Shown here in pieces: positions 1-64,000 of a stretch of 64,000 nucleotides of DNA. The notes below the pieces were generated by a model that had not been told where the DNA came from, did no database searches, and saw only the letters and a list, made by a program, of their open reading frames with translations. Both the position numbers and the translations under genes were made by a program. Source of the stretch: a virus; IMG/VR virus record IMGVR_UViG_3300045836_000083, positions 62 to 64,061 of that record. One strand, written 5' to 3'. Each line of letters begins with the position of its first letter. Positions within the stretch are counted from its first letter, which is position 1.

Positions 1-31
1 ATTTACGCTAAAAATTACGGTAACTTAAATT

Positions 32-1216
32 ATGATTACGGTAAATTGTATTGAATGCGGCAAAACTTTCGACGCTCAACGTTCATCTGCAAAATTTTGT
101 TCCCCTAATTGCAGGGTAAAATGGAACAATAAACCTGAAAACAAAGATAAACCTGAAGAAATCGAAGAAATACAAAAATCGGAGCCTAAAACTAAAATGG
201 TAGTTACCCCAACAGAATTAAAAGAAGCCCCTTCTGATGAAAGTTGGAAAGTAGTTAGGGATACTATGGATAAGATAAATAAAGATTTTGGTGCCGGATC
301 AGTGATGATACTAGGAGACAAGCCTATGAAATCAATTGAATCCATCTCTACAGGCTCATTAGGCCTTGATAATGCATTAGGTATTGGCGGATTGCCTCGA
401 GGCAGAATCGTTGAAATTTTCGGCCCTGAAAGCTCAGGAAAGACCACTTTAGCCATCCATATAATCTCAGAAGCCCAAAAAATGGGCTTGAAATGCTTTA
501 TGGTGGATGCTGAACATGCATTTGACCCTACTTATGCTGAATCTTTAGGGGTAAAAATTGATGAACTAGGTATTTCGCAGCCAGATTATGGAGAACAAGC
601 CCTTGAAATAGCTGATAGAATGATACTTACAGGGCAATATGCAGTAGTAATTATTGATAGTGTGGCCGCTTTAACCCCGAAATCTGAACTTGAGGGTGAA
701 ATGGGGGACAGCAAAATGGGTTTACATCCCCGATTAATGGGTCAAGCATGCAGAAAAATGACCGCAACAGTTTCAAAAACAAATACTTTACTCATATTCA
801 TTAATCAAGTTCGCCAAACTATTGGGAATATGTATGGCCCATCTGAATTTACTCCTGGTGGCAATGCATTGAAATTCTTCTCATCTGTGCGTATTGACAT
901 CAGATGTAATGCCCTCTTAAAAGATGGAGAAGATGTATTTGGCCGAAGGTCAAAAGTAAAAGTTGTAAAAAGTAAAGTAGCCCCACCTTTTAAAAACTGT
1001 GAATTTGATATAATCTATGGCGAAGGGATTGACAAAATAGGAGAATTGATCGAAATAGCAGCAAACTTACAGGTAATTCAAAAAGCTGGTAGCTGGTATA
1101 GTTATCATGAATCTAAACTAGGTCAAGGGAAACAACAAGTAAAAGAAATGCTGAAAGATCATGAACCTTTACTTAATGAGATCACTCTAAAAGTGAAAGA
1201 AAAGATTAATAACTAG
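32..1216 (+). CDS. recA: RecA recombinase with an N-terminal Cys4 zinc-finger extension
   Basis: Walker [10 protein letters not shown], Walker [37 protein letters not shown] and AGSWYSY. About 70 extra N-terminal residues contain CIEC...CSPNC. Confidence 0.97.
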
Positions 1217-1313
1217 AACTACTTAATATGAAAAAAGGCTGTTCCTGGTACATCTTAGTGCTTTCTCTTTTCTGTATTATGTGCCACTTTTGTTGTAATT
1301 AAAAACTAAAGTA

Positions 1314-4300
1314 ATGAAAAACGATTTAAATATAGTGCCTTTTGATGGCCCAAGTAATGGATATTTTCTTGGTATTGACCCAGTTGGCTATGATCATAAT
1401 GTTGCAGTTTTTACTGTTATGAAAATGGGAAATAATAATAAACCAACTGAAATAATAACGTCTTACAAAGGACGACCAAATGAAGACTTTAAAGCTAAAG
1501 TACAAGAAGTTATTGACCTATATAAAATAAACGAATATTCAATTTTTACGCATAAACCAGACTAACATTATTATAATGATTGATATTAAAGAAATTAGAA
1601 TAGGTAATTGGATTCTTTCTCCAAAAGGAGAACCGTTTCAAGTTTATGCCGAAATATTCAATGATATTGAAATGGGAATTAACTTCATGCCTATTCTATT
1701 AACTCAGGAGCATTTAGAAAAAATAGGGATGATTAAAAGGTTTCCTTCACCTGACTGTAATATTTGGGATATTAAAGAAGAACTAAGGCCTCTTCCTACA
1801 AGAAATAAAACTTTTACTTTAGCTCTTATAGATAGAGGTTGGATTTATCCTACAGCACCAGGAGCAGTTCCATTTCAGTATTTACACCAATTGCAAAACC
1901 TTTATTACGCATTAACAGGACAAGAACTAGAACTACATTAACCTAATTAAATTGTTTTTCAAATGACAAAATATTGTGACTTATATTACAGCATACGTAA
2001 TACGCCAAAAGGCTACGTTTGGTACATAAGAACCAAAGATGGCGACATACTTCAATCCTCATTAGATAATGAAAACGAAGAAGATCAATGCTACACAGAA
2101 AAACAATCAGCCGAAACAGATTGTAGAGAAGCCATTGAAGATTATTACAGATAAACTAAATAACTATTACAATGAGTTTACCGGATGAAGCAGAAATATG
2201 GTGGCCAGCATGGGCATTACCAAAGGATAAAAAAGAAAAAACCGCAGAACAAATAAAAGCTGCTCAAATTAGGTACGACTATAACAAAGCTGTTAGAAAA
2301 CAATTTAAAAAAGAACACCCCGAAATGACGAGATTGCAAATAATAAAATATGCTTCCTCCATTGGAGGATATAAGGCAATGGAAAAACTTTTAAAAACTC
2401 CCTTACCCCAAAAACTATTACAATGAGTTTTATATGAGAATACTTGTAAGTAGTAAATCACTGCTATATTATCTTCAAGAGATTCAACAATTTTTAAAAG
2501 GAGATGCGAAAATAAGAATCAATCCAGATACTAATGAATTTCAAATTGATGGGTTTAGAGGACTAATAGTAGAATCGAAAGGTATAAATGAAATCCAGAT
2601 AGAAGTTCATAGACTGATCAATCTAAAAAACATTTTAATGAGAATAACCGACCAACCACTTACTATAATGTTTGATTATTTTAAAATAGAAATACAATAC
2701 ATTACTATATGAGATTTATTACTGAGTTTATATTTGATGACGGGGCTAAACCAACTGAAACCACAATCAATTATCGAAAAGAAATGCGAGATGACGCATT
2801 AGGACAAGCCATAAGAAACTCATTCGGGTTTCAAAATCCGGTCAACGGAAATCATTTACATCATAGATTGGAAATAGAAGCCTTCCCTATGGATAAATGG
2901 ATAGAGTTTAAAAGTAAATTATTTGACGAAGTTACGAGTGGTACATTAGGTGGACTAGAATTATTGCACATGATTAAAGAACTTGAATCATTTAAAAAAC
3001 CATAACTCAAAAATCAAACTTATATGACTTTTAAACATGAGTATGTTATCGCAGCCGACCATCCGGATAAAGATTATGCACATAAAGGGAAAGCTGATCA
3101 ATGTGAATATGAAATAGGGAAACATATCGCTAGGGTTTTTGGCTGGGAGAGAGTAGAAAATTATCCACCTACATTTCTAGGTAATATGGGTCAACAGGAG
3201 GATGAATGGATGAAACTGGAAATACAAGTCTTTCCGAATAGTAAATATTTAGAGTTTAAAAAACAATTTGTAGATGCATTACCGGATTATGATGTTGTAT
3301 CAAGAACAAAACTGATAAATGCAATTGCAGAACTTGAATCATTTGGTAAACCAGCAGGACCGAAAAAAGAACAATTATGATATACAAACAAAATGTAACT
3401 ATACCATCTTCAAACCAAGTTGTTGAACTTACTGTATCTCCTTGTATTAAATGTGATTGCGATGATATACATATTGAGGAATATGAGGATAACTTCGGGT
3501 ATATTTCCACTGCAAAATGCAAGTATTGCAACCAAGAAATAAAATCAAATACATCATTATCGGGAGTTATAAAAAAATGGAACGAATCAAATAATATTAT
3601 TCTAGTCATAGCTGATAGAAAACGCCTTATAAAAGAGTATCAAACAGAAATTAAATCCTTAAAAAGCAAATTAAACAACCGAAAACATAGACCTTGAAGT
3701 AATAAACAAACAATCATAGTAAATACTATTAGTTATGAATGATATACAAGTAATGTCTCTTACAACCATTAGACCATACATTACCGTAAAAAGCCCCGTT
3801 AATGGACTAAATTTTTACCATTATTTACATATTAAAGGTGGTGCCGGTGGTTTTTATAGAAGAGATTTAGGTGGCGAATTTGACTTTATTCTATACTATT
3901 CTTCGCCTGATCAAGATGAAAAAATGGGAGATATATGCCCGCGAATAGCTTGCAGGGAGCTAAATATACCTTGTGGTGAGGGTAGTACTATAGAAGAAGC
4001 CCATGAAGATTTTCTTAAGAAACTTAAAAAGAACCCCATTAAATGACAATACAAGTAGGAGATAGGGTAAAACTCATTGGGAAAGCAAAACAATGGACTA
4101 TTAATAAAAATAAGGAACGCGTAGGCACAATAACTAGCGAGTGTAGAAATTGTTATAATGGAATTTGTTACCGAGTCCTTTTTGACGGTTTAAAAAGTAA
4201 TCGCACAATTCATTTTTCATTTTTAGAAAAGATTCCTATAAATAATGAACCATTATTACATTAAAACAGAACTAAAAACAATAGATTACGAACTATGGGA

Positions 4301-5527
4301 TTTACTATTGAAAAAGGGAAAGCTGTAATATGGACTACAAAAATATTTGAAGCTGATTCCTGGCCTTTTAACGACGAAGGCGATAACTACACTTATTTCT
4401 ATAAAAATCTACGCGATAAGGATCACTTTTATAAATGTCTGGCCAGATTATCGGATGAAGAAAAGAAAAATCTAGTCTCTGAAACTTTAGGTATGGCTAT
4501 GGACAAGTTTATTCTAAAATCTAAAAAATCTCACAACAACGCTAAATATAAAAAACAATAGATTATGAGCAAGTTCGACAATATGAACAAGGAAACGCTA
4601 CCTGATCCATTAACAGGCGGCACGATGGATTTTTATACAAATCAGGATGGAACTTTTGCTATGTGTATACCGCATCAAGCAATTCCGATAAAATGTCAAA
4701 CGCCCAAAATAACATATGAGCCAATAACAGAAGGGATCAGAGTATGGTCTTTTGAGCCGCCAAAGACCGAAGACGCAGAATACGAAATACTAACTCCTAA
4801 ACAATTAACTGATGAAAAATAAAAATGAAGTAATTGAATCACTAATAAAAGAAATCCAAAACGAATCCTTTGCATTCTCTGAAATGGCGTTTAATGACAA
4901 AAACCTTGTCAAAAGTGGCGCATCCTATCAAGACGTTATAAACGTATTCTTATATAAGAAACTAGCTGAATTTGAATGTCGATTACGGAAGCTGGAACTA
5001 GATAATATTTGTAGAACAGATAATGTTATTGGAGGGTAATTAGAAAAAGCCATTAAAATACTTTCACTTAAACGCTGGGAACGCGCAGATTAAATGACAG
5101 TCTATCAATTTCTTTATTGTGATAATACTTGGGAATCAGGATTTATAACTATTAGTCTCCACTTTTCAAAAGAAGGAGCATATAATGCTATGCGAACATA
5201 TTTATTGAATGGCTATAATGAATGGTATTCTGGAAGTACTAAAAATTTCCGTAAGTCATGCCGATTTGGTAAATATCAAGCATGGAAAATAAATCCAATA
5301 CAAATTCAACCATAAAAATGAGTAAACAAATACAAGTAACAGGATGTAATGATTGTCCATGTTGTGATGTTCTGGATATGCATGTAGGATGGGGATGTTG
5401 TTTAAAACCTAAAGACGACCATGGTAATTATCTGAGAATAGAGAGCAATAGATTATACGGCCCGATAACTCCTGATTGGTGCCCATTAAAAGAACAGTCA
5501 ATAACAATAAAAATGAACCCCGCCTAA
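1314..5527 (+). CDS. Run of about 15 small tightly packed hypothetical phage genes (1314, 1576, 1963, 2172, 2434, 2709, 3024, 3377, 3735, 4043, 4295, 4565, 4812, 5094, 5318)
   Basis: Co-oriented 60-120 aa ORFs with short A-rich spacers or overlapping stop/start codons. No recognisable catalytic motifs. 2709..3005 and 3024..3380 are paralogous. Confidence 0.75.
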
Positions 5528-5545
5528 ATAAGCGGGGCTTTCTTT
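5518..5545. terminator. Intrinsic terminator at a convergence point
   Basis: CCCCGC-ctaaataa-GCGGGG followed by CTTTCTTT. It lies between the rightward gene ending at 5527 and the leftward gene ending at 5574. Confidence 0.7.
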
Positions 5546-5573
5546 AACCCTTAAAACAACCAACATGAAAAAA

Positions 5574-6632
5574 TCATTCATCGTTTTCCTCGTCAATCTT
5601 ATCCAAAGCTGCCATCACTATACCAATAATTTCATAGTACCTATCTTTCTTTTCTCCTAAATAATCATTCTCCTCTAGTTCTGTATGAATAGCTTTGCTG
5701 ATTTCTGATCTACTGTATTTGATTTCATTCATTCCCTTTTGATTTAAACGAATTATAAGCCGAATTACCGGTAAGATACTTCTCTTTATGATTATCTTCA
5801 ATTTCTTTTTCTGAACCGTCTTTATTGACTACAGTGAGTGAAATATGGGTTTTGTGATAATCTAGTGGTGGCTGGATGTTGTTTAATTTAATGTTGTCAA
5901 TGTAGCTTTTTGCTTCTTCCGCCGTGTCAAAATGTTCGCCGCCCCAACTAAAACCTATTAGTTCTTTTGTTATTAGGCACCCATTATGCCTTATGTAAAT
6001 GTCATCAACTAATCTGGCAAAGGATTCAGCCATATTTTCTCTCTTAGGAAGCATAGATTCCATCATAAAGTATTTGGTGGTTATAGATTATAGAATGGTA
6101 GGTCAGGGACATTCTACTAGGATTAGGTCAATAGGAAAATAAGCCTATGGTTCTAAGTGTTTATCTAGTTCTTTTAAAAGATCATCTGCCGCTTTAACAC
6201 TATCAACTATAACAGCCTTCCATTCGTCTTTTGTCAATCCTTCTTTACCAAATTGTGATAATAGACCACTCAAAGCCATCGCTGATATAAATTGTCTCTT
6301 AGTAAGGCCATTTAAACCATTATTTACCGATACAGGAAATGCTGGTTTATTTGAATCCATAATTAATGCTTTTTGACTGTTGAATCCTTTTGTTTAGTTT
6401 GTGTTGATTGTATCTGAGTATTAATTTGATTTACAATTGCTGTTATTACTGGCTCCGACTGTTCATATGGCATTTTTTTAAGGGCATCAATGGTGGTTTG
6501 CCAGCCTTCCACTTGCATGGATACTGTGTATACCTGTGGAGGCTTTATAGGCTTTAATGAACCGATATAGTAAGCGCCGGCAGAACCAATTAAAATAGAG
6601 GTAATTAAGACTGTAAGAATTGTTTTTTTCAT
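5574..6632 (-). CDS. Four small leftward hypothetical genes (5574..5801, 5725..6066, 6145..6360, 6363..6632); the last has a signal/TM N-terminus
   Basis: From the ORF track. 6363..6632 starts MKKTILTVLITSILIGSAGAYY. Confidence 0.7.
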
Positions 6633-6634
6633 TA

Positions 6635-6910
6635 TTATTTTGTTTTTGCTTTTGAAGAACCAAAACCCAAAATACCAGCACCTAATGCAAATCCGAAGGC
6701 ATACCAGCCGCCATTATTATTTGGAGAATACATTACATTGTCGCTCCATATCATACTAATCAAACTAAATGGAGAAATAATCCCGTGCCATAATCCACCC
6801 CAAAATCCATATGGAGACTGATTATTAATGCAATTTGAGACATCTACTTTGTGAGCACACGAACTTAATAGTATTAAAGCAACAGATACAATTAAAAGGG
6901 CTTTTTTCAT
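6635..6910 (-). CDS. Small lipoprotein with a membrane hairpin
   Basis: Lipobox LLSSC after MKK plus a hydrophobic stretch; YGFWGGLWHG and a hydrophobic Gly-rich C-terminus. Confidence 0.7.
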   Translation of the reverse strand: MKKALLIVSVALILLSSCAHKVDVSNCINNQSPYGFWGGLWHGIISPFSLISMIWSDNVMYSPNNNGGWYAFGFALGAGILGFGSSKAKTK

Positions 6911-7245
6911 TTTTTAATTTTGATTGATGTTAAAGATTTTGAACTACCGCAAACAGCAGCTCCATGATCTTTATAATCAAATACTACTTTTTCTCCTACA
7001 TATTGTTGTAGTGAATCGAATGCTGGCTTATCAATCTTAATATCTTGAGTGTTTTCGTAGGCAGATTTATCACCAGCTCCAACCATTTTACCTCCTTCAT
7101 AAGCTACTGAAATTTCATAATAATCACAAGGGAATGTTTTATGGCTCACTTTCTGTAACAAGCCAAACTTTAAACCTTCTGATGTTTCACAGGCTGAAAA
7201 GTAGCCTAATGTAAAGAACCCGAGCATAATTGTTAATTGTTTCAT
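6907..7245 (-). CDS. Putative lipoprotein
   Basis: MKQ plus a hydrophobic stretch ending YFSAC. Confidence 0.6.
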   Translation of the reverse strand: MKQLTIMLGFFTLGYFSACETSEGLKFGLLQKVSHKTFPCDYYEISVAYEGGKMVGAGDKSAYENTQDIKIDKPAFDSLQQYVGEKVVFDYKDHGAAVCGSSKSLTSIKIKK

Positions 7246-7284
7246 GTTTTTAAATTGTAATTGATATATTGTTTTATAGGTTAG

Positions 7285-7843
7285 TTATTCGATATATAGG
7301 GGTTTTTCTTCCTTTATGTTTTCAAGCCAAAAGGAATGAACTTCATCCCTTGAATCCCATCTTGTTAATTTAATAAATTCATCTGTTCTTGAAGATGGTA
7401 GAGGTTCATAATGCCATTCCCCATCTTTCCCAAGAACCCATCCAATTGATGATTCCATTTTAAGAACCCACTTTCTATTACCATTGGGTTGAAGTCTTTC
7501 TTCAATAAACACTGGGCGATTATATATGGGACACCATCCTATATTGAACGTCGTAGCTCGTGCTAACCATTGACTTTTTGTAAGCATTGATCAGGGTTTG
7601 TATGTTGTATTATTTAGCTTTTTGCATAGATACATGCAAAGTAATTTTTTTTACTAGTTTTTGCCGGCATTTTTCAACTTGGCCCATTGGTAGGATTCCC
7701 CGAACTGATAATTGAACAATAGCATCTGCATCCCTTTGAAAATGTACAATATCTTCGGCCTTATATTTAAGGTTTTGTTCTTCCAATTGCTCAGAAAGTC
7801 TAGGAGCCAAAGCCCCGAACCTAATTATACAATTTAAACCCAT
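7285..7843 (-). CDS. Two hypothetical genes (7285..7587, 7610..7843)
   Basis: From the ORF track; co-oriented with neighbours. Confidence 0.65.
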
Positions 7844-7899
7844 TGTTGATTATTTTAAGAGTTGTTTAACCTTATTACTATAATAGGATATTAGTTGTT

Positions 7900-8394
7900 T
7901 TAGTGTTTATAAACTAAGGATTCTAATTTTGAATAAAATTTTAGAGCGCGCTCTTGATCAGTAAGTAAAGGAGCCAGTATGTGAAAACGTTCTTTAATGT
8001 CATCCCAGTCTGCCATTGAAGGCCATTTATCTAATCCTTGGCTATCTAAGTTAGTATGACAACCTCCAAACATAGCTCGTTCTACACAGTTTAATGGATG
8101 GTACATTACTGATTCAAAAATAGCTTTTGGAAATATATGACAACAACTACCACGGAAAAATGTGTCATCTTTCTTGGAGGATGGCTGACCACAACCACAT
8201 TGACAAGTACCGGTTAATTCCTTTCTTCTAGCCTTAAACCATTGTTCCATTAAGGTATCATCATCGCCACGTAGTTTTTTTTCTTCTGCTTCCTGGGCTA
8301 ATTTCTTTTTGCTTTTGCGCGGGATGGTGTAGACTTTCTTTTTTTTCGGATACTGTGCTTCTTCTTTAATTCGTTGTAACTCGCGTAGACCCAT
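7900..8394 (-). CDS. Zn-binding HNH-like nuclease (NinG/Ref-like recombination protein)
   Basis: CQCGC...CCHIFPK...HPLNC...GGCHTNLD matches the CxxC-H-N-CH layout of beta-beta-alpha-metal nucleases. Confidence 0.6.
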   Translation of the reverse strand: MGLRELQRIKEEAQYPKKKKVYTIPRKSKKKLAQEAEEKKLRGDDDTLMEQWFKARRKELTGTCQCGCGQPSSKKDDTFFRGSCCHIFPKAIFESVMYHPLNCVERAMFGGCHTNLDSQGLDKWPSMADWDDIKERFHILAPLLTDQERALKFYSKLESLVYKH

Positions 8395-8412
8395 AAAACC
8401 AAGTTTAAATAG

Positions 8413-8655
8413 TTATTCATTTGATTCAATGTTTTCGCTAAAATTAAGAATATCGGTCGGGATAGGCCTTTTAGATTGTTTTGCTACTTGCAATTGCAGA
8501 TTGGATGTTCTTACAATTTCACGTGCTTGTGTTGCGATTGAGTCAGCAGCCCCAGCATCCATTTCTCCATCTTTAACCTTATTCAAGGTTTCCCATAAAA
8601 CAGTTTTTAGATTAGTGGCGGTAAGTTTGAGGTCTGGTTTAGCATTTTTTGCCAT
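8413..8655 (-). CDS. Hypothetical helical phage protein
   Basis: Overlaps the preceding Zn-finger gene. Confidence 0.65.
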   Translation of the reverse strand: MAKNAKPDLKLTATNLKTVLWETLNKVKDGEMDAGAADSIATQAREIVRTSNLQLQVAKQSKRPIPTDILNFSENIESNE

Positions 8656-9152
8656 AAACGTTTTCTTTTAATTGATTTGTTATAGATTTTGTTTTCACGT
8701 TTTGCCTGTCGGGCATCAATTTCATTTTCGAGGTTTTTTAAAACAATAGCCGCCTCCCAATATTCGCCATAAAATTTCTTAGCCCTATATTGCTCATCAT
8801 ATCTTTGTTTATACTTTTTGTATTTAGGCTGTTTACAATACATTATATGGAAAGGCATTCTTTTTCGTCGTATTTCTTTATATTTTTCTGTATTGACCTT
8901 ATAATCTAGTTGAAATGCAACCGCATTTTGAAGATATTCCAAATCGACTTCCTCATCAGTCCGAGATATCCTTAAAAAAAGATCATATAAAGATTTTATA
9001 AAAACCTTTTCGTCGTTGCTTTCATTAATTCTATGATTAAGGCCGCAACATTTTAGTGAACAAAATAATTTTGCACCTAATTTCATTGCTCTATTGTAGT
9101 GCCCTGTACTCTTTTCTGTATCCTTACCGCAATGAACACATTTTACAATCAT
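8607..9152 (-). CDS. Basic Zn-finger protein
   Basis: CVHC...FCSLKCC motif and a Lys/Arg-rich C-terminus. Confidence 0.65.
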   Translation of the reverse strand: MIVKCVHCGKDTEKSTGHYNRAMKLGAKLFCSLKCCGLNHRINESNDEKVFIKSLYDLFLRISRTDEEVDLEYLQNAVAFQLDYKVNTEKYKEIRRKRMPFHIMYCKQPKYKKYKQRYDEQYRAKKFYGEYWEAAIVLKNLENEIDARQAKRENKIYNKSIKRKRLWQKMLNQTSNLPPLI

Positions 9153-9153
9153 G

Positions 9154-9351
9154 TTATTTAGTTCTTAAGTTATTACCTTTTACTACAACAACCTTTTTGT
9201 TTTTACCTCCATTTTCTCGAAATTCCTTCGCTTCTTTTAACAATACTTCAATAGTTTTACTAAAGCTAATAAGCCCCCTTTCTGGTTGCATTTCTATCCA
9301 CTCTACTAAACTATTAGGAATGGTTGCTGTTATCTGTTTTGTTTCTGCCAC
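9154..9351 (-). CDS. Ribbon-helix-helix (CopG/Arc-like) regulator
   Basis: KQITATIPNSLVEWIE...ISFSKTIEVLLKEA gives a beta-strand plus two helices. GTG start; divergent from 9439. Confidence 0.6.
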   Translation of the reverse strand: MAETKQITATIPNSLVEWIEMQPERGLISFSKTIEVLLKEAKEFRENGGKNKKVVVVKGNNLRTK

Positions 9352-9384
9352 AATTAATTATTTCATGTAAAGTAAAATAAATTA

Positions 9385-9416
9385 CTTGGTATTTCAAAAT
9401 AAACTTTTTAAATTTG
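9385..9416 (+). promoter_or_regulatory. Bacteroidota primary-sigma promoter
   Basis: CTTG (9385-88), a 20-nt spacer, then TAAATTTG (9409-16), matching TTTG-N19-21-TAnnTTTG. Confidence 0.65.
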
Positions 9417-9438
9417 TTTTCAACAAAGAGAAACTAGC

Positions 9439-9822
9439 ATGAAAGAGTCAATAGTAGACATATCCCTTTATGAAATGAGGCGGCGTTTCCCGAATAAAAA
9501 AAGGGTGACATTAGAAGAAATATTTAGAGATATGGAGCGGGTATTTGGATTTAATCCCGTTAAGTGTTTATCATCTTGCAGGAAAAGACACTTAGTTATA
9601 TACCGTTCTATATTTTGTTATGTTACAAGGGTATATTGTGGATTTGGATTAAAAGAAATAGGCGACTTTTTAAATGGCCGTGATCATACCACTGTATACC
9701 ATAGCACCCAATCTGCTAAGTTTTACATTTTACATAATGATCCTACATTTATTGAATATTGGGATATATACATAACCAACTCAACTCTTTGGAAAGAACA
9801 TTTATCAGTTAAAAATATTTAA
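9439..9822 (+). CDS. Stand-alone DnaA C-terminal (domain IV) HTH protein
   Basis: GLKEIGDFLNGRDHTTVYHS matches the DnaA domain IV signature IGxxFGxRDHTTV; there is no AAA+ domain. Confidence 0.8.
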   Translation: MKESIVDISLYEMRRRFPNKKRVTLEEIFRDMERVFGFNPVKCLSSCRKRHLVIYRSIFCYVTRVYCGFGLKEIGDFLNGRDHTTVYHSTQSAKFYILHNDPTFIEYWDIYITNSTLWKEHLSVKNI

Positions 9823-9825
9823 TCA

Positions 9826-10065
9826 ATGGCAGGATTAACAGTGAAGGAATTTGTAACGGCAGGTAACTTTGTAACATTTGATAGTTTCAGGGCCGGAATA
9901 TTTTATTATAATATTTCTCATAGAATATCTCTGGAAAGATACCAGTTTCAGGTACCTATAGAAGATATTGGTGGTTCTACATTACTGAATAGGGATAAAT
10001 CAGTCACATTTATGAGATGGATACGTAAGTCAATTGATAGTGGTACGATGGTTAAAATCAAATAA
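9826..10065 (+). CDS. Hypothetical protein
   Basis: From the ORF track. Confidence 0.65.
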   Translation: MAGLTVKEFVTAGNFVTFDSFRAGIFYYNISHRISLERYQFQVPIEDIGGSTLLNRDKSVTFMRWIRKSIDSGTMVKIK

Positions 10066-10073
10066 TTAAACAG

Positions 10074-10484
10074 ATGAACAGGGAAATTAAATTTAGAGTT
10101 TGGGATGCTAAGGCAAAGTTTATGTGTGATTCGGGTAGAATCCCCGATGGCGTACCACATATGAAATATGAAGTTGGACTGTCTGTATCACCAAAAGGTT
10201 GGCATACTGGTATTGATGGGTTACATATACCTTGGAATGATCCAGATTTACCAATAATGCAATGGACAGGTATCGTTGATAAATTTGATACTGACGTATA
10301 TGAAGATGACTTCATTGAAATAACATGGAAAGATAACGATACTACAATCGAACGAATAACATGGGATGACAAATATGCCTATTGGAAATATGGTAATAAC
10401 CCGCTTTGTGAAATTATTGAAGATAAGAATGATTTTAAAGTTATTGGAAACACATATTCAAACCCTGAATACCTAAACAAATAA
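10074..10484 (+). CDS. YopX family protein
   Basis: MNREIKFRVWD...MQWTGIVDK...YEDD...VIGNTYSNPEYL. Confidence 0.9.
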   Translation: MNREIKFRVWDAKAKFMCDSGRIPDGVPHMKYEVGLSVSPKGWHTGIDGLHIPWNDPDLPIMQWTGIVDKFDTDVYEDDFIEITWKDNDTTIERITWDDKYAYWKYGNNPLCEIIEDKNDFKVIGNTYSNPEYLNK

Positions 10485-10487
10485 AGC

Positions 10488-10922
10488 ATGGATAATTCAC
10501 GATTTAAGTTCAGAGCATGGGATAAAGCTACAAATAGAATGCTTGAAACTGGTTTTCATATCTTGGGTGAAGTAACTTGTTTTGATATTATTACACAGAA
10601 GTTAATGGAGGAACCTTTAGGTAAAACCACGTTAGAAAGAATAGGTGATGTAATTATAATGCAATGGACTGGATTTAAAGACGACAAAGGAATTGATATA
10701 TATGAGGGGGATATTATAAAAGTATTTTCGTCTTCCGTAAAATATTATGAGGTATTTTTTAAAAATGGCACTTTTCGGCTAAGATACCAATTGGATTCTG
10801 GTGAATTTTATGATTGGGGGCCATTATTTAGATTATTTGAAATAGCCACGGAAAAAGATATTCAAACAACTATTGAAGTTATAGGTAAAATATACTCTAA
10901 CCCTGAACTCTTAAATAAATAA
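10488..10922 (+). CDS. YopX family protein (second copy)
   Basis: FKFRAWD...MQWTGFKDDKGIDIYEGDII...VIGKIYSNPELL. Confidence 0.9.
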   Translation: MDNSRFKFRAWDKATNRMLETGFHILGEVTCFDIITQKLMEEPLGKTTLERIGDVIIMQWTGFKDDKGIDIYEGDIIKVFSSSVKYYEVFFKNGTFRLRYQLDSGEFYDWGPLFRLFEIATEKDIQTTIEVIGKIYSNPELLNK

Positions 10923-10925
10923 TGT

Positions 10926-12553
10926 ATGTACCAAGAAATATATGAGATACCAGATAGTGTAAAAGATTTATTTGCACAAGGCGAAAGTAGTTATCGTATT
11001 ATAAACTATAATCCAGGTATGGAAATGGACAATATACAATCCATGAAACATTTCCTTGTCTGTATTGGTGCTTCTAGCGAAAATATAGAATGTGATGACG
11101 GCACCCAAGTAACATTAAAGCATCCGGATTATCCTAATTGGATGGTTATTGATGCAGGAGGTTTAGGAGACTTCTTTTCTCATAGTTTTATGGTTACTAA
11201 ATATATCCCCGGTTAAAAATAAAAGTTATGACAGACAAACAATGGGAAGAAAAAATAAATAACTTTTTATCAGCTATTGAACAAGTTAGAGATAAGCATA
11301 AATTTGAATCAGCAATGATCTTAGGCGCTTCGGAATATACCTTTAGAATAAAATCAATGCACGATGATAAAGCAGCAGCATATGACTTTGTGTTAAGAAA
11401 ACTTAAACGTCAATTTAACCTAAAATAAAACATCATGGCACATCCTTGTATACATTGTGGGGGGGAATGTTATTGCTCCGGGTCATGGGACGACATTATA
11501 GTAGACCATACGCCTAAAAGCTGTAAAGGTTGCGGTTGTGAATCATTCTTGGATTGGGAAGATAATGACTGTGATAATTATTGGGATGATGACGAAGAAG
11601 ATTTAGAAATACTAGATTCACCAAATAAAGTATAAATATGCCCGGACTACGAATAGCAAAAGCAACAGAAGATGATATTGATACAACCAGAAACTTTCTC
11701 CAATCCTGTGAAGTCTTTTGGGATAATAGACAAATATTTTCATTACGAGAACTAGAAAGTGATTGGGAAAACTGGGACGATGATGACCCTGATAAAATAG
11801 AATTAAAGAAAATTCAGCGAGAGCTAGCAGACGAGGAGGGTATAAAAATAAAGTTTCTAGATAATCGTTTAGTAATTTACGAATATATCAAAAGAAAATA
11901 CAAACGAGCAGATAATAAATGGGGCCGTGTAATTATGGCTGCCGATATACTTATTGATAATTGCTGTGATCCCACAGAAAATCACTTAGCATTTTATCCT
12001 GCTTTTGAAATGTTTCACGTTGCGCCTGAACAATAATTACCTGATTAGTTTCTAAAATATGAAAACCATAACCTTTAGGCCACTTCGTAGAGTTAAAAAG
12101 ACCGGTAAAATCACTGTTGCATCCTACATGCAATGGAATAAGGTAAGGTGTGGGGATTATAATAAATTCACCCTAGTAGTAGATACAGAATATAAACAAT
12201 TACCGCTTGATGAATTTGTTTATGACCATAAAGGCGAACTACTCTATTTCTTTGATTATAATCCTGCCGATGTTCCAGTGTTCCAAAGTAATAAACTAAT
12301 GACACTCGACGAAATGATCGGTAACAACAAAATGTATGGTATTCTTTGGGATTATGGAGGACGTGTAAATTATCACATGAGAGGAGCCGATTGTGTTGGA
12401 ACACCAACATTTAGTCATTGGACGGCTGATTATATTGCTGATTATTGGAAAGAACCAAATGATTTTGAACCATTAACAGTTAAGACTGTGGTAACCTGGT
12501 TTGGATGGTTCTTGTACCAATTACAAAATTCATATTTACAAATGGGTAAATAA
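10926..12553 (+). CDS. Five hypothetical genes (10926, 11228, 11435 Cys-rich/acidic, 11638, 12059)
   Basis: Tightly packed co-oriented ORFs. Confidence 0.7.
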
Positions 12554-12585
12554 CACTTGGTAACCTGATTAAAATATTGTAGCGT

Positions 12586-12933
12586 ATGTCAAAAAATAAA
12601 ACCCAAACTAGTTTGGAAGCCTATGCTTCTTTAGGGCCTGATAAAATTAATGAAACATATCGACGTATTTTATGGGCCCTAACTCAAATAGAGGAAGGTA
12701 CGTTTGAAAACATAGCTACTGCACTTAATGAAAAAGAATCCAGGATATGGAAACGCCTTTCAGAAATGGCAAGAATGGATTTGATTTACCGAACAGAAAA
12801 CAAAAGAGAATTATCAAGTGGTAGAATGGGCTATACCTGGAAGGCTACATTAAAAGGTTCTCCTACAATATCTGATCATTCACGTAAAATATCCAAGATA
12901 GCTAATACTGTAAAACAACTTAATCTTTTATGA
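12586..12933 (+). CDS. Winged-helix DNA-binding protein
   Basis: GTFENIATALNEKESRIWKRLSEM followed by a beta-wing (ELSSGRMGYTWK). Confidence 0.6.
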   Translation: MSKNKTQTSLEAYASLGPDKINETYRRILWALTQIEEGTFENIATALNEKESRIWKRLSEMARMDLIYRTENKRELSSGRMGYTWKATLKGSPTISDHSRKISKIANTVKQLNLL

Positions 12934-13682
12934 ATCATGGAAGTTTATTTTCTGGAATAGGAGGGTTTGATTTAGCCGCATCAGGGATGAATTGGGAAAA
13001 TAAATTTCATTGTGATAAAAATTATTTTTGTCAAAAAATATTAAAAAAACATTTTCCTAGCTCTATTTCATATGGAGATATTAAAACAACAGATTTTACA
13101 ATTTGGAGAAATAAAATTGACATCCTTTCAGGAGGATTCCCTTGTCAGCCCTATAGTATCGCAGGAAAAAGAAAAGGTATTGAAGATGAACGCCACTTGT
13201 GGCCGGAAATGCTTAGAGCAATTAGAGAAATTCAGCCAGGTTGGATTGTGGGCGAAAACGTTCGCGGCCTTATTAATTGGGACGGAGGATTGGTATTCGA
13301 CCAAATGCAGGCTGACTTGGAAGCTAATGGCTACGAAACACTCCCGTTTCTACTTCCAGCTTGCGCCGTCAACGCTTGGCACCGCCGAGACAGAATCTGG
13401 TTTATTGCCTACTCCGACGAGTTCAGACGCAAAGGGCGAAAGCAAAGGTTGTGCAAGACACAAGAAGAGGGACATGATAAGAAGGATAACTTTACAAGAT
13501 CATTACAACCAAGTAAGTTCGGAAACAATATACCCACATCCAGAATACTTAGAAGTTCTAATGGGATTTCCGCCCAATTGGACAGAATTGTAGCTCTTGG
13601 TAATGCTGTCGTACCGCAATTAGTGTTTCAAATCTTTAAAGCTATTGATAAATACGAAAAACAACTTAATTTACTCTTATGA
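12930..13682 (+). CDS. C5 cytosine DNA methyltransferase, alpha polypeptide (motifs I-VIII and X)
   Basis: Motif I LFSGIGG, motif IV GGFPCQPYS, motif VI ENV, motif VIII HRRDRIW and motif X ALGNAVVP are present. No motif IX in this frame. Confidence 0.93.
   Translation: MNHGSLFSGIGGFDLAASGMNWENKFHCDKNYFCQKILKKHFPSSISYGDIKTTDFTIWRNKIDILSGGFPCQPYSIAGKRKGIEDERHLWPEMLRAIREIQPGWIVGENVRGLINWDGGLVFDQMQADLEANGYETLPFLLPACAVNAWHRRDRIWFIAYSDEFRRKGRKQRLCKTQEEGHDKKDNFTRSLQPSKFGNNIPTSRILRSSNGISAQLDRIVALGNAVVPQLVFQIFKAIDKYEKQLNLLL
13072..13593 (+). CDS. Nested +1-frame ORF: methyltransferase beta polypeptide (variable region/TRD plus motif IX)
   Basis: Encodes LLPTPTSSD...PHPEYLEVLMGFPPNWT, the TRD and motif IX text missing from the alpha frame. 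Confidence 0.85.
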   Translation: MEILKQQILQFGEIKLTSFQEDSLVSPIVSQEKEKVLKMNATCGRKCLEQLEKFSQVGLWAKTFAALLIGTEDWYSTKCRLTWKLMATKHSRFYFQLAPSTLGTAETESGLLPTPTSSDAKGESKGCARHKKRDMIRRITLQDHYNQVSSETIYPHPEYLEVLMGFPPNWTEL

Positions 13683-14943
13683 CCGTAGAAAATTTATTGA
13701 AACCAAGATACAAATTAATAGCTGATTATCCAGGTAATATGCTAAAAATAGGACACATATTTGAGTTGGTACAACATGAATTTTTTAGCGAATACCCACA
13801 TTTATTTAAGCCACTTGAATGGCATGAAGATCGTAAACCTGAAGATATTTGTGAATATGTTAAAACTAATCCAGAAAGAACAATTGAAAGTTTTGTTTCA
13901 AAAGTAATATCAGTGGAATTATTTGATGATGGTATCGGTATATCTACAGAAAACCGTCTAGGTAAATTTCCTTATACTCACTCTAAATATTTTTTACCAG
14001 CGACAAAAGAAGAATACCAAGCATTCGTTAATTCACAAAATTCAAAATAATATGTGGCGACGTTATCGTTTTAGGACAAAATCAGTAGATGATGAAAGAC
14101 CTATAATCTTTAACCGTGCATATCCTTGGTGGTGTTCTGGATATGGACTCGGAGGAACAATTAATGAACCAGGATATGATTCAGCAATTATCATAGCTTT
14201 TTTACCTTCAAACGAAGATTTAAAAAAATATTGGCCTGATGCTTATGAAGTTGAATATACCGAACATGAAACAATTGAGTTTAGCGATCGTTTCCCAAAA
14301 CCATCCTATTATGAAGAATTAAATTCAAAATAAATGATACTAGAAGATATATGACAAAATACGAATATTATTTATTGGAAGAACTTTTGGGAAAACTACA
14401 TCTGGAATTAAAGCACCGGTATTGCATAATTCCGGGTCATCTTGCAGACGGATACCACATTGCTATTTACAACACAAAAAACGGAGATGTTAAAGCAACT
14501 GCTGATGCCGCAACGATCATGGATGCCGTGGCGGCTATAAATACTAAATAATTTACATGAAAATAAGTAAGCGCCAACGGAGATTAGAAGCCCAACGACT
14601 GCTTAATAAACCAGAAACCAAATTTGAGGCGATAGATTTAAGTAAGCCTGCATTTATTCCTGAAGGCATGACCAGGGCATTTAGAAACAATAGGTACACC
14701 GTAATGATCTACGATAACTGCAAAACAACTCATGGAACAGCAATACAAGTGCTTATCCAAAATCATTTCGACGAACCGATAAAGAACCATTGGGGCGAAA
14801 TACAGCGTATTAAAAATGAAATATTTGGGCCCGAAGTAATGGCCATTGAATATTATCCCGCAGAATCAGAATTAATAAACGACCATAATATTTATTGGAT
14901 ATTCATTTATCCACAAGGAGTTATCCCTAAAATATTTACATGA
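13679..14943 (+). CDS. Four hypothetical genes (13679, 14052, 14351, 14557)
   Basis: From the ORF track. 14557..14943 has a WGEIQRIKNEIFG...EYYP...NIYW pattern common in phage proteins. Confidence 0.7.
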
Positions 14944-15023
14944 AAAACCACACGATCAATAACCGTTCCCAGTTCCAATAATCCTATCTTACCTCACTGT
15001 GTACAAAAAAATACTCAATAAAT

Positions 15024-15055
15024 TTTGTTAATTCAAAACCTGTGCCGTAGCATTG
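15024..15055 (+). promoter_or_regulatory. Probable Bacteroidota-type promoter
   Basis: TTTG (15024-27), N20, then TAGCATTG (15048-55), one mismatch to TAnnTTTG. Confidence 0.5.
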
Positions 15056-15074
15056 TGTCTTAATATTTACCCAA

Positions 15075-15278
15075 ATGACTTTAACCCCTTTAGATGAAAT
15101 AGCTATTGAAGCTCAATACAAAGCTATTATCCAGGTTTTAGAACAAGTGGACTTCAATAAGTCTAAAGCCGCAACTTTACTCCAAATAGACCGTAAAACA
15201 CTTTATAATAAAATTCACGCATACAAAGAATTGAAAGCCATAAGGGCTTCCGGTAATCCTATTCCTGAAACCCTTTAA
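15075..15278 (+). CDS. Fis-family (HTH_8) DNA-binding protein
   Basis: IIQVLEQVDFNKSKAATLLQIDRKTLYNKI. Confidence 0.88.
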   Translation: MTLTPLDEIAIEAQYKAIIQVLEQVDFNKSKAATLLQIDRKTLYNKIHAYKELKAIRASGNPIPETL

Positions 15279-15288
15279 AAAATGAGGC

Positions 15289-15969
15289 ATGGCAAAAGAC
15301 CCTGCATTTTTATTTTACCCGGGGGATTATTTAAGAGATACTCAGTGTTTATCAGAAAAAGCACAAGTAGCCTATGACAGAATCATGTGTGAACACATGA
15401 GGAACATATGTAAAGATGTGTCGAAGATAGGCATAACAAAAGATAAACTAAATTTCTTCACAAAACGGCTCAATGAGGATGAAAAGAGCGACCTAATGAG
15501 TGTTTTAGTAAAAACCGGCGAAATTTTTCAAATTGAATGGGTCGCTTTAAGTATTTGTAAAAGAAAGAATTATAGCGATAATAGAGCTGAAAACAGACGT
15601 GGAAAAAAGTCAAAAGATATGAAAACATATGTTTCACATATGGAAAATGCAAATGAAAATGTAAATGATATTGTATTAAAAGGGGGTGTGGGGGAAAACG
15701 GATTATGTTATGACATCGAAAAATATCTACTTGCACATCCTAAAGACTTTCAGGCCGTGGCTTCAAGTAGCCATAGATTACCAGATGAAGTAAAAAACAG
15801 CCTCACTAAATATCATTTATTCCTACAAAAGAAAGAGGATTACCCTAAAAAGCCACTACCTCTTATATCAGGCTTTAAACTTTGGTTAATGAATGAAAAA
15901 AGCAATAAAAATGGAATTACCCCTAAATCAGAACTTGAATCAGTTGGTAAAAAATTTACATCTGACTGA
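15289..15969 (+). CDS. Phage replication initiator (YdaU/DUF1376-like N-terminus)
   Basis: MAKDPAFLFYPGDYL start, MENANEN linker, and position directly before a DnaC-like ATPase. Confidence 0.65.
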   Translation: MAKDPAFLFYPGDYLRDTQCLSEKAQVAYDRIMCEHMRNICKDVSKIGITKDKLNFFTKRLNEDEKSDLMSVLVKTGEIFQIEWVALSICKRKNYSDNRAENRRGKKSKDMKTYVSHMENANENVNDIVLKGGVGENGLCYDIEKYLLAHPKDFQAVASSSHRLPDEVKNSLTKYHLFLQKKEDYPKKPLPLISGFKLWLMNEKSNKNGITPKSELESVGKKFTSD

Positions 15970-16834
15970 TATCGAAAGTACCGAAGAATCTTATATTCTG
16001 ACGCCCATAGAGGAAGAACGACTTATCCAAAACGCTTTAAAACGCGCAAGAGAGTTTAAAGAATGGAAATTGAAAGGAATCTTCAAGACAAAAGAAGAAA
16101 TCGATTTTAAGCTGTCTCAGGTGGATTTTAACGCAGAAATTGATCGGACTGCAATCTTGAAGCTGGCAAATTCCGTAAAACATCACGAATTGTGGCAGCA
16201 AGAACGCCGAAAAAAGGAAAAAGAGCAGGAAGAAGATAGACGCCAGGAATTACAGAAAATGTGGACTGCAAAAAAGTTTTTTGCATTAATGAAATGGGCT
16301 AGTGAAGTGAAATATAATAAGGATCTAATTGTAAACGAGCATAATAAAAAACTTATATCTGCACTTTGCTTTTTGGGGAGTAATGACCACAGATACGAAA
16401 CTGAACTTAATTATTCATTTAGTAAGGGGTTACTAGTTAGGGGCGCATCTGGTTTAGGTAAAACTCATTTGGTAAGATGTATTGAAGAAAATCAGCTTAA
16501 GCCCATTCTTACTTTAAGTATGCTGGAAATAACAGATGAAATTAAAAATAAGGGAGAATTTGATATACAACTAGGTGATAAAAAAATCATATACTTGGAT
16601 GATGTAGGTACAGAAGAAACAGTTGTAAATCATTATGGCACCAAAATATCCTTCTTTAAAAACTTTATTGAAACTATATATCTAAGACGTAAAAATTTTA
16701 GCGAATTAATTATTTCCACCAATTTAAATTTCAAAGGTATTGAAGAAAAGTATGGCTTTCGTGTTGCAAGTCGGATGCGGGAAATGTTTAACGTCATTGA
16801 TATTTTTGGTGAAGATATGCGTAAAACAAATTGA
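15893..16834 (+). CDS. DnaC/IstB-like P-loop ATPase (helicase loader); start may be 15911
   Basis: Walker A GASGLGKT, Walker B YLDDVGTE, IISTNL, and YGFRVASRMREM. Confidence 0.85.
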   Translation: MKKAIKMELPLNQNLNQLVKNLHLTDIESTEESYILTPIEEERLIQNALKRAREFKEWKLKGIFKTKEEIDFKLSQVDFNAEIDRTAILKLANSVKHHELWQQERRKKEKEQEEDRRQELQKMWTAKKFFALMKWASEVKYNKDLIVNEHNKKLISALCFLGSNDHRYETELNYSFSKGLLVRGASGLGKTHLVRCIEENQLKPILTLSMLEITDEIKNKGEFDIQLGDKKIIYLDDVGTEETVVNHYGTKISFFKNFIETIYLRRKNFSELIISTNLNFKGIEEKYGFRVASRMREMFNVIDIFGEDMRKTN

Positions 16835-16858
16835 TAAACTACCTGTAAAGATTTTAAA

Positions 16859-18808
<1,950 letters not shown>

Positions 18809-19250
18809 CAGCCAAAGAGTATTACTTCAAAGAAACAAGTAGCCATGAGTTCTTAAACAATGATGCTATAATAGAAATAATGCAGAAATTCGCCAAACAT
18901 AAAATTGAAGAGCGAGATAACCAGTGGGAAAATGAATTGGCCTTAAATAGTACTGTAACAAGATGTACAATAAATAAATTAGAGTACTAAAATATATGTA
19001 TCTTCATTACCAAAATATAACTCTAAAATGAGAATGTTACTAACCCCTGATCAAGAGTCTGCTTTGTGGCATTTAGGAGAAACTATTAAAACTCCATCTG
19101 GTAAAACAATACAATATTTCCCCTATTATATGCAATCTGTTGCGCCTGGTGAATATGAAAGGCTGACATTTGAACAACTCCCCTCTGATGCAAAAGACAT
19201 GCTTTTAGCTAACAAAGGAATCAATATAAACACAAAAGAATCATATTAAC

Positions 19251-20669
19251 ATGATTATTTTAGATAAGGTTACAATGATTTGTGCAGACTGTTATAATCA
19301 TGGATTAGCAATAGCAGCATTAAAAAAAAGTTTATCACAAGTTACGCCAGCAAGAACAATTTTTTTTACAGACAAACCTTTTCATCTACCAGGAATAGAA
19401 ACTATAATTATTGAACCAATTCGCTCCAAAAGAGAATATTCAAGGTTTATAATAAAGGAACTTCACAAGTATGTCGAAACTGAGTTTATCCTTATAGTTC
19501 AAGGGGATGGGTATGTACTCGATGCTAATCAATGGTCGGAAGAATTTTTAAAATATGACGCTATCGGTGCCCCTTGGCCTTATGACCATGATAGAAGAGT
19601 AGGAAACGGGGGAGCAGCAATAAGGAGCCAAAAATTACAAAAAATATTAGGTACTGATGAATTAATAGATGTAGTGCATCCGGAAGATCAATCTGTTTCA
19701 ATTATATACAAGTTTTATTTAGAAGAAAAATATGGTATTAAATTCGCTCCCGAAGAACTGGCATCTAAATTTTCCTTTGAATTAATAGAACCAACGTCCC
19801 CTACATTTGCCTTTCATAGTTTTCATTGGCCGCCTTATCGGAAAACAGTAGTTATATCAAGACACGCTAGCTTGGGAGATGTAATCATGTGTGAGCCAGT
19901 TTTACACCATTTTTATTTAAAAGGATATAGAGTAGTACTCGATACACTTCCACAATTTTATGAACTATTTAGAAACCATTATTTTCCTGTAGAGTATTAC
20001 GAACACTTTAATAAAAAGGTAAAACATGAAGTTATAAATCTGAATATGTCATATGAGTCCGATCCCCAAAAACTTCATTTAAAAGCATATTATGAATTTG
20101 CTGGTGTACCAGAAGATGAACAAGTAATACGAAATCCAAAATTAAACTATCAAGTAGAGGCAAACTCAAAGCTATTTAATAAATACGCTGTAATTCATAT
20201 TGATAAACGTCCCGATGGGCATAGAGACTGTAACGGGATTAATTGGAAAGAAATAGTAGAATTATTAAATCAAAAAGGATATACGGCTATCCAAATAGGA
20301 AAGGGAGAACATGAAAATACCGGTGCTATTGAAATGAAAACTGTTACCCAGGATTTATTATGCTATCTTATTGCAGGTTGTGATCTATTTATCGGTATTG
20401 ATAGTGGGCCGTCAAATATTGCATTAGCAACCGGTAGAAAAATGATAACATTTCATGGCTCCGTAAATCCAGATTATATTTATCCAGAAACTAATAACGT
20501 TTATCCAAGGAGTAACCATTATGGGAAAGTAAAACCATGTAATACTCCTTTTTGCTGGCATAATGCAATAGGATGTGAAGGAATGAAATGTGTAGTAAAT
20601 GAAAAAAATCCTCCTTGTGCCATCTATTCAACCGAATCTTTAATATATAAAATACTTCACTTGGAGTAA
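19251..20669 (+). CDS. Two-domain glycosyltransferase: DUF5672-like N-domain fused to a GT9 (heptosyltransferase-like) GT-B domain
   Basis: N-half: IVQGDGY...YDAIGAPW...VGNGG...RSQKL...PED. C-half: SLGDVIMCEPVL...DLFIGIDSGPSNIALATG. Confidence 0.85.
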   Translation: MIILDKVTMICADCYNHGLAIAALKKSLSQVTPARTIFFTDKPFHLPGIETIIIEPIRSKREYSRFIIKELHKYVETEFILIVQGDGYVLDANQWSEEFLKYDAIGAPWPYDHDRRVGNGGAAIRSQKLQKILGTDELIDVVHPEDQSVSIIYKFYLEEKYGIKFAPEELASKFSFELIEPTSPTFAFHSFHWPPYRKTVVISRHASLGDVIMCEPVLHHFYLKGYRVVLDTLPQFYELFRNHYFPVEYYEHFNKKVKHEVINLNMSYESDPQKLHLKAYYEFAGVPEDEQVIRNPKLNYQVEANSKLFNKYAVIHIDKRPDGHRDCNGINWKEIVELLNQKGYTAIQIGKGEHENTGAIEMKTVTQDLLCYLIAGCDLFIGIDSGPSNIALATGRKMITFHGSVNPDYIYPETNNVYPRSNHYGKVKPCNTPFCWHNAIGCEGMKCVVNEKNPPCAIYSTESLIYKILHLE

Positions 20670-20674
20670 ATTCA

Positions 20675-21319
20675 ATGAGAGAACTAACCGATGCAGAATT
20701 AATGGTAGCTACGGAAGAAGAAATAAACTTCTATAATAAATGCATAGAGGGGTTGCCTTCTATAAATGGCTTAAATGGTGATGGCCTTGGTGAAAATGGG
20801 GAGCCATTGGTATACGGTTCAGGGCCACACATCGTCAAGCATTTTATTGAAACCGTAAAAATAGTTCAGCCAAAACGAATATTTGAAATTGGATTCAATT
20901 TGGGCTATTCCGCTGCTATATGGATGGAGGTGAGTGAAGCGGAAGTTTGTAGTTGCGATATAAGCGAAAGAGAGGAAACCATTAAAGCCGCTAGATTCTT
21001 GGAGCATAAATATAGGTTTCATGATCGGTTTACATTTAATCATAGGTATGATTTAGACGATGAGAACGGTGGCGTAAATCCGTTCCATGAATTTTATTTC
21101 GATCTTGCTTTTATTGATGGCGGTCATGATACTTCAAGCATAATAAAGGATATTGTGCTATGTAAAAAATGGAGGATACCATTTCTTTTGTTTGACGACT
21201 GGTATCCGCGTTTTGCAGACACTCAAATAGCGGTAGCACAATTCCCTGAACTAGAACTAGTAAAAGATATGAATAATCTCAGACTTTATAAAGTAAACCA
21301 TGGGAGTAACAAGGTATAA
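20675..21319 (+). CDS. Class I SAM-dependent methyltransferase (Methyltransf_24-like)
   Basis: FEIGFNLGYSA, DLAFIDGGH and FDDW. Confidence 0.85.
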   Translation: MRELTDAELMVATEEEINFYNKCIEGLPSINGLNGDGLGENGEPLVYGSGPHIVKHFIETVKIVQPKRIFEIGFNLGYSAAIWMEVSEAEVCSCDISEREETIKAARFLEHKYRFHDRFTFNHRYDLDDENGGVNPFHEFYFDLAFIDGGHDTSSIIKDIVLCKKWRIPFLLFDDWYPRFADTQIAVAQFPELELVKDMNNLRLYKVNHGSNKV

Positions 21320-21569
21320 GAAAATAGTAGAATGCGAATGCGGGTGTAATTATGGTAGCCCATGCGGCAGAAAGATCGCTTATTTATTCTGTTACAATCG
21401 CTCTGTAGATATTGGATCACTATACATAAAAGATCATGCAGAAAAAGAGGAAAGTAAATACCAGCATATTAAAAGCATGGGCGATAACGAAATATCTGCA
21501 TTAATTGAAGTATTAACAGCAAACGATACAATTGAAGAAATTACGGATGAAGAACGAAAATTAATATAA
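21300..21569 (+). CDS. Hypothetical protein
   Basis: From the ORF track; Cys cluster CECGC..C. Confidence 0.55.
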   Translation: MGVTRYKKIVECECGCNYGSPCGRKIAYLFCYNRSVDIGSLYIKDHAEKEESKYQHIKSMGDNEISALIEVLTANDTIEEITDEERKLI

Positions 21570-21583
21570 TTAACTTAAAATCA

Positions 21584-22249
21584 ATGACAACTGAACAAAA
21601 AATAGAAGCTATTCAATTGGCTATTAAAAAAGCAAACAATCTTGAATCTAAAATGGATGATGTGGCGTGGTCAGTGCCGGCGCTATCTTCTTTGCGTATA
21701 CGGCATTTAATGAATAACCTGGGGGCAATATCAACAAGGTATATGGAACACGGCACACACAAAGGGGGGCTTTTTTGTTCTGTTTTAAGGAATAATCCTA
21801 ATATTGAGATTGCCTATTGGGGGGACAGTTTTGCTTCGGATAAAATCACAGGCGAAAATGTGGAAGAACAATTCGAGATAAACTATTTAAAATGCATAGA
21901 GGGAACGGATGTTCTTATCCTTGGTGCCGTAGATGATACCTTCAATTTATACCCTAATTTCGGGGATGGGGTTGATTTATATTGCTTTGATGCAGATCAT
22001 TCATATGAAAGCCAGAGAAAGGCTATGAGCCATTTTTTGCCATCAATGGCAAGCGTCTTTGTTGTGTGTGTTGACGATTGGCAATATGGTGATGTTAAGC
22101 AAGGAACCTTGGATGGTATAGCGGACAGCAAGTGTGAGGTGTTGTTTCATCAGGAATTATTAAATTCAGAACCGTATAATGAAAATGAACATCGGAATGA
22201 TGAATATTGGCGCGGGTTTGCAATTTTCTTATTAAGAAAACCAGAATAA
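21584..22249 (+). CDS. Class I SAM-dependent methyltransferase (Methyltransf_24-like), second
   Basis: MEHGTHKGG, DLYCFDADHSY and CVDDW. Confidence 0.8.
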   Translation: MTTEQKIEAIQLAIKKANNLESKMDDVAWSVPALSSLRIRHLMNNLGAISTRYMEHGTHKGGLFCSVLRNNPNIEIAYWGDSFASDKITGENVEEQFEINYLKCIEGTDVLILGAVDDTFNLYPNFGDGVDLYCFDADHSYESQRKAMSHFLPSMASVFVVCVDDWQYGDVKQGTLDGIADSKCEVLFHQELLNSEPYNENEHRNDEYWRGFAIFLLRKPE

Positions 22250-22752
22250 TGGAAATTATTATTACCTCTGAACTGTATGGTAGTCATAAGGTTTATTATG
22301 ACGATGAAGATCATAATTTAGTGAGTCAATTCAATTGGCATATTGCAAAGGGGAAGAGGGATGTTTTTTATGTAAGGGCAAGAGTGCCAAATAAATTAAG
22401 GGGGAAATTTGGCTTTAACTCAATTCGGATGCATAGGTTGATTATGGGGGCGAATGAAGAGCAGGTGGTAGATCATATTGATCATGACGGTTGCAATAAT
22501 AAAAAAAGCAATTTACGGTTTGTGTCAAGCAAAGAAAGCATGGCAAACACAAGAAAACATTCAGATGGCCTGACCGGTTTCAAGGGTGTTACTTTTCAAA
22601 AGAAGAAAGGTTTATATCATGCCAGGATAAGGGTGGATGGCAAATTAATATCACTTGGTAGAAGTAAAAATCCTATAATAGCAGCCGAGAAATATAACAA
22701 GGCCGCCTTAAAGTATTTTGGTGAATTTGCTCATTTAAATGCTATACCATAA
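22249..22752 (+). CDS. HNH-AP2 homing endonuclease (likely start ATG 22249, coupled to the upstream TAA)
   Basis: RMHRLIM...VDHIDHDGCNNKKSNLR followed by an AP2 domain (FKGV...YHARI...AAEKYNKAALKYFGEFA). Confidence 0.93.
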   Translation: MEIIITSELYGSHKVYYDDEDHNLVSQFNWHIAKGKRDVFYVRARVPNKLRGKFGFNSIRMHRLIMGANEEQVVDHIDHDGCNNKKSNLRFVSSKESMANTRKHSDGLTGFKGVTFQKKKGLYHARIRVDGKLISLGRSKNPIIAAEKYNKAALKYFGEFAHLNAIP

Positions 22753-22953
22753 TGAAGACTATACCCCAATACAAGGGAAAAGACCTGATTGAAAATATTC
22801 ACCTAATGAATGACGACGACTATAATGTTGTGAGAAATAGAGAAATAATATTTCATTCACATGATTTATACGAGGCTCAAAATGTTGCAGCAAAAGAAAA
22901 GGGCGTTATTTTCGGGAAGGGGATTATATATTTTTTCAGCATAATCAATTGTA

Positions 22954-23706
22954 ATGAATAGAACATTAGGCGGTAGCCTTTTTATACGGAATGGAGAAAA
23001 GTTTGACTTTTGCTATAAAGAGGCAATACGATGCTTGCTTGAATTTTGCGATAGAGTAGCGGTATGTGTAGTCCCTACCGATGACAATACTGCATCAGGT
23101 GTGTACGATACCCTTGTTGGTAGAGGAATTATAAGATATGTTTCAAATATAGAGTGGGAACATATGCAGTTTCATGGCAAGCATCGACTTTCTATTTTTA
23201 CTAACTACGCCATAGAAATGCTGGACACAGACTATGTATTCAACTTGCAAGGCGACGAGATAGTAGACCCTAGCAGTTATGAATGGATTCGCAGGGCAAT
23301 ACAAGAGGGCCAAGAAGGCTACTTATGTAGCCGGGTGAATCTATGGAGTAGCCCCTACACTCAACTTAACGTGCCACACGCTCGTAAACCATGTAGCACC
23401 GAGATCGTAAGACTTGCCAAAACGTGTTATAGGGCTTATGACGACGCTGAAAGCATCGCGGCACCAGTTGATAGCAAATTCTTGGATAAGATCAAGATAT
23501 GGCATATGGGCTTTGTGCGTAAAAGAGAAGTGCACCCGGCTAAGATCAGGGAAATGCAAAGTAATATTTTCAGGTGTGGGGTTGACGAAAAGCTAACTGG
23601 CATGGAGGTATTTGATTCAACTAAATGGTTCAGCCCCGATGATCTTATACCTATTCAGGGTGAATTGCCTCCACTAATTCAAAAATGGGCAAAAGAAAGA
23701 GAGTAA
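22954..23706 (+). CDS. GT2-like (GT-A fold) glycosyltransferase
   Basis: N-terminal SLFIRNGE...CDRVAV, DYVFNLQGDE (DxDE variant), and IWHMGF. Confidence 0.8.
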   Translation: MNRTLGGSLFIRNGEKFDFCYKEAIRCLLEFCDRVAVCVVPTDDNTASGVYDTLVGRGIIRYVSNIEWEHMQFHGKHRLSIFTNYAIEMLDTDYVFNLQGDEIVDPSSYEWIRRAIQEGQEGYLCSRVNLWSSPYTQLNVPHARKPCSTEIVRLAKTCYRAYDDAESIAAPVDSKFLDKIKIWHMGFVRKREVHPAKIREMQSNIFRCGVDEKLTGMEVFDSTKWFSPDDLIPIQGELPPLIQKWAKERE

Positions 23707-23722
23707 CTATAACGTTTTAGTT
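23705..23722. promoter_or_regulatory. Palindromic motif copy 1 (CTAyAACGTTkTAG family)
   Basis: AACTATAACGTTTTAGTT. Confidence 0.55.
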
Positions 23723-23735
23723 CCACGTGGAAACA
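23719..23735. promoter_or_regulatory. parS-like palindrome
   Basis: AGTTCCACGTGGAAACA, with a perfect 12-bp core TTCCACGTGGAA, versus parS TGTTYCACGTGRAACA. Confidence 0.45.
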
Positions 23736-23739
23736 AATA

Positions 23740-23766
23740 ACCCCTGATTTTTAAAACATCAGGGGT
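23740..23766. terminator. Hairpin between convergent genes
   Basis: ACCCCTGAT (23740-48) pairs with ATCAGGGGT (23758-66). Confidence 0.7.
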
Positions 23767-23797
23767 ATGCAAAAACTAACCCATTAAGACACAGAGT

Positions 23798-24067
23798 TTA
23801 TGCACCGTTGCTTACTAACTGACTAGTGGTGCTGTCCGTATAAAATTTAATAGGGTTGGCTGAAACACCAGAGGCTGATTGCTCAATTATAGAGTTCATA
23901 ATTACTCCATTTGAGGTAATACCAAGAGGTGCGGGATAAAATTTTAATTGAGCTACATTGAGAAATGTATTTGCTCTACCGTTGGTTGCTCCAGGAAGGT
24001 CGCGTAAACCAAATCCTTTATCGTAGCCATAAATTGATGCTACAATACGTGGTGCTGTTAAGGCCAT
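23798..24067 (-). CDS. Small Ser/Thr/Gly-rich protein, the only leftward gene between 9.4 and 59 kb
   Basis: Clean ATG after an A-rich leader, with its own terminator at 23740-66. Composition resembles the small structural-region proteins at 31594 and 31884. Confidence 0.7.
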   Translation of the reverse strand: MALTAPRIVASIYGYDKGFGLRDLPGATNGRANTFLNVAQLKFYPAPLGITSNGVIMNSIIEQSASGVSANPIKFYTDSTTSQLVSNGA

Positions 24068-24152
24068 AACTCATTAATTTTTAGTTATTAATAAAACTTT
24101 TTTGTCCCATTACGGGATTTCTGTAATATAAAAATAAACAAATAACTAATTG

Positions 24153-24166
24153 CTACAACGTTTTAG
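24153..24166. promoter_or_regulatory. Palindromic motif copy 2
   Basis: CTACAACGTTTTAG, 5 nt before the ATG at 24172. Confidence 0.6.
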
Positions 24167-24171
24167 TTTTT

Positions 24172-24984
24172 ATGGGTCTGATTAGCGTAAAACATAGTAT
24201 GCCGGGGGGCGATTTGGTAAGCCTGCTTCCGTCCTTAAAACATCTATATGATACAACCGGTAATAAATCCGTCATATATCAACGGGTGAACTTATCATAT
24301 GCAGATTTTGGGGGCGCTTACTTGGGGGCGACTTATTCCATAAAGGATGAAAATAAAATGCCGGTATCAATGAATAGTGCAGTTTTTGAAGCACTGAAAC
24401 CTTTATTGTTATATCAATCTTACATCGAGGATTTCAAAGAATGGGGGACAGAAGAAGTGGACTACGATATGGATTTACTTCGCTCTATGGAAACAACAAT
24501 GCCAATGGGCAATATTCAACGATACCCTGGTTATGTATTCCCTGAAATGCAATGTAATTTAAGCGAGCAAAGTGTTTTCTTGCCTAATAAATTCAACAAT
24601 GAAGCATTTGGGAAAATCTTAATAAATAGGACTGAGCGGTATAACAATATGTTTATAAGCTATACATTCCTAAAAAAATATAAGGATGAAGTATTATTTA
24701 TTGGGTTGCCCCATGAACACGAAATATTCTGCAAGCAAAACAAATTGGATATCCAACACTTATATTTGGGAAACTTCTTAGAAATAGCTATCGCATTGGA
24801 AAGTTGTAAGGTATTCATTGGGAATCAAAGTATGTGTTTTCAAATAGCTGAGAATCTTAAAATACCTAGAATTTTAGAAGTATGCAAGCAGATTCCAAAT
24901 GTTATCGGTAATGGCCCCTATTTCTATGATTTCCTTTATCAAAAAGGATTAGAATGCTGGACGGATAAATTATATAATAAATAG
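24172..24984 (+). CDS. GT9-like (GT-B fold) glycosyltransferase
   Basis: PGGDLVSLLPSL and ALESCKVFIGNQSMCFQIAENLKIPRILEV. Confidence 0.75.
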   Translation: MGLISVKHSMPGGDLVSLLPSLKHLYDTTGNKSVIYQRVNLSYADFGGAYLGATYSIKDENKMPVSMNSAVFEALKPLLLYQSYIEDFKEWGTEEVDYDMDLLRSMETTMPMGNIQRYPGYVFPEMQCNLSEQSVFLPNKFNNEAFGKILINRTERYNNMFISYTFLKKYKDEVLFIGLPHEHEIFCKQNKLDIQHLYLGNFLEIAIALESCKVFIGNQSMCFQIAENLKIPRILEVCKQIPNVIGNGPYFYDFLYQKGLECWTDKLYNK

Positions 24985-24985
24985 G

Positions 24986-24993
24986 TAAATTTG
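24986..24993 (+). promoter_or_regulatory. Possible -7 promoter element
   Basis: TAAATTTG upstream of 25011; no clear -33 element. Confidence 0.4.
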
Positions 24994-25010
24994 ATAAACC
25001 ACATAACTAC

Positions 25011-25514
25011 ATGGCTGTCAAAATAAAGACATCAAAAAACAAAGGCCCGATAGAATATCCTGATGATCATAAACCAGGGATCAGAGTGCCGCTCAATGGC
25101 TCATGTTGTTTAACATGCGAATATTACAAGGGGAGTGATCTCTGTAGTAACGAATATTTCAAAAAGTGGAATGGTTCTGAAAAGCTACCTTATCCAGCTG
25201 AGGAATACTGTTCTGATTGGTATGAACAAAAATGATAAATAATGACAATCTTAGAAAAAATAAATCAATTGCATCCTAATGGTGGCTTTGTTGGTGGGCT
25301 AACAAGTTTAATTGTAGGGCCAGTAGGAATTGGATTTCAGGTATATCATAGTAGTGATGCTAAAAGTCAAATATGGTTTAAAGAAAATGATGCAATTCCA
25401 ATAACCAATATAAAAGATGGGAAGGTATTTATTCGCCCATTTTTAAATGAAATCCCTGTATCTATTGATGGTAAATTTAAAGGGCTAAAATATTCAATTA
25501 AGAGCCATGAATAG
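25011..25514 (+). CDS. Two small genes: Cys-rich 25011..25235 and 25242..25514
   Basis: From the ORF track; CCLTC...C...YCSDW pattern. Confidence 0.65.
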
Positions 25515-25623
25515 ACGTTTTTTAATAAAAGGCATTTTAACCCTAGTAGCCGCGCCAAAGATATTGAGTGAGATAGATTTTAAGCCACCTTTAGTGATGA
25601 AGGCCGGAGCAACAATTTTATGA
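25507..25623 (+). CDS. 38-aa peptide with a twin-arginine-like N-terminus (not in the ORF track)
   Basis: Translated by hand: MNRRFLIKGILTLVAAPKILSEIDFKPPLVMKAGATIL. It overlaps the upstream stop and fills the gap. Confidence 0.5.
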   Translation: MNRRFLIKGILTLVAAPKILSEIDFKPPLVMKAGATIL

Positions 25624-25641
25624 AATTAAAAATGTAATTAA

Positions 25642-26322
25642 ATGAGCAAACTAACCCATGTAGAAGATAGGATAGTAGTAAAAATAAATATGAGTTATAA
25701 GGATAGTCATACATTCTCCAATGGTATGAAGATCTCGTTAGAGCGTAAATATAATAACTTCGATGAAAAATATACCAAACCGGTAAATGCTATCGTAGTA
25801 TCTGCTAAACATATACCAGAAGGATCAGAAATATTAATTCATCATAATTGCACACACGATACTAATAGGCTTTTTAATTATCAAAAACTATCTGGTAAAG
25901 TTGAAGCAGATGATGTTCGTTATTTTTCTATATCTGAAAATGATGCATTTGTATGGAGAAGTAATGGAGAATGGCAACCATTACCTGGATATGATTTTGC
26001 TTTAAGGGTATTCAGGCCATATAAAGGAAGTCTACAAGGCATCGAACCAGAAAAAATACTTTCAACCCTTCTCGTAACTACTGGTGAATATAAAGGATTA
26101 ATTTGTCATACCATTAAAGCAGTTGATTATGAATTAATTTTTCAGGATGTTACAGGTAGGGAAGCTCGTTTAATACGAATACGTACGCATGGAGATGAAA
26201 AAACACAAAGAGAGGAAGAAATAGTCGCCATTAATCATAGTTTAACTAAACTGTATAATGAAGGAAAACTTCTAGCTGGCCTTTCAAAATCTGATGCTAA
26301 ACCAATAAAGGAATACGGATGA
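25642..26322 (+). CDS. Protein with a GroES-like N-terminal fold
   Basis: KLTHVEDRIVVK resembles the GroES PLxDRVVV start; also NAIVVSA...EGSEILIHH. Located just before the terminase. Confidence 0.5.
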   Translation: MSKLTHVEDRIVVKINMSYKDSHTFSNGMKISLERKYNNFDEKYTKPVNAIVVSAKHIPEGSEILIHHNCTHDTNRLFNYQKLSGKVEADDVRYFSISENDAFVWRSNGEWQPLPGYDFALRVFRPYKGSLQGIEPEKILSTLLVTTGEYKGLICHTIKAVDYELIFQDVTGREARLIRIRTHGDEKTQREEEIVAINHSLTKLYNEGKLLAGLSKSDAKPIKEYG

Positions 26323-26548
26323 AAAATTATATAGATAAAGTAGATAACAAAACCAGGTGCGATCACCCACAAGTAATTAAGTTTTATGAATGGGGTGGCT
26401 GTTCCATGACAGATGCATCAAATAAAATATACCATTACGCCACTATTATATTAAAAGATGGAACTCGTAGAGATTTTGGGCCTAACGAAGATCACGAGGT
26501 GTCCTATTATGATTGTAATACTTTTTTAAACCAAATAGGCGAATAAGT

Positions 26549-26881
26549 ATGTCTGATGAAAAAGAACTACTCAAGAAAATAAAAGAACTAGAAACAAAGG
26601 TTAGGATATATGAAGATAATGGAGCGGCAAAACTATACTACGCACTTAACCGAAAAATGAATGAGATGGGAGATATGCTAAATGATAATTCTCTAAATAG
26701 CATAAACTTAGATGACCCTAAAGACAAGAGCTTTGATAGAATATTCAAGTTATTAGAAAAAAGTGAAACGGTTGCTAGTTCCGCCAAAGTATTAGGAACT
26801 ATTGCAGGCATTACTGGAGATGAAGAAAAAGACGTGGCCCGAAAACCATTTATTGAAACCGTTGCAACTAGGAGGGATTAA
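26549..26881 (+). CDS. Probable terminase small subunit
   Basis: 110-aa helical protein translationally coupled to the large terminase. Confidence 0.5.
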   Translation: MSDEKELLKKIKELETKVRIYEDNGAAKLYYALNRKMNEMGDMLNDNSLNSINLDDPKDKSFDRIFKLLEKSETVASSAKVLGTIAGITGDEEKDVARKPFIETVATRRD

Positions 26882-28956
26882 TGTTATCTGTTGATATATA
26901 TGGTTCACTTATTTATACCGCCGATAATCCATTAGAGACATTAATTGAAGGATGGGGCAGAGAAAGACATGAACAGATTTGGAGACGGCGTGAATTACCA
27001 TCCTTTTTTAATAATGTAGAGTATGATAAAGATGACAATGCCATTCTTACTCCACAACAAGAACAATTTGCACGGGAAGAAGTAATTAAATGTAAGGAGG
27101 GTTATTGGTTCTTTAATAATGGAGTTCCAACCTATATAACTGGTAAACACTATTTTTATCTTAACTGGTGGAAGCTAGAGGATGATATTTATCCTGAATA
27201 CCGAGACACTGACCGCCGGTATTTTTTATTTTTAAATCATTGGGAAAATGTACTATGGTGTTTAGGTATTTTTAGGGGTAAAAAACGTCGTGAGGGAGCT
27301 AGTTCACAAGCGACTTCTAACTTAGTATATGAATGTATTTTCTTTACTAACAGTAATTGCGGGCTTGTAAGTAAAACTCAAATTGATAGCCGAGATACGT
27401 TTACCGACATGGTAAGGCATGGATACACTCAATGCCCCATATTTTTAAAACCAAGACAATTAAATCGGGCAGATAGTGTAACAGAATTAGTATTTGCAGC
27501 AAGATTGAAAAATGGAGAGGCTGTAGATGGGGGACAGAAATCAAAAATAAATTATAGGGCACCTGTTTTAAATGCTTACGATAGAGGTCGTATGACTCGA
27601 ATATTAGCTGATGAGGGTGGGAAATGGCCGACTGAGGTAGATTTTGCTAAATTTATTTCAATAGTAAGTAAAACTATGGTGAAGGGAGCTAAGCGGGTAG
27701 GCTTTTGTGAGGCACCATCCACCGTCAACGAAATGACTAAAGGTGGAGGTGCAGCTTTCAAAAAAGCGTGGGATGGAGCTAATCAATTTAAATATCCAAA
27801 TAGACCAACTCCCAACCGATTTGTTACTTACTTCTCTCCAGCATATGATGGATATGAGGGCTTTATTGATCGACATGGTATGTCAGTTATAGGAGAGCCA
27901 ACCCATGAGCAATTCCAATACCTGGTTGACAAATGGGTTAAGAAAGACCCCATTACTGGTATAGTTGTATCCGAACTTACAGAGGAGGATATAAAGATGG
28001 GCGCTCGTCAATATGTAATGGTTAAAAGACGAGAAGGATTGACAGGTGATTTGTTAGAAGAAGAAATACGCATGAACCCTTGCACAGTCGAGGAAATGTT
28101 TGAAGCTGCTAATATAGGTTGCGTTTTTAATTCATACAATATTACAAAAAGAGAAAAAGTTTTAGAAGAAAATCCTATTTATAAGAGAAAGGTTATCTTC
28201 TACCGAGATTTAGATGGAGTAGTAAAATGGCGAGATATTCAAGAAAGCGAAAAAAACTTCCATTGGTCTATAACTGCATTCCCACCAAAAGGACAAGAAA
28301 ATAAATATAGGTTTGAAAATAAACTACGATACCCTGGAAGAACTGAAATTGGCGCTATTGCAGTAGATGGCTATAGCAACAGCCAAGGTGGAAGAAAATA
28401 TGGTTCAAAAGCATCTGCGTGGATTGGATTAAGACCAGATATTTTAGACCCTTATAATACAGGCAAAGCCATTGGGCACCTTTATGGACGACCGGCTGTA
28501 AAAGAGACATTACATGAACAAGTGATGCTGGCCGCAGAATACTTTGGATTTAAAGTATGGTATGAACATAATAGCGACGATTATTTGTCATATTTTAGAG
28601 ATAGGGGGAAAGTAGGATATCTGGGAACTTACCCATTAAGTACAATTGATCCAACAAAAAGAGCGGATGCAGACCGTTTTAAAGGGTTCCCTACTACGCC
28701 CTTTAGTTTAACCAAGCAATTAGATTGCGGGATAGCTTATTTTGAACATTATTGCGATTTAATAGATTTTGAGGAACTTTTACAAAATGCCAAGCTGTTC
28801 GATCCATATAATCGAACTGCCTACGATACTGTAGTTTCTTTTTTAATGCTTTTAGTATGTTTAATGGAACCAATACGCAAGCCTAAACCACCAACAGAAC
28901 CATTAGTAAGAAGCTATATTAATACCTACGGTAATCAAAATTTTTTAGGTAATTAA
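26881..28956 (+). CDS. terL: Terminase large subunit
   Basis: GKKRREGASS (Walker A variant of the KxRRxGxS type), ILADEGGK (Walker B), RNase H acidic residues IAVDG, WYEHN and YDTVVS; followed by the portal. Confidence 0.92.
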   Translation: MLSVDIYGSLIYTADNPLETLIEGWGRERHEQIWRRRELPSFFNNVEYDKDDNAILTPQQEQFAREEVIKCKEGYWFFNNGVPTYITGKHYFYLNWWKLEDDIYPEYRDTDRRYFLFLNHWENVLWCLGIFRGKKRREGASSQATSNLVYECIFFTNSNCGLVSKTQIDSRDTFTDMVRHGYTQCPIFLKPRQLNRADSVTELVFAARLKNGEAVDGGQKSKINYRAPVLNAYDRGRMTRILADEGGKWPTEVDFAKFISIVSKTMVKGAKRVGFCEAPSTVNEMTKGGGAAFKKAWDGANQFKYPNRPTPNRFVTYFSPAYDGYEGFIDRHGMSVIGEPTHEQFQYLVDKWVKKDPITGIVVSELTEEDIKMGARQYVMVKRREGLTGDLLEEEIRMNPCTVEEMFEAANIGCVFNSYNITKREKVLEENPIYKRKVIFYRDLDGVVKWRDIQESEKNFHWSITAFPPKGQENKYRFENKLRYPGRTEIGAIAVDGYSNSQGGRKYGSKASAWIGLRPDILDPYNTGKAIGHLYGRPAVKETLHEQVMLAAEYFGFKVWYEHNSDDYLSYFRDRGKVGYLGTYPLSTIDPTKRADADRFKGFPTTPFSLTKQLDCGIAYFEHYCDLIDFEELLQNAKLFDPYNRTAYDTVVSFLMLLVCLMEPIRKPKPPTEPLVRSYINTYGNQNFLGN

Positions 28957-28957
28957 G

Positions 28958-28995
28958 CTAAATCGTTGTAGATCAATTAAAAAATCTTACATTTG
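28958..28995 (+). promoter_or_regulatory. Portal promoter with motif copy 3 over its -33 element
   Basis: CTAAATCGTTGTAG (28958-71) contains TTG at 28966-68; then N19 and TACATTTG (28988-95). Confidence 0.65.
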
Positions 28996-29012
28996 ATTAA
29001 CTTTCTTGATTA

Positions 29013-31454
29013 ATGCCTGATAATCAAAACAATAGTATTGGAATTTCCGGCCAATCGTATAAAGATTTTCTTCTTACAAAGAATATCCAAGATAAACTTG
29101 ACCCTAAATACGGCAAACAGTTGGCTATGGATATTGAAGCTAAATATTCGGCCGGGGTTGCAAACGGATATTCGTTTTTAAGAAATGATCGTTTTAAGAC
29201 TAATATTTTATGGTCTGCTGGTAAAATAAATGCCTATGCTTTATTCGCTGATCTTTTAAACTTCAATGGAAAAATAAATTACGCAAACATTGATTGGAAA
29301 CCTTTAATGATAATTAATAGAATTATCAGTGGGTTAGTAGGTCGATGGATGCAACGAATAGAAAAGGTTCATGTTACTGCTATTGACCCTATATCTGTTA
29401 ATGATAAAAAAGAACAATACGAACAAGCTGAATTTGTTTTATACAATCGAAAACAACTAGAACAATTACAACAAGAATCGGGAGTACCTATGATACCTCC
29501 TGATCAATTTGTAGCAGAAGATAAAGATGATTTAGAAGAATGGGCAATAACGGGGCAGAAATTACCAGAAGAAATAAAGTATGAAACAGGGACTAATGAT
29601 ATTCTACAGTCACAGGGATTTTTTGATGTTTTAAAGAAAAAATTACTTCATGATTCAGCCGAATGTGGCCTAGTGGGTACCTATGTTTGGATGGATGAAT
29701 ATGGTGTAATTCATGTAGAATGGGTAAAACCTTTGAACACATTCTATTCATATTCAGAATACGATGATTTCAGAGATACTGCTATGCGTGGTTATGTGAA
29801 ATCTATGAAGATTTCAGAGCTACGCAGGAAATATGGGAAGGAATTTGGGGGTAAGTTAACAGAAGAAGAAATATTTCAAATAGCCCAAACATCTTACGAA
29901 TATCAACGATTCGATAAACTTACATGGAATTATGATTGGTTATTAGCATATATACGACCATATGATGAATGGAACGTAGAATGCCTTGTATTCTGGATTA
30001 AATCAGTAGATGAAGATGGTTATTTAATGACTGTTACTAAACAGAATAAAAGAACCATCATTGAACGAAGACAACAAGCTCCAACTAATTTAGATGAAAA
30101 TCAAGAGTTCGTAAAAAAAGATAAGTGGAATCTGTATAAAGGAGTATATGTTAGATATGCTCAAAAGATGTTGGAATGGGGGTTAGATAACAATATGATT
30201 CGGCCTCAAGACCCAAAGGAATGTGGTGATGTAGAGTTTCCAATAAGTCTTTATATGTATCAAAATCAGGATATGCGAAATATTGCACTCCCTGAAAAAA
30301 TAGAAGTGCCAGTTAAGCAAATGATGGTTATTTACTTTAAGATGCAACAAGTAATAGCCACAATGATACCTCCAGGCGCTGCAATTAATATAGATGCATT
30401 GCAAGAAGTTCAATTGGGGTTAGCTGCGGATGGAGAAAGCTCAATAAACGTACAAAAACTATATGAACAAACCGGCAGATTATATTACCGTGGCCGAGAT
30501 GCCGAAGGGAATGCATTACCAGTTCCAATTACAGAACTGCAAAATGCAGGATTTATTGGAGCAATGAACGGGTTAATTGATCAATACCAATTTCAGTATG
30601 GAGTTTTAAAGGATCAATTAGGGGAAGACCCAAATCTTATTACTCAGGCCGTTCAACCACGTGTTACATCGGAAAATGTTGAAGCATCCCAACAAGCCGC
30701 GGCATTCGCTACCGATTATATGTATGATGCTTATTCTGCTGTGATGGCTGAAACTGCAAAAAAAGTAGCATGCTTACTTAATAATTCAGTCCGGTTCGGC
30801 AGTAAGGCTTATCATCATTTAATGCAAGAGGAAGATGTAGCTGATCGACAGTTTGCAACTAGATTTGAAATGCTTCCAGATCAATATGAATTAATGGATT
30901 TAAAGAATTTTATGAATCAGTCATTGGCTGCCAATCCTCCATTAATTCAGTATTTAGACCCGTTTAGAATAATGAGAATAGCTAAAGAAAACGTAAAATT
31001 AGCATCTCTTTATTTAAGAAATGCCATGAAACGAATGAATAGGGCAGAATCTGAAAAGGCGCAACAACTTAGTCAGCAAAATGCCCAGGTACAAGCAATG
31101 GCGGCTCAACAGAAGGCGCAAGGAGATATGCAGTTACAAACTCAGAAATTGCAAGTAGAAAAGGAATTAGAAGAATATAAAGGGTTACAAGCCATGAAGC
31201 TGGCTATAGTGCAAGGTGCGATGCAAATCGCAGCTAAATCCGAAAATCCTCAAATGCCTACTTGGCTAGCTCCTGTTTTAAATCAATTGGTGCCCAATTT
31301 AACTATACCAATCGACCAAGAAAATCAACAAATGGCTCAATTAATTCAAGGGCAAGCTATGCAACAACAGCAAAAGCAACAAGAATCTCAAGAGCCAGCA
31401 AGCGAAGAAATGCAAGAAAGTCCTGAAATGGTACAACAAGAACAAATTCAATAA
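29013..31454 (+). CDS. Portal protein
   Basis: 813 aa, directly after terL, helical with a Gln-rich coiled-coil C-terminal barrel; size and order as in crAss-like podoviruses. Confidence 0.85.
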   Translation: MPDNQNNSIGISGQSYKDFLLTKNIQDKLDPKYGKQLAMDIEAKYSAGVANGYSFLRNDRFKTNILWSAGKINAYALFADLLNFNGKINYANIDWKPLMIINRIISGLVGRWMQRIEKVHVTAIDPISVNDKKEQYEQAEFVLYNRKQLEQLQQESGVPMIPPDQFVAEDKDDLEEWAITGQKLPEEIKYETGTNDILQSQGFFDVLKKKLLHDSAECGLVGTYVWMDEYGVIHVEWVKPLNTFYSYSEYDDFRDTAMRGYVKSMKISELRRKYGKEFGGKLTEEEIFQIAQTSYEYQRFDKLTWNYDWLLAYIRPYDEWNVECLVFWIKSVDEDGYLMTVTKQNKRTIIERRQQAPTNLDENQEFVKKDKWNLYKGVYVRYAQKMLEWGLDNNMIRPQDPKECGDVEFPISLYMYQNQDMRNIALPEKIEVPVKQMMVIYFKMQQVIATMIPPGAAINIDALQEVQLGLAADGESSINVQKLYEQTGRLYYRGRDAEGNALPVPITELQNAGFIGAMNGLIDQYQFQYGVLKDQLGEDPNLITQAVQPRVTSENVEASQQAAAFATDYMYDAYSAVMAETAKKVACLLNNSVRFGSKAYHHLMQEEDVADRQFATRFEMLPDQYELMDLKNFMNQSLAANPPLIQYLDPFRIMRIAKENVKLASLYLRNAMKRMNRAESEKAQQLSQQNAQVQAMAAQQKAQGDMQLQTQKLQVEKELEEYKGLQAMKLAIVQGAMQIAAKSENPQMPTWLAPVLNQLVPNLTIPIDQENQQMAQLIQGQAMQQQQKQQESQEPASEEMQESPEMVQQEQIQ

Positions 31455-31462
31455 CAACAATT

Positions 31463-31591
31463 ATGGATACTCAACAATTAGCAGAAATAAAAGCATTAGC
31501 CATTAGATTAGCATATGAAATCAAGCCTACCGAAGAAATAGCAACAATATTGACAGATGCTGATATTATTTATCAATATTTAATTAAATAA
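31463..31591 (+). CDS. 42-aa protein (not in the ORF track)
   Basis: Translated by hand: MDTQQLAEIKALAIRLAYEIKPTEEIATILTDADIIYQYLIK. It fills the gap exactly. Confidence 0.65.
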   Translation: MDTQQLAEIKALAIRLAYEIKPTEEIATILTDADIIYQYLIK

Positions 31592-31593
31592 AA

Positions 31594-32237
31594 ATGGCTA
31601 CAATAAATTGTACAAACCGAGGAGCTTCTCAAGCTATTAAAGGATCAAGCGTTGAAATTATACTTAATGGAGCAGAATCTTTAAGCGTATTGCCGGTGTT
31701 AGCCGTAGGACAATTAGCTACCGTTAGCAGCAATGGTGCGACAGGGAGGATAGACTTCGTTGATACATTGGGACATCTATTTCGGGTTAAGCCAACGCAA
31801 CCAAATTTACAATTTAATTCAGGAACAACCAATACATTGAACGTCAATGAATTGATAACAATCACTTATTAACATATTACAAAATGGTAAGTAAGGTAAC
31901 TGAATATTCATTTTCAAATAATAAGTTAGTCATTGATATAGAAATGGCTAGGACTATTTCTATTCAAATAATTGGCGGGAGTGGTACTCGTTCACTTCAA
32001 GGCACCAATGATGGAGGTGCAGTAACAGGATCTACTATTAATAACGCAGGCGATGCAACAAATTTTAGTACTATTCAGGCCGTAAAATTATCCGATGGGA
32101 CATCGGTAACGTCTATTACTGATGCCGGGCTTTATAAAATTGATCCTGTAGCTTTTCAATATCTTCAAATAGGAGATGGTTCAACAGCCGCCGCAACAAA
32201 AATATTAGTTTATAGGACTTTTGGAACTGGATTATAA
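31594..32237 (+). CDS. Two small beta-rich putative virion (decoration) proteins, 31594..31872 and 31884..32237
   Basis: Gly/Ser/Thr-rich, located between portal and scaffold. Confidence 0.55.
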
Positions 32238-32245
32238 TTTTTTTA

Positions 32246-32268
32246 TATTTTTGCTACAACGTTGTAGC
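32246..32268 (+). promoter_or_regulatory. Capsid operon promoter followed by perfect palindrome (motif copy 4)
   Basis: TATTTTTG (32246-53) overlaps GCTACAACGTTGTAGC (32253-68). Confidence 0.7.
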
Positions 32269-32285
32269 TTTAAACAAATTTATGT

Positions 32286-33467
32286 ATGCCTGAAAATGTA
32301 GCAACAGTAGATCAGCCTCAAATATTGGAACAACAGCAACAAGCCGCGGTTGATAATGTAAATCAACAAATAGCAGAAAGTTTATGGAATAATGTGCCGA
32401 ATGCCTATCAATCGTCGGAGCAACCAGACCAAAATGCTGCCAATACTGATCAACCAAAACCTAATGAAGTTGCTACACCAGATATTGATTCTCAAGAGTT
32501 ATTAGGCGAGGATGAATATTTTCAAAAAAACTTTGGATTAAGCCTTAATGACTTTAAATCAAAATGGGAAACATTCAATAAACCGCAAGAGGCCGTACAG
32601 CCTCAAGAAGTAAAGTGGACATACGATGAATCCAAAGAAGATGAAATATATAATTATATTCATCAAAAAAGAGAGTTAGACCGCCTAGAAAAATATGATA
32701 TCGCAGACGCAAACCAAGCAGCAGAAATTCTACGTGCAAATCTCCAATATAAATACAAGGGCACTCTTTCATCTCAAGAAATAGATCGCTTATTTTCAAA
32801 ACAGTATTCACTACCTACAAAGCCCATCCAAAGTTTAGAGCAGACAGACGAGGATTATGCATTGGCTACCCAAGCATGGGAACAACAGGTAAGTGAAAAA
32901 CAAATGGATATGATTATAGAGGCTAAAATGACAAAGCCTGAATTATCCAAATTAAAAAGCCAAATAGTTCAACCAGAGATACAAAAGCCACAACTACAGC
33001 AACAAGGTCCAACCCAGGAAGAACTGGCTGCCGCAGAAGCTGGACGTAAGGCTTATTTAGGAGCATTGGAAAGTGGATATCAAAATTTTAAAGGATATAG
33101 TGTAGTAGCAAAAGACGGAGAAGTTCAATTGCCAATTAACTATACTGTTACCCCCGAAGAATTAACTGCTTCCAAACAAACGCTTGAAAATTTTAATATT
33201 AATGATTTTTTCGGTTCACGCTGGTTTGATGAAAGTGGAAATCCTAAAGTAACTGTCATGCAAGAAGATTTGTATGATTTGGTTAATCGGGATAAAATTC
33301 ATCAAAAAATAGCTAATGAGGCGGCTGCTCAAATGAAAGCCTACCTTATTAAAAACCAAAATAATATTAATCTTAATTCAGTAAATCAGAATATGGGGCC
33401 AACTGCAAATCAAGCACCTCCAAAAACTGAAAGTCAATCGTTAGCTGAGAATATTTGGAAGTTATAA
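32286..33467 (+). CDS. Capsid scaffolding protein
   Basis: Acidic, Q/E-rich coiled-coil directly before the MCP. Confidence 0.65.
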   Translation: MPENVATVDQPQILEQQQQAAVDNVNQQIAESLWNNVPNAYQSSEQPDQNAANTDQPKPNEVATPDIDSQELLGEDEYFQKNFGLSLNDFKSKWETFNKPQEAVQPQEVKWTYDESKEDEIYNYIHQKRELDRLEKYDIADANQAAEILRANLQYKYKGTLSSQEIDRLFSKQYSLPTKPIQSLEQTDEDYALATQAWEQQVSEKQMDMIIEAKMTKPELSKLKSQIVQPEIQKPQLQQQGPTQEELAAAEAGRKAYLGALESGYQNFKGYSVVAKDGEVQLPINYTVTPEELTASKQTLENFNINDFFGSRWFDESGNPKVTVMQEDLYDLVNRDKIHQKIANEAAAQMKAYLIKNQNNINLNSVNQNMGPTANQAPPKTESQSLAENIWKL

Positions 33468-33493
33468 ACCTTCACAATTAAAAATTAAAAACA

Positions 33494-34933
33494 ATGGCAG
33501 GCATTCCTACCAGTAATATATTGCAACCCGGTAATATTTCAGTTTCCGGTGGTGCAAATAGAACACTCGTTTCCAATTTACAATTACTTACTCCACAGTA
33601 CTATAAAACATTTGTTGAAAAATATGGGCCTGAAAACTGGACATGGTGGTTAGCCACATATGGAGGCATGGAACAAGTTTACAACCGTAATTTCTTCTGG
33701 TTTGAAAGCAGAGGTAAATTGCAAATTGGTATTCAACTTGCTTCCGATGTAACAGGGTTATCAGCAGGTTCAACTGCTGCTTGTACTTTGGCGGCTGGCT
33801 TCCATTATAATTCAGGTACTCAAACTCCATTAAGGGTTGGTGAAACAGTATATATCGCTTCTACAAACGTTGGAGCTGAAATTATAGCAATCACAGGAAC
33901 TACCCCGAATGCTTTTACCTTTAATTTACGGCCAAAACAATCTACTCAATCATTAGCATCTGCTGGTCAGGCATCTACCCTGCAAGCTACAGATGTATTA
34001 ATTTTTGGTGGTCGTACGGACGTGGGGGAAGCATCTGGTACAAGCGATCCTCAAGTTTATTTAACTCAACCGTACAATAATAACATTACTGAGTTTCACG
34101 ATACCTGGTCAGCTACTGACTTGGGTGAAATGACAGATGTATATATTGATACTGGCGTAAGTGGTTCGCCTATTGGCGGTGCTGCACAAGCAGGCACAAG
34201 CTACTTTACATACATGGGGTTAACAAAAGCATCTCAACGTTTCGTTAATAACGTAGAACGTAAATTGATGTTTGGTGATGCAGTTACAAATACAGGATTA
34301 GGGACTACGACATCCGTCGGTTCACAAGGTGTTTTACCATTTATTTTAGCTAACGGGGAAACTGTAAACTATTCAGTAGGTAATTTGGATATTGGATTTT
34401 TACATACTATGACGCGTGTAATGGATGTAAATGGATGTGTGAAACAAAATATGTGGATGGCAGATATTTTCCAACGCCAAGACTTTTCTGATGGTATTTT
34501 TACTCAATTCCCTGCTGGTTCTTTTGTTTGGGGATATGGTGAAAAGTCAGAAGAAGCTAGTCTAGCTTATGGTTTTAAAGTAATTGATATAGACGGGTAT
34601 CGTTTCCAAATTTCTAAATACAGAAACTTTAACTCGGAAGCTTATACGGGTCTTACTCCTGTCAATGACTATTTCCGTAACTACGGTTTCCTGTGTCCAA
34701 TGGGTGAAACCCCGGACGCTAAAACTCCATCAAGAGTATATAAGAATATTACCATAATGGCTCAACAACCCCCAAAAGGTGGTTCAGTCGGAAATGGTAT
34801 CCGCGTATGGAACTGGGGTGGTGGTTCAACCAATCCAACTGATGGAACATTGCGGGATAATATTGAAATGGCAACATATCGCGCAACACGTGTAGTTGCA
34901 GGCAACCAGTTTATCAATATTGTAGGAAGTTAA
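33494..34933 (+). CDS. Major capsid protein
   Basis: 479 aa Gly/Thr-rich protein after the scaffold and followed by a strong terminator; FFWFE N-arm motif typical of Bacteroidota phage MCPs. Confidence 0.85.
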   Translation: MAGIPTSNILQPGNISVSGGANRTLVSNLQLLTPQYYKTFVEKYGPENWTWWLATYGGMEQVYNRNFFWFESRGKLQIGIQLASDVTGLSAGSTAACTLAAGFHYNSGTQTPLRVGETVYIASTNVGAEIIAITGTTPNAFTFNLRPKQSTQSLASAGQASTLQATDVLIFGGRTDVGEASGTSDPQVYLTQPYNNNITEFHDTWSATDLGEMTDVYIDTGVSGSPIGGAAQAGTSYFTYMGLTKASQRFVNNVERKLMFGDAVTNTGLGTTTSVGSQGVLPFILANGETVNYSVGNLDIGFLHTMTRVMDVNGCVKQNMWMADIFQRQDFSDGIFTQFPAGSFVWGYGEKSEEASLAYGFKVIDIDGYRFQISKYRNFNSEAYTGLTPVNDYFRNYGFLCPMGETPDAKTPSRVYKNITIMAQQPPKGGSVGNGIRVWNWGGGSTNPTDGTLRDNIEMATYRATRVVAGNQFINIVGS

Positions 34934-34937
34934 TTAT

Positions 34938-34976
34938 ATAGGTAAAGCCCATATAAAATATATGGGCTTTACCTAT
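34938..34976 (+). terminator. Perfect 18-bp hairpin after the MCP
   Basis: ATAGGTAAAGCCCATATA-AAA-TATATGGGCTTTACCTAT followed by CTTATTT. Confidence 0.85.
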
Positions 34977-35045
34977 CTTATTTATTAATAGCGTAGTCCT
35001 GAAAAGGAGGTCACCCAAGCCTTAAATGCGCATAAAAATTACTTT

Positions 35046-35951
35046 ATGGCAACCTTAAGAGATGTTCAATTCGCTATGCATGGCGAACAAGATGTGGTAA
35101 ATAGTAACCACGATGATGATTATGTACCAGAGTTAAAAATAAAAAAGACAGATAAGCCTGATGAAGATAATGGCTATGTAATTTTTAAATTAGTAAGAAA
35201 AAATAGTAATGGAGTTTATATACAGCCTATTGACTATGTAATAAATCCTAAAGAGCCAGAAAAAGGATTACAAATGATTCGACTTTTGGAAGGAGTTTCT
35301 TCTATATGGGCATCAGATCAAAAAGATATTCCAGAAGCTAAGGCGGGAAAGATGATGCGGTTCATAGAATGGCCTAAAGGATCAAGGTTTATGTCAGTAC
35401 CTAAATGGGATAAGGCTAAGCTAGAATTTTTAGAATTGTGCTGCCATAATAGATTAAATCCAAATCGTACCAAAAGTAGTAAAACCGAGTTTTTTAAATA
35501 TGACCCCGAGCATGTAGCGAAAGAAAAGTTAGCTCAGGAAACTAAGGAAATTGAAATGTTATTAAAGGCACAGCAACAGCCTTTTGAAAAAATGAAAAAA
35601 CATGCCTTTTATTTAGGTATCAAACTTACCCATGATTTAACAGGAGCACCCAAATCAGAGGAAGCAGTAAGAATGGAATATCTTATTTATGCTAAAAGAA
35701 ATCCATCCGATTTTGAGGCAAGTTTTGATTCTAAAGAAGTAGACATATACTATAAAATAAGGCAAGCAGTTATTGATAGTAAATTGGATATAGCACGTGG
35801 GGACGGCCGAATATATTGGGGTAAAAATGGTGGTGTAGTTTGTAATATACCAAAATCAGATAATCCGATTAAATATTTAACAGAACTAGCATTGACCAAT
35901 ACAAAGGAAGGTAAAGAATTTAAGCAAGAACTTGAACGAATTGTAACATAA
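35046..35951 (+). CDS. Conserved-position protein after the MCP (function unknown)
   Basis: 301-aa ORF between the MCP and ring proteins. Confidence 0.6.
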   Translation: MATLRDVQFAMHGEQDVVNSNHDDDYVPELKIKKTDKPDEDNGYVIFKLVRKNSNGVYIQPIDYVINPKEPEKGLQMIRLLEGVSSIWASDQKDIPEAKAGKMMRFIEWPKGSRFMSVPKWDKAKLEFLELCCHNRLNPNRTKSSKTEFFKYDPEHVAKEKLAQETKEIEMLLKAQQQPFEKMKKHAFYLGIKLTHDLTGAPKSEEAVRMEYLIYAKRNPSDFEASFDSKEVDIYYKIRQAVIDSKLDIARGDGRIYWGKNGGVVCNIPKSDNPIKYLTELALTNTKEGKEFKQELERIVT

Positions 35952-35965
35952 AAGGGAGGTAGGTT

Positions 35966-36637
35966 TTGGATATAAATCAAATGTATCAACTTATACGTTT
36001 TATTATTAGAAAAAACCAGAATGGTAATTTAAATCCTTCTGATTTTAATAATATTATTAACGTTGCACAAAGTGGGTACATGGATTACCTCCTGGGAGAA
36101 TTTCAAAAATACACCCCTGGAAGACCGTGGGCCGCTGTAGAATTTGGCCAAAACCAAGATATTCGGCAGCGGCTTACACCTTTTATATCTTCACCAGTTC
36201 CATTAACTATTGATGGTAATGGAAAATCTACATACCCCATAGATTTTATAAATGCTGATGCAATGTATTACGGCATTTATAATAGGCGTGTAAAATTTAT
36301 TCAACAAGACAGGGTAGATAGTCATTTAAATAGTTATATCGACCCAATATCCAATAATCCTGTGTATTTAGTGATTGATACAGGCTTTCAATTTTATCCT
36401 AAAAATTTAGGATCAGCTTCATTGTCATACATAAAAAAACCGGCTACATTATTTTGGAACTCAACTACTGACATATATGGTCGTGTCAGTTATAATCCAA
36501 CAGGAAGCGTACAACCACAATGGAATGACTTGGACAGTTTAGAAATCGTTGTTCGTGCTTTAATACAAGTAGGTGTCAATTTGCAGTTAAGAGATGTTGA
36601 GCAATATGCTAACCTTATTAAACAAGGAGGCCAATAA
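35966..36637 (+). CDS. Head-tail ring/adaptor protein (start TTG 35966 or ATG 35981)
   Basis: About 220 aa with NGNLNPSDFNNIINVAQ helical start, in the ring-protein position. Confidence 0.6.
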   Translation: MDINQMYQLIRFIIRKNQNGNLNPSDFNNIINVAQSGYMDYLLGEFQKYTPGRPWAAVEFGQNQDIRQRLTPFISSPVPLTIDGNGKSTYPIDFINADAMYYGIYNRRVKFIQQDRVDSHLNSYIDPISNNPVYLVIDTGFQFYPKNLGSASLSYIKKPATLFWNSTTDIYGRVSYNPTGSVQPQWNDLDSLEIVVRALIQVGVNLQLRDVEQYANLIKQGGQ

Positions 36638-37281
36638 TGATAAGAGGTGCATTTTTGGAATCCATTTTAATGCAGATATATGGCGAGAAAATAACAGATG
36701 ATGCTGAAATTACCTATAACCTGGTAAATCTATATTGTCAGGAAGGAATTGCAGTAGCGGCACAAGCATCCTATAAAACTGCTATACAATTAGATGGGGT
36801 AGGATATATTAATAGTGGTTTTTATAGTACCTTTTCTGGATTGCCTATAGTTCAAGATAACACTGATAATCTATGTTATAAGTTTGTACTTCCAGAAATT
36901 CCAGTAGGTATTGCCGCAAATATGGGGGTGGCTGAGGTAAGATTTAAAGGTTCAGATGGTTTTACTTCTTTCCCAGGTATCCCGTTAAGCATGAATCAAT
37001 GGTCGTATTTTGATAGTATGCCTCCGATTGCTAATAAGGTTCTTTATTTACCAGAAGGGAAAACAGTAAGAGCCAAAACACCACTAATATTAAGTCTATA
37101 TACAGCAACGGTAAAAATAATTAGTGGAGGAGATACAACCGATCTAAACTCTGAGTTAAACGTTCCTCCCGATTCTATTCCTGTTATTCGTCAATATATT
37201 ATAGAAAAACTTTTAGCCCAACGTTCAATATCAACTGATGATGTAAATAATGGAAAAGATGATAATTTAAAACAATTATGA
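36637..37281 (+). CDS. Tail ring/adaptor protein
   Basis: Size, position and translational coupling. Confidence 0.55.
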   Translation: MIRGAFLESILMQIYGEKITDDAEITYNLVNLYCQEGIAVAAQASYKTAIQLDGVGYINSGFYSTFSGLPIVQDNTDNLCYKFVLPEIPVGIAANMGVAEVRFKGSDGFTSFPGIPLSMNQWSYFDSMPPIANKVLYLPEGKTVRAKTPLILSLYTATVKIISGGDTTDLNSELNVPPDSIPVIRQYIIEKLLAQRSISTDDVNNGKDDNLKQL

Positions 37282-37547
37282 TAAAACCTATAAGAGATAA
37301 TATTGTAGTACAAGCATTCCCATCAGATGAAATTTCAGATGGCGGTATTTTTGTTTCAGAAGCACATAGAGAAGTAAGTTGCAAAATGAAGGTAATTGCA
37401 GTAGGAAATGGAACTAAAAAAGAGCCCATGAAACTAAAACAGGGAGATGTCGTATTTAGAGTAAAGGGAATGGGAACAGAAATAGAAATTAATAAACAGA
37501 CCTATTTTATAGTTAAACAATCGTGGTTAATTGCTCAATTAAATTAA
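37278..37547 (+). CDS. groES: GroES co-chaperonin
   Basis: MIKPIRDNIVV...SDGGIFV (mobile loop)...KVIAVGNG...LKQGDVV...GTEIEI...YFIVKQSWLIA. Confidence 0.92.
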   Translation: MIKPIRDNIVVQAFPSDEISDGGIFVSEAHREVSCKMKVIAVGNGTKKEPMKLKQGDVVFRVKGMGTEIEINKQTYFIVKQSWLIAQLN

Positions 37548-37548
37548 T

Positions 37549-38316
37549 ATGAGCCAACATCAACAATGGTGTGTTTTGGATGAGTGTATAAATTCCTATT
37601 TAGATGAGTCGGAACAAAGCATTCATAAATTCTACAAAATATGGCAATTAGCTTTCAGGGTTATGACAGATCTTGGGATAGATTTTTTCTATCAAATTAA
37701 ATCTGTAAAGCTCCCAGTTAATCCAAACTTCACTGTTAATTTACCATCAGATTGTTTAAAGTGGACAAAAATAGGAGTACTTAATGATATAGGTGAAATA
37801 ATTCCTTTAAAGTACAATGATAAACTAACATCCTATGGACAGTTTCCCGGTAATAGGTTACAGAAAACACAGGATGATACATTATTCAATTTATTTCTTT
37901 TTAATACTCCTATATGGTATAACTATTGGACTGGTAACTCATTTTCTACGCTTTATGGAATGCCAAGTGGGGCACCCTTTGTAGGAAATTTTAAAGTAGA
38001 TAATAATACTGGAATAATCCTTTTAAATGAAACATTTACCTATCAATATATAATGGTTGAATATATTGCTAATCCGCAACAAGATCAGCAATACTTTATT
38101 CCAATTCAATTTAAAGAAGCTATTATAGCAGGGTTGGCATGGTTGGATATTAGATCAATTCCATATTCTCGTAGAGGTAATTTAGGCGATAAGCGTGATA
38201 GGAAACATGAGTTTTATAATCAAAGGCGTCTAGCTTGGGCAAGATATCGACCACTTTACCTGACCGAAGCATACGAATGGGCGCAAACCAATACACGACT
38301 TACGGTAAAATTGTAA
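37549..38316 (+). CDS. Tail ring/tubular protein
   Basis: 255 aa directly before the nozzle gene. Confidence 0.55.
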   Translation: MSQHQQWCVLDECINSYLDESEQSIHKFYKIWQLAFRVMTDLGIDFFYQIKSVKLPVNPNFTVNLPSDCLKWTKIGVLNDIGEIIPLKYNDKLTSYGQFPGNRLQKTQDDTLFNLFLFNTPIWYNYWTGNSFSTLYGMPSGAPFVGNFKVDNNTGIILLNETFTYQYIMVEYIANPQQDQQYFIPIQFKEAIIAGLAWLDIRSIPYSRRGNLGDKRDRKHEFYNQRRLAWARYRPLYLTEAYEWAQTNTRLTVKL

Positions 38317-38319
38317 AAT

Positions 38320-41300
38320 ATGGTTCAGGCATTCCCTTTTGGTGGTGTATTAAATACGGACGATCCTGATGAAGTAATACCAACTATTCATCACAGGAAT
38401 GCGTCCAATATTATATTCAAAGGAAGCCAGCCACATCTAAGAATAGAAAATGTTCCAGGGACAAGAGAAAAAACAAATCCATTTTTAATTAACGATGGTA
38501 ATAATCTAACCATAGGAAGATTTTACGACAGTGTAAAAAAGAGAATATTCTTTTTTAATTATCGGGGAGATTACAATAAGGCGATTTATATGTATGATAC
38601 AGTAGCTTTATTGTTTTACAGGTTGGTAGAGGGAACGGTTAATGCAGATATAAACGCATTAGCTTTTACACAAAATGTTATAAGTAATATCAATATTATT
38701 TATGGCGACAGTGCGCAGGGAGATATATTGTATTGGATAGATGGTGACGGAACTCCAAAAAAGATTAATATTGATCGCGCTATAAGTGGTGGCTATGGAA
38801 CTATAAAAAAATCATACTTAGAGGTAGCGAAAGAGCCAGCATATATTCCCCCTTATGTAGTATATGAAGATGATCCATCCAATACAGTAAATAACTGTAG
38901 GAAAAAATTATTTAGATTTAAAATAAGATGGGTTTTTGATGATCACGACAAATCGGTAACAAGTAGCCAAAGTGAAATGCCTTTACCTATAAATGCTTTT
39001 GATCAAGCTACAGATTCCGATCCAACAAAAAACTGTCGTATAGCTATAGTTTATCAAACAGGAGCATCTAATGTAAAAAAAATAGAAATATTAGCATCGA
39101 ACTCGTTGGGAACAACAATGTCTGATTTTTATTTAGTAGCCTCTCTGGATAAAAGTGTAAATAATATAGCTGACAATGATGTTAATACGTTCCTATTTTA
39201 TAATGATCAAGGGTATTCAAACATTGATATAACTGAAAGTGATCAAATTTTTGATTATGTTCCTATTCAGACTACTGTACAAACTGTATTAAACGGTAAT
39301 GTTTTAGCGTATGGTAATATAACTGAGGGGTATTCAAATCTTACTAATTTTAGTGATGGTTCTAATACTAGTAATATATCGAGTAATCAAGCTACCTATT
39401 ATACCGGAATTTATTTTACTAAATTAATTGCTAATCAGTCGGGTGACAGTGGTTTTGGTTCAGGATCTATACATATAGTAATACGAGGGACTGTACTTTC
39501 ATTAATAGGAACCCTTGATACCTATAGTGTATATTTAACCGATGGGACTAGCTTAGATTATACGGTAAATAATGGAGATGGAGTTGCAGATGTAATAAAC
39601 GGATTAAGAAATGCTGCAATATCTGCTGGATTTACAATTTTAAGCACTGGCAGTAATGATTTGTACATAACTAGAATCGCTACATCTCTTGCTAGAGCTA
39701 TAATAACATCACCGAACTACCAATATAATTCTTTATTTAATACATCCTTGAATGCTTATGATTGGTCGAGCAAATATGGGTTTGGGTTAGTATATTATGA
39801 TCAAAAAGGCAGAACTAATGGAGTAGTTTATACTACGGGGTTTTCTATACAGACTATCCCTTATTCCGAAAGTTCAAACATCACACAAACGCCCTTATTG
39901 AATGCCACTATATATCATCAACCACCCATTTGGGCATATTATTATCAATGGGTAAGGACAAAAAATTTAAGCAAAGATTTAAAATTACAATGGATAACAG
40001 ACAGAACGTTTAAAGATACAGCAGCGGTTTCAGGAGTATCTCAATATGCTTACATGAGTATCGAATCTGTAAATGTATTTGTTAGAAATAATCCCGGAAG
40101 CCCTTTAGGATACACCTTTGCAGCAGGAGATAGAGTGCGATTTTTTAAGAGGTATAATGATGATACAACTACAGCTAATCTGTATGGTAATTCCAAGGAT
40201 TTTGAAATTACCGGTTCGGTAACAGACCCTACTATCAATGGAGCAACACAAGTAGGACAATTTATAAAAATATTGTTGCCTCCTACAGATGGTTCATTTG
40301 ATTTTGGAACAGGCTTTAATAATTATTTTATAGAACTTTATACTCCTGCTCAACCCGTAGCTAATAATTTAAATCTATACTATGAATTTGGAGAAAGGTA
40401 TACGATTCAAAACCCAGGGTTATTAAATAGAACCCATCAAGGACAAACTCAAAATCAAATACAATCACTTCAACCAGCTTTATTCTCCCTTATAAAAGGG
40501 GATTTTTATGTAAGGTTAAGGTCTATACAGACAGGAAATATTTATACCTGGAATATACCATTATCGCCAGCAACAGGATTTAGATTTTTGGTTCCATTAA
40601 ATTTTGTCGGGTCTAGTTATAATAACTCAAATGTAACAGCTCATAGCGTACCATTGGTAGGGATAGGAAACACCTTCGATGCATCTACAGATACAAGATG
40701 GTTAATATCAGTAGGAGGGACTGCTACCACTTTTAAGGTAGGTGGTTCTATATCCTTAAATTTTCCATCTTCCAGAACTGGTGATACGTGGACTATAATA
40801 GCCGTTAATAAATACCATGATATTTACCAATTAGTAGCCCCATTTGATTGTAGTGCAGCCGGAACTTATACGTTTGCAATTACTTCTGTATTTCATATAA
40901 ATACAGGAGAAATAAGTGATTCTATAACACTTCAAAACGACAATCTATTTTTAATTGCTGAATCAGTTAATAACCTAAGCGATAGGCAAGTAACATTTCT
41001 ATCTTCTACCTTTACCCTTACAATAAATCACATTATTCCTCAAAGGATAATAGACCCTAATTTTTCTGATTTCTATATAAGTTCAGTAAATTCAAACGGT
41101 AGAGCATTCCCATTTGACGAAAATGCAAATCAAGTTAATTATCCCACGATGTATCGGTGGTCATTAGCATATCAAACTGATACAAATATTAATCAGACAT
41201 GCCGTTTTTATGCTCAGAATTTCGACACATTATTAAGAGATTACGGGGCGATAATGAGAATGATGATATGGGATAAAAGACTAACTATATTCCAGGAAAG

Positions 41301-42246
41301 AAAGTGTGGACAAGTTGGTGTATATATGAAATTCATTACTACAACCACAGGTAGCCAACAATTAATAACTAGTTCAGATATTATTACTACTAATAATGTT
41401 CAATATTATGCCGGAGAATATGGGGTGGGTAATCAAGGTGATAGTGTGGTTCAAAGTGGCTTTGTTTATTATTTTGTTGACCCAGTAAAAGGAGAACAAT
41501 GCAGATTAAGTGGAGACGGCATAATACCTTTATCTACGCTTTATAAAACTAAAACATGGGCATCATCAAACATATCAAAGTATTTAAATACTTATAATTA
41601 TACATATGGTGGGCCCGCTAGAATAACAGGGACATTCAATATAAGAAAAGATAATGTAGGAGAATATTTATGTGTATTACAAGCAGGAGTATTAGGAGGA
41701 AATACTTTAATAGGGCAAACAATATCATTTGATGAAACGAAAAATTGTTTTACATCGTTTTATTCATTTGCACCCGAATGTATTGTGTGTGCAGATACTA
41801 CATTGTATAGTTGGGTTAATGGTAAAATGTACATTCACGATGTAATAACTAATGGGGGTATGAATGACTTTTATGGAATCAAATATGAGTCAAATATAAA
41901 CAGGATATTCAATGAACATTTAATGCAAAAAAAATCATGGATTAGTGTAACTCAACTAGGTAATGTTATTTGGGATTGTCCGGAAATTTATACAAACGAA
42001 ATGAGTTATGCAAATACACCACAACAAAGTAACCTTATAACTCAGGACTTCAATAATACAGAGGGTCAATTTAATGCTAGTTTTCTTTCTGATATTAATT
42101 CACAAGGGGGCATTAGCGATGGTGATTCTTTAAAGGGGTCATTAATATCTATAACATTCAGATTAAGACTAGATGATGCCGGTAATTATTCATTTTTATC
42201 CGGTATATATATTAAGTTTATTGATTCTCCATTAAATGCACAATAG
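38320..42246 (+). CDS. Tail nozzle/stabilisation protein (P22 gp10-like, crAss muzzle-like)
   Basis: 1308 aa, beta-rich; N-terminal FGGVLNTDDPD and late-domain YAGEYGVGN...FVDPVKG, FYSFAPE; expected position. Confidence 0.7.
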   Translation: MVQAFPFGGVLNTDDPDEVIPTIHHRNASNIIFKGSQPHLRIENVPGTREKTNPFLINDGNNLTIGRFYDSVKKRIFFFNYRGDYNKAIYMYDTVALLFYRLVEGTVNADINALAFTQNVISNINIIYGDSAQGDILYWIDGDGTPKKINIDRAISGGYGTIKKSYLEVAKEPAYIPPYVVYEDDPSNTVNNCRKKLFRFKIRWVFDDHDKSVTSSQSEMPLPINAFDQATDSDPTKNCRIAIVYQTGASNVKKIEILASNSLGTTMSDFYLVASLDKSVNNIADNDVNTFLFYNDQGYSNIDITESDQIFDYVPIQTTVQTVLNGNVLAYGNITEGYSNLTNFSDGSNTSNISSNQATYYTGIYFTKLIANQSGDSGFGSGSIHIVIRGTVLSLIGTLDTYSVYLTDGTSLDYTVNNGDGVADVINGLRNAAISAGFTILSTGSNDLYITRIATSLARAIITSPNYQYNSLFNTSLNAYDWSSKYGFGLVYYDQKGRTNGVVYTTGFSIQTIPYSESSNITQTPLLNATIYHQPPIWAYYYQWVRTKNLSKDLKLQWITDRTFKDTAAVSGVSQYAYMSIESVNVFVRNNPGSPLGYTFAAGDRVRFFKRYNDDTTTANLYGNSKDFEITGSVTDPTINGATQVGQFIKILLPPTDGSFDFGTGFNNYFIELYTPAQPVANNLNLYYEFGERYTIQNPGLLNRTHQGQTQNQIQSLQPALFSLIKGDFYVRLRSIQTGNIYTWNIPLSPATGFRFLVPLNFVGSSYNNSNVTAHSVPLVGIGNTFDASTDTRWLISVGGTATTFKVGGSISLNFPSSRTGDTWTIIAVNKYHDIYQLVAPFDCSAAGTYTFAITSVFHINTGEISDSITLQNDNLFLIAESVNNLSDRQVTFLSSTFTLTINHIIPQRIIDPNFSDFYISSVNSNGRAFPFDENANQVNYPTMYRWSLAYQTDTNINQTCRFYAQNFDTLLRDYGAIMRMMIWDKRLTIFQERKCGQVGVYMKFITTTTGSQQLITSSDIITTNNVQYYAGEYGVGNQGDSVVQSGFVYYFVDPVKGEQCRLSGDGIIPLSTLYKTKTWASSNISKYLNTYNYTYGGPARITGTFNIRKDNVGEYLCVLQAGVLGGNTLIGQTISFDETKNCFTSFYSFAPECIVCADTTLYSWVNGKMYIHDVITNGGMNDFYGIKYESNINRIFNEHLMQKKSWISVTQLGNVIWDCPEIYTNEMSYANTPQQSNLITQDFNNTEGQFNASFLSDINSQGGISDGDSLKGSLISITFRLRLDDAGNYSFLSGIYIKFIDSPLNAQ

Positions 42247-42248
42247 AT

Positions 42249-42683
42249 ATGGTATCAAAATATATAAACCAAGAGGAATTTAAACAAGCGATCAAGGTGG
42301 CATTTGTGAATGATACCGCCGTGTTCACCTTATATAATCCTAATACACCCGTACGAACAGTAGAAGATATAATAAAAGATATTTCTACAAGAATACATGC
42401 AGATGTAACAAATGCAGAAATTAAGGGCGTATATGATAAAAATACATTAGTAGGATACTATGTAATAGATATGCCTCATAAGACATTAGTGAGCTTTGGG
42501 TTGAATATAGGTTATAGAAAAAGGAAGTATTTGAAGAAATTTTGGTCCTTAATACGTACGGATTTAAAAGGTATATTTCAGTGCTTTTTATGGAGCAGAA
42601 ATGCACGTGCATGCAAATGGTTACAAAAAAATGGAATGAAAATAATAGCAGCAGATAATTTGCTAACACATTTAACTTTTTAA
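42249..42683 (+). CDS. GNAT-like protein between the nozzle and ejection genes
   Basis: SFGLNIGYRKRKYL and NARACKWLQKNGM resemble GNAT motifs A and B. Confidence 0.5.
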   Translation: MVSKYINQEEFKQAIKVAFVNDTAVFTLYNPNTPVRTVEDIIKDISTRIHADVTNAEIKGVYDKNTLVGYYVIDMPHKTLVSFGLNIGYRKRKYLKKFWSLIRTDLKGIFQCFLWSRNARACKWLQKNGMKIIAADNLLTHLTF

Positions 42684-42685
42684 AG

Positions 42686-43369
42686 ATGCCTGTTACAAGT
42701 TCAGCAATCATAGGAGCAGCAAATTCTGCCAAACAAACATTAGGAGGAGAAATTCAAGCTGCAATTGGATTTTTTGGAGGGAGGAAGGCTAAAAAGGAAT
42801 TGGAAAATCTTCAAACGCCTACTTATACTCCAAGTAAAAGTATTACTGATTACTATAATGAAGCATTGAGACGATATCAGGAATCTCCATATCAAAGTAA
42901 TTTGTATAAAATGCAAGCGCAAAATATTATGCGCGGCACTCAACAAGGACTTGCAGGATTGCAAGATAGAAGAAGTGCTTTGGCAGGGGTGTCGGGATTA
43001 GTACAGGCGCAAAATGATGCTCTGTTGAAAGCTGGAGTTGCGGCTGAACAGCAGCAAAACCAACGTTTTGGACAATATGGAGCCGCATCTAATGCAATGG
43101 CTGGTGAGCAAAGGCAAGCATTTAACATAAACCAAATGTTGCCTTATCAAAAACAGTATAACATATTGTCACAAAAAGCTGCCGGATATAGTCAATTACT
43201 AAATGCTGGATTACAAAATATGTGGGGAGGGGGGCAAGCTGCTAGTACTTATGGCTCAGGTTTAGGAAGTATGAGTAGTTTAACAGGAAGTAATAATCTA
43301 AATAGTTATGGACAGGATAGATATTTACCTCCTGATACATATAAAATTCCTTTAGCATCAATATCATAA
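42686..43369 (+). CDS. Small internal virion/ejection protein
   Basis: A/G/Q-rich coiled-coil with hydrophobic Gly-rich ends. Confidence 0.6.
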   Translation: MPVTSSAIIGAANSAKQTLGGEIQAAIGFFGGRKAKKELENLQTPTYTPSKSITDYYNEALRRYQESPYQSNLYKMQAQNIMRGTQQGLAGLQDRRSALAGVSGLVQAQNDALLKAGVAAEQQQNQRFGQYGAASNAMAGEQRQAFNINQMLPYQKQYNILSQKAAGYSQLLNAGLQNMWGGGQAASTYGSGLGSMSSLTGSNNLNSYGQDRYLPPDTYKIPLASIS

Positions 43370-43376
43370 AAATATA

Positions 43377-44843
43377 ATGGCAGTAGCTACTATAAATCCT
43401 TGGGCAGCGGGAGCTGTTGTATTTGATCAGCGTCCATTTTTACAGTTCTATGAGCAACAAATGGCTCGTAAACAAGCAAAAGATGATGCTTTAGATAATT
43501 ATTTCCGTGACCTTAATAAAAATGTTACATCTGCCGGCATGCGTTCACAAGATGTATCTAGTTTATTGAAAAAGCAACAGGATGCACAGCAGTATTATTT
43601 TCAAAATAAGGCTCAGATATTAAATCCAAAATTAGATAATGGAGCAGCTTATTCCGAATATCAGGCACGGCATCAAGACATGCTAGGGTTAATTGATCAA
43701 AGCAAAGAAGCTGCTAAATCTATGGATGAGATAGGTAAAATGAAGTTAAACCCTCAGATGTCATACATATTTGAAGACCCAAAATTCATGGATCAATTAC
43801 GATCCCATGAATTACCAATAGGTGATCCAAATAGGAAGGGTATAACTTTAGCTTCATTAACTGTTCCAGATAAACCAGTTGATATTAAAGAATGGGATGC
43901 GTATAATAAATATTTAACAGGAGGAATACCACATGATAAAATACCTGGAGAAACAAAAAGTATAGGTAATTTCAAAACAAGCACCCCTATTTATCAGCAA
44001 TACAGTCCTGAAAATCAAAAAGTAATTGCCGAGCATGCAATGAATGCTTACGAAAGTGATAGAAGATGGCGTACAGAAGCTAACAAAACATTTCAGGATA
44101 TTATGCATGATCCTATGAAATATGATCAGTATAATAAAATGTATAAATCTATATACGGGAAAGATATTGATACTCCTAAAGAAGCATGGGCAGCAAAAGG
44201 GATTATAGATAATAATATGAAGGCGGTGGAATACAAAGAAGGAGAAGACTTTGTGGCTAAGGAAAGATTCAAAGATGCTTTAAGTAGAGCAAGCCAAGAA
44301 GAATTGATAAAATTCAGGAAAAATATTGATCCTAATGATATGGAATTGAATAATCAATGGATTGATCGGTATTTACAAAACAGATTGCAAACCGCAATGT
44401 CAGATGAAGCCAATTATAGAAAAGTTTATACACCACATACAACAAAGTACGGATATGAAATAAGCATGGATCCGGTTTTGGCAAAGTCATTTTCAAGGGG
44501 AGGCAGTGAACCAGATAGACTATATGTAACAGATGATGGACAAAAAATATGGCCTATCTTCTATAAATACGAAAAAGACCCTAAAACAAAACAAACCATT
44601 CTTGTTAAAAATGATAAAGGCGATCCAGTGATAGATGAAGATATTAGTAAACCTTTAGAAATGGATCAAGCTAAATTAGCAATGGGATATAGAGGAGAAA
44701 CAAAAAAACAGTTAGGCAAGACTATGAGTTCCAAAACTAAATCGACACAACCTAAATATCCTTTGCCGGCAGGTAAACCTGCAACAGTAAAACAAAACGG
44801 ATATACATATCATTGGAATAGCGAAATAGGATCGTATGAGTAG
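43377..44843 (+). CDS. Internal virion/ejection protein
   Basis: 488-aa helical protein between ejection-type genes. Confidence 0.55.
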   Translation: MAVATINPWAAGAVVFDQRPFLQFYEQQMARKQAKDDALDNYFRDLNKNVTSAGMRSQDVSSLLKKQQDAQQYYFQNKAQILNPKLDNGAAYSEYQARHQDMLGLIDQSKEAAKSMDEIGKMKLNPQMSYIFEDPKFMDQLRSHELPIGDPNRKGITLASLTVPDKPVDIKEWDAYNKYLTGGIPHDKIPGETKSIGNFKTSTPIYQQYSPENQKVIAEHAMNAYESDRRWRTEANKTFQDIMHDPMKYDQYNKMYKSIYGKDIDTPKEAWAAKGIIDNNMKAVEYKEGEDFVAKERFKDALSRASQEELIKFRKNIDPNDMELNNQWIDRYLQNRLQTAMSDEANYRKVYTPHTTKYGYEISMDPVLAKSFSRGGSEPDRLYVTDDGQKIWPIFYKYEKDPKTKQTILVKNDKGDPVIDEDISKPLEMDQAKLAMGYRGETKKQLGKTMSSKTKSTQPKYPLPAGKPATVKQNGYTYHWNSEIGSYE

Positions 44844-47800
44844 TAAAACATTTCCATCTAGTGGCACAAAGCCAAAATTTAACCCAGATGCAGATTATGA
44901 AGCTGTAGCAGATGCTCCTACGCCGAAAAGTAATAAACCCGCTTTTAATCCAAATGCTCATTTTGAACCAGTTCATGAAGAAAGAACAGAGCCGGTTGCA
45001 CAACCGGCTTTTCATGTTGAATTATCAACCCCTACATTTAAATCAGCACCTGCACAAACAGGGCCTAATACCTTTCAATATAATGCACCCGCAGAAGCAG
45101 GCGACATTATTAAACTAGGAGGTAAAGCTAGAGTAGCACAAGAAAATCTACATAAAGAATTATCTACCAATAAACAAGCATTAGGCAGAGTTATAGTTAA
45201 TGATAGGATAAAGCAACAAGAAAAAAATAGACAAGCGGGCATAGTCGGCCCACAATTAACTGATCCATTATTTATAACTGATGACGATTTAAATAAGGTA
45301 AATACCGAAGCTACAACTAATAGAGATAGAGCTAACCAAGTACTTAGTGCTGCCATGCAAATAAATCCTGAAAAAGCTCAGGAAATACAAAAGAATGCTT
45401 ACATGGTGGATGCCTTTAATAATGCTGCTCAGGATGTGAACGGAAATGAAAGGGTTAATAAAATAGAAGAAAACGCAAAGGCTATTAGCAAAGGAGAATT
45501 GAATTATGACCATCACAACCAAATATTAAGTAAGCCGGAAGGATTCTTTGGAAGTTTAGTTTCTGCAAGAAATGAATTGAATAGATTATCTGATGCCTAC
45601 GATTATACCAAAAAAATGGAAGATGGAGGAAATGAAGCAGGTATAATAATGGAATTGAATAATAGAATAAAACGTGATCCAGATGAACCTGTTAAAATGC
45701 CAACAGGGTTATTGGGACATTTAGGCGCTAATATTGGAGGAATGCCCATTAAGGGATTAGCCGCCGGTACTGTAGCAGGTATTGGTACCTCACTGTTAGG
45801 TAATCCAGAAGCATCCGAAGCTGCGTTTAATATGGCAAGTGCAGGGGTAAATGCTAATGATATGTACAAAATAGGATATCAAAATGCATTAGAGCAAAAC
45901 TATGCCCTATTAAAACGGGATCATCCAGATATGCCAGATTATACCGCTTTTAAACAAGCTCAGGATTTAGCAGGTAAACAAGCGGTGGTTGATGCTGCAT
46001 CGGCAGCAGCAATGCAATATTTAGGAGGCAAAGCCGGTTTTGGGGCAAGTAAACAATTGGCAAAGGGAATATCGAGTGGCTTATCACAAGTAAAAGATGA
46101 ATTGGGTAAAAAAGCATTTGAATCATTAGGGGTAGGTGCTATAGGGGCTGGCGGCCAAACTATAAAAAATCTGATGGCTCAAAATGCAGGATTGAATGTA
46201 CCCACATCCGAAGGCGCAATGGATCAATTTACTACAGGATTATTAATGACAGGTGCAATGTCAATGTTAGGATTAGGTAAAGATATTTTGAAACCATTCA
46301 CAAAAGCCAAATTAGCAAGTGGTATAGCTAAATTACCTGATAATGTAGTTGAACAAGGATTAAATAAAGTAGAGCAAGCAGGTCATTTAACACCAGAACA
46401 GTTACAGAATGTAAAAGATATAATTAGCGAACAAAAAGCATTAGAAAATTCAATACCAGAAACGCTGCCGGAAAGCGATAGACAAAAAATAGGTGACAAG
46501 ATAAAGGAGCGTTCACAACTAAAACAGCAATTAGAACAAGTAGATGAAGCGTATCATCCTGAATTAAAAGATAAAATAAAAAAACTAAATGAAGATATAT
46601 TAAGCATATCGAAAGGTTCAGAACGAGGTGAATTGCAACAGTTAGTTCATGGCGAAATTAACAAAGGGAATGTGCAAGGATATTTAACCGATATCCTACG
46701 AAATGCCAACGAAAAGGAATTAGAGCAATATATGAAGGAAATTTCCGAGCAAGCACATGATCCAGCATCCGAAGAAAATACAATTAAAACCTTCGGAGAA
46801 AAAATAGTTAATAAGGCTAAAGAATTATATCCGAAAAAAGAATCAGCCGTTTCAGTAATACAACCTGGGGAAATAAAACAACCTGAAACTATTACAATTG
46901 CACCACGCGAAAGGCCATCAGATATAAAATCTACTGAAAATGTATCAGTAATAATGCCTAATGAGGCAGGAGCCGGTAAGGTAGTTCCCGACAATATTGG
47001 TCATGTGGAAGTTAGCGAACATGGGGAAGATACCAAAACGGAAGCTGGTCAAGAAAATGGTACTCAACCTTCCAAACTTTCCGAAGATGGAATTAAGGAA
47101 GCTAAAGAACTGGGCAATTATTTAGCAGAAAATAATAAAACAAAAATAATTACCAGTGAAGTTCAGCGGGCGCAAGAAACGGCCCATACTGCTGCTGCGG
47201 AAGTCAAAAATGCAACTGGTAAAGAAATACCAGTAGAAACTAACCCTTTGTTAAATACATGGAATATTGGTGAATATGACGGTAAGCCAGAAGGATCATT
47301 CAATGAAAAAGAATGGATAGATAAACCCAATGAAGCCCCAAAAGGCGGGGAAAGTTTTAATGACTTTAAAGGTCGTATGGAGCAAGCATATCAATATGTA
47401 AAATCATTACCAGAAGATAATCACGTCGTTTCTCATTCAAAAGTAATGAGAGCATTAGAAGCCTTAAAACAAACAGATGGTAAATGGACAGACGAAACAA
47501 CAAAGGAATTTTTAAACAATAAAGAATTACCCAATGCCGTTCCAATCCAAAGCACAAATGGCCTGGATGTTCGCCAACAAACCGGCAATGGCGAAACGAT
47601 GGGCGAAGGAAACACCCAACCCGAAATCATTACCGGAACACAAGGAGGAAGCACCGAAGAAAAAAGTAATGATCAAGGTGAGGAAAACAAAATAGAAAAT
47701 CTTACCATTGATGATGCATACGGATTACCATTTATTGATGAACCGGGAGATAAAAGAACAGGGGTTAAAAATAAAATTTCTGACCAAATAAGATTTGAGA

Positions 47801-50421
47801 GAAAACTACCGGAAGTGCCAATTATAAAAATGGGCTCGGATGTAGAAAAATTACAATTAGGGAAGGAGTTAGTAGATAGTGGTAAAATAAATCCATTAGA
47901 TATTGTAAATAGAGTATTGAATGCGCCAGAAGGGGAACATGGAGTACAACCGAATGAAGTATTAGCATTACAATATTATATGCATCAATTAAATAAACAT
48001 GAGACTAATTTAAGGGAACAAAAAGCTAGGGCGGAAACTCCCATAGAAGAAGCTGAAATAAATGGGCAATTGCAACAATTGTCTGATGAAATAGACGCTG
48101 CTACTAGAGCAAATAAAATAAGTGGGAATGCATGGCATTACGTGGGAGATTTTAGACAAATAGAGGTAGATACTGGTTATAATCCTCACAGAGACGTAGA
48201 TTTAATTAGAGACGCGTATGGAGGAGAAATTCCTTCGGAAGTAAAAGCTCGGTTGGATAAAGTATTGAAAGAAAGAGATGACGCATTAAATAAATTAGCT
48301 AAACTTCAAATAGAACAGACTAAGCAAGCCGCGGATGAAACTATAAAAAAGGAAAGTCCGCCAAAGAATCCTAAAAAATCAGCTACTGACTTTAAGAATG
48401 AACGTACAGAAATAAAAAAATCCATTTCAGATAAATTAAAGAAAGGAAGAACAGGTGAAAGTGGGTTGACTGCCGTTCCATTACCATTTGCAAAAGAACT
48501 TATTTCGATAACGCCTGAAATATTCCAGTTAATAAAAAGCTATGCAGAAGAAGGGGTGCAGAAAACAGAGGAAATAATTAACCGTTTACACGAAGTATTA
48601 AAAGATGAATTGGATGGTATTCAAAAATCAGATATTGTTAACTTATTGGCTGGTAAGTATAAGGCACAAGGTGAAGAAGTTGACCCGATAGCACAACGAA
48701 TAAGAGATTATAGAACGGAAGCTAATATTTGGACTAAAATTGCTGCCGCGCTTAAAATGGAGGAAGATACGCCTAAGAAAAAAGAGGAAAAGAATAAAAA
48801 ATTACAGGATTTACGAGATCGGTTAAATGACATACGGAAGCGCAATAAGGAAGCAGTTAAAGAAATACAATCCATTCTGACACCGGAAATGGCTAAAAAA
48901 GAATTAACGGATGCCGAAAAGGAACTAAATAGGTTAGAAAAGTTAAGAAAGTCAACAGAAACCAAATTTGCTAATAAAAAATATCTACAACCAGAAACTA
49001 AAAAAAGTACAGCTCTTAATACTGCTATAGTAAAAGAAAAACAACGTATAGCGAATGCCCAATATAATATTAGAGTAGAAAAAAGAAAGGCATTTGAATC
49101 TCAAAAGAACTTTTACCAAAAAGCATTAATGTGGACAGGCAGAGCTATAAGACTTTCTATATTGTCAGGGTATAATGTATTAGGTAAATTGGCTGCTGCT
49201 GCTACTATAGGTGGTGCAGGAAAGCGTATTCCAGAACAAGCAATCGGATTTATTTATGGTCAAGCATTCAGAGGAATAGCCGAGAAAGCGCCAATTGAAG
49301 GATTTACAAATGCAAAGGCAGAAGCTAAATTTTATAAAGAGTTCTTTAATCCAAAAACCTTTGCAAAAAATGCATGGCAAATATTAAAAACTGGAGAATC
49401 ACCACTAAGCAAACAATTTTCAAGTGGACAATATGAACATATTCCCGGCTTATATTTGCCTACTGATTTGCACCAGATTATTAAAGACCCATTGAAACGT
49501 GCTACTTATGAAGCATCATTGAAAAATGCTATGGTGTGGGCTGAAAGACAAGGGTTAGATATTAACGATGACTTGGTAATGCAGTCATTGCAAACAGCGG
49601 CTTACAAACGGGCCCAGTATGAAATATTCCAAGAATCAAACGTTTTGTCGCGCAAATTTGGTGAATGGAAAAGCAATATGGAGAAAAAGGGTAATTGGGG
49701 AGCGACAGGTAAATTTTTGGCTGATTTCATGGTGCCGGTAAGTACAGTGCCTACTAATATTGCCCGGCGTGTTGTAACTACCTCACCATTAGGACTAATA
49801 CGCGGGGGAGTTAAAGTTGTTGAAGCCTACAGAAAAGGAATAGAAAATCTCACCCCAGAAGAGGCCGATTCAGTAATGAAGCAGCTAAAACAGGGTACAT
49901 TGGGTACGGCTTTATGGTTAATAGGTTGGTATGGTGCTTCTTATTTTGGTGGTTTATATAGTAAATTCAACCCAAATAAAAGCCGTGATCAGGGCGAATT
50001 AAAATCGGATGAAATGTCGGTAGGAGGGAAAATGATTCCAAAGCCAATACAACACGCGTTACCATTAGAAGTGATTCAATTTGCGGCAACAGCCCGACAC
50101 GTTTATGATCATTATAGTGATAAAGGTGCATCCACAGCGGAAACAATTGAGAAAGCAGGCTTAGCAAGCATAGGGGGATTAACTGAACAAATTCCAATCC
50201 TTGAATCAGCAGTGCACGCTATTGGCGCAACTACCGATCCGTACGAAGCTAAAAAACTAGAAGATGACGCAAAACGTAGGTTTGAACCACAAATTTTGAA
50301 AGAAACAGGAATAATAGGAAAAGAATCTGGTGGTAGCGGAGGTGGTGCCGGCGCTACCGGAACAGTAAGCAAACCAACTAGAGAACATAGACCTACAAGA
50401 ACACATAAAACTCATAGATAA
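44836..50421 (+). CDS. Giant ejection/cargo protein (1861 aa) with an internal histidine-phosphatase-fold domain
   Basis: Gly-rich hydrophobic segments and coiled-coils. At about 47000-47480: EHGE...LSEDG...SEVQRAQETA...GES...VSH. Confidence 0.75.
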   Translation: MSSKTFPSSGTKPKFNPDADYEAVADAPTPKSNKPAFNPNAHFEPVHEERTEPVAQPAFHVELSTPTFKSAPAQTGPNTFQYNAPAEAGDIIKLGGKARVAQENLHKELSTNKQALGRVIVNDRIKQQEKNRQAGIVGPQLTDPLFITDDDLNKVNTEATTNRDRANQVLSAAMQINPEKAQEIQKNAYMVDAFNNAAQDVNGNERVNKIEENAKAISKGELNYDHHNQILSKPEGFFGSLVSARNELNRLSDAYDYTKKMEDGGNEAGIIMELNNRIKRDPDEPVKMPTGLLGHLGANIGGMPIKGLAAGTVAGIGTSLLGNPEASEAAFNMASAGVNANDMYKIGYQNALEQNYALLKRDHPDMPDYTAFKQAQDLAGKQAVVDAASAAAMQYLGGKAGFGASKQLAKGISSGLSQVKDELGKKAFESLGVGAIGAGGQTIKNLMAQNAGLNVPTSEGAMDQFTTGLLMTGAMSMLGLGKDILKPFTKAKLASGIAKLPDNVVEQGLNKVEQAGHLTPEQLQNVKDIISEQKALENSIPETLPESDRQKIGDKIKERSQLKQQLEQVDEAYHPELKDKIKKLNEDILSISKGSERGELQQLVHGEINKGNVQGYLTDILRNANEKELEQYMKEISEQAHDPASEENTIKTFGEKIVNKAKELYPKKESAVSVIQPGEIKQPETITIAPRERPSDIKSTENVSVIMPNEAGAGKVVPDNIGHVEVSEHGEDTKTEAGQENGTQPSKLSEDGIKEAKELGNYLAENNKTKIITSEVQRAQETAHTAAAEVKNATGKEIPVETNPLLNTWNIGEYDGKPEGSFNEKEWIDKPNEAPKGGESFNDFKGRMEQAYQYVKSLPEDNHVVSHSKVMRALEALKQTDGKWTDETTKEFLNNKELPNAVPIQSTNGLDVRQQTGNGETMGEGNTQPEIITGTQGGSTEEKSNDQGEENKIENLTIDDAYGLPFIDEPGDKRTGVKNKISDQIRFERKLPEVPIIKMGSDVEKLQLGKELVDSGKINPLDIVNRVLNAPEGEHGVQPNEVLALQYYMHQLNKHETNLREQKARAETPIEEAEINGQLQQLSDEIDAATRANKISGNAWHYVGDFRQIEVDTGYNPHRDVDLIRDAYGGEIPSEVKARLDKVLKERDDALNKLAKLQIEQTKQAADETIKKESPPKNPKKSATDFKNERTEIKKSISDKLKKGRTGESGLTAVPLPFAKELISITPEIFQLIKSYAEEGVQKTEEIINRLHEVLKDELDGIQKSDIVNLLAGKYKAQGEEVDPIAQRIRDYRTEANIWTKIAAALKMEEDTPKKKEEKNKKLQDLRDRLNDIRKRNKEAVKEIQSILTPEMAKKELTDAEKELNRLEKLRKSTETKFANKKYLQPETKKSTALNTAIVKEKQRIANAQYNIRVEKRKAFESQKNFYQKALMWTGRAIRLSILSGYNVLGKLAAAATIGGAGKRIPEQAIGFIYGQAFRGIAEKAPIEGFTNAKAEAKFYKEFFNPKTFAKNAWQILKTGESPLSKQFSSGQYEHIPGLYLPTDLHQIIKDPLKRATYEASLKNAMVWAERQGLDINDDLVMQSLQTAAYKRAQYEIFQESNVLSRKFGEWKSNMEKKGNWGATGKFLADFMVPVSTVPTNIARRVVTTSPLGLIRGGVKVVEAYRKGIENLTPEEADSVMKQLKQGTLGTALWLIGWYGASYFGGLYSKFNPNKSRDQGELKSDEMSVGGKMIPKPIQHALPLEVIQFAATARHVYDHYSDKGASTAETIEKAGLASIGGLTEQIPILESAVHAIGATTDPYEAKKLEDDAKRRFEPQILKETGIIGKESGGSGGGAGATGTVSKPTREHRPTRTHKTHR

Positions 50422-50930
50422 TGGCTAAAAAGATAATGATAAAAGTAGCTCCTCCATCGGGTGACCCAAAAAATCCTACTGTTGATCAGGGACCAGTTAT
50501 TTTAAGCCCTGGTAAAACACCAATAGATCAAAACTTTGATTTAAGGGACAGGATTTATGAATTAATTGGAAGCCAAAACAATCTAAAACCCGGCGATCAG
50601 GCGGCCATTTATGCTAATTTAACTCGAATGCTGGGAAAGGATAGGGCAACAAAAGTAATGGATCATACGTATCTGTTCAATGCTAAACCAGAATACCAAA
50701 AATTGCCAATTGAGGAAAGAATTAAGCATTTTTACGATATTGGCTCCAATGATCCAGATGTACAAGACATAATGACTAAAACTAAGGTATTAGGCTATGG
50801 AACAGGGCAGGGATTCCGAACTTCACAAAGCCAAATAAATCAAGCATTGGCTGGCCGCATCCCCATTACCGAAACAACCGATATAACGCCTGACGTTCAG
50901 AAAAAAATAATGCTTAAAGTAACCAAATAG
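50421..50930 (+). CDS. Hypothetical protein
   Basis: Coupled to the giant gene and followed by a terminator. Confidence 0.7.
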   Translation: MAKKIMIKVAPPSGDPKNPTVDQGPVILSPGKTPIDQNFDLRDRIYELIGSQNNLKPGDQAAIYANLTRMLGKDRATKVMDHTYLFNAKPEYQKLPIEERIKHFYDIGSNDPDVQDIMTKTKVLGYGTGQGFRTSQSQINQALAGRIPITETTDITPDVQKKIMLKVTK

Positions 50931-50952
50931 CACTTTAAAATGTGCTATTTTT
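50925..50952 (+). terminator. Intrinsic terminator
   Basis: AAATAGCAC (50925-33) pairs with GTGCTATTT (50942-50), followed by a T-run. Confidence 0.65.
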
Positions 50953-50983
50953 ATTATATTATTTTGTTAAAGCCTGATTTTGT

Positions 50984-52065
50984 ATGGCATTCAATGGAGC
51001 CTTTACAATCACTAGCGTTATTACGCCGGGGTCATTTATTTTAAATGATACCACTACTGGTTCAGATTCTAATCTGACTGATAGGAAAATTTCTTTATAT
51101 CAAGCTGATGGAACTTTATTAGGTGGAGTACCAATTGATTTCCCTTACACTATGGGCAATTCAATTACTTTAAATGTATTGAATATTGATTATTGCCTTC
51201 TTATTGCAGTTCAATGGATAAGTTCATCACCATTACCGCCTCCTTCATCTTACTCAGCATCAGGACTATATAATTTCCTCGGTAACTCTTATTACTTTCT
51301 AAACAATTTAATAGGGGCCATTCAATCCAATCCTAATATTTTAAATGATGTAGGGTTTGATACCAATCTGAGTAAGTTACAAACAGATATAGATTGTAGT
51401 AGTCAAGCATCTTCTACTGGACAACAGGCAAGTGCGCAAGCAGCCTTATCAAGAATACAATCATTGATTGTTAATCAAAACTATTTTTTCTAATGTCAGT
51501 AGACGTTGCCTCATATATTCAAATAGCAAAGATTTGCCAATACTTAGCCGCAGATAAAGAATCAACTCAAAATTTATTATTTGGTGGTTATATACGGCCA
51601 AATCTTAGTAGGCTATTATATATTGTAAGAAATGGGGTTCAATGGTTGTATACTGTTAATCCCGCAGACCCAACTCTTGATGGGAAGGCCATTTATATGT
51701 ATTCTTTATGTCAGCCATTTGTCGGGCAAGCGTTGCAAATAATAGGTAGTGGTGGTAGTGGTACAATAATAAATCCAGCAACGGGTGTAATTTCAACTAT
51801 TCTTTCTAAGAATATTGAATTTAAGGTAGGCGACCCAGGGTCGCCCATGAATAATGGAGATACATCTTTAACACTAAATTATTCCTTTATCCTAAATTCA
51901 AGTATAATAATATCAGTAGATGGAGTTGACATGCCTATTGGGGTGACAGATAGAATTTCATTTACTCCTTTTTATAGTTCATTAAGCAGTAGCATATCAT
52001 TTAACAATCCAGTTTCTACAGGTCAGTTATATAACATCAAATTCTTACAGTATATAAGTGTATAA
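50984..52065 (+). CDS. Two putative tail/fibre-hub proteins (50984..51493, 51493..52065)
   Basis: Beta-rich, S/T-rich proteins directly before the fibre. Confidence 0.55.
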
Positions 52066-55000
52066 ATGAAACGTTTATTAACCATATTGTTTTTAATAAT
52101 AAGTATCGTTTGTAATGCACAATTACCATTTAATCCGGTTGTAACTCAAACCTCTACAGGTAATTTTAAATGGGGATGGCCCCGAGCAGATTCAGGATTT
52201 ATAAATGCTGTAAGAGATACATTTAATGCCAGGTATTCGGGCTCTCAAATAATTAGAATACAAAACGGCGATACCTCTTTATGGTTTGGAGCAGGTGGGC
52301 ATTTATGGTTCAAAAATTTGCAGGGGAAAGATACCAATTCATTAAGTACAAGAATAAACTTTAAATTAAATACTATAGATACCACTAATAAATGGATTGG
52401 GTTGGGTCGGAGAATACAGGATACGATGTATAGAATAAATGATTCTACAATAGGCTACACAATTAACCAGGTATTACATACCATCCAGATTTTGGGAAGA
52501 TCGCAAGGGGGAGGGGGAGGTTCTGGTACTGTTACCAGCGTGAATATGTCTGTTCCTGCTGCATTAACAGTGAGTGGCGGCCCAATTACTGGAGCAGGTA
52601 CATTTAATTTATCGGGAGCCGGCAACTCAGGGCAATATATAAAAGGCAATGGAACATTAGGAACTACTGATACTTCAATGATTACCAATTTCTATTTGAA
52701 ATCAAGAGGGTTATTATCTGGTAATTCGCCTTTATCATACAATAACATAACTGGCATTTTTAGTATTCAAAATGCTAATACTACAGGTCAAAAAGGTGCG
52801 GCTACGTTTGTTAACGCATCCTTTTCGGATAATGGCAGCGGCTTAATTGATCTGGCTGATGTAGTTACAGGTGGCGTTTGTTCTAATTGCAATGTTACAT
52901 TCGATTCAAAAGGAAGGGCAACTACCTTCACAGATGGGACGGGAGCAAGTGTAAACGCTAGACGTTCAGTAACCAAAGCTACCCTTGATTCTTTACAGCT
53001 TGTTAATGACACTACTTTAAATGTAGCTACAGGGAGAAAATATGATTACCAATTAGATACTACAGGGCGGCGCGCCTATTATGAAGATAAATATGTTATA
53101 GGTAAAAATTATGGTGAAATAAGAGGTTTGCGACTTCCTGATACTTCTTATGTTTTTAGAGCAAATTCCTCTCAAATTGTAGGAGATTATGTATATGACC
53201 CAACGGACGTTACTACCACAGATGATACTGTCGTTACAATTGTTTCAGGGACTTATAGATACAAGAGATATATCCCAGATGGGGTGTATGACCCGCATTG
53301 GTGGGGTGCCAAGGCCAATGGAACATACGATGATACATGGGCAGTTCAACAAGCTATAAACGCAGCAAATAAGTACACGGGCAATAATGGTACTGTTATA
53401 CGATTAACAGGTAATTATAAATTTGACCCATCAAACTTTGTATATAATACAGGCAGGGGAATGGTATTTGAAATAACAGGTAATGTACAGTTATTGAACA
53501 CTTGGCGTATAACAAGAGGGGTGAGTATAATTGGTAAGGGTGGGGCAACAGCGGAAGCATCATTTGCATGGTCGAACATAGCATCGATTCAATATACCGT
53601 GGTAAATACAGGAGCTCCCAAAGCTGCTGTTGAGTTGACATATGGCGGCAATACTTTGAGAAACCTAACCATTGGTAGTTATGGAGGGATAGGAGTTAAA
53701 TTAAATGGAACATTTTTTATACCAGCAGCATTAGCATTGTTGGATAATGTTAGTGCTAGTGTAGGCTCGTATACTGGCAAGCAAACAGGGTTGCTGGTAT
53801 CGGACTGGTTTTGGTTTAAATTGGATAACTGTTCGTTTAGCGTGGATGGCACATCTGCGGCAGGCAGTTCGTCTATAAAGCTGGAAGGTAAAACATATTT
53901 CCCCGACATCAACTTGTGCTATCTGGGCGAATTTAATAATTGCACTGCCCAGGGTAGACCAATTAGAATACAAGCCGGTGACACAGCAGACGCAAGTCTA
54001 AATGTAGGCATTGTAAATATAACTTTTAGAAACTTAACTATAGAAAACATTGCTCCTGATACTGCTGCTATCATGTTAAACAGTACCCGTATTCCCATAG
54101 ATAATATAGTATTTGAGCGTCCAGTAATGGTAGATACTTATAATATGGGATTCTTTATTTATAATTATGGTAATAATACTAGTGGGGTTAAATTACATGA
54201 CGGTGATTTGTTAAGTGGACAATTAAAGAAAATATTCGGAGGTGCTGCTATAGTTAATAAGTATTTCACAAGCACAGCCAAACCAATTAATAATTTTGTT
54301 TTTAACCCAAATTCAAGGCAATTGTACGATGATTTTGGGATTAATGGTTTTACAGATAATATTAATATGAATAGGGGATGGAAACCACCATTAGAACTAC
54401 AGTTGTATGATGGAGGCCAAATTGCACGCAATGCTGCAAGACTAAAAGATTCAGTAATAACTTCGGCATCAGTTGTAACCGAACCCTTCACTGGGTACAA
54501 TGGTGATACGGTAGCAATCAAAGTAACCCCCGACGGGACTAATAGCAACCCTACTATCCAAATAAAACAGTATGAGCAAGTTTGGCATACTGGCGATCAA
54601 ATATATTTCGGCGCATGGGTTAAAAGTGATTACATGGATAGCATCTTTTCAACGGCTTTAAAGGCTCAAATAGATGGTGGATATCTTTGGCAGAATACAT
54701 CTTCATCCACACTTGTTTCGGACATAACTTATATTTCACAACCTAATAATGGATGGAGGTTTTTAATATGTTCAGGGTTAATTGATGCGTCGGCATCAGA
54801 CCATTCCTCACATAAAATGTATTTATATATTAATAGCAACGATACGAATAGAACACACCCATACTATGTTTCTCACGCTTTTGCTTACAAAATAGACAGC
54901 GCAACCGCTATAAACCAAAATGAATTTCTTTCGTGGGTTAAGATGAATGCCGGTGGTCTTTACGCTGTTCCTTCAAAGAGTTATGGGATAAGAGATGATT

Positions 55001-56295
55001 TAGCATTTTATATTGGAGATAGTACACGATTTTTAAAAGGCGTATTGCAAAGAATGGATGGTACGGGTACATGGCAGTCAGTGGGAGGCGGTGGTGGTGG
55101 TATTACTTTGGCTCCTATAGGCTCTAGTCCAAACGCAAATGGGGCATCTTTTAGTTCGGGTACCCTAACATTACAGCCAGCTAATGCATCCTTTGGTGGC
55201 GTAGTCACAACTGCCTCTCAAACATTTGCTGGAACAAAAACCTTTAATAATGAAATAATTGTTAGTGGTAATACACCTAATAATCCTACAGGTCTATTCG
55301 GGAACATGAATATTCAGTCATTTCAAAATCTGAATGGATTTGTTGCCAATAATCTTTATTACAACAACGGAGGTAGCGGATATACGTACCTACAAAATGG
55401 GCAAGGCGCTCAGTTCCATTTTTCCTCAGGCGACATATTATTCGAAACAGCCGGCACAGGCACAGCAGGAGGCGCTGCATCGCCTTCTACTATTATGCAA
55501 GTTACTAATCCGGGAGAAGTTTGGACAAGCGGATCTATGTCAGTTGGATCATTGGCAAGCCCTGTTTGGAAGTTGGATGTGAATGGGCCTATACGCTCAA
55601 AAAGTGCAACTGCTGGATTAATATTAAACAATAGAGGCACTAATGTTGAATCAATAATGCTTTATAGCCCTAGCGGTGGAGAGCTAGATGTTTATGATTG
55701 GACAACTAGTGCTACGCGTTTTACTTTCCTAAGCACAGGGCAACTTCAACTCAATAACTATGGCAGTGGCGCATTCCCAGGCACTCCAACCCACACCTTA
55801 CAGTCTACATCGGATGGGCATATTATAGAAGGAGCCTTATTCGTTGATAGTGCTATCTGGAAAAATGATGGCACCATGACTGCCAATCATACGCTGAGTG
55901 GTAATAGTAAAATATTGAATATAGGGGCAAGTGGAAGTAAATTAACTAACCTCTATATGTATACAAGCTCGACCATTAATATGTTTGGTGGAGTGGTATA
56001 CGGCACTGACGCATCCAATACGGATGCAAATTATACAGTACCCAATAATGTAATTATTGCTGAACTTTCGCCATCATTATCTACAAACAGAACACTAACT
56101 CTGCCTACTGCTACATTAAACGGTACTATGGTAACATTGGTAATGAGATATTCAACAAGTACTAATGTTTACAACCTATCAGCAGCGGTAACCGATAATG
56201 CTACAGGTACAACATTTACTCAATTGGATTGGGGTCATACGTATGATTTTTATTATGATCAAGGTTTGAGTTGGAGATTAATAAGAAAATATTAA
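52066..56295 (+). CDS. Tail fibre/spike with a pectate-lyase-like beta-helix and an N-terminal signal peptide
   Basis: GGGGGSGTVTSV junction, YDPHWWGAKANGTYDDTWAVQQAIN (beta-helix cap), and GVVTTASQTFAGTKTF fibre repeat. The N-terminus is MKRLLTILFLIISIVCNA|Q. Confidence 0.8.
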   Translation: MKRLLTILFLIISIVCNAQLPFNPVVTQTSTGNFKWGWPRADSGFINAVRDTFNARYSGSQIIRIQNGDTSLWFGAGGHLWFKNLQGKDTNSLSTRINFKLNTIDTTNKWIGLGRRIQDTMYRINDSTIGYTINQVLHTIQILGRSQGGGGGSGTVTSVNMSVPAALTVSGGPITGAGTFNLSGAGNSGQYIKGNGTLGTTDTSMITNFYLKSRGLLSGNSPLSYNNITGIFSIQNANTTGQKGAATFVNASFSDNGSGLIDLADVVTGGVCSNCNVTFDSKGRATTFTDGTGASVNARRSVTKATLDSLQLVNDTTLNVATGRKYDYQLDTTGRRAYYEDKYVIGKNYGEIRGLRLPDTSYVFRANSSQIVGDYVYDPTDVTTTDDTVVTIVSGTYRYKRYIPDGVYDPHWWGAKANGTYDDTWAVQQAINAANKYTGNNGTVIRLTGNYKFDPSNFVYNTGRGMVFEITGNVQLLNTWRITRGVSIIGKGGATAEASFAWSNIASIQYTVVNTGAPKAAVELTYGGNTLRNLTIGSYGGIGVKLNGTFFIPAALALLDNVSASVGSYTGKQTGLLVSDWFWFKLDNCSFSVDGTSAAGSSSIKLEGKTYFPDINLCYLGEFNNCTAQGRPIRIQAGDTADASLNVGIVNITFRNLTIENIAPDTAAIMLNSTRIPIDNIVFERPVMVDTYNMGFFIYNYGNNTSGVKLHDGDLLSGQLKKIFGGAAIVNKYFTSTAKPINNFVFNPNSRQLYDDFGINGFTDNINMNRGWKPPLELQLYDGGQIARNAARLKDSVITSASVVTEPFTGYNGDTVAIKVTPDGTNSNPTIQIKQYEQVWHTGDQIYFGAWVKSDYMDSIFSTALKAQIDGGYLWQNTSSSTLVSDITYISQPNNGWRFLICSGLIDASASDHSSHKMYLYINSNDTNRTHPYYVSHAFAYKIDSATAINQNEFLSWVKMNAGGLYAVPSKSYGIRDDLAFYIGDSTRFLKGVLQRMDGTGTWQSVGGGGGGITLAPIGSSPNANGASFSSGTLTLQPANASFGGVVTTASQTFAGTKTFNNEIIVSGNTPNNPTGLFGNMNIQSFQNLNGFVANNLYYNNGGSGYTYLQNGQGAQFHFSSGDILFETAGTGTAGGAASPSTIMQVTNPGEVWTSGSMSVGSLASPVWKLDVNGPIRSKSATAGLILNNRGTNVESIMLYSPSGGELDVYDWTTSATRFTFLSTGQLQLNNYGSGAFPGTPTHTLQSTSDGHIIEGALFVDSAIWKNDGTMTANHTLSGNSKILNIGASGSKLTNLYMYTSSTINMFGGVVYGTDASNTDANYTVPNNVIIAELSPSLSTNRTLTLPTATLNGTMVTLVMRYSTSTNVYNLSAAVTDNATGTTFTQLDWGHTYDFYYDQGLSWRLIRKY

Positions 56296-56304
56296 ATATT
56301 ATAT

Positions 56305-56718
56305 ATGCTACACTATTTATATGACTATGGTTCTTTTCTATTAGGAGCAGCTTTATATATTTTAGCGAAAATGCAAAAGTATAAAGAAATGGCAGAAGCT
56401 AACCCTAATCCTAACGTGAAATCAAGTTGGAAAGCAATGTTTAACAAGGAAGTTATAAACTTTATAAGATTGCTTCTTGGTGGGGTAGCACTAGTAATAT
56501 TTCTACCTATGTTAATAGGGGGGGCTACTGTGGATTTTAAAAGTGTAGAAGGCCAAGTAATAACAACCCTTACTCTACAGTCATTATTAATTCCAATGTA
56601 TTTTTTTGTAGGTTATGCAGGTAATAGTGCATTATTCGCTTTTTTTGGGAAATATGAAAAAACATTACTTAATAGGGTTGGAGTAGATGACACTACGCCA
56701 ACCCAAAAAACTCCATAA
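56305..56718 (+). CDS. Multi-pass membrane protein (holin candidate)
   Basis: Three hydrophobic segments; start of the lysis region. Confidence 0.55.
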   Translation: MLHYLYDYGSFLLGAALYILAKMQKYKEMAEANPNPNVKSSWKAMFNKEVINFIRLLLGGVALVIFLPMLIGGATVDFKSVEGQVITTLTLQSLLIPMYFFVGYAGNSALFAFFGKYEKTLLNRVGVDDTTPTQKTP

Positions 56719-56913
56719 ATGAAGCAAAGATTATTGGACATTCTAAACGAATTACATCTTCATTGTGAAAAAAATGCACATGATGAAGAGCTTAAAGCGA
56801 TTAAAGATAAATTTCATACTGCAATTGCTGCGATGGATGAAACTAGTGAGCCGCCTACGAGTGGTGGCAATAATCCTCCGAGCCAGCCAGATGTGCCATC
56901 AGAAAGCGCCTGA
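56719..56913 (+). CDS. Small soluble protein
   Basis: Abuts the upstream stop; 64 aa. Confidence 0.55.
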   Translation: MKQRLLDILNELHLHCEKNAHDEELKAIKDKFHTAIAAMDETSEPPTSGGNNPPSQPDVPSESA

Positions 56914-57244
56914 GATTAGTATAATTTGGTATTTATCCGGCTTATTAATATTTCATACCTATGCTTTATTCGGGACTAAAGTTTGGGATGAAATTTATTA
57001 TTTGTGGGATAAATCCAAAGATGCACTTTTGATTTTATCATTATACCGCCTACTTCCTATTTACCGAATCAATATAGCACCTCTCCTAATCTATTCAATT
57101 ATACGGGTATGTTTTCAAATAATGAGTTTTTTCACAAAAATGGGAAGCAACAACAAGTATATAGTCAACATTCTATTTCTCCTATCATTGGGAGCAATAA
57201 TATTCATAACCCTACGCCAAGCAATAAACGAATGGAAAAACTAA
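56891..57244 (+). CDS. Multi-pass membrane protein (likely start ATG 56891 rather than 56765)
   Basis: About four hydrophobic helices after MCHQKAPE. Confidence 0.6.
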   Translation: MCHQKAPEISIIWYLSGLLIFHTYALFGTKVWDEIYYLWDKSKDALLILSLYRLLPIYRINIAPLLIYSIIRVCFQIMSFFTKMGSNNKYIVNILFLLSLGAIIFITLRQAINEWKN

Positions 57245-57450
57245 TATTACATGCTGTATTGACTACAGGATTTGGTGCGTATCTTTTTGCTATTTTTTTG
57301 AATATAGGAACTTGGAAAGCAGACCTTCTATTTTTCATGGGAGCAGCTTTTATAATACTGAAATTCATACGTTTAAGCATAAGAACATGGCAAGACTATA
57401 AACGAACAGAAATTGAAATTCGGATTAAAAGGAAAGAATCAGAAAAATAA
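57232..57450 (+). CDS. Two-TM small membrane protein (class II holin-like; likely start ATG 57232)
   Basis: MEKLILHAVLTTGFGAYLFAIFL...LLFFMGAAFIILKFIRL plus a charged C-tail. Confidence 0.6.
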   Translation: MEKLILHAVLTTGFGAYLFAIFLNIGTWKADLLFFMGAAFIILKFIRLSIRTWQDYKRTEIEIRIKRKESEK

Positions 57451-57452
57451 AA

Positions 57453-57553
57453 TATATTTGTAGGGCTTAACCAAAATTGGAAGATATGGCGCTCAAAGGT
57501 GCAAGACGGGAAAATCCTAGTTTTGGTTAAGCACACTTTTGAGCGCCATTCTT
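57453..57553 (+). ncRNA. Promoter plus candidate structured RNA with pseudoknot topology
   Basis: TATATTTG at 57453-60. 57465-76 pairs with 57521-32 and 57486-97 pairs with 57538-49, each 12 Watson-Crick bp, in A-B-A'-B' order. Confidence 0.65.
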
Positions 57554-57569
57554 ATTTAAAATTTGTAGC

Positions 57570-58337
57570 GTGAAATTACCTTACTGGTTAAAAATTCTAG
57601 CAATCATACTGATTATATTTCTAGTGTATGCATTAATACGCGGCTGTAAAAATGCAAAGCATAAGTATGATAATTATGATAACATTTCAGCCCAACTGAC
57701 AAAGGTATTGCAAGAAAAAGAGGATGATAGTTTAGCTGCTCTGATAAAGGAGCAATTGCAACGAGACACTATTGCATTCATAAATGGTCAGTTAGCCTTA
57801 TTTCAGAACAAAAACCTAGTAACTACTGATTCCTTAAGGGCAGCAAATAATCGTATAACAACCCTCCTACATAAACCCATTTCTATTCCTACCTTATCCG
57901 ACAGCGGAAGAACAACAGTTAATAATGAGTTTATTGCCGATTGCTCAGACTGCTTCAAAGAACTATCCAACGGGCAACAATTAGTCACACGCTATAAATC
58001 AGAAAAGGATAGCATTCAGTCATTATTGACTTATAAAATATCAATAATGGATGATGAAATAAACGACCTTAATAAAACAAATAATTTTCTCCATCAAAAG
58101 GTAAATGATGCAGTTAGCCTAGCACAACGCAGTCAAAAACAATCACAAATAAGAAGAACATTATATTTTAGTTTGGCAGCATTAAGTATCAAGGGCCCCC
58201 TTCCTAGTGGAGTGGGAGCCGGTTTTATTTATATGGATAAACATATGCGTTTATTTGGAGCTAACTACTTTATAAGTAATTATGGGGCCATTTATCAGGC
58301 TCAATTGTCTATGCCATTATCTTTAAAAGGGCGCTAA
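57570..58337 (+). CDS. Spanin-like protein (N-terminal TM, coiled-coil, C-terminal beta-strands)
   Basis: GTG start, TM ILAIILIIFLVYALI, long coiled-coil and amphipathic beta C-terminus; located before the endolysin. Confidence 0.6.
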   Translation: MKLPYWLKILAIILIIFLVYALIRGCKNAKHKYDNYDNISAQLTKVLQEKEDDSLAALIKEQLQRDTIAFINGQLALFQNKNLVTTDSLRAANNRITTLLHKPISIPTLSDSGRTTVNNEFIADCSDCFKELSNGQQLVTRYKSEKDSIQSLLTYKISIMDDEINDLNKTNNFLHQKVNDAVSLAQRSQKQSQIRRTLYFSLAALSIKGPLPSGVGAGFIYMDKHMRLFGANYFISNYGAIYQAQLSMPLSLKGR

Positions 58338-58496
58338 ATGATTTGGTTACATTTTATACCAATTACAGTTTTAACGATCTTTTATTTGTTATTGAAAAGA
58401 TTGCCAGAACGAATATCTAATGATCTGCAAGCAGATGCGAATGTAAATGAAGCCTATCGCATTATAAACAATAAAATTAAAATTAAGGATAGATGA
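58338..58496 (+). CDS. 52-aa single-TM peptide (not in the ORF track)
   Basis: Translated by hand: MIWLHFIPITVLTIFYLLLKRLPER...KDR; ATGA overlap with the endolysin. Confidence 0.65.
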   Translation: MIWLHFIPITVLTIFYLLLKRLPERISNDLQADANVNEAYRIINNKIKIKDR

Positions 58497-59038
58497 CAGA
58501 CTATCAACACTTATGGGATACAATGATAGTAGACCTTGATAAATTAGGCATTATAAGTGCTATTGTCAGCAAAATACAAACCCGAAAGAATTTATACGAT
58601 ACTGTTGAAGCTGCTATCCGCGTACCTTGGTATGTGACGGCTGTTATTCATTATAGAGAATCCGGGCTAAGTATTCTACGTCATCTGCATAATGGTGACC
58701 CATTAACAGGAAAGACTATCCACGTTCCAGCCGGCAGGCCAATACATGGAGAGCCACCGTTTTCTTGGCAGGCGAGTGCTATGGATGCATTACAGCTAAA
58801 AGGCTTTGATAAAGTAACAGATTGGTCTTTGCCTCATATGCTAGAATTGATAGAAGGATATAATGGCTTTGGCTATCAAAAGCGTGGTATCCCATCTCCA
58901 TATTTATGGTCATATTCCGATAATTACCACAGAGGTAAGTACGTGGCTGATGGTAAATTTGACCCGAACGCAATAGACCAACAATGTGGAGCTGCCGTAC
59001 TTCTCAAATCCTTAATATCGGATAGTATTCATAATTAA
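58493..59038 (+). CDS. Endolysin, lysozyme-like (COG5526 type)
   Basis: AVIHYRES, HLHNGDPL, EGYNGFGY, SPYLWS, GKYVADG and QCGAA. Confidence 0.88.
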   Translation: MTDYQHLWDTMIVDLDKLGIISAIVSKIQTRKNLYDTVEAAIRVPWYVTAVIHYRESGLSILRHLHNGDPLTGKTIHVPAGRPIHGEPPFSWQASAMDALQLKGFDKVTDWSLPHMLELIEGYNGFGYQKRGIPSPYLWSYSDNYHRGKYVADGKFDPNAIDQQCGAAVLLKSLISDSIHN

Positions 59039-59084
59039 TAATCAAAACCCCTCTAGGATTCGTGGGCTTTAAAAGAGTAAGTTT

Positions 59085-59110
59085 AACCGTGGCATTTGTC
59101 ACGGTTTTTT
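59085..59110 (+). terminator. Late-operon terminator
   Basis: AACCGTGGC-attt-GTCACGGTT followed by TTTT. Confidence 0.75.
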
Positions 59111-59115
59111 GCATT

Positions 59116-59143
59116 AAAAAAGCCCAGTTAAGACTAACCAGGC
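59116..59143 (-). terminator. Terminator for the leftward early operon
   Basis: Minus strand reads GCCTGGTTA-gtct-TAACTGGGC-TTTTTT (stem includes G-U pairs). Confidence 0.7.
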
Positions 59144-59301
59144 ATTGATTGATCGTACCCTTTAAAACAAATAGTTCTTAAAAAGTTTAAAAATTGGAAG
59201 CCCAACAACACTTTCTAAAACTTAAAAGCACATGAGAAAAACCCGGAAATGAACTCTAAGCATGTATAAATATACTTACCGCAGGGCTTCCAAAGGAGTT
59301 G

Positions 59302-59661
59302 CTATTGTAATGCTTTATCTTGTATGAATAGTTCCCAATGTTTAAGGTCTGCATCTGCATCTACATCCATTTCGTGACGAATTGCTATAGATAATGCATC
59401 CCACTGAGATAGGTTGTAATTCTTGACGAAATCAGCCAAACTATAAGTACATTCACCCTCAATTACAGAGTTAGTTGTAATATCCACATCATCAATGCTG
59501 CCTATCGAAGATAATAATTCTAAATAATCAACAGGTTTAAGTATAAGGTGAAAATTTTTTGACTGATTGTTATGGCTGCGGAAATAAGATATAGACATCA
59601 GTTCTTCCGTCATACTCCAATTAGTAACGGTAATCTGGTTTCTTAATTGTTGAGTGGTCAT
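59302..59661 (-). CDS. Hypothetical protein
   Basis: From the ORF track. Confidence 0.7.
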   Translation of the reverse strand: MTTQQLRNQITVTNWSMTEELMSISYFRSHNNQSKNFHLILKPVDYLELLSSIGSIDDVDITTNSVIEGECTYSLADFVKNYNLSQWDALSIAIRHEMDVDADADLKHWELFIQDKALQ

Positions 59662-59727
59662 TGGTTTAAGATTTAAAAGGTTTTAAAATAAGAAATCTCA
59701 TGTAATGTGTGCGGGTTAAAAACGGGC

Positions 59728-60603
59728 TTATTCATTAAATATGGAACGAATTATTTCACCTCCATAGGCATTTTGAGTTAATTTAACAAAGGTTTCTACC
59801 GTCATTGAACCATCAAGAGTAATACCATTTTCTTTTAACCAATGTTTTTTACCAGATTCACAAGAACCTGTGAGAATTGTATGCCATTTGTAAAAAAGAT
59901 CATTGGAATATTGATTTCCCGGTTTGAATTGGCTTTTAAATTCTAAAATGGCCTTCTCCTTATCAAGTGATGAGTAATACTTTATATCTACGGCTTCATT
60001 AGCTTCCTTAATAGTTTCACCATGCGCAAATAAATTGCCTTTTTTAACTACATACATCGCAGAGGTTGAAAAATCGGCCACATTAATAATTGAGACTAGT
60101 GCAACATTGCCTTTTATACTATCAAAAGTGCATGGTATTTTGTCGATATAGTAAACCTTTTTGACACCAATAGAAGAAAATATAATGCCGTAGCTGTCGC
60201 CGTCGCCGTAGCCATCGCCGTAGCCGTAGCTGTTGCCGTAGCCGTTGCCGTAGCCGTTGCCGTTGCCGTCGCCGTTGCCGTCGCCGTTGCCGTCGCTGTT
60301 GCCGTAGCCGTTGCCGTTGCCGTCGCCGTTGCCGTCGCCGTCGCCGTTGCCGTCGCCGTAGCCATCACCGTAGCCGTCGCCGTTGCCGTCGCCGTCGCCG
60401 TAGCCGTAGCCGTAGCCATCACCGTAGCCGTCGCCGTTGCCGTCGCCGTCGCCGTCGCCGTTGCCGTAGCTGTTGCCGTAGCCGTTGCCGTAGCCGTAGC
60501 CGTAGCCGTAGCCGTTGCCGTCGCCGTTGCCGTCGCCGTCGCCGTTGCCGTAGCCATCGCCGTAGCCGTCTATTTTCAAGAATTGTTTAATTATCTTTTC
60601 CAT
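59728..60603 (-). CDS. Gly-x repeat protein with a C-terminal globular domain
   Basis: About 130 residues of G-(D/N/Y) repeats; the C-domain contains FAHGETIKEA and WHTILTGSCESG. Confidence 0.85.
   Translation of the reverse strand: MEKIIKQFLKIDGYGDGYGNGDGDGNGDGNGYGYGYGYGNGYGNSYGNGDGDGDGNGDGYGDGYGYGYGDGDGNGDGYGDGYGDGNGDGDGNGDGNGNGYGNSDGNGDGNGDGNGNGYGNGYGNSYGYGDGYGDGDSYGIIFSSIGVKKVYYIDKIPCTFDSIKGNVALVSIINVADFSTSAMYVVKKGNLFAHGETIKEANEAVDIKYYSSLDKEKAILEFKSQFKPGNQYSNDLFYKWHTILTGSCESGKKHWLKENGITLDGSMTVETFVKLTQNAYGGEIIRSIFNE
60187..60570 (-). repeat. Hexamer tandem array GGC(G/A/T)AC, roughly 60 units
   Basis: The plus strand reads GCCGTN repeated throughout. Confidence 0.95.
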
Positions 60604-60893
60604 GCGCTTACTGAATTAATTGTTTTTAGGGCAGCTTCTGAAATTGGATGATATTCAATAACATTTAAGATAGTAGATTTATCGGCATCCCCTAATTGAG
60701 CCGAAAATTTACAGTTTGATGGCTTACTAACTCCATCAGTAGCGATTGTTACCACATCTAATGCCCCTGCCCAATAATATAAGCGCCTGGCATTAGTAAT
60801 TACAAGAGTTGAACCTTTTTCTTCAATGATTTTACCGATGAAAACGCCAGCACGATCTGCGCGGATAATAGAGAATCCTGTTGTTTGTTTCAT
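60591..60893 (-). CDS. Small Sm-like beta-barrel protein (DUF6948-like) coupled to the Gly-repeat gene
   Basis: IIRADRAGVFIG...NARRLYYWAGA...IATDG pattern. Confidence 0.65.
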   Translation of the reverse strand: MKQTTGFSIIRADRAGVFIGKIIEEKGSTLVITNARRLYYWAGALDVVTIATDGVSKPSNCKFSAQLGDADKSTILNVIEYHPISEAALKTINSVSAWKR

Positions 60894-60923
60894 GTTGATT
60901 TTATTTTTTGAGTTTTAGAATGT

Positions 60924-63921
60924 TTATTCAGGTGAATAATAAGAGCAAACTATATCATCCGTTTGCTTATCTACAACCAATACTAGATTGCTTTCCCGGC
61001 ATCTTACCCAATATAGCTTATGGTCGTATTTATGTGCTTTTAAATCGGACATTTTAGGGCATTCGAGGTAATGTTTTCGAGTGCAGGAACCAAAGAGCAA
61101 AGCCAATGTTATAATCAAGACAAGCACAAAAAAGAATCCGTGTATGTTTTGCCGTCTGGAATAGTGTGGGCCTTCGTAATAGGCTTTAGGGGTTTGCTTT
61201 TTCATTTTCTCTTTCTTTTGCGTTTGGTTAATTTATATTCTCGCATTAAGGAGTGAATAAAGTCGTTTTGGGTTACTAAGTTTTCGTGTGGCATTCGTTT
61301 ATTAGTACCGGCCCAATTGTGTTCCTGTCTATCCCAGCGCCTTATTTCAGAGATAAACGTTTGCCACTCGTTCATATTTCGTTTCATAAATTAATTTTAC
61401 ACCATTTGATAATTAACTCGGAATCCTTTTTATTGAGATAAAGCACATAATGTAAATACCTGCCTTCTTTATTGCTTCTCCATTTGGCTTCGACCAGGTT
61501 AATTAATTGACCATAAGAGTGGAGAAGTTTGTAAAAAATAGTTTCATTGTCACATTGAATAATAGCAGTATCATTTACATAGCTAATTGTAGTTTCATCT
61601 GCTATTTTTACGGGAGTAGGTTGGGCATTTGCTTTTAACCAGAACGCGCCCACCAACGAAAGAACCAAAAAGATAATGATTGCTTTTTTCATGTTTGTTA
61701 ATAAAAGGTTATAAATTGTTTTAATTGCTGAATTACAAGTGATTTATAAGCTATTATTAAGCAGATAATACCGGTTAACATAACTATCGCTGATATTGCC
61801 GCCCACCAACTAAAGTAAATGGGCAAGGTCTATGGAACATTGCGTGTAATAAGCCATATACAACCAACATACGCCCATATAATAAAACTGGCACTGGAAA
61901 GCGAGATTAATAACCAAGATATACGTTTCATCGGTAATAAGTTTTAAAAGGTTAAATAAAAAGACTTTGAATTAATAAGAACCAATTGCCCACCTACTAC
62001 AGCCCACACATTAAAGGTGGAGTGTGAATAACGACTACTAATAGTACCATCTAGGTTGAATGTTATTCTGTACTGTAGTTGGTCTTTTAGGGTTGATATG
62101 ATAGTTGCGTGGTTCATAGCCCTTTAGTTATAGTATTTAATAGCTTCATAAATAGTTTCAAATGCTTCAAAGTCAGGGATATAAAGGGCCATACCACCGG
62201 AATAGCCCAGTAAAACGGTTTGATCAATTAATTCAGGCATGATTAAGAGGTTTATTAACGTGAAAACGAAATACCTAATGCTAATAATGCTTTCTCTCCG
62301 CGAAGTATTGCACAAGATAAATGAGTACCACTAGTATAATCGCATTCAACCAATTCCTTTAAAGCTAAAAGAGCTTCTTTGTATTGTCCTTTTTGCCATT
62401 CAGCGCCATCTTTAAAAGCTACTTCTACTATTCGTTCACAGTTTACACCAGAGTTTCGAAGTGCATAATCAGCGGCATATTGAAAAATATCTGACATATA
62501 ATATATTAATAAAACTTTGAGATAATCTCGTTAGTCAAATCACTATCGTATTCTGGCTCATAAGGGTCACTAATTGCGTAAAGAGTAAGACGGCACATTA
62601 ACGCATTTAATTTCGGGTCATTTAATTCCGCAGCACGCGAAGCCACTTCCTCCAACATGCCCGCAAATATCTGTAAGGGCCTTTTCAAAATGCCCGTACC
62701 GGGATTGTTAAGGATTTCTTGTAATAATCCTGGAGTATGGCAACGCCATTCAAGATTTCTACCAGGTACAAGAATTTCTTTATTTTTTATAGTTGGCATA
62801 AAACAAGTTTAAGATTCTAAATATAATTCACCATCCACAGGGCTAAACTTATCAGAAGTAGCCGTTACGGTACTCTCTTTTAGTTGAACTGTTAAAATAG
62901 CTACTATTGCAGGGTTACTAGTACCATTAGGCCCCAATTCGATAGCCCTTAAAGTACCAATACGGCCATCGTCATATTGTAGTTTATCTCCGACTCTTAT
63001 CCGTATGCCGACAGTGCGTTGTTTAGCAATATATTCGCGTAACATAATATTGGTATTAAATGATTGAAAAATAGCCAGTTATTACCGATACTGGCAAACG
63101 GCCTGATGATCGCCTTGGTCGTGCCTGGAAAAAACTAGTTCAAAACCCAAATAATATTTGAAAAAAGTTAAGTTTTTTTGCTATCAATAAGCCCGTATAA
63201 ACATTAGCCGGAGTTCCAGAAAGGGAAGGATAGTTAGTTATTGCATATCCTTCGGGCAGACTTTCAATGGCATACAGCGTGTTTTCACAAAAACTTTTAT
63301 AGCTTTCTGCTTCAATGATAAGAACAACATATTTAGGTTTAGTTTTCATTAAGTCTAGTTTATGTTATTAGTTAGTTTCCGGCAATTTCATTCCATACTA
63401 CTTCCAATTCAGCTATTTCTAAGGCAGATAATTCATATTCCTCATCGGCAGGCGCATTGTAAATGCACACACATTCGTTGTCTTGTCTTTCTTTAAAGGC
63501 TGCAAAACTGGCCTCATCAACGGAATCAAAATAACCAATCAATCGCTCAGACAATACATTGTCATTTAAATCTAAAATCGCACAAGTAGCCTTAATTTGT
63601 TGATTATCAGAAATGAACTTTGACATAAATAGTTAGTATTAAAGGGGTGAATAATTAGTTGATATAATGATATCTAGCCGCATGCTTGAGCAGGCATACT
63701 TGTTCCGCTAATGTTTTATAGCATTTACCAAATTCATCTTTGCGTGTCCAACCAACGCGATTGGCGGCCATATCCCATTTGGCTAAGGGTAAGGTATTAA
63801 GGTGGTCGTCGCCGTTGTTAAGAGCTTGTTTAACTTGCTCTTTTGTGAACGGTATATAATTTACGACTTCTGGTTTAGCCTTGAATAACGTTTCATATTT
63901 ATCAAAGTGTGAGTTAGACAT
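60924..63921 (-). CDS. Leftward small early genes (60924, 61202, 61384 with signal peptide, 61944..62117, 62124, 62255, 62506, 62809, 63140, 63372, 63655)
   Basis: From the ORF track, plus the hand-translated 57-aa ORF 61944..62117 (MNHATIIST...FYLTF). 61384..61692 starts MKKAIIIFLVLSLVGAFWLKANA|Q. Confidence 0.7.
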
Positions 63922-64000
63922 ATAGTTATAGTTTTAAAGGTTAATTACTTAATATTAACGAGCGTAAGAAAGGTTATTAAAGCCAGTAAAGTAAACCAGA

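Follow-up and report, generated by a model that had tools for sequence, protein, structure and literature searches.

Two proteins read from overlapping frames of the same DNA very probably form an obligate heterodimeric C5-methyltransferase of the M.EcoHK31I type at this locus. The larger chain, alpha, carries the catalytic motifs, and the smaller chain, beta, is encoded in the +1 frame entirely within the alpha gene. Both ORFs lie exactly where a sequence-only reading of the window (the whole 64-kb stretch of DNA analysed here) had placed them and have the lengths it gave (Table 1), and its estimate of about 520 nt of dual-coding DNA agrees with the 522 nt that the ORF list of the window gives as read in two frames of the same strand. 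That reading had proposed a two-polypeptide enzyme, and the proposal is supported by the conservation of two frames among homologues, by frozen synonymous sites, by a disordered linker in alpha and by a model of the alpha-beta complex. We infer that beta is translated, that both chains are needed, that the enzyme is active and that its purpose is anti-restriction.

Table 1. Positions in the window of the alpha and beta genes and of the segments discussed in the text.
Feature	Positions	Strand	Basis
Alpha gene, 250 aa, C5 cytosine methyltransferase catalytic large domain	12930..13682	+	ORF list; PF00145
Alpha motif I, FSGIGG, AdoMet binding, residues 7-12	12948..12965	+	Sequence; F7, G9, G11, G12 invariant in 70 homologues
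Beta gene, 173 aa, +1 frame, entirely within alpha; putative small recognition/docking subunit	13072..13593	+	ORF list; homologues
Alpha motif IV, GGFPCQPYS, residues 68-76, catalytic Cys72	13131..13157	+	G68-S76 invariant or nearly so
Beta docking core, residues 44-100, GRKCLEQLEKF..GLWAKTFAALLIG..WYS..C.LTWKL.ATK..RFYFQL	13201..13371	+	Entropy, complex model
Alpha motif VI, ENV, residues 109-111	13254-13262	+	Sequence
Alpha motif VIII, HRRDRIWFIAY	13380..13412	+	Sequence; H151, R153, R155 invariant in 70 homologues
Beta LLPTPTSSD module, one copy in the window	13402..13428	+	G110, L111, T114 nearly invariant
Alpha spacer, residues 162-223, frame-0 reading of the recognition/motif IX region of beta	13413..13598	+	Open; protein unconserved
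Beta motif IX-like segment PHPEYLEVLMGFPPNWT, with LMGFPPNWT end	13534..13584	+	Weak M.HhaI profile match, model contacts
Alpha motif X, GNAVVPQ, residues 224-230	13599..13619	+	G224, N225, V228, P229, Q230 invariant in 70 homologues

Alpha is identified as a DNA (cytosine-5) methyltransferase by motifs I, IV, VI, VIII and X, all of which are read in its sequence, as had been claimed for the 250-aa frame. The Pfam scan matches PF00145 to residues 2-178 only (E 4e-42). In Foldseek, the predicted fold of alpha agrees with the large domain of M.HaeIII and with that of M.HhaI (E ~1e-13, 166-170 columns), and it also matches M.AquIA, the alpha subunit of M.AquI. The absence of motif IX from alpha, noted before from the sequence, is borne out: residues 162-223 hold no motif IX, the PF00145 match stops at residue 178, and neither Pfam nor the predicted structure finds a small domain with motif IX in alpha's own chain. 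Residues 1-175 and 226-250 are modelled with confidence, and residues 176-225 have pLDDT below 50 and are predicted to be disordered.

Homologues of alpha number in the thousands and are 250-440 aa long, with motifs I-VIII followed by a segment of variable length and by DDG[LIV][SP]..LD...GNAIVPQ. The spacer varies widely in length among them, and its only conserved residues, D211, G212 and D218, are the frame-0 shadows of beta M164, G165 and W170. The alternation of L/I/V and then S/P after this glycine of alpha is explained by the free wobble bases of the G-F-P of beta. Neither the PTP module nor LMGFP occurs in frame 0 of twelve aligned alpha homologues.

The +1 translations align as a family of their own, with an N-terminal M..Q.SLFTE tail, a core of the form SG.KCLEQ..KF...G.WAKTF..LLIG..WYS..C.L.WKLKATK..R.YFQL and an end of the form SQLNP.FV.EMMGFP..WT. 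The +1 protein is matched by 3993 cluster representatives, 192 of them at E <1e-30, and many of these align from residue 1. In PHROGs, beta is assigned to phrog_1008 and alpha to phrog_363, which are separate families; the Pfam scan of beta returned no family. LLPTPTSSD and PHPEYLEVLMGFPPNWT are both read in the +1 ORF, as the earlier reading had reported. The number of LPTPxxxD modules ranges from one to about ten in relatives. The member found in the window is a minimal one, having a single PTP module and alpha and beta chains that are among the shortest of the family.

That beta supplies the missing motif IX was claimed from the sequence alone, and this part of the claim stands. When a profile of beta was compared with PDB sequences, the sole match was to M.HhaI 267-302, the motif IX that directly precedes motif X, at a weak E of 0.58; the search of PDB sequences with the single beta sequence gave a chance match only. 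Beta appears to supply more than had been claimed, namely a whole recognition and docking module whose core overlaps motifs VI-VIII of alpha: the nucleotides of the docking core also encode alpha residues 91-147, motif VI included. Modelled alone, beta has moderate fold confidence (pLDDT 64), and this model had no PDB match at E 0.001 or better in Foldseek. Beta probably folds only on alpha, as judged from the models.

The N-terminal tail of beta (residues 1-47) is predicted to be disordered, residues 1-38 in particular, and is not under significant synonymous constraint (p 0.25). The DNA of alpha motif IV falls within this weakly constrained tail, where it reads EDSLVSPIV in the +1 frame. In 50 of 63 loci the first +1 ATG is no more than 12 nt away from the position that aligns with 13072, and in 56 loci, those where it does not lie farther upstream, it is displaced downstream by 36 nt at most. 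No Shine-Dalgarno sequence is seen before 13072, and none before the start of alpha either. Since the tail is disordered and not independently constrained, the exact start of beta is uncertain.

Co-folding of alpha and beta had been proposed as a check, and the resulting complex model passes its controls, with a score of 0.88 as against 0.02 for the best control. By a calibration that is rough only, the alignments being those made in the analysis, 58 of 80 solved complexes attain the 0.88 mark, as do 2 of 110 mismatched pairs. Three model runs had 80% of contacts in common, with a partner pLDDT of 61-62. In the model, the MGFP..W of beta (160-166, 170) contacts motif X (223-230), motif I (10, 12, 15) and helix 33-41 of alpha, beta strand 92-99 is paired with alpha 139-143, beta helix 58-68 lies on the C-terminal helix 234-245 of alpha, and beta 111-115 (the LLPTP of the LLPTPT module) is part of the interface. 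Canonical single-chain C5-methyltransferases have solved structures, so part of the pass may reflect likeness to these enzymes. We take the model to support binding of beta to alpha, short of demonstrating it.

A real beta could still be accessory, if alpha were functional alone, perhaps with relaxed specificity, and beta tuned specificity, stability or regulation. All catalytic motifs are in alpha, which folds well without beta, and the variable number of PTP modules would suit a swappable specificity factor. [quoted passage not shown]

Motif VIII, the PTP module, motif IX and motif X follow one another on the DNA in the order of a canonical gene. As motif X begins 6 nt past the stop of beta, the DNA is single-coding again there. 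The same arrangement would be expected if a programmed +1 frameshift past motif VIII and a second, -1, ahead of motif X rebuilt a canonical enzyme as a single chain, an alternative that had been raised together with the two-polypeptide reading. Against it, beta 44-100, which is the most constrained part of beta and contacts alpha in the model, shares its nucleotides with motifs VI-VIII of alpha, and the DNA of motif VIII overlaps the ESGLLPT of beta so that FIAY and LLPT are encoded by common bases. In addition, the +1 frame has been kept open from ~110 codons before the first point at which a shift would be of use, and the position of its ATG is conserved. Since one chain cannot hold both the beta core and motifs VI-VIII encoded by the same nucleotides, double frameshifting is rejected as highly improbable, and the alternative raised earlier can be set aside.

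Conservation of both frames, which had been suggested as a way to examine the two-subunit reading, was followed in 80 viral loci, of which the 77 that hold a complete alpha entered the count of nested frames. The nested +1 frame is open over 167-339 codons in 77/77 of these loci, where the identity of alpha goes down to ~45%; PTP is found in 75 and GFP in 71 of the nested frames. The earlier reading had pointed to stops in the +1 frame of close homologues as evidence against a beta gene, and none breaks the frame. To judge how long a +1 frame arises from the codons of alpha, synonymous codons were shuffled with the protein and its codon usage unchanged. In the window, the longest +1 open stretch is 182 codons against a permuted mean of 77, a length reached in 6 of 5000 permutations, and among homologous loci 58 of 64 had no permutation out of 300 as long as the observed +1 frame. 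The +2 frame is open for at most 49 codons in the window and has a median of 37.5 codons in the homologous loci.

Selection was followed through the entropy of third codon positions at conserved four-fold-degenerate residues of alpha, with the single-coding ends of the gene as reference (1.62 bits for alpha 1-47 and 1.64 bits for alpha 222-250). The overlap with beta 1-47 gives 1.48 bits and is not different from these ends; in the region of motif IV, third codon positions are still variable. The entropy falls to 0.82 bits in the overlap with beta 48-100 (p 3.6e-5) and to 0.48 bits in the spacer, where beta 115-173 is encoded (p 0.008). Synonymous sites of alpha are thus frozen exactly at the conserved parts of beta. 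Alpha and the +1 protein are both conserved among homologues, and both frames are under selection. Least probable of all is that the +1 ORF is no gene, being a chance frame, a shadow of the codon constraints of alpha or an open frame left by indel errors in a methyltransferase gene that has decayed: part of the apparent conservation of beta across motifs IV-VIII is forced by alpha, and beta 1-47 lacks independent constraint, but the frame is open in every one of the independent loci, the permutations reject chance, synonymous sites are frozen at the conserved parts of beta, the spacer region is conserved in the +1 frame and unconserved in frame 0, and the complex model passes its controls.

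How a two-subunit enzyme could work is suggested by these features taken together. Alpha would be the whole catalytic large domain, with the AdoMet site, the catalytic Cys, motifs VI and VIII and a C-terminal motif X helix, and the place of the small domain in its chain would be taken by an unstructured spacer of ~60 residues. Translation of beta would start internally in the +1 frame, at or near the ATG at 13072. Beta would then be the missing small domain: its N-terminal tail would be loose, its conserved helix/hairpin core would dock on alpha, and these would be followed by a single LLPTPTxxD recognition module and by a motif IX that packs against motifs X and I of alpha. Once assembled, alpha and beta could methylate a target sequence on the phage DNA, and phage DNA methylated in this way would probably evade host restriction.

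Compared by published description, the locus resembles M.EcoHK31I in having a second ORF nested on the same strand and in dividing the motifs in the same way. The chains are similar in size: the beta chain of M.EcoHK31I has about 176 aa, and that of the window 173 aa. [quoted passage not shown] M.EcoHK31I makes use of alternative internal Met codons (PMC2836561). The target-recognition domain of M.EcoHK31I is assigned to alpha (PMC2836561, PMC3404938), whereas in the window motifs VIII and X of alpha are separated by ~60 aa of spacer, disordered and unconserved, and it is beta that has the modules resembling recognition elements. Unlike in the published description of M.EcoHK31I, the recognition part must here be in beta. 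A blastn search with the gene gave no match in 5,426 E. coli genomes, and M.EcoHK31I is not among the Swiss-Prot fold matches of alpha. M.AquI (PMC3404938) is another C5-methyltransferase that occurs naturally as a heterodimer, the split being in its variable region, and M.AquIA is among the fold matches of alpha; its subunit genes, however, are sequential and its beta has motifs IX and X, while in the window beta is nested and motif X is in alpha.

Overlapping C5-methyltransferase products have also been noticed in mobile elements. A 2017 study called striking the 'total overlap' of two such products in Streptococcus thermophilus 5093-group phages, and gave no mechanism or subunit roles (PMC5601072); its passage on the overlap cites similar cases in pneumococcal phage MM1 (Obregon 2003) and Tn5252 (Sampath & Vijayakumar 1998). 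These resemble the present locus as putatively orphan C5-methyltransferases of phages or mobile elements that have two products from different frames of the same DNA; no Streptococcus phage is among the tblastn matches of beta at E 1e-3 or better, so any kinship with the present subfamily would probably be distant. Closer to the window are the pairs of Paenibacillus larvae phages, Lactobacillus phage Lc-Nu, and Bacteroides and Porphyromonas phages, which are homologous to both chains (35-39% identity along 92% of the length of beta) and have the same nested layout. The Paenibacillus larvae phage and Lc-Nu pairs come from Firmicutes hosts and are known from sequence records alone. In the passages found of a paper on 48 Paenibacillus phages, both genes are listed and the overlap is not discussed, and a literature search joining motif IX with an alternative reading frame gave no match. 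As the layout was demonstrated for the E. coli enzyme as early as 1995, and several phages were later noticed to have it, we regard the locus as a clear new example and not as a new kind of system.

Proteins that seemed to join both parts in one chain were few. Among 106 proteins that match the core of a long beta homologue, just three also carry PF00145. Considered as canonical single-chain enzymes, P0361 and P0363 proved from their contigs to be frameshift chimeras at a poly-G tract, and the protein sequence of P0362 has the same junction; P0122 and P0127, considered as single-chain relatives, are similar chimeras. Mycobacteriophage genes annotated in pairs as 'DNA methylase' and 'DNA methylase' were considered for the same layout, and those of MeeZee follow one another and overlap by a short stretch rather than being nested.

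The docking core (beta 44-100) has no single-chain counterpart. It is conceivable, though we hold it as a doubtful proposal, that this core arose de novo by overprinting of the motif VI-VIII region of alpha after the recognition domain (TRD) and motif IX of a canonical gene had shifted to the +1 frame, that the spacer is purely a frame-keeper leading to motif X, and that the number of LPTPxxD modules, one here and about ten elsewhere, sets the length or the identity of the recognised sequence. If this were true, a large phage family would constitute a natural modular DNA-recognition system.

Standard gene callers permit one gene per stretch of DNA. As a consequence, the recognition subunit would mostly go unannotated, or alpha would be labelled a truncated methylase. 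The earlier expectation that such a locus is easily misannotated holds in general: nested pairs are unannotated in Lactobacillus phage Lc-Nu (ORF40) and in Bacteroides and Porphyromonas phages, and alpha alone is annotated in Lc-Nu and in plasmid and prophage copies of Bacillus, Lacticaseibacillus, Bacteroides, Leptospira and cyanobacteria. It does not hold throughout, as the nested gene is already among the annotations in certain phage records of GenBank, including those of Paenibacillus larvae phages (Tadhana_54/55, and Lily_62/63 with its 'g62 internal gene'). Where beta is missed, predictions of phage methylation specificity, anti-restriction capacity or host range that are based on annotation would miss the part that reads DNA, and the annotated gene expressed alone might give an inactive enzyme. 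The locus also offers, in a dsDNA phage, a clean and long (522 nt) case of dual coding on one strand, with selection measurable on both frames, and could help to calibrate methods for the detection of overlapping genes.

M.EcoHK31I is part of a restriction-modification pair. In contrast, the gene in the window has no recognisable nuclease adjoining it: Pfam and PHROGs find no nuclease domain in the ten neighbouring ORFs (10074-15969) or in four more up to 21319, most neighbours having no assigned function. An orphan methyltransferase that serves anti-restriction, as the earlier reading had proposed, is plausible. The neighbouring genes are small; they encode two YopX paralogues, a DUF7694 protein, a DnaC-like helicase loader and several proteins of no assigned function, and make up a phage replication/early module. 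The ATG of alpha overlaps the stop of the upstream gene (ATGA), and the stop of alpha overlaps the ATG of the downstream gene, start/stop overlaps of the ATGA type being a usual feature of phage operons.

The number of LPTPxxD modules in homologues of beta, the predicted recognition subunit, varies from one, as in the window, to about ten (for example in the database proteins P0185, P0195 and P0258 and at loci L038 and L069 of other genomes), and the longest homologues reach 452 aa. The frame-0 spacer of alpha, the catalytic chain, between motifs VIII and X grows in parallel with beta, and the open frames of alpha extend to at most ~490 codons. The lengthening of the spacer therefore implies hundreds of codons without stops in which protein conservation is not apparent.

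Poly-G tracts of 10-11 G are found at a common site of the overlapping alpha/beta gene, encoding 'NWxGG' in alpha and 'LLIG...W' in beta, at five loci from other genomes (listed in the table below); no such tract is present in the window. In L084 and L085, the G11 tract joins the N-terminal part of alpha (motifs I-VI) in frame to the C-terminal part of beta and leaves the remaining halves stranded. The junction products correspond to proteins P0361 and P0363, and an identical junction was seen at the protein-sequence level in P0362. Adding one G to the tract in these two loci would restore both genes. The tract could mediate phase variation, by which both subunits would be switched simultaneously; alternatively, it could reflect a homopolymer error of assembly.

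Coordinates of the poly-G tracts and of genes upstream of the methyltransferase
Feature	Location	Strand	Remark
Poly-G tract	L084:1850-1860		G11
Poly-G tract	L085:1850-1860		G11
Poly-G tract	L002:2350-2360
Poly-G tract	L015:2350-2359
Poly-G tract	L036:1539-1549
YopX-family paralogue	window 10074-10484	+	PF09643, E 6e-14
YopX-family paralogue	window 10488-10922	+	PF09643, E 5e-21
115-aa ORF directly upstream of alpha	window 12586-12933	+	phrog_1123 match

Two other database proteins, P0122 and P0127, are also chimeric: residues 1-80 of alpha (motifs I-IV) run straight into beta from about residue 30. These chimeras are probably assembly indels; P0127 carries an additional, duplicated PTP/MMGFP end. 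The beta-type protein P0146 (342 aa) contains an HNH endonuclease domain (PF13392), which suggests that, in part of the family, the nested gene has acquired a homing nuclease by insertion or fusion.

In Mycobacterium phage MeeZee (locus L086), genes 78 and 77, both labelled 'DNA methylase', were ruled out as a nested layout, since they are sequential with a 23-nt overlap. The pair is a different split of a related methyltransferase, nearer to M.AquI or to a frameshift.

Upstream of the methyltransferase module in the window, two YopX-family paralogues adjoin each other. The phrog_1123 ORF accompanies the methyltransferase in this window, and its stop overlaps the start of alpha.

Follow-up and report, generated by a model that had tools for sequence, protein, structure and literature searches.

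Glycans on phage particles have, to our knowledge, been proven in only a few systems, namely mycobacteriophages, chloroviruses, and some archaeal viruses. The virion glycosylation systems of mycobacteriophages are reportedly covered by Freeman et al. in 2023. Like the mycobacteriophage and chlorovirus systems (chlorovirus A64R, PDB 2p72), some of which include O-methyltransferases, the cassette presented here consists of virus-encoded soluble glycosyltransferases (GTs) encoded near structural genes, which would draw on nucleotide sugars of the host. It differs from them in its enzyme families (GT9/TibC-like and DUF5672), in the host of this uncultured phage, probably a Gram-negative member of the Bacteroidota, and in its position before the terminase gene rather than after the capsid gene.

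Two groups of bacterial enzymes are comparable as well. The BAHT autotransporter O-heptosyltransferases (TibC and Aah; PDB 4rap/4rb4; TIGR04414) include TibC, a soluble cytoplasmic enzyme that glycosylates protein directly. Enzymes of this family form dodecameric rings and pass heptose from ADP-heptose to Ser on a β-helical protein. The enzymes of the LPS inner core (WaaC and WaaF of GT9; WaaE, KdtX, and LpsC of GT2) match the cassette in folds and donor-binding motifs, and the pairing of heptosyltransferase-type and WaaE-type enzymes in the cassette mirrors their chemistry. In contrast to the LPS enzymes, the cassette has a viral setting without Kdo or lipid A genes, acidic or neutral acceptor lobes, a GT-A domain in fusion, and a putative finger of four cysteines, and its enzymes score far below the cut-offs of the LPS equivalog models.

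The window (the whole stretch of DNA that was analyzed, 64,000 nucleotides) had been given a first-pass annotation that placed five enzymes within positions 19251-24984, next to the packaging genes. All five were found where it had put them, and its count of four GT domains (one DUF5672, two GT9-type, and one GT2-like) and two methyltransferases was confirmed. In the same span it had overlooked a homing endonuclease of the HNH type, a pair of orphan ORFs, a strong hairpin, and a conserved minus-strand gene encoding an 89-aa protein. At least 45 related phage contigs carry a conserved GT/methyltransferase set next to DNA-packaging genes. The genes for the DUF5672-GT9 fusion, the GT2-like enzyme, and the short GT9-like enzyme occur together in the window and in 41 of the 45 related loci analyzed by clustering, indicating that the cassette is not a chance assembly; in the loci where they co-occur, they adjoin the terminase and portal genes. 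Their conservation is about that of terminase and portal, and as a set they show the pattern of core genes in the phage lineage. This lineage is apparently virulent, as no integrase was found in the ORF survey of the window. Within the window, a tightly packed block that includes replication genes and lies outside the structural operon ends with the fusion, methyltransferase, and GT2-like genes.

Across the related loci, the cassettes encode four to eight GT domains. A word-based search returned 736 homologs of the fusion. No homolog was found in 50,697 GenBank phage records, and no cultured phage is known to carry the cassette. An Atlas cluster of DUF5672/GT9 proteins (n = 597) is 96% viral, and the cassette enzyme families are about 96% viral. 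The enzymes are all soluble, acidic, and leaderless, and the cassette proteins and candidate acceptors are small and soluble.

The first gene (19251..20669, plus strand) encodes the two-domain GT of 472 aa, assigned by Pfam, alignment, and an AF2 model (pLDDT 93). Pfam matches were found to DUF5672 (PF18922; 51.7 bits, cut-off 24.4, E 1e-13) and to Glyco_transf_9 (CAZy GT9, PF01075; 35.1 bits, cut-off 22, E 1.2e-8). The model predicts a GT-A fold for residues ~5-192 (DUF5672), whereas residues ~197-472 adopt a fold of the GT-B/GT9 type. The GT-A domain resembles GT6, GT8, and A64R at Z about 12-13 (11.9 for A64R; Foldseek, VIA-align). The best structural match of the GT9 domain was TibC (Foldseek E 9e-12; VIA-align Z 22.3, rmsd 2.7, 260 residues), followed by 3tov, an uncharacterized GT9 (Z 20.6), and the LPS heptosyltransferases WaaF (20.3) and WaaC (19.2), over which the lead of TibC is small.

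The GT9 domain of the fusion keeps the catalytic Asp of the BAHT enzymes in a GD motif (G209-D210, aligned with GD of WaaC) and a DSG donor motif (D384-S385-G386, aligned with DSG/DTG of WaaF/WaaC). Cys430, Cys435, Cys447, and Cys456 are invariant in the alignment and are located after the donor motif and before the final helix. TibC binds its substrate with an iron finger formed by Cys339, Cys342, Cys358, and Cys370 (PMC4358343), and the four cysteines of the fusion lie at the equivalent place in the C-lobe, where they may form a similar finger. Unlike TibC, however, the fusion has a GT-A domain (its N-terminal 195 residues) in place of the N-terminal β-barrel, is encoded by a phage rather than in an adhesin operon, and scores 21.2 bits on the TIGR04414 equivalog model, for which the cut-off is 200.

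The GT2-like enzyme (22954..23706, plus strand, 250 aa) was assigned by its structure model and alignment. It matched no Pfam family, including Glycos_transf_2 (PF00535), which is carried by a few of its relatives and by 15-39% of members in nearby Atlas clusters. Its model (pLDDT 96) has a GT-A/GT2 fold and matches SunS, TarP, SpsA, and WaaE/KdtX; the best Swiss-Prot structural matches were KdtX, LpsC, and WaaE, LPS-core enzymes of the same size (E ~1e-9, TM 0.53-0.56). Because of this resemblance, remodeling of LPS stays a rival explanation, to which we return below. An acidic DxD-type motif after β4, Q99-x-D101-E102, is invariant, and relatives show the GT2-type motif DAGS.DGT. The gene is the most conserved of the cassette, with 70-84% identity to nearer relatives.

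The short GT9-like enzyme (24172..24984, plus strand, 270 aa) was recognized by structure match and alignment. As it had no Pfam match, it is GT9-like by structure only, its Atlas model matching GT9 clusters at TM 0.62-0.69. G13-D14, which corresponds in position to the catalytic Asp of GT9, is invariant, as are T154/R156/N159 and K230/R233/E236. Its donor motif reads N-Q-S, with Q219-S220 (at least 90% conserved) in place of the usual D-S/T. The gene is the first of a unit that runs on to the terminase.

The slot between the fusion and GT2-like genes varies in content, and related phages hold one to three GT17 genes, GT2 genes, and Methyltransf_11/24 and TylF-type methyltransferase genes there. 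In the window, this slot is occupied by the first methyltransferase (20675..21319, plus strand, 214 aa), a class I SAM enzyme of the Methyltransf_24, cation-dependent O-methyltransferase type (Pfam PF13578; 27.4 bits, cut-off 26.3) with weak matches to cation-dependent O-methyltransferases. A clear ortholog was present in one of about 45 loci compared (L045). The second SAM methyltransferase (21584..22249, plus strand, 221 aa), at 23.5 bits slightly below the same cut-off, was assigned to the Methyltransf_24 type by Pfam, PHROG (phrog_1458, 8e-18), and alignment; its orthologs in relatives are annotated PF13578, and 17 related loci and the window make up its 18 cluster members. In relatives, the closest matches of sister methyltransferases from the slot include two sugar O-methyltransferases, MycE and TylE (E 3e-26), which are also matched by a profile of the first methyltransferase combined with sister cluster 9, and slot methyltransferases in relatives carry the Pfam domain TylF (PF05711). 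The same-slot enzymes of related phages therefore resemble macrolide sugar O-methyltransferases (PDB 3ssm, 8ia9), whereas the two methyltransferases of the window itself reach only Methyltransf_24 and weak CCoAOMT-type matches, and the phage substrate is not a macrolide.

Three further plus-strand ORFs in this region were classified by Pfam, PHROG, and locus clustering. A Cys-rich orphan of 89 aa (21300..21569) has no homolog in related loci and is probably outside the pathway. The HNH_3/AP2 homing endonuclease (22207..22752; phrog_99 2e-33; Pfam HNH_3) is a mobile insertion, found at the same site in one relative (L005) and absent from most others; its true start is likely the ATG at 22249. 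An orphan of 69 aa (22752..22961) has no homologs in Pfam, PHROG, or the related loci.

Between two convergent genes stands the hairpin, a probable bidirectional terminator (23740..23766; 9-bp stem, free energy -14 kcal/mol, z -2.7), which would split the cluster into two transcription units. A 14-bp palindrome, CTAYAACGTTTTAG, lies at 23707..23720, with copies at 24153-24166, 28958-28971, and 32254-32267 (7 strand-matches, 1.4 expected); the copy at 24153-24166 ends 5 nt before the start of the short GT9 gene. The minus-strand gene (23798..24067) encodes a conserved, weakly charged protein of 89 aa in which A, T, G, S, and N are abundant. In about 40 of 43 loci this gene stands next to that of the short GT9 and points away from it, with both gene orders occurring. 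In other settings, members of the family make up the N-terminal domain of proteins that match head-decoration, tail-fiber, and virion-structural PHROGs, making the protein a candidate acceptor or virion anchor. The two genes may be linked only through a divergent promoter that they share where two modules meet; in one relative, the gene family sits at that boundary without a GT nearby.

Given the folds, conserved catalytic motifs, synteny, and variability observed for the cassette, we propose, with a probability of roughly 0.45, that it carries out the stepwise, cytoplasmic glycosylation of a phage particle protein. In the pathway whose acceptor, sugars, and order of steps we infer, a transferase of the GT9 type (the TibC-like fusion domain, the short GT9, or both) would set the first sugar, possibly a heptose, on a Ser, Thr, or Tyr of the acceptor. 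The fusion's GT-A domain and the GT2 enzyme that resembles WaaE would attach further sugars, which the two SAM methyltransferases would O-methylate, with the host supplying the sugar donors. The fusion, GT2-like, and short GT9 genes form a fixed frame between which tailoring genes are swapped among phages, so that the glycan would differ from phage to phage. Candidate acceptors are the anchor-type 89-aa protein whose gene adjoins that of the short GT9, the capsid protein, and the fiber, which bears a leader, before its export.

The Pfam/PHROG ORF survey turned up neither an initiating phosphoglycosyl transferase nor a flippase, a polymerase, or a ligase; this and the soluble, leaderless nature of the enzymes are what would be expected if sugars are transferred directly onto the final acceptor. 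A virion protein is favored as this acceptor by the TibC-like GT9 domain with its putative Cys4 finger, the linked small protein of virion-anchor type, and the core-gene behavior beside terminase and portal. Also counted for it are the conserved active-site-type residues in all four GT domains, the variable tailoring slot, and the occurrence of DUF5672 in giant viruses, where it is common and which are without LPS. Counted against it are the small margin of TibC, the TIGR04414 score (21 versus 200), the missing TibC β-barrel, the LPS-core matches of the GT2-like enzyme, the position outside the structural operon, the absence of an ADP-heptose pathway from the window and from five relatives, and the possible shared-promoter origin of the small-gene link.

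The alternative that survives best, which we regard as possible but doubtful, is that the enzymes remodel a host envelope glycolipid at the cytoplasmic face of the inner membrane, either the inner core of LPS/LOS or the lipid-linked precursor from which Bacteroidota make their general O-glycan. This would alter the cell surface, masking receptors or keeping progeny from sticking to debris, and could alter the glycan that host machinery transfers to an exported phage fiber. Characterized GT9 enzymes act mostly on the LPS core, in line with the matches of the fusion to WaaF and WaaC at Z 19-20 and those of the GT2-like enzyme to KdtX, LpsC, and WaaE. In addition, the only fiber has a conserved Sec leader and an excess of D[ST][AILVMT] sequons (15, 5.6 expected), suggesting that it may receive a periplasmic O-glycan from the host; flavobacterial host O-glycans contain O-methyl sugars. 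However, the cassette has no membrane proteins, flippase, or ligase, and each of its GT9 domains has a neutral to acidic N-lobe, which, going by WaaC, would suit a Kdo-lipid A acceptor poorly. TibC ranks above the LPS enzymes in both aligners, and the nearly exclusively viral families, the presence of DUF5672 in giant viruses, and the core status of the genes in an apparently virulent lineage in which no integrase was found likewise speak against a glycolipid.

These results bear on the interpretation in the first-pass annotation. Its methylated oligosaccharide is well supported by the catalytic and donor motifs conserved in the four GT domains, by the MycE/TylE/TylF-like sister genes, and by the tailoring slot. 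Superinfection exclusion, which it offered as the purpose of LPS remodeling, is a poor match for genes that belong to the core of a lineage that appears to be virulent. Extension of fiber glycans cannot work as it was worded, since soluble, leaderless enzymes could act only before fiber export or on a lipid-linked precursor.

Another soluble acceptor, whether a host protein, some small molecule, or free oligosaccharide produced in the course of infection, is improbable: all cassette enzymes are cytoplasmic, and the peptide S-glycosyltransferases SunS and ThuS are among the fold matches of the GT2-like enzyme, but the cassette has no leader-bearing gene resembling a precursor peptide and no exporter, and the constant site by the morphogenesis genes would be left unexplained. 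Glycosylation of phage DNA bases to evade restriction is very improbable. In its favor, GT-A and GT-B enzymes of other phages act on hydroxymethylated bases, and the genome encodes a C5 DNA (cytosine) methylase. That methylase was the only such enzyme when 59 other ORFs and the 8 largest were surveyed with Pfam and PHROG; the survey upheld the earlier statement that base-modifying enzymes and sugar-nucleotide synthases are lacking and returned no hydroxymethylase, TET/JBP oxygenase, or deazaguanine pathway. Four to eight GT domains with O-methyltransferases far exceed the needs of known DNA sugar modifications, and no T4 α- or β-glucosyltransferase fold was among the matches listed.

A glycan cassette belongs to the core gene content of an uncultured, abundant lineage of phages. 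If a virion protein is its target, TibC-type protein heptosyltransferases would gain a second biological setting and DUF5672 a function, and phage surface glycans would become a possible factor in adsorption, stability, and escape from host recognition. Tentatively, and with less confidence than in virion-protein glycosylation as such, this lineage could represent the first case of virion glycosylation among phages of Gram-negative hosts, in which a TibC-like protein heptosyltransferase fused to a GT-A domain would build a methylated, heptose-containing oligosaccharide on a small anchor-type surface protein or on the fiber before Sec export, diversified by swaps of tailoring genes much like O-antigen clusters. 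If the target is instead host LPS or an O-glycan precursor, the cassette would be a new route by which a virulent phage rewrites the surface of its host.

The five enzymes placed in the cluster by the first-pass annotation were all confirmed as real by Pfam matches, predicted structures and alignments, and its view that the region is a cluster for building glycans has good support. The first gene encodes a 472-aa fusion protein (19251-20669, plus strand) that scores above both the DUF5672 and the GT9 Pfam cut-offs. In its AF2 model (pLDDT 93), the N-terminal domain adopts a GT-A fold and the C-terminal domain a GT9-type GT-B fold, and structure comparison of the GT-A domain returned Z-scores of 12-13 against GT6 enzymes, glycogenin, LH3 and chlorovirus A64R. 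In a profile built from 29 homologues, the invariant G209-D210 pair aligned with the catalytic GD of WaaC, and D384-S385-G386 with the WaaF and WaaC donor motif. The GT2-like enzyme (250 aa; 22954-23706) has no Pfam match; its model shows a GT-A/GT2 fold (pLDDT 96), and its Q-x-D-E motif is invariant in the alignment. The short GT9-like protein (270 aa; 24172-24984, plus strand) resembles GT9 clusters with TM-scores of 0.62-0.69 in the Atlas's own model, with an invariant G13-D14 pair and N-Q-S as donor motif.

Between the fusion and GT2-like genes lie two methyltransferase genes (20675-21319 and 21584-22249), both of the Methyltransf_24 type, one scoring slightly over the Pfam cut-off and the other slightly under it. 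A profile combining the first enzyme with its sister cluster matched MycE and TylE, both sugar O-methyltransferases, at 3e-26, a signal that is mainly due to the sister cluster and less to the enzyme of the window. For the second, a profile search of the PDB returned nothing useful.

Several further elements had been missed on first reading: an HNH_3/AP2 homing endonuclease gene (22207-22752) between the second methyltransferase and GT2-like genes, two small ORFs that are orphans in the cluster analysis of related loci, a hairpin with a 9-bp stem after the GT2-like gene, and a conserved minus-strand gene encoding an 89-aa protein (23798-24067). With these features, above all the hairpin, the cluster is divided into two transcription units. 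The genes from the fusion to the GT2-like enzyme close a densely packed block that also carries replication genes, and the short GT9 gene is the first of a second unit extending to the terminase. A 14-bp palindrome, CTAYAACGTTTTAG, recurs between genes at four places in the late region (23707, 24153, 28958 and 32254; 7 strand-matches versus 1.4 expected); two copies flank the minus-strand gene, and the others precede portal and capsid-region genes. A scan for sigma-70 promoters and terminators gave no signal above shuffled sequences, as expected for a Bacteroidota phage. The short GT9 gene is followed by a 74-aa cysteine-rich ORF (25011-25235), which is found at 53-84% identity in five related phage loci (L005, L007, L010, L017 and L029).

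The window covers nearly all of a 64.5-kb IMG/VR virus record. Its terminase shares 26% identity with those of Flavobacterium and Cellulophaga podoviruses, and a 1308-aa protein weakly matches the crAss muzzle protein. Elsewhere, the genome encodes RecA, a C5 DNA methylase, YopX, GroES, a DnaC-like loader, RNase H and a 3'-5' exonuclease; no integrase was found in the survey of the window's other genes. The GroES-type gene stands alone in the window (Cpn10 match; by eye the 89-aa ORF at 37278-37547), and five relatives carry a full-length GroEL gene (Cpn60, E 3.5e-48) immediately after the glycosyltransferase cassette, including L004:14558-16135, L008:11988-13580 and L036:10762-12360. In addition, a 1861-aa protein (44836-50421) contains a His_Phos_1 histidine phosphatase domain (residues 729-874, E 2e-22).

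Among 50,697 GenBank phages, megablast and tblastn matched nothing but the DUF5672 half of the fusion, to hypothetical proteins of cyanophages; neither the cluster DNA nor the GT2-like enzyme, short GT9, 89-aa protein and fibre of the window had a homologue there. Judged from these searches, the cassette appears to be carried by no cultured phage. A scan of the genomes of 185,579 species with a single pattern derived from the fusion alignment likewise gave no match. The literature has next to nothing on DUF5672, with one passing mention, and leaves open which targets cyanophage glycosyltransferase sets have.

As acceptor of the glycan we favor a virion protein, with a probability of roughly 45%. 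Both aligners returned TibC, a protein O-heptosyltransferase, as the top match of the fusion's GT9 domain, and four invariant cysteines follow the donor motif and precede the final helix, apparently at the position where TibC has its iron finger, which in TibC keeps the oligomer together and touches the substrate beta-helix (PMC4358343). All cassette enzymes are soluble and acidic, the acceptor lobes of the GT9 domains are neutral to acidic, and no lipid-carrier genes were found in the survey of the window. Also in line with a protein acceptor, DUF5672 is common in giant viruses, and within an apparently virulent lineage the cassette behaves like a set of core genes.

Remodelling of a host glycolipid is the main, though less probable, alternative. 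TibC is ahead of WaaF and WaaC by just 2-3 Z units, the fusion scores far under the cut-off of TIGR04414, the TibC-type family model, and the GT2-like enzyme finds its top Swiss-Prot structural matches in KdtX, LpsC and WaaE, enzymes of the LPS core. Moreover, the sole fibre (1409 aa; 52066-56295) starts with a Sec-type leader, ending A|Q, and contains an excess of Bacteroidota O-glycosylation sequons (15 D[ST][AILVMT] motifs versus 5.6 expected), so host machinery could deliver to it a lipid-linked glycan that the phage has altered. In three of the five relatives searched (L049, L050 and L051), conservation extends over the leader and the N-terminal ~260-300 residues. Pfam searches of the fibre and capsid-region proteins revealed no domains indicating an acceptor. 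The ADP-heptose pathway genes (PfkB, SIS_2) were not found in the five related records searched; a PfkB gene lies ~7 kb upstream of the fusion gene in one other contig.

Some other acceptor is improbable. Glycosylation of DNA is very unlikely, as the cassette is far too elaborate and no modified-base pathway was found: the gene survey of the window bore out the earlier observation that hydroxymethylases, other base-modifying enzymes and sugar-nucleotide synthases are missing. A Gtr-type serotype-conversion system was ruled out, since the cassette encodes no membrane proteins.

ORFs of 80-97 aa related to the 89-aa protein are divergent neighbors of the short GT9 gene, in both gene orders, in ~40 of the 43 loci in which that gene was located. 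These proteins are low in charge and rich in A, T, G, S and N, with an invariant Tyr13. An exhaustive profile search yielded 207 cluster representatives, mostly stand-alone; several form the N-terminal domain of longer proteins (200-570 aa). One of these matches head-decoration and tail-fibre PHROGs and contains a classic fibre motif as well as a poly-Gly linker; the PHROG "virion structural protein" is matched by two. On this evidence, the most plausible reading of the family is an anchor-type module belonging to surface proteins of the virion. Tandem copies also occur, one tandem form ending in a Thr/Pro-rich tail; the tandem and long forms were seen among P0334, P0357, P0324 and P0247. One long member sits within a glycosyltransferase cassette, and another is found at this module boundary in a phage that has no glycosyltransferase in the vicinity, so the linkage to the short GT9 may be due in part to the location at a divergent promoter. 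A complex prediction for the short GT9 and the 89-aa protein scored 0.00, which gives no verdict and is neutral on binding.

Forty-seven related loci were fetched before tabulation, and 45 were cluster-analysed. The fusion, GT2-like and short GT9 genes occur together in 41 of these 45, as well as in the window, adjoining the o226 and o110 homologues, the terminase and the portal, and are conserved about as well as terminase and portal. Their order varies: the short GT9 gene is found upstream of the fusion in some loci and downstream of the GT2-like gene in others. L005 and two later look-ups, L053 and L054, match the order of the window (fusion, two tailoring genes, GT2-like gene, minus-strand small gene, short GT9), with at least one of the two tailoring genes being of the Methyltransf_24 type. 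L005 also shares the homing endonuclease at the same site, which most relatives lack; further HNH/NUMOD4 genes were seen at different cassette sites in L006, L007, L016, L025 and L053. The slot between the fusion and GT2-like genes is variable and holds Methyltransf_24 or Methyltransf_11 genes, one to three GT17 genes, a weak GT2, a 197-aa family or, in one further contig, a TylF-type methyltransferase. The 197-aa family (e.g., L002:9421-9996) has no Pfam match and is absent from the window; it occupies the slot in 17 relatives, mostly adjoining the second methyltransferase. A fixed frame enclosing tailoring genes that vary is the layout expected of a locus that diversifies a glycan.

Follow-up and report, generated by a model that had tools for sequence, protein, structure and literature searches.

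A predicted secretion signal and sugar-attachment motifs on the only tail fibre of an uncultured phage suggest periplasmic rather than cytoplasmic maturation

In the textbook account, assembly of tailed phages is entirely cytoplasmic. The tailspikes of the Klebsiella phages (K2-2 TSP and Kp7 gp52), of phage CBA120 (TSP2 and TSP4) and of Acinetobacter phage Fri1 (gp49) to our knowledge have no signal peptide and complete both folding and attachment inside the cytoplasm. Among late phage proteins, use of the Sec system is known to us only for those of lysis and exclusion: SAR and Sec-exported endolysins, spanins and lipoprotein exclusion factors reach the envelope in this way and await lysis there (PMC6116005), but none is a virion component, which is the role proposed here for a tail fibre. 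An exported bacterial tailspike-like glycanase, WceF of Pantoea stewartii, is also known (PMC7949094; 6tgf). It shares with the present fibre a tailspike fold outside the cytoplasm (predicted in the case of the fibre); however, WceF is chromosomal, is exported in a folded state by the Tat system and lacks fibre and anchor domains, while the fibre family has no twin-arginine motif.

Sec/signal peptidase I (SPI) substrates of the Bacteroidota follow the Q-rule, with glutaminyl cyclisation in the periplasm (Bochtler et al., 2018, PMC5837995), and five Q-rule genes of unknown function have been described in Porphyromonas gingivalis phages, where they were taken to modify the host envelope (Matrishin et al., 2023, PMC10367356). 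The O-glycosylation system of the phylum acts on non-cytoplasmic proteins only and with near-complete site occupancy; a review of its motif (PMC12871550) contains no mention of phage. In the uncultured phage described here, from a soil/rhizosphere metagenome, the bearer of the Q-rule leader is a tailspike-type fibre. As in Q-rule substrates, its leader is predicted to be cleavable and to expose a Gln for host cyclisation, and as in O-glycosylation substrates, a predicted signal peptide is combined with the D-[ST]-[hydrophobic] motif. The host is presumably a member of the Bacteroidota having the O-glycosylation system.

The fibre gene and its modular product

The window analysed is a stretch of 64,000 nucleotides, in which the fibre gene occupies positions 52066-56295 (+), open for 1409 aa, with the N-terminus MKRLLTILFLIISIVCNA|QLPF. 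Its start codon adjoins the stop codon of the upstream 190-aa gene (TAAATG), while the next in-frame Met lies only at about residue 120, within conserved sequence; the leader must therefore be translated. The gene is the final one of the structural operon and directly precedes the lysis genes. The fibre gene shares an operon with the gene for a 255-aa protein, and no strong bidirectional terminator is reached before 59085-59143; terminator-like matches within the fibre and lysis genes are weak only. A scan of the genes of the virion module revealed the fibre leader as the sole N-terminus resembling a signal peptide, and a search of the window for a second fibre- or spike-like gene found none. 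Together with the modular architecture and the fold matches described below, the place of the gene supports its being a genuine tailspike-type fibre within a late operon.

Two small leaderless genes of 169 aa and 190 aa (50984..52065, +) precede the fibre gene and are candidates for tail adaptor or assembly factors. Their homologues lie directly upstream of the fibre in loci L008, L009, L010 and L016 and are absent from L011, L014 and L015, where the fibres have other N-domains. The 255-aa product of the lysis module (57570..58337, +) is spanin-like, possessing an N-terminal membrane anchor, a conserved [RK]GC motif and a coiled coil, and has homologues in L008, L009, L011, L015 and L016.

Behind its leader, the fibre has an N-terminal anchor, then fibre repeats, a beta-helix of the tailspike type and finally a distal fibre that ends in a tip. 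The N-terminal domain (residues 19-152; 52120..52521, +), which ends in a Gly5 linker, is the candidate virion anchor. It is conserved in 73 homologues regardless of their central domain, is always accompanied by homologues of the 169-aa and 190-aa genes, even in the rearranged locus L016, and co-varies with the phage backbone; its AF2 model is unusable (pLDDT 55). The proximal fibre repeats (residues ~153-335; 52522..53070, +) have the motif GTVTSV...P...V.G.PIT..GT, a conserved CxxC at 272-275 and a mean column identity of 76% (alignment A2). This repeat is shared with phage fibres that lack a leader (L006, L007) and with Chryseobacterium proteins that are exported.

The central right-handed beta-helix (residues ~336-1005; 53071..55080, +) is predicted from its model to be a polysaccharide depolymerase module of the tailspike type. 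The AF2 model has a mean pLDDT of 65 (70-90 over most of model residues ~70-400), and every one of the top 25 matches in a Foldseek search of the PDB was a phage tailspike or depolymerase (E 1e-10 to 1e-6). The best were K2-2 TSP (8iq9/8iq5, E 1e-10), Kp7 gp52 (7xyc), CBA120 TSP2/4 and Fri1 gp49, all with a right-handed beta-helix core, at probability 1.00 and with E-values of 1e-10 to 1e-8 for the best tailspike depolymerases; the TM-scores to tailspikes of 0.3-0.4 are explained by the moderate quality of the central-domain model. Like tailspike depolymerases, the fibre has a modular N-terminal anchor and exchangeable enzyme modules: some 300 N-terminal residues are common to the 73 homologues, with centres of the SGNH, SASA, BNR sialidase or pectate-lyase-like type. 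The central module is 97% identical in a relative with a different phage backbone (P0003), and residues 286-1409 have been transferred at 82% identity to another backbone carrying its own leader. The remaining portion, comprising a Gly6 linker, distal fibre repeats and C-terminal tip (residues ~1006-1409; 55081..56295, +), has 1462 relatives at E<=1e-3. Its ~60-aa repeat (query 2-60) is found in many fibres, while the final ~150 aa, the tip, appear, among the N-termini inspected, to occur mostly in leader-bearing proteins.

The leader and the O-glycosylation sequons

The leader comprises residues 1-18 (52066..52119, +), with a predicted Sec/SPI cut before Gln19. The basic n-region, apolar core, C-N-A at -3 to -1 and Gln at +1 that a first-pass annotation of this DNA had described are all present. 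The signal-peptide call itself relies on rule-based statistics on the leaders of the family, whose layout is kept in 68 of 75 relatives; the claim would have been undermined by homologues that lack the leader or start downstream of it, but the seven leaderless ones are truncated gene calls. Across the 68, position -1 is occupied by A (45), S (15), G (4), C (3) or T (1) and position -3 by A (30), V (19), G (5), S (4) or others, while Asp or Glu appears just once in the 1282 leader residues. The first eight residues hold a mean of 1.26 K/R, with none at all in a single leader, and the longest apolar run has a median of 13 (IQR 11-14, 75 proteins), which is the length of a signal peptide and below that of a membrane span. 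Q19 is nearly invariant (>=90%, alignment A1), yet sequence identity among the leaders is just 27% despite the SPI geometry being kept. AF2 gives a helix at 2-15 (pLDDT 86). At least three unrelated N-terminal architectures each bear their own leader of this kind, and in one relative (P0078) the beta-helix comes straight after the leader and the anchor domain is missing. Judged from some 70 diverged homologues, this supports the leader as a selected Sec/SPI signal that follows the Bacteroidota Q-rule.

Two other export types were considered. Tat export of the WceF type is not supported, as no twin-arginine pattern (RRx##) occurs within the first 30 residues of the 75 proteins, and a lipoprotein processed by signal peptidase II is made unlikely by the lack of any lipobox-like pattern in residues 11-35 across the family; Cys16 of the fibre is not conserved.

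The fibre has exactly 15 strict D-[ST]-[AILVMT] sequons, matching the count of about 15 made earlier by eye, as well as three DTS; the listed types (DTT, DTM, DST, DSL, DTV, DTA, DSV, DSI and DSA) were all found. Composition-preserving shuffles give an expectation of 5.6 +/- 2.3 (2.7x, P ~0.002), so that the frequency exceeds shuffled controls. The earlier counts of Ser or Thr after the first eight Asp residues, and after 13 of the first 19, proved exact on recounting; the former has P ~2e-6 given that S+T make up 19.6% of residues, and over the whole fibre 25 of 74 Asp are so followed (binomial P = 0.003). Four sequon columns of the N-domain are conserved, namely D89 (20/22), D105 (18/22), D119 (15/22) and D126 (19/22).

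The excess, like the leader, is conserved in the homologues. Family-wide the sequon reaches 2.88x its shuffle expectation, compared with 1.0x for the reverse motif and 0.85x for D[ST] followed by any other residue. In the non-homologous variable parts of the family it is still 1.95x (D[ST]+other 0.58x, reverse motif 0.87x, E[ST]x 0.56x), a pattern that reproduces the requirement of the Bacteroidota sequon for Asp and for particular third residues. Within four related phage loci, leader- or anchor-bearing proteins have 3.17x (76 vs 24.0, n=9), whereas other proteins of at least 150 aa from the same phages have 1.03x (58 vs 56.1, n=60); three further loci give 2.22x and 0.90x respectively. Among fibres with a common distal domain, the 24 that have a leader show 2.04x and the 109 leaderless ones 0.77x. 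The 255-aa spanin-like protein does carry the DSL, DTI, DSL and DSI attributed to it (4 vs 0.8 expected, P = 0.008), with observed/expected values of 2/0.5, 2/0.4 and 4/0.7 in its L008, L009 and L011 homologues. The capsid protein had been credited with almost no sequons, and the candidate at 33494-34933 has zero strict ones. The leaderless 1308-aa nozzle protein has a mild excess (10 vs 5.3, P = 0.04), and host chromosomal exported proteins, in a small sample, reach 1.15x, below the ~3x of the fibre family. Taken together, these comparisons support selection of the sequon that is confined to proteins with a leader and shows the third-position specificity to be expected.

Leader-bearing proteins of cultured phages

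The nearest cultured kin of the phage infect Flavobacteriaceae. Among them, the Cellulophaga podoviruses phi18:3 and phi46:3 (Pachyviridae) are distant relatives by their portal (~21% identity). Like the fibre, phi18:3 gp085-087 and phi46:3 gp079-083 are large, fibre-like, encoded just before the lysis genes and equipped with a basic-hydrophobic leader ending in [AS]|Q. The leaders of phi18:3 gp085-087 are of the same kind, and GenBank describes these three as structural 'based on experimental MS/MS proteomics analysis'. The fibre has no detectable sequence similarity to the Cellulophaga structural proteins and, unlike it, their leader-bearing proteins sit apart from the main tail module. In these the sequon is specifically depleted (3 vs 15.7 and 3 vs 9.8; 0.19-0.31x), the mirror image of its enrichment in the fibre. 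It follows from this depletion, set beside the enrichment in the fibre family, that the motif is selected both ways in leader-bearing virion proteins.

The first-pass annotation had regarded the proposed assembly route as undescribed. No published description of a Sec-leader, sequon-rich tail fibre, nor any paper on the route, was found in the literature, and to that extent the claim holds. However, leader-bearing virion proteins are already present, unremarked, in the GenBank records of cultured Cellulophaga phages, with no printed discussion of those leaders found, and Q-rule genes are on record from Porphyromonas phages (PMC10367356).

Proposed route of assembly and its alternatives

It is probable, in our view, that the fibre leaves the cytoplasm, loses its leader by a cut before Gln19, receives O-glycans from the host and becomes attached to the tail once lysis begins. 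The fibre gene is transcribed late, together with the virion and lysis genes, and its precursor would be exported by the host Sec system. Signal peptidase I would cut after Ala18 and Gln19 would be cyclised as in other Bacteroidota SPI substrates, while the host's general periplasmic O-glycosylation system would modify D-[ST]-[AILVMT] sites, probably including the four conserved ones in the neck of the N-domain. The chains would fold and trimerise in the periplasm, and the finished fibre would dock by its backbone-specific N-domain on fibreless particles built in the cytoplasm, which would have to await opening of the inner membrane by the holin, or lysis of the cell. The glycans may have been selected for stability, solubility or masking of the most exposed protein of the virion. 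The comparisons between relatives give good support to export and to selection on the sequon; attachment to the virion and its timing are what we infer. Attachment only after the membrane is breached would seem inefficient. The Cellulophaga precedent supports a virion role for the fibre by analogy only, and MS detection there could reflect a co-purifying exported protein. A secreted-fibre route is also not general, since gp22-26 of the well-studied Bacteroides podovirus crAss001, when examined for leaders, had none.

Soluble depolymerase forms of phages are well known, and the leader and sequons would suit equally well an exported protein that is no part of the virion but a free periplasmic or released tailspike-like depolymerase. 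Such an enzyme would trim or destroy host surface polysaccharide from within, blocking superinfection, freeing progeny from debris or easing release, and the virion would bind cells by another protein, for example the nozzle. P0078, with its leader and beta-helix and no anchor, fits this, as does the fact that all central domains of the family are polysaccharide-acting; bacteria export tailspike-like enzymes too, and Pantoea WceF (6tgf) is among the fold matches (PMC7949094). A free enzyme, however, has no need of ~300 conserved N-terminal residues and fibre repeats that co-vary with the backbone and the two upstream genes, nor of a second, distal fibre and tip beyond the enzyme module. As the window yielded no other fibre- or spike-like gene and the leader-bearing counterparts in phi18:3 are structural by MS/MS, we judge a free depolymerase rather unlikely.

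Two further readings dispense with periplasmic maturation of a virion part. That the N-terminus does not serve export, being an uncleaved structural or membrane-active helix of a fibre assembled in the cytoplasm or else a relic, with the sequon excess a structural preference of the fold, accords with canonical assembly, with the demands that a 1400-aa trimeric beta-helix would place on Sec and with the mild motif excess in the leaderless nozzle. We consider it improbable: the leader conserves SPI features and not sequence (small residues at -3/-1, Gln at +1, near absence of acidic residues, ~13 apolar residues), and unrelated N-terminal architectures have leaders of their own. A fold preference is contradicted by the leaderless fibres with the same distal domain, which have no excess, and by the neutral or depleted reverse-motif and D[ST]+other controls, while the Cellulophaga depletion would have no easy explanation if the proteins never met the glycosylation machinery. 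Display on, or secretion from, the living infected cell (at the outer-membrane surface, by T9SS or in vesicles) had been put forward in the first-pass annotation beside export, glycosylation and joining at lysis. Many large surface proteins are exported by Bacteroidota, and Chryseobacterium has chromosomal genes for leader-bearing proteins that contain the fibre repeat seen here. Against this, no T9SS C-terminal sorting domain (TIGR04183/TIGR04131 type) was matched in NCBIfam, in the whole protein or in 1250-1409, even at E = 1, nor was one matched in Pfam; no lipobox or outer-membrane anchor of any kind was found in the fibre, and its gene stands immediately ahead of the lysis genes in a lytic late operon. 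Display is accordingly very improbable, whereas the first-pass proposal of export, glycosylation and joining at lysis is partly supported, by the leader, sequon and tailspike tests and by the leader-bearing proteins of the phi18:3 particles.

Periplasmic maturation may extend to a set of Bacteroidota tailed phages, although we put this at a little under an even chance. Heads and tails would be built in the cytoplasm, while Sec-secreted pyroglutamate fibres, decorated with O-glycans in the sequon-enriched lineage of the present fibre and glycan-free in the sequon-depleted Cellulophaga phages, would be attached when the holin opens the inner membrane. Host-made glycans on the virion would then be a selected trait, possibly tuned by phage GT9 and methyltransferase genes. 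The opposite sequon biases of the two lineages may offer a cheap genomic marker for viral proteins that see the periplasm, and cultured Cellulophaga and Flavobacterium systems would allow a direct test of fibre export. If the proposed route is true, recombinant Bacteroidota phage depolymerases may need leader removal or a periplasmic route in order to fold, and a secreted, host-glycosylated receptor-binding protein would constitute a new step in morphogenesis and a new vulnerable point. The virions of a major bacterial phylum could then bear host-type glycans, which would have a bearing on adsorption, stability, immune recognition and the prediction of phage-host range.

Genomic setting of the fibre gene

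The source record is 64.5 kb in length, nearly complete (CheckV 92%), has a G+C content of about 35% and derives from soil/rhizosphere metagenomes. Its late region has PHROG matches for a large terminase (26881-28956) and a portal protein of 813 aa (29013-31454), along with a nozzle-like virion protein of 1308 aa (38320-42246) showing a weak match to the crAss muzzle C-terminal. Next come a gene for an 1861-aa protein (44836-50421, + strand), three small genes, the fibre ORF (52066-56295, + strand) and a membrane-protein-rich module which is probably the lysis module. Family searches gave no family name for the lysis genes of the window. The 1861-aa protein possesses an internal His_Phos_1 (histidine-phosphatase) domain (residues 729-874, E 2e-22) and is likely an ejected cargo protein; related phages, too, conserve this giant gene 5′ of their fibre. 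A strong bidirectional terminator first appears at 59085-59143, with only weak terminator-like matches within the fibre and lysis genes. No tRNA genes were found in the window.

By portal similarity (about 21-25% identity), the closest cultured phages are podoviruses of Flavobacteriaceae, namely the Cellulophaga Pachyviridae phi46:3, phi18:3, phi13:2 and phi19:3, Flavobacterium Elemovirus and Maribacter phage Panino. As the closest cultured kin of the portal infect Flavobacteriaceae, the host is most likely a member of the Bacteroidota. In a scan of GTDB genomes, four from Bacteroidota gave matches, all of them partial and to the generic fibre repeat, and no prophage copy of the fibre came up.

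There are also other genes of interest in the window. A DUF5672 and GT9 (heptosyltransferase-like) fusion and two Methyltransf_24 proteins (19251-22249, + strand) adjoin the packaging genes; speculatively, these could alter LPS or an Und-P-linked O-glycan bound for an exported fibre. Small early-region genes at 6363-7245 and 61384-61692 (both - strand) have signal peptides or lipoprotein-like leaders, that of the latter ending in ANA followed by Gln, while the gene at 6635-6910 matches phrog_30702. These are candidate exported host-modifying or exclusion proteins. A 291-aa protein (59728-60603, - strand) has long GYGDGNG-type repeats at its start and a TrAA12-like Pfam match (E 1.7e-11).

Leader and architecture of the fibre

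The first-pass annotation had read the fibre as beginning with a signal peptide, and the translated ORF has the leader that it described, MKRLLTILFLIISIVCNA followed by Gln. The start codon follows the stop of the upstream gene without a gap (TAAATG), and the next Met lies about 100 codons downstream, within conserved sequence. Among the virion-module genes, only the fibre has a signal-like N-terminus. A search of 5.8 billion proteins identified 73 relatives sharing its first ~300 residues, and with two more sharing the central domain these make up a family of 75. Leader retention in homologues had been named as a check, and the same layout was present in 68 of the 75: Met, Lys/Arg, an apolar run (median 13, IQR 11-14), A/V at -3, A/S/G at -1, then Gln. 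The other seven are truncated gene calls, several of which retain the leader end (...AKAQ, ...VKSQ). Pairwise identity of the leaders is only 27%, yet they hold a single acidic residue in 1282; it is therefore a physico-chemical pattern that is conserved in them, not a sequence. Gln19 is conserved at 90% or above in the alignment, and a Gln in this +1 position is what the phylum-specific 'Q-rule' prescribes for signal peptidase I substrates of Bacteroidota (PMC5837995). At least three unrelated N-terminal architectures each have their own Q-rule-type leader, these being represented by the relatives P0001, P0003/P0054/P0058/P0077 and P0078, the last with a beta-helix directly after the leader. 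Neither a twin-arginine motif nor a lipobox was found in the leaders of the family, and cysteine parity, taken as a sign of disulfide-bonded export, gave no signal (37 even, 36 odd). Judged from its predicted leader, the fibre is very probably exported.

The protein is modular in structure, with the leader (residues 1-18), a conserved N-domain ending in a Gly5 linker (19-152), fibre repeats of the GTVTSV...PIT..GT type (about 153-335), a beta-helix (about 336-1005), and a Gly6 linker followed by distal fibre repeats and a tip (about 1006-1409). Searches with the whole fibre against Pfam, PHROGs and NCBIfam gave no family, tblastn with the fibre or its residues 140-300 as query matched none of 50,697 phage records, and phmmer against PDB sequences returned nothing. 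An AF2 model of the fibre centre (pLDDT 65 overall, 70-90 across most of the helix) has as its best structural matches phage tailspike depolymerases, namely K2-2 TSP (E 1e-10), Kp7 gp52, CBA120 TSP2/4 and Fri1 gp49. The AF2 monomer of residues 1-340 reached a pLDDT of 55.

Relatives keeping the N-domain have SGNH esterase, sialate O-acetylesterase, BNR sialidase or pectate-lyase-like centres. The N-domain always co-occurs with homologues of the two small genes directly upstream (169 aa and 190 aa; 50984..52065, + strand), even at a locus (L016) where other gene order is rearranged. The predicted complex of the 190-aa protein with the N-domain scored 0.00, which is evidence neither way. A different phage of 80 kb (L011) has residues 286-1409 at 82% identity (97% over 340-1000); the N-domain and upstream genes there are different ones, and the phage supplies a leader of its own. 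In the lysis module downstream, its genes and those of the window share 97-100% identity, so the two phages presumably have a host in common. Receptor-binding proteins classically show this combination, an anchor specific to the backbone joined to a distal part that is exchanged horizontally. The window yielded no other fibre-like gene, and it is probable that the fibre is a member of the virion.

In the same sister phage, an IS605 OrfB/TnpB (Cas12f-like) gene is inserted between the fibre and lysis genes (L011:14865-16082). On other backbones, a second leader-bearing gene lies near a leader-bearing fibre (L014:6437-8383, 648 aa; L015:13366-14631, 421 aa, with a beta-helix match), and the L014 fibre is directly 3′ of a lysozyme gene. 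The Chryseobacterium gambrini chromosome has three consecutive signal-peptide genes (L004:8281-11878), the last with a GTVTSV fibre repeat, and the same arrangement occurs at L005:1170-4212; the exported proteins of Bacteroidota bacteria therefore include some made up of this fibre module.

Glycosylation sequons in leader-bearing proteins

As counted in the first-pass annotation, the first eight Asp residues of the fibre, and 13 of the first 19, are followed by Ser/Thr. The strict O-glycosylation sequon, D-[ST]-[AILVMT], occurs 15 times, compared with 5.6 +/- 2.3 after shuffling (P about 0.002), and the capsid-protein candidate has zero sequons. Family-wide there are 1110 against 385 expected (2.88x); as such ratios are drawn from related sequences, z-scores would overstate significance, and it is the ratios together with their controls that form the evidence. 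The controls were D[ST] plus another residue (0.85x), the reverse motif (1.00x), N[ST][AILVMT] (1.00x) and E[ST][AILVMT] (0.52x). In the variable parts from residue 400, which come from several unrelated enzyme families, the sequon stood at 1.95x and the same controls at 0.58x, 0.87x, 1.15x and 0.56x respectively. The enrichment thus needs Asp, not Glu, and a hydrophobic residue or Thr at +2, like the experimentally defined Bacteroidota sequon (PMC12871550). The N-domain sequon columns D89, D105, D119 and D126 are kept in 15-20 of 22 sequences.

For the window and three related loci, leader- or anchor-bearing proteins have 3.17x the expected sequons (76 vs 24.0, n=9) and the others 1.03x (58 vs 56.1, n=60), the figures for three further loci being 2.22x and 0.90x. 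Relatives of the distal domain (1010-1409) stand at 2.04x with a leader (n=24) and 0.77x without one (n=109). By these counts, sequon frequency separates the predicted exported proteins from the non-exported within phage genomes. In a small sample of Chryseobacterium chromosomal genes the sequon is at 1.15x in both classes alike, so the phage excess is not simply host background.

A 255-aa protein of the lysis module (57570-58337, + strand), with an N-terminal membrane anchor, a conserved [RK]GC and a coiled coil, carries the DSL, DTI, DSL and DSI previously noted in it (4 vs 0.8 expected, P = 0.008). Conserved counterparts occur in five related phages, the three that were measured being sequon-rich as well (2/0.5, 2/0.4 and 4/0.7). 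Like it, the membrane-anchored lysis protein gp27 of Bacteroides phage crAss001 is sequon-rich (4 vs 0.3), suggesting that O-glycosylation may extend to the periplasmic lysis proteins of phages. The fibres/spikes of crAss001 (gp22-26), which served as a negative control, lack a leader and have 16 sequons against 11.9.

The Cellulophaga phages present a mirror image. The products of phi46:3 gp079-083 (L012:8344-16946) and phi18:3 gp085-087 (L013:5892-11584), both gene sets lying immediately 5′ of lysis genes, all have leaders ending in A or S before Gln, and no homology to the window fibre was found by BLASTP or phmmer. Their leader type is like that of the fibre; however, the strict sequon is depleted in them (phi46:3, 3 vs 15.7, reached in none of 1000 shuffles; phi18:3, 3 vs 9.8, P = 0.007), as if it were avoided. 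In these proteins the reverse, N[ST]x and D[ST] plus other motifs show no bias, with E[ST]x and D[AG]x at about 1.5x. Leaderless phi46:3 proteins have the sequon at 0.88x. Enrichment in the one lineage and depletion in the other therefore point to selection on the sequon in both directions, only in leader-bearing proteins, a bias not easily accounted for if these proteins never encounter the machinery of periplasmic glycosylation. According to its GenBank feature note, from which their MS/MS status is taken, phi18:3 gp085-087 are each a 'structural protein; annotation based on experimental MS/MS proteomics analysis', and this is the only experimental hint that leader-bearing proteins of such a kind end up in particles.

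A possible route of fibre assembly

The course of events that we favour, with some reserve for the chain as a whole, is that the fibre is co-expressed late with the virion and lysis genes and would be exported by Sec, whereupon its leader would be cut before Gln19 and this residue cyclised. Its sequons would then be O-glycosylated, folding and trimerisation would take place in the periplasm, and the N-domain would dock the fibre onto fibreless particles, either after the inner membrane has been breached by the holin or upon lysis.

The main rival, which we consider rather unlikely, is that the protein is exported but acts as a free depolymerase, for which the Tat-exported WceF of Pantoea offers a bacterial analogue. 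That the leader is non-functional is less probable still, given its layout across the family. Display on the infected cell, the second option of the first-pass annotation, lost ground, as the protein has neither a T9SS domain nor a lipobox or Tat motif, and surface display is regarded as highly improbable; export by T9SS, by Tat or as a lipoprotein was discarded on the same grounds.

The phage proteins known to use Sec are endolysins, spanins and exclusion lipoproteins (PMC6116005), and Q-rule genes of Porphyromonas phages, of unknown function, have been read as envelope modifiers (PMC10367356). Phage go unmentioned in a 2025 review on O-glycosylation in Bacteroidota (PMC12871550), and our literature search turned up no account of tailed-phage fibres with signal peptides or host O-glycosylation. 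The fibre would be of the tailspike type with a route of export and glycosylation and, if this assembly route were proven, it would represent a new category of phage morphogenesis.

What the first reader, a model, noticed from the sequence alone, without database searches (positions are those of the whole stretch)
57453..57569. Two interleaved 12-bp stems (pseudoknot order) between a promoter and the spanin-like gene
Seen: GCTTAACCAAAA (57465-76) is the exact reverse complement of TTTTGGTTAAGC (57521-32). ATGGCGCTCAAA (57486-97) is the exact reverse complement of TTTGAGCGCCAT (57538-49). Both stems extend to about 16 bp with G-U pairs. The order A-B-A'-B' is not a nested inverted repeat, so a simple DNA duplication or terminator does not explain it. 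A TATATTTG -7 element sits 4 nt before stem A, stem B' ends near 16 nt before the GTG at 57570, and a 14-codon uORF (57486-57530) runs through the element. Inference: an unrecognised structured RNA, either a pseudoknot or a two-state switch, that times lysis-gene expression or acts as a small phage RNA. I cannot match it to a known riboswitch or ribozyme.
Basis: partly seen in the sequence, partly recalled or inferred. Interest (0 to 1): 0.75.

Follow-up and report, generated by a model that had tools for sequence, protein, structure and literature searches.

The report
Switchable terminator leader before phage lysis genes
A roughly 90-base RNA leader is conserved in soil phages of Bacteroidota, can fold either into a 5' hairpin or into a transcription terminator, and probably gates the lysis-region genes downstream; it is a new RNA family but of a familiar kind.

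Summary
Both 12-nt inverted repeats sit at the stated coordinates, and each extends to 16 pairs. Only four places in the 64-kb window hold a perfect 12-nt inverted repeat, and two of them interleave here.

The same element lies upstream of the same 255-aa gene in nine other uncultured phages whose flanking proteins are only 30-43% identical. Both stems covary strongly. G.U outnumbers A.C 33 to 8 inside the helices, so the structure is RNA of the + strand. Rfam has no match.

Anatomy:
- A Bacteroidota -7 promoter box lies 4 nt before the first paired base of stem A, which predicts a transcript start at 57465.
- B:B' plus a U-rich tail looks like an intrinsic terminator.
- A' lies inside the terminator loop and abuts B' (gap of 2 nt or less in all ten).
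- The 5' half of A' has a second partner, A2, next to B.

The nascent RNA is predicted to fold into A:A' first. The full-length minimum is B:B' plus A2:A'. I read it as a two-state attenuator, not a static pseudoknot. The trigger is unknown and nothing has been tested at the bench. The uORF is not conserved. This is a new variant of a known kind.

The parts
57453..57460 (+). -7 promoter box TATATTTG (Bacteroidota sigma-A type, TAnnTTTG)
   Evidence: Read. It is kept, perfect or with one mismatch, exactly 4 nt (L060: 5) before the first paired base of stem A in the other nine loci. PMC6847099 reports 4-5 nt spacing between this box and the transcript start.
57465..57465 (+). Predicted transcription start, which is also the first paired base of stem A
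   Evidence: Inferred from the box spacing. There are no RNA data to test it.
57465..57480 (+). Stem A, 5' arm (core 57465-57476)
   Evidence: Covaries with A'.
57481..57485 (+). A-rich linker L1 (AAGAT), which can pair with the U-rich tail and lengthen the terminator stem
   Evidence: MFE structure. An AAG(A/G) run is conserved in the alignment.
57486..57501 (+). Stem B, 5' arm of the terminator hairpin
   Evidence: Covaries with B'.
57502..57507 (+). A2 (CAAGAC), an alternative partner for the 5' half of A' that forms the top of the terminator hairpin
   Evidence: MFE structures. An equivalent A2:A' apical helix is predicted in all ten sequences.
57517..57532 (+). Stem A', 3' arm (core 57521-57532), located inside the loop of the terminator hairpin
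57534..57549 (+). Stem B', 3' arm of the terminator hairpin, starting 1 nt after A'
   Evidence: The A'-to-B' gap is -1 to 2 nt in all ten sequences.
57550..57563 (+). U-rich terminator tail (TCTTATTTAAAATT)
57564..57572 (+). Conserved start context TGTAGCGTG with the GTG start codon. It belongs to the downstream gene, not to the RNA element.
   Evidence: Unique in the window. Also kept in homologous loci that lack the element.
57570..58337 (+). Downstream 255-aa gene: N-terminal membrane helix followed by an almost invariant Cys, a CxxC pair, and a C-terminal PLSLK motif. The family is found mostly in phages.
   Evidence: No Pfam, PHROG or NCBIfam hit.
57109..57450 (+). Upstream 113-aa membrane protein (holin-like by position only); its stop codon lies 14 nt before stem A
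58493..59038 (+). Last gene of the block, 181 aa, at the position held by Phage_lysozyme (PF00959) genes in relatives
   Evidence: It has no family hit of its own.

Best explanation
This is a conserved cis-acting leader RNA of about 90 nt that works as a two-state transcription attenuator.

A host-type promoter (-7 box at 57453-57460) is predicted to start the transcript at the first base of A. As the RNA is made, A pairs with A' and forms a 5'-terminal hairpin that holds B in its loop. When B' emerges, the more stable alternative becomes possible: the long B:B' hairpin, capped by A2 paired with the 5' half of A' and followed by a U-rich tail. That is an intrinsic terminator.

A' directly abuts B' and A nearly abuts B, so the two long helices cannot both be complete. 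Whichever forms in time decides the outcome. Either the polymerase stops and releases a short RNA of about 90 nt, or it reads on into the 255-aa envelope-protein gene and the last genes of the lysis-region block.

Shown here: the two interleaved helices, their conservation and covariation, the strand, the fixed promoter spacing, the terminator-like tail, and the competing A2 partner.

Inferred: that B:B' terminates, that A:A' prevents it, that the promoter fires, and that the output is the timing or level of lysis-gene expression. The signal that tips the balance is unknown.
For: - Ten independent phage loci carry the element at the same place, although the flanking protein is only 30-43% identical.
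- In each locus the two best helices are the interleaved pair.
- B:B' has 91% of cells paired and 15 of 16 pairs with changes on both sides; 0 of 500 shuffles reach this, and slid controls give 37-53%.
- A:A', on a MAFFT alignment not fitted to any structure, has 83.5% of cells paired and 10 of 14 pairs with double changes; 0-1 of 500 shuffles reach this.
- G.U outnumbers A.C 33 to 8 inside the helices (p about 1e-4). The + strand folds about 10 kcal/mol better than the - strand.
- TAnnTTTG sits 4 nt before the first paired base of A. This matches the published 4-5 nt spacing to the transcript start (PMC6847099).
- A U-rich tail follows B' in all ten and resembles the tail of the phage's own terminator after the gene ending at 34933.
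- In all ten, the predicted fold from the transcript start to the end of A' contains A:A' (-18 to -26 kcal/mol). The full element's minimum is B:B' plus A2:A' (-29 to -39 kcal/mol).
- The A'-to-B' gap is -1 to 2 nt in all ten.
- Every strongly conserved letter is accounted for by the promoter box, the helices, the tail or the start context.
- There is one copy per genome in the four complete or near-complete phage records where the model finds it. The model gives no false hits in 0.9 Mb of unrelated phage DNA.
- Homologous loci without the element have no terminator between the genes or are tightly packed. A strong terminator here would therefore need a bypass.
Against: - There is no transcript evidence. 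No public RNA run holds the region, so the promoter, the 3' end and read-through are all predictions.
- No sensor has been identified. A switch with no known input could simply be a leaky terminator.
- A:A' and B:B' share no nucleotides. The claim that they exclude each other rests on loop-length geometry and on the A2 competition, not on measurement. ViennaRNA cannot score pseudoknots, so the 'two states' are partly a product of the nested-only model.
- The B:B' alignment was fitted to that structure by the covariance model, which inflates its pair counts.
- The ten sequences are related by descent, so the shuffle controls overstate significance.
- The lysis role of the downstream genes rests on synteny only.
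Confidence: 0.55

Rival explanations
1. It is a stand-alone small RNA gene. The promoter and terminator make an RNA of about 90 nt whose job lies elsewhere, either trans-acting on phage or host mRNAs or as a by-product like lambda 6S RNA. A:A' pairing would serve that RNA's own folding, stability or seed masking. The downstream genes would be expressed by another route.
For: The region has a complete promoter, body and terminator layout. In the most stable fold A is a free 5' tail of 12-16 nt ahead of a terminator hairpin, which is the usual sRNA shape. Phage leaders that yield a functional short RNA are known, for example IsrK and P4 CI (PMC4825925).
Against: No second complementary target for A or A' exists in the phage. 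The element always sits directly upstream of the same gene, in the same orientation, and is never elsewhere. A strong terminator in mid-block would cut off the downstream genes unless it can be bypassed. The tight abutment of A' and B' has no reason under this reading. This rival is not exclusive of the attenuator, because any attenuator also makes the short RNA.
Confidence: 0.2
2. It is an RNA stability or processing element. The 5'-terminal hairpin A:A' would protect the transcript from 5'-end-dependent decay. The long B:B' duplex would be a cleavage site for a double-strand-specific RNase that separates upstream and downstream messages.
For: The predicted transcript start is the first paired base of A, as in protective 5' stem-loops. 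B:B' plus A2:A' gives more than 22 nearly continuous pairs.
Against: This does not explain why the two helices are interleaved with almost no linker. It also does not explain the conserved U-rich tail or the need for A2.
Confidence: 0.1
3. It is a static pseudoknot. Both helices, or most of both, form together as one compact fold that acts on the polymerase (like HK022 put RNA) or on the ribosome.
For: The interleaved order is that of a pseudoknot, and both helices covary. A side-by-side arrangement is conceivable where L1 is 4 nt or more and L2 is 10-15 nt.
Against: L3 is -1 to 2 nt, and L1 is 1-3 nt in five of ten loci. By the established loop-length rules for H-type pseudoknots, these are too short to cross helices of 10-16 and 16-25 pairs. 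The conserved A2 competitor for A' implies exchange of partners rather than coexistence. No unpaired nucleotides are conserved for tertiary contacts.
Confidence: 0.08
4. It is a DNA-level feature: paired protein-binding half-sites, a cruciform, or a recombination or inversion site.
For: Perfect inverted repeats in intergenic DNA; Bacteroidota use many invertible promoters.
Against: Transition mismatches are G.T on the + strand 33 times and A.C 8 times, which only matters for RNA. The enclosed segments, about 40-45 bp, are too short for known invertases. A terminator tail and a promoter box are conserved around it.
Confidence: 0.03

Closest known systems
Classical terminator/antiterminator attenuators (trp and pyr leaders, T-box, transcriptional riboswitch expression platforms)
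   Same: It is a leader just after a promoter. It has an intrinsic terminator and an earlier-forming alternative helix. One segment (the 5' half of A') has two exclusive partners. The decision is made during transcription.
   Different: The main antiterminator helix A:A' shares no nucleotide with the terminator stem B:B'. It encloses the 5' arm of the terminator and uses the terminator's loop. No aptamer, leader peptide or known binding site is present. The trigger is unknown.
'Tug-of-war' transcriptional riboswitch architecture (Bushhouse, Fu and Lucks, bioRxiv 10.64898/2026.06.17.733018)
   Same: The antiterminating structure and the terminator have no sequence overlap, and short spacers between them are essential. 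That study shows by experiment that plain upstream hairpins or pseudoknots can suppress termination.
   Different: There the competing structure lies wholly upstream of the terminator. Here its 3' arm lies inside the terminator loop, so the helices are interleaved. There is also no ligand-binding domain here.
Lambda PR'-6S RNA-tR' module with Q antiterminator
   Same: A promoter is followed after a short distance by a strong terminator, placed directly upstream of lysis genes. The default product is a short RNA.
   Different: Lambda needs the Q protein. No Q-family gene is detectable in this phage. Here a conserved RNA alternative structure is present instead.
Phage leader RNAs that act on their own operon: Gifsy-1 IsrK and P4 CI RNA (PMC4825925)
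   Same: These are phage leaders with a terminator, where a short terminated or processed RNA and the read-through transcript interact by base pairing.
   Different: No sequence or Rfam relation. Trans action is untested here. The hosts are enterobacteria, not Bacteroidota.
H-type pseudoknots such as the T2/T4 gene 32 autoregulatory pseudoknot
   Same: The stem order is interleaved, 5'-S1-S2-S1'-S2'-3'.
   Different: The stems here are 10-16 and 16-25 pairs, and the junction loops are 0-2 nt (L3) and often 1-3 nt (L1). By established loop-length rules both cannot be complete at once.

Membership tests
Intrinsic (Rho-independent) terminator | Stable G+C-containing hairpin on the sense strand | tested here: met
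   B:B' is 16-25 pairs with 6-10 G-C pairs in all ten sequences. The hairpin state is -29 to -39 kcal/mol.
Intrinsic (Rho-independent) terminator | U-rich tract directly 3' of the hairpin | tested here: met
   A T-rich tail follows B' in all ten. The window's tail TCTTATTT is interrupted but matches the tail of the phage's own terminator after the gene ending at 34933. The generic scan missed it because its loop limit is 3-8 nt.
Intrinsic (Rho-independent) terminator | Transcripts end in the U tract | not testable with these tools
   No RNA run holds the region.
Transcription attenuator (terminator/antiterminator switch) | Terminator lies in a leader between a promoter and the regulated gene | tested here: met
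   The -7 box is 4 nt before A, the terminator tail ends a few nt before the GTG, and the layout is the same in ten loci. The promoter is by motif only.
Transcription attenuator (terminator/antiterminator switch) | Conserved alternative structure that is incompatible with the terminator and forms earlier | tested here: met
   A:A' covaries. It is the predicted fold of the nascent prefix in 10 of 10. The 5' half of A' pairs with either A or A2. Junctions of 2 nt or less argue against coexistence. Incompatibility is inferred from geometry, not measured.
Transcription attenuator (terminator/antiterminator switch) | An input (ligand, protein, tRNA, ribosome, RNA) that selects the structure | tested here: inconclusive
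   There are no conserved unpaired nucleotides and no conserved leader peptide. The distance from the upstream stop codon to A varies from 9 to 156 nt.
Known Rfam families (riboswitches, ribozymes, sRNAs, leaders) | Covariance-model match | tested here: not met
   cmscan of 56500-58500 at E up to 10 gives only chance-level hits. The best one overlapping the element is mir-249 at E = 9.3. There is no tRNA or tmRNA.
H-type pseudoknot (static) | Two interleaved helices | tested here: met
H-type pseudoknot (static) | Loop lengths that let both helices form together | tested here: not met
   L3 is -1 to 2 nt against a stem of 10-16 pairs, and L1 is 1-3 nt in five of ten against a stem of 16-25 pairs. 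This is judged against established loop-length rules; no 3-D modelling was done.
Bacteroidota sigma-A promoter | -7 element TAnnTTTG, 4-5 nt upstream of the transcript start | tested here: met
   The window, L011, L014, L017, L021 and L024 have a perfect box. L004, L010, L012 and L060 have one mismatch. The spacing to the first base of A is 4 nt (L060: 5) (rule from PMC6847099). No clear -33 TTTG is present. The transcript start itself is not testable here.
Lambda-type Q antitermination module | Q-family antiterminator gene in the phage | tested here: not met
   PF03589 and PF06530 give no match in the 64.5-kb record. A divergent analogue cannot be excluded.
'Tug-of-war' architecture | Competing structure placed wholly and immediately upstream of the terminator | tested here: not met
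   The 3' arm of the competing helix (A') lies inside the terminator loop.

The most novel reading that the evidence does not exclude
The leader may be a self-titrating RNA timer. A and A' are complementary, so the terminated RNA of about 90 nt carries a free A at its 5' end. It could pair in trans with A' (or through its own A' with A) of nascent leaders. That would block the cis A:A' hairpin and force termination. Read-through into the lysis-region genes would then depend on the ratio of short RNA to template copies. This would be a protein-free feedback built from one RNA, in a phylum that lacks Hfq-type sRNA systems.
Probability: 0.12. Interest if true: 0.8.

Novelty: new variant of a known kind. 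Interest (0 to 1): 0.6.

Why it matters
- Almost nothing is known about how phages of Bacteroidota, a dominant phylum in soil, water and the gut, schedule their late and lysis genes.
- This element is a concrete, compact and conserved candidate regulator with clear mutational predictions.
- Its layout puts the antiterminator around the terminator's 5' arm and inside its loop, with no shared stem nucleotides and a strand-exchange partner. That differs from textbook attenuators. It would broaden the range of natural designs for co-transcriptional RNA switches and complement the recent finding that non-overlapping structures can suppress termination.
- It shows that gene callers can mis-start the downstream gene inside the element, as in L004.
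- It provides a covariance model seed for a family that is not in Rfam.

Tried and rejected
- Rfam at permissive thresholds and ARAGORN found nothing.
- The GenBank phage DNA search found no match.
- Pfam, PHROGs and NCBIfam on the neighbouring proteins gave nothing useful. PDB by sequence for the 181-aa protein gave nothing.
- Three further locus scans found no relatives of the 255-aa protein: one of metagenome contigs, one of genome contigs and two more of viral contigs.
- A last metagenome scan gave 11 loci, but only a duplicate of L011 carried the element.
- The first DNA pattern scan returned four chance hits. The second returned 116 loci, of which only L060 and a duplicate of L011 were real.
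- MAFFT could not put B:B' in register. I therefore built a covariance model from the window alone, then rebuilt it from its eight hits.
- Conserved uORF or leader peptide: rejected. Only 5 of 10 elements hold any ATG ORF, and these differ in place and peptide. The GTG at the 3' end of B is in frame with the gene in L004 and L011 but not in the window.
- A second promoter giving a leaderless mRNA (AAnnTTTG-TAGC-GTG): considered unlikely. It lacks the near-invariant T at -12, and GTAGCGTG is also kept where the gene overlaps its upstream neighbour.
- Ribosome-at-stop-codon coupling: the distance from the stop codon to A varies from 9 to 156 nt.
- Expression data: no RNA run holds the stretch.
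- Extra copies in the same genomes: none found.

Full report
**1. The observation**

Reading 57200-57800 and the repeat finder confirm the two exact 12-nt inverted repeats at the stated coordinates and in the order A-B-A'-B'. With G.U pairs both extend to 16 pairs:
- A is 57465-57480 with A' 57517-57532.
- B is 57486-57501 with B' 57534-57549.

TATATTTG lies at 57453-57460, 4 nt before A. B' ends 20 nt, not about 16, before the GTG at 57570. The 14-codon ORF exists.

Chance is excluded for practical purposes:
- The window holds perfect 12-nt inverted repeats with a gap of 80 nt or less at only four places. Two of them are interleaved here. Shuffles give a mean of 0.82 seeds per window.
- The stretch folds 4.3 SD better than its shuffles.

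**2. Setting**

The window is almost the whole of a 64.5-kb uncultured virus record. It is found in soil and rhizosphere metagenomes. The promoter motif found here fits that, but I did not test it further.

The element fills the 119-nt gap between two genes. Upstream is a 113-aa membrane protein. Downstream is a 255-aa protein with an N-terminal membrane helix, a nearly invariant Cys, a CxxC pair and a C-terminal PLSLK motif.

The 255-aa gene is followed by a 52-aa ORF, a 181-aa ORF and convergent terminators at 59085-59143. None of these proteins hits Pfam, PHROGs or NCBIfam. In several relatives the last gene of the block is a Phage_lysozyme gene. 'Lysis region' is therefore a reasonable label by synteny, and nothing more than that.

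**3. Relatives**

A word-based protein search found one homologue of the 255-aa protein. An exhaustive profile search found 95.

Ten different loci carry the element directly upstream of the homologous start codon: the window, L004, L010, L011, L012, L014, L017, L021, L024 and L060.

About fourteen homologous loci lack it. In those the genes are tightly packed, or a different insert is present.

On a protein tree the element sits in 8 of 12 rows of one clade, plus L060. About five gains or losses are needed, and a single origin is not excluded.

The flanking proteins are only 30-43% identical, and tree paths between them are 1.4-2 changes per site. Even so, the two best helices in every one of the ten sequences are the interleaved pair.

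**4. Covariation and strand**

- RNAalifold on a plain MAFFT alignment picks A:A', with 10 of 14 pairs showing changes on both sides.
- The pair counter on a ten-sequence MAFFT alignment gives 83.5% paired and a covariation score of 0.525, against 0.225 in shuffles. Only 0-1 of 500 shuffles reach this, and slid controls give 23-50%.
- MAFFT could not register B:B'. I built a covariance model from the window alone with B:B' as its structure. It found eight of the other nine at the expected places, and a rebuilt model found all ten.
- On that fitted alignment B:B' has 91.3% paired and 15 of 16 pairs with double changes. No shuffle of 500 reaches this, and slid controls give 37-53%. This count leans towards the structure because the alignment was fitted to it.
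- I repeated the helix search with G.T and A.C treated alike. The helices then hold 33 G.U and 8 A.C (binomial p about 1e-4, not corrected for relatedness).
- The + strand folds about 10 kcal/mol better than the - strand.

The structure is therefore RNA read from the + strand, the sense strand of the flanking genes.

**5. Anatomy common to all ten**

(a) A TAnnTTTG box, perfect in six and one mismatch off in four, lies 4 nt (L060: 5) before the first paired base of A. In Flavobacterium johnsoniae this -7 element lies 4-5 nt upstream of mapped transcript starts (PMC6847099). The predicted start is therefore 57465, the first base of A.

(b) A is 10-16 nt.

(c) L1 is a short, A-rich linker of 1-5 nt in seven loci and 10-15 nt in three.

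(d) B is 16-25 nt.

(e) A2 comes directly after B. It is a short segment that resembles the 3' half of A and pairs with the 5' half of A'.

(f) A small apical loop follows.

(g) Then comes A'.

(h) L3 is -1 to 2 nt.

(i) Then comes B'.

(j) A U-rich tail follows. In the window it is TCTTATTT.

(k) The start context TGTAGCGTG comes 10-15 nt later. This last motif belongs to the gene. It is also kept in loci where the upstream ORF runs right up to the start codon.

Every strongly conserved letter falls in one of these parts. There is no conserved unpaired patch that could be a ligand pocket.

**6. Two states**

ViennaRNA predicts the following in 10 of 10 sequences:
- The RNA from the predicted start to the end of A' folds into the A:A' hairpin (-18 to -26 kcal/mol).
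- The full element has its minimum in the long B:B' hairpin capped by A2:A' (-29 to -39 kcal/mol).

These predictions consider only nested structures, so by themselves they cannot say whether both helices coexist. Two independent arguments say they do not.

First, geometry. A' abuts B' with a gap of 2 nt or less, and A is often within 1-3 nt of B. By the established loop-length rules for H-type pseudoknots, such junctions cannot cross helices of 10-16 and 16-25 pairs.

Second, partner exchange. The 5' half of A' has two alternative partners, the 3' half of A and A2. Both are kept complementary in all ten sequences.

B:B' plus the tail has the defining sequence features of an intrinsic terminator. 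The most economical reading is a promoter-proximal attenuator. The 5' hairpin forms first and holds the terminator's 5' arm in its loop. The terminator needs A2 to strip the inner half of A:A' before it can zip up.

Recent experiments give the mechanism a precedent. They show that structures with no sequence overlap suppress intrinsic termination when the spacer to the terminator is short (bioRxiv 10.64898/2026.06.17.733018). The interleaved layout here is different from theirs.

**7. What is not known**

- The input. I found no conserved leader peptide, no fixed distance to the upstream stop codon, no Q-family antiterminator, and no sigma-70 region 4 domain in this phage.
- Transcripts. No RNA-seq run holds the region. 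The promoter, the termination and the read-through are all untested.
- The short RNA. It may itself be functional, as in Gifsy-1 IsrK or P4 CI (PMC4825925). Since A and A' are complementary, trans pairing between the released RNA and nascent leaders is possible. I list that as the most novel reading not excluded.

**8. Rivals**

- A stand-alone sRNA gene explains the promoter and terminator. It does not explain the fixed position before one gene, the abutting arms, or the absence of a second target.
- A stability or processing element does not explain the interleaving or the tail.
- A static pseudoknot is disfavoured by the junction lengths and by A2.
- A DNA-level site is disfavoured by the G.U asymmetry.

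**9. Verdict**

The finding is real, conserved and not in Rfam. It is best filed as a new variant of a known kind, a terminator/antiterminator leader with an unusual interleaved layout, in phages whose regulation is unexplored. The model is specific: it gives no hit at E of 0.1 or less in 0.9 Mb of unrelated phage DNA, and one copy per genome.

Interest is moderate to good for RNA and phage specialists. It would rise if the trans-feedback reading, or any defined trigger, were shown.

Noticed in passing
It is a textbook intrinsic terminator and a useful internal reference for what terminator tails look like in this phage.
   Followed up: partly
window 30860-30949: Inside the 813-aa ORF (29013-31454) a TAGATTTG box with 4-nt spacing is followed by a perfect 12-nt inverted repeat (30887-30898 with 30938-30949). 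It could be an internal promoter with a structured RNA, or chance.
   Followed up: no
whole window: The promoter-like pattern TAnnTTTG-N4-G is under-represented: 8 found against 16.8 expected from shuffles, and 99 of 100 shuffles have at least as many. This may mean selection against stray host-type promoters.
   Followed up: no
L004 5109-5178: The gene caller started the 255-aa homologue at a GTG inside stem B, adding 23 residues that align with nothing. The likely true start is the GTG at 5178. Structured leaders of this kind can cause mis-annotated starts.
   Followed up: partly
window 57564-57572 and homologous loci: The start context GTAGCGTG, with a GTG start, is kept across the protein family. 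This holds even where the upstream ORF ends in the TAG of this motif (L148-L150). It suggests a conserved translation-initiation or coupling signal in a phylum without Shine-Dalgarno sites.
   Followed up: partly
L004 7251-7727 (-) and L024 3607-3789 (-): Two relatives encode an ECF-type sigma factor (Sigma70_r2 and r4_2) just beyond the lysis-region block on the opposite strand. No sigma region 4 domain is detectable in the window's own genome.
   Followed up: partly
window 59728-60603 (-): A 291-aa protein has a long N-terminal run of GYG/GDG/GNG repeats (TrAA12-like Pfam hit, E = 1.7e-11). The overlapping 'MATATAT...' ORF in another frame of the same strand is an artefact of the repeat.
   Followed up: no
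window 57437-57444; L014 1371-1378; L021: The last codons of the upstream gene read AATCAGAA, which resembles the 3' half of stem A and could also pair with A'. This may be a trace of how stem A arose, or a third competitor on read-through transcripts.
   Followed up: no
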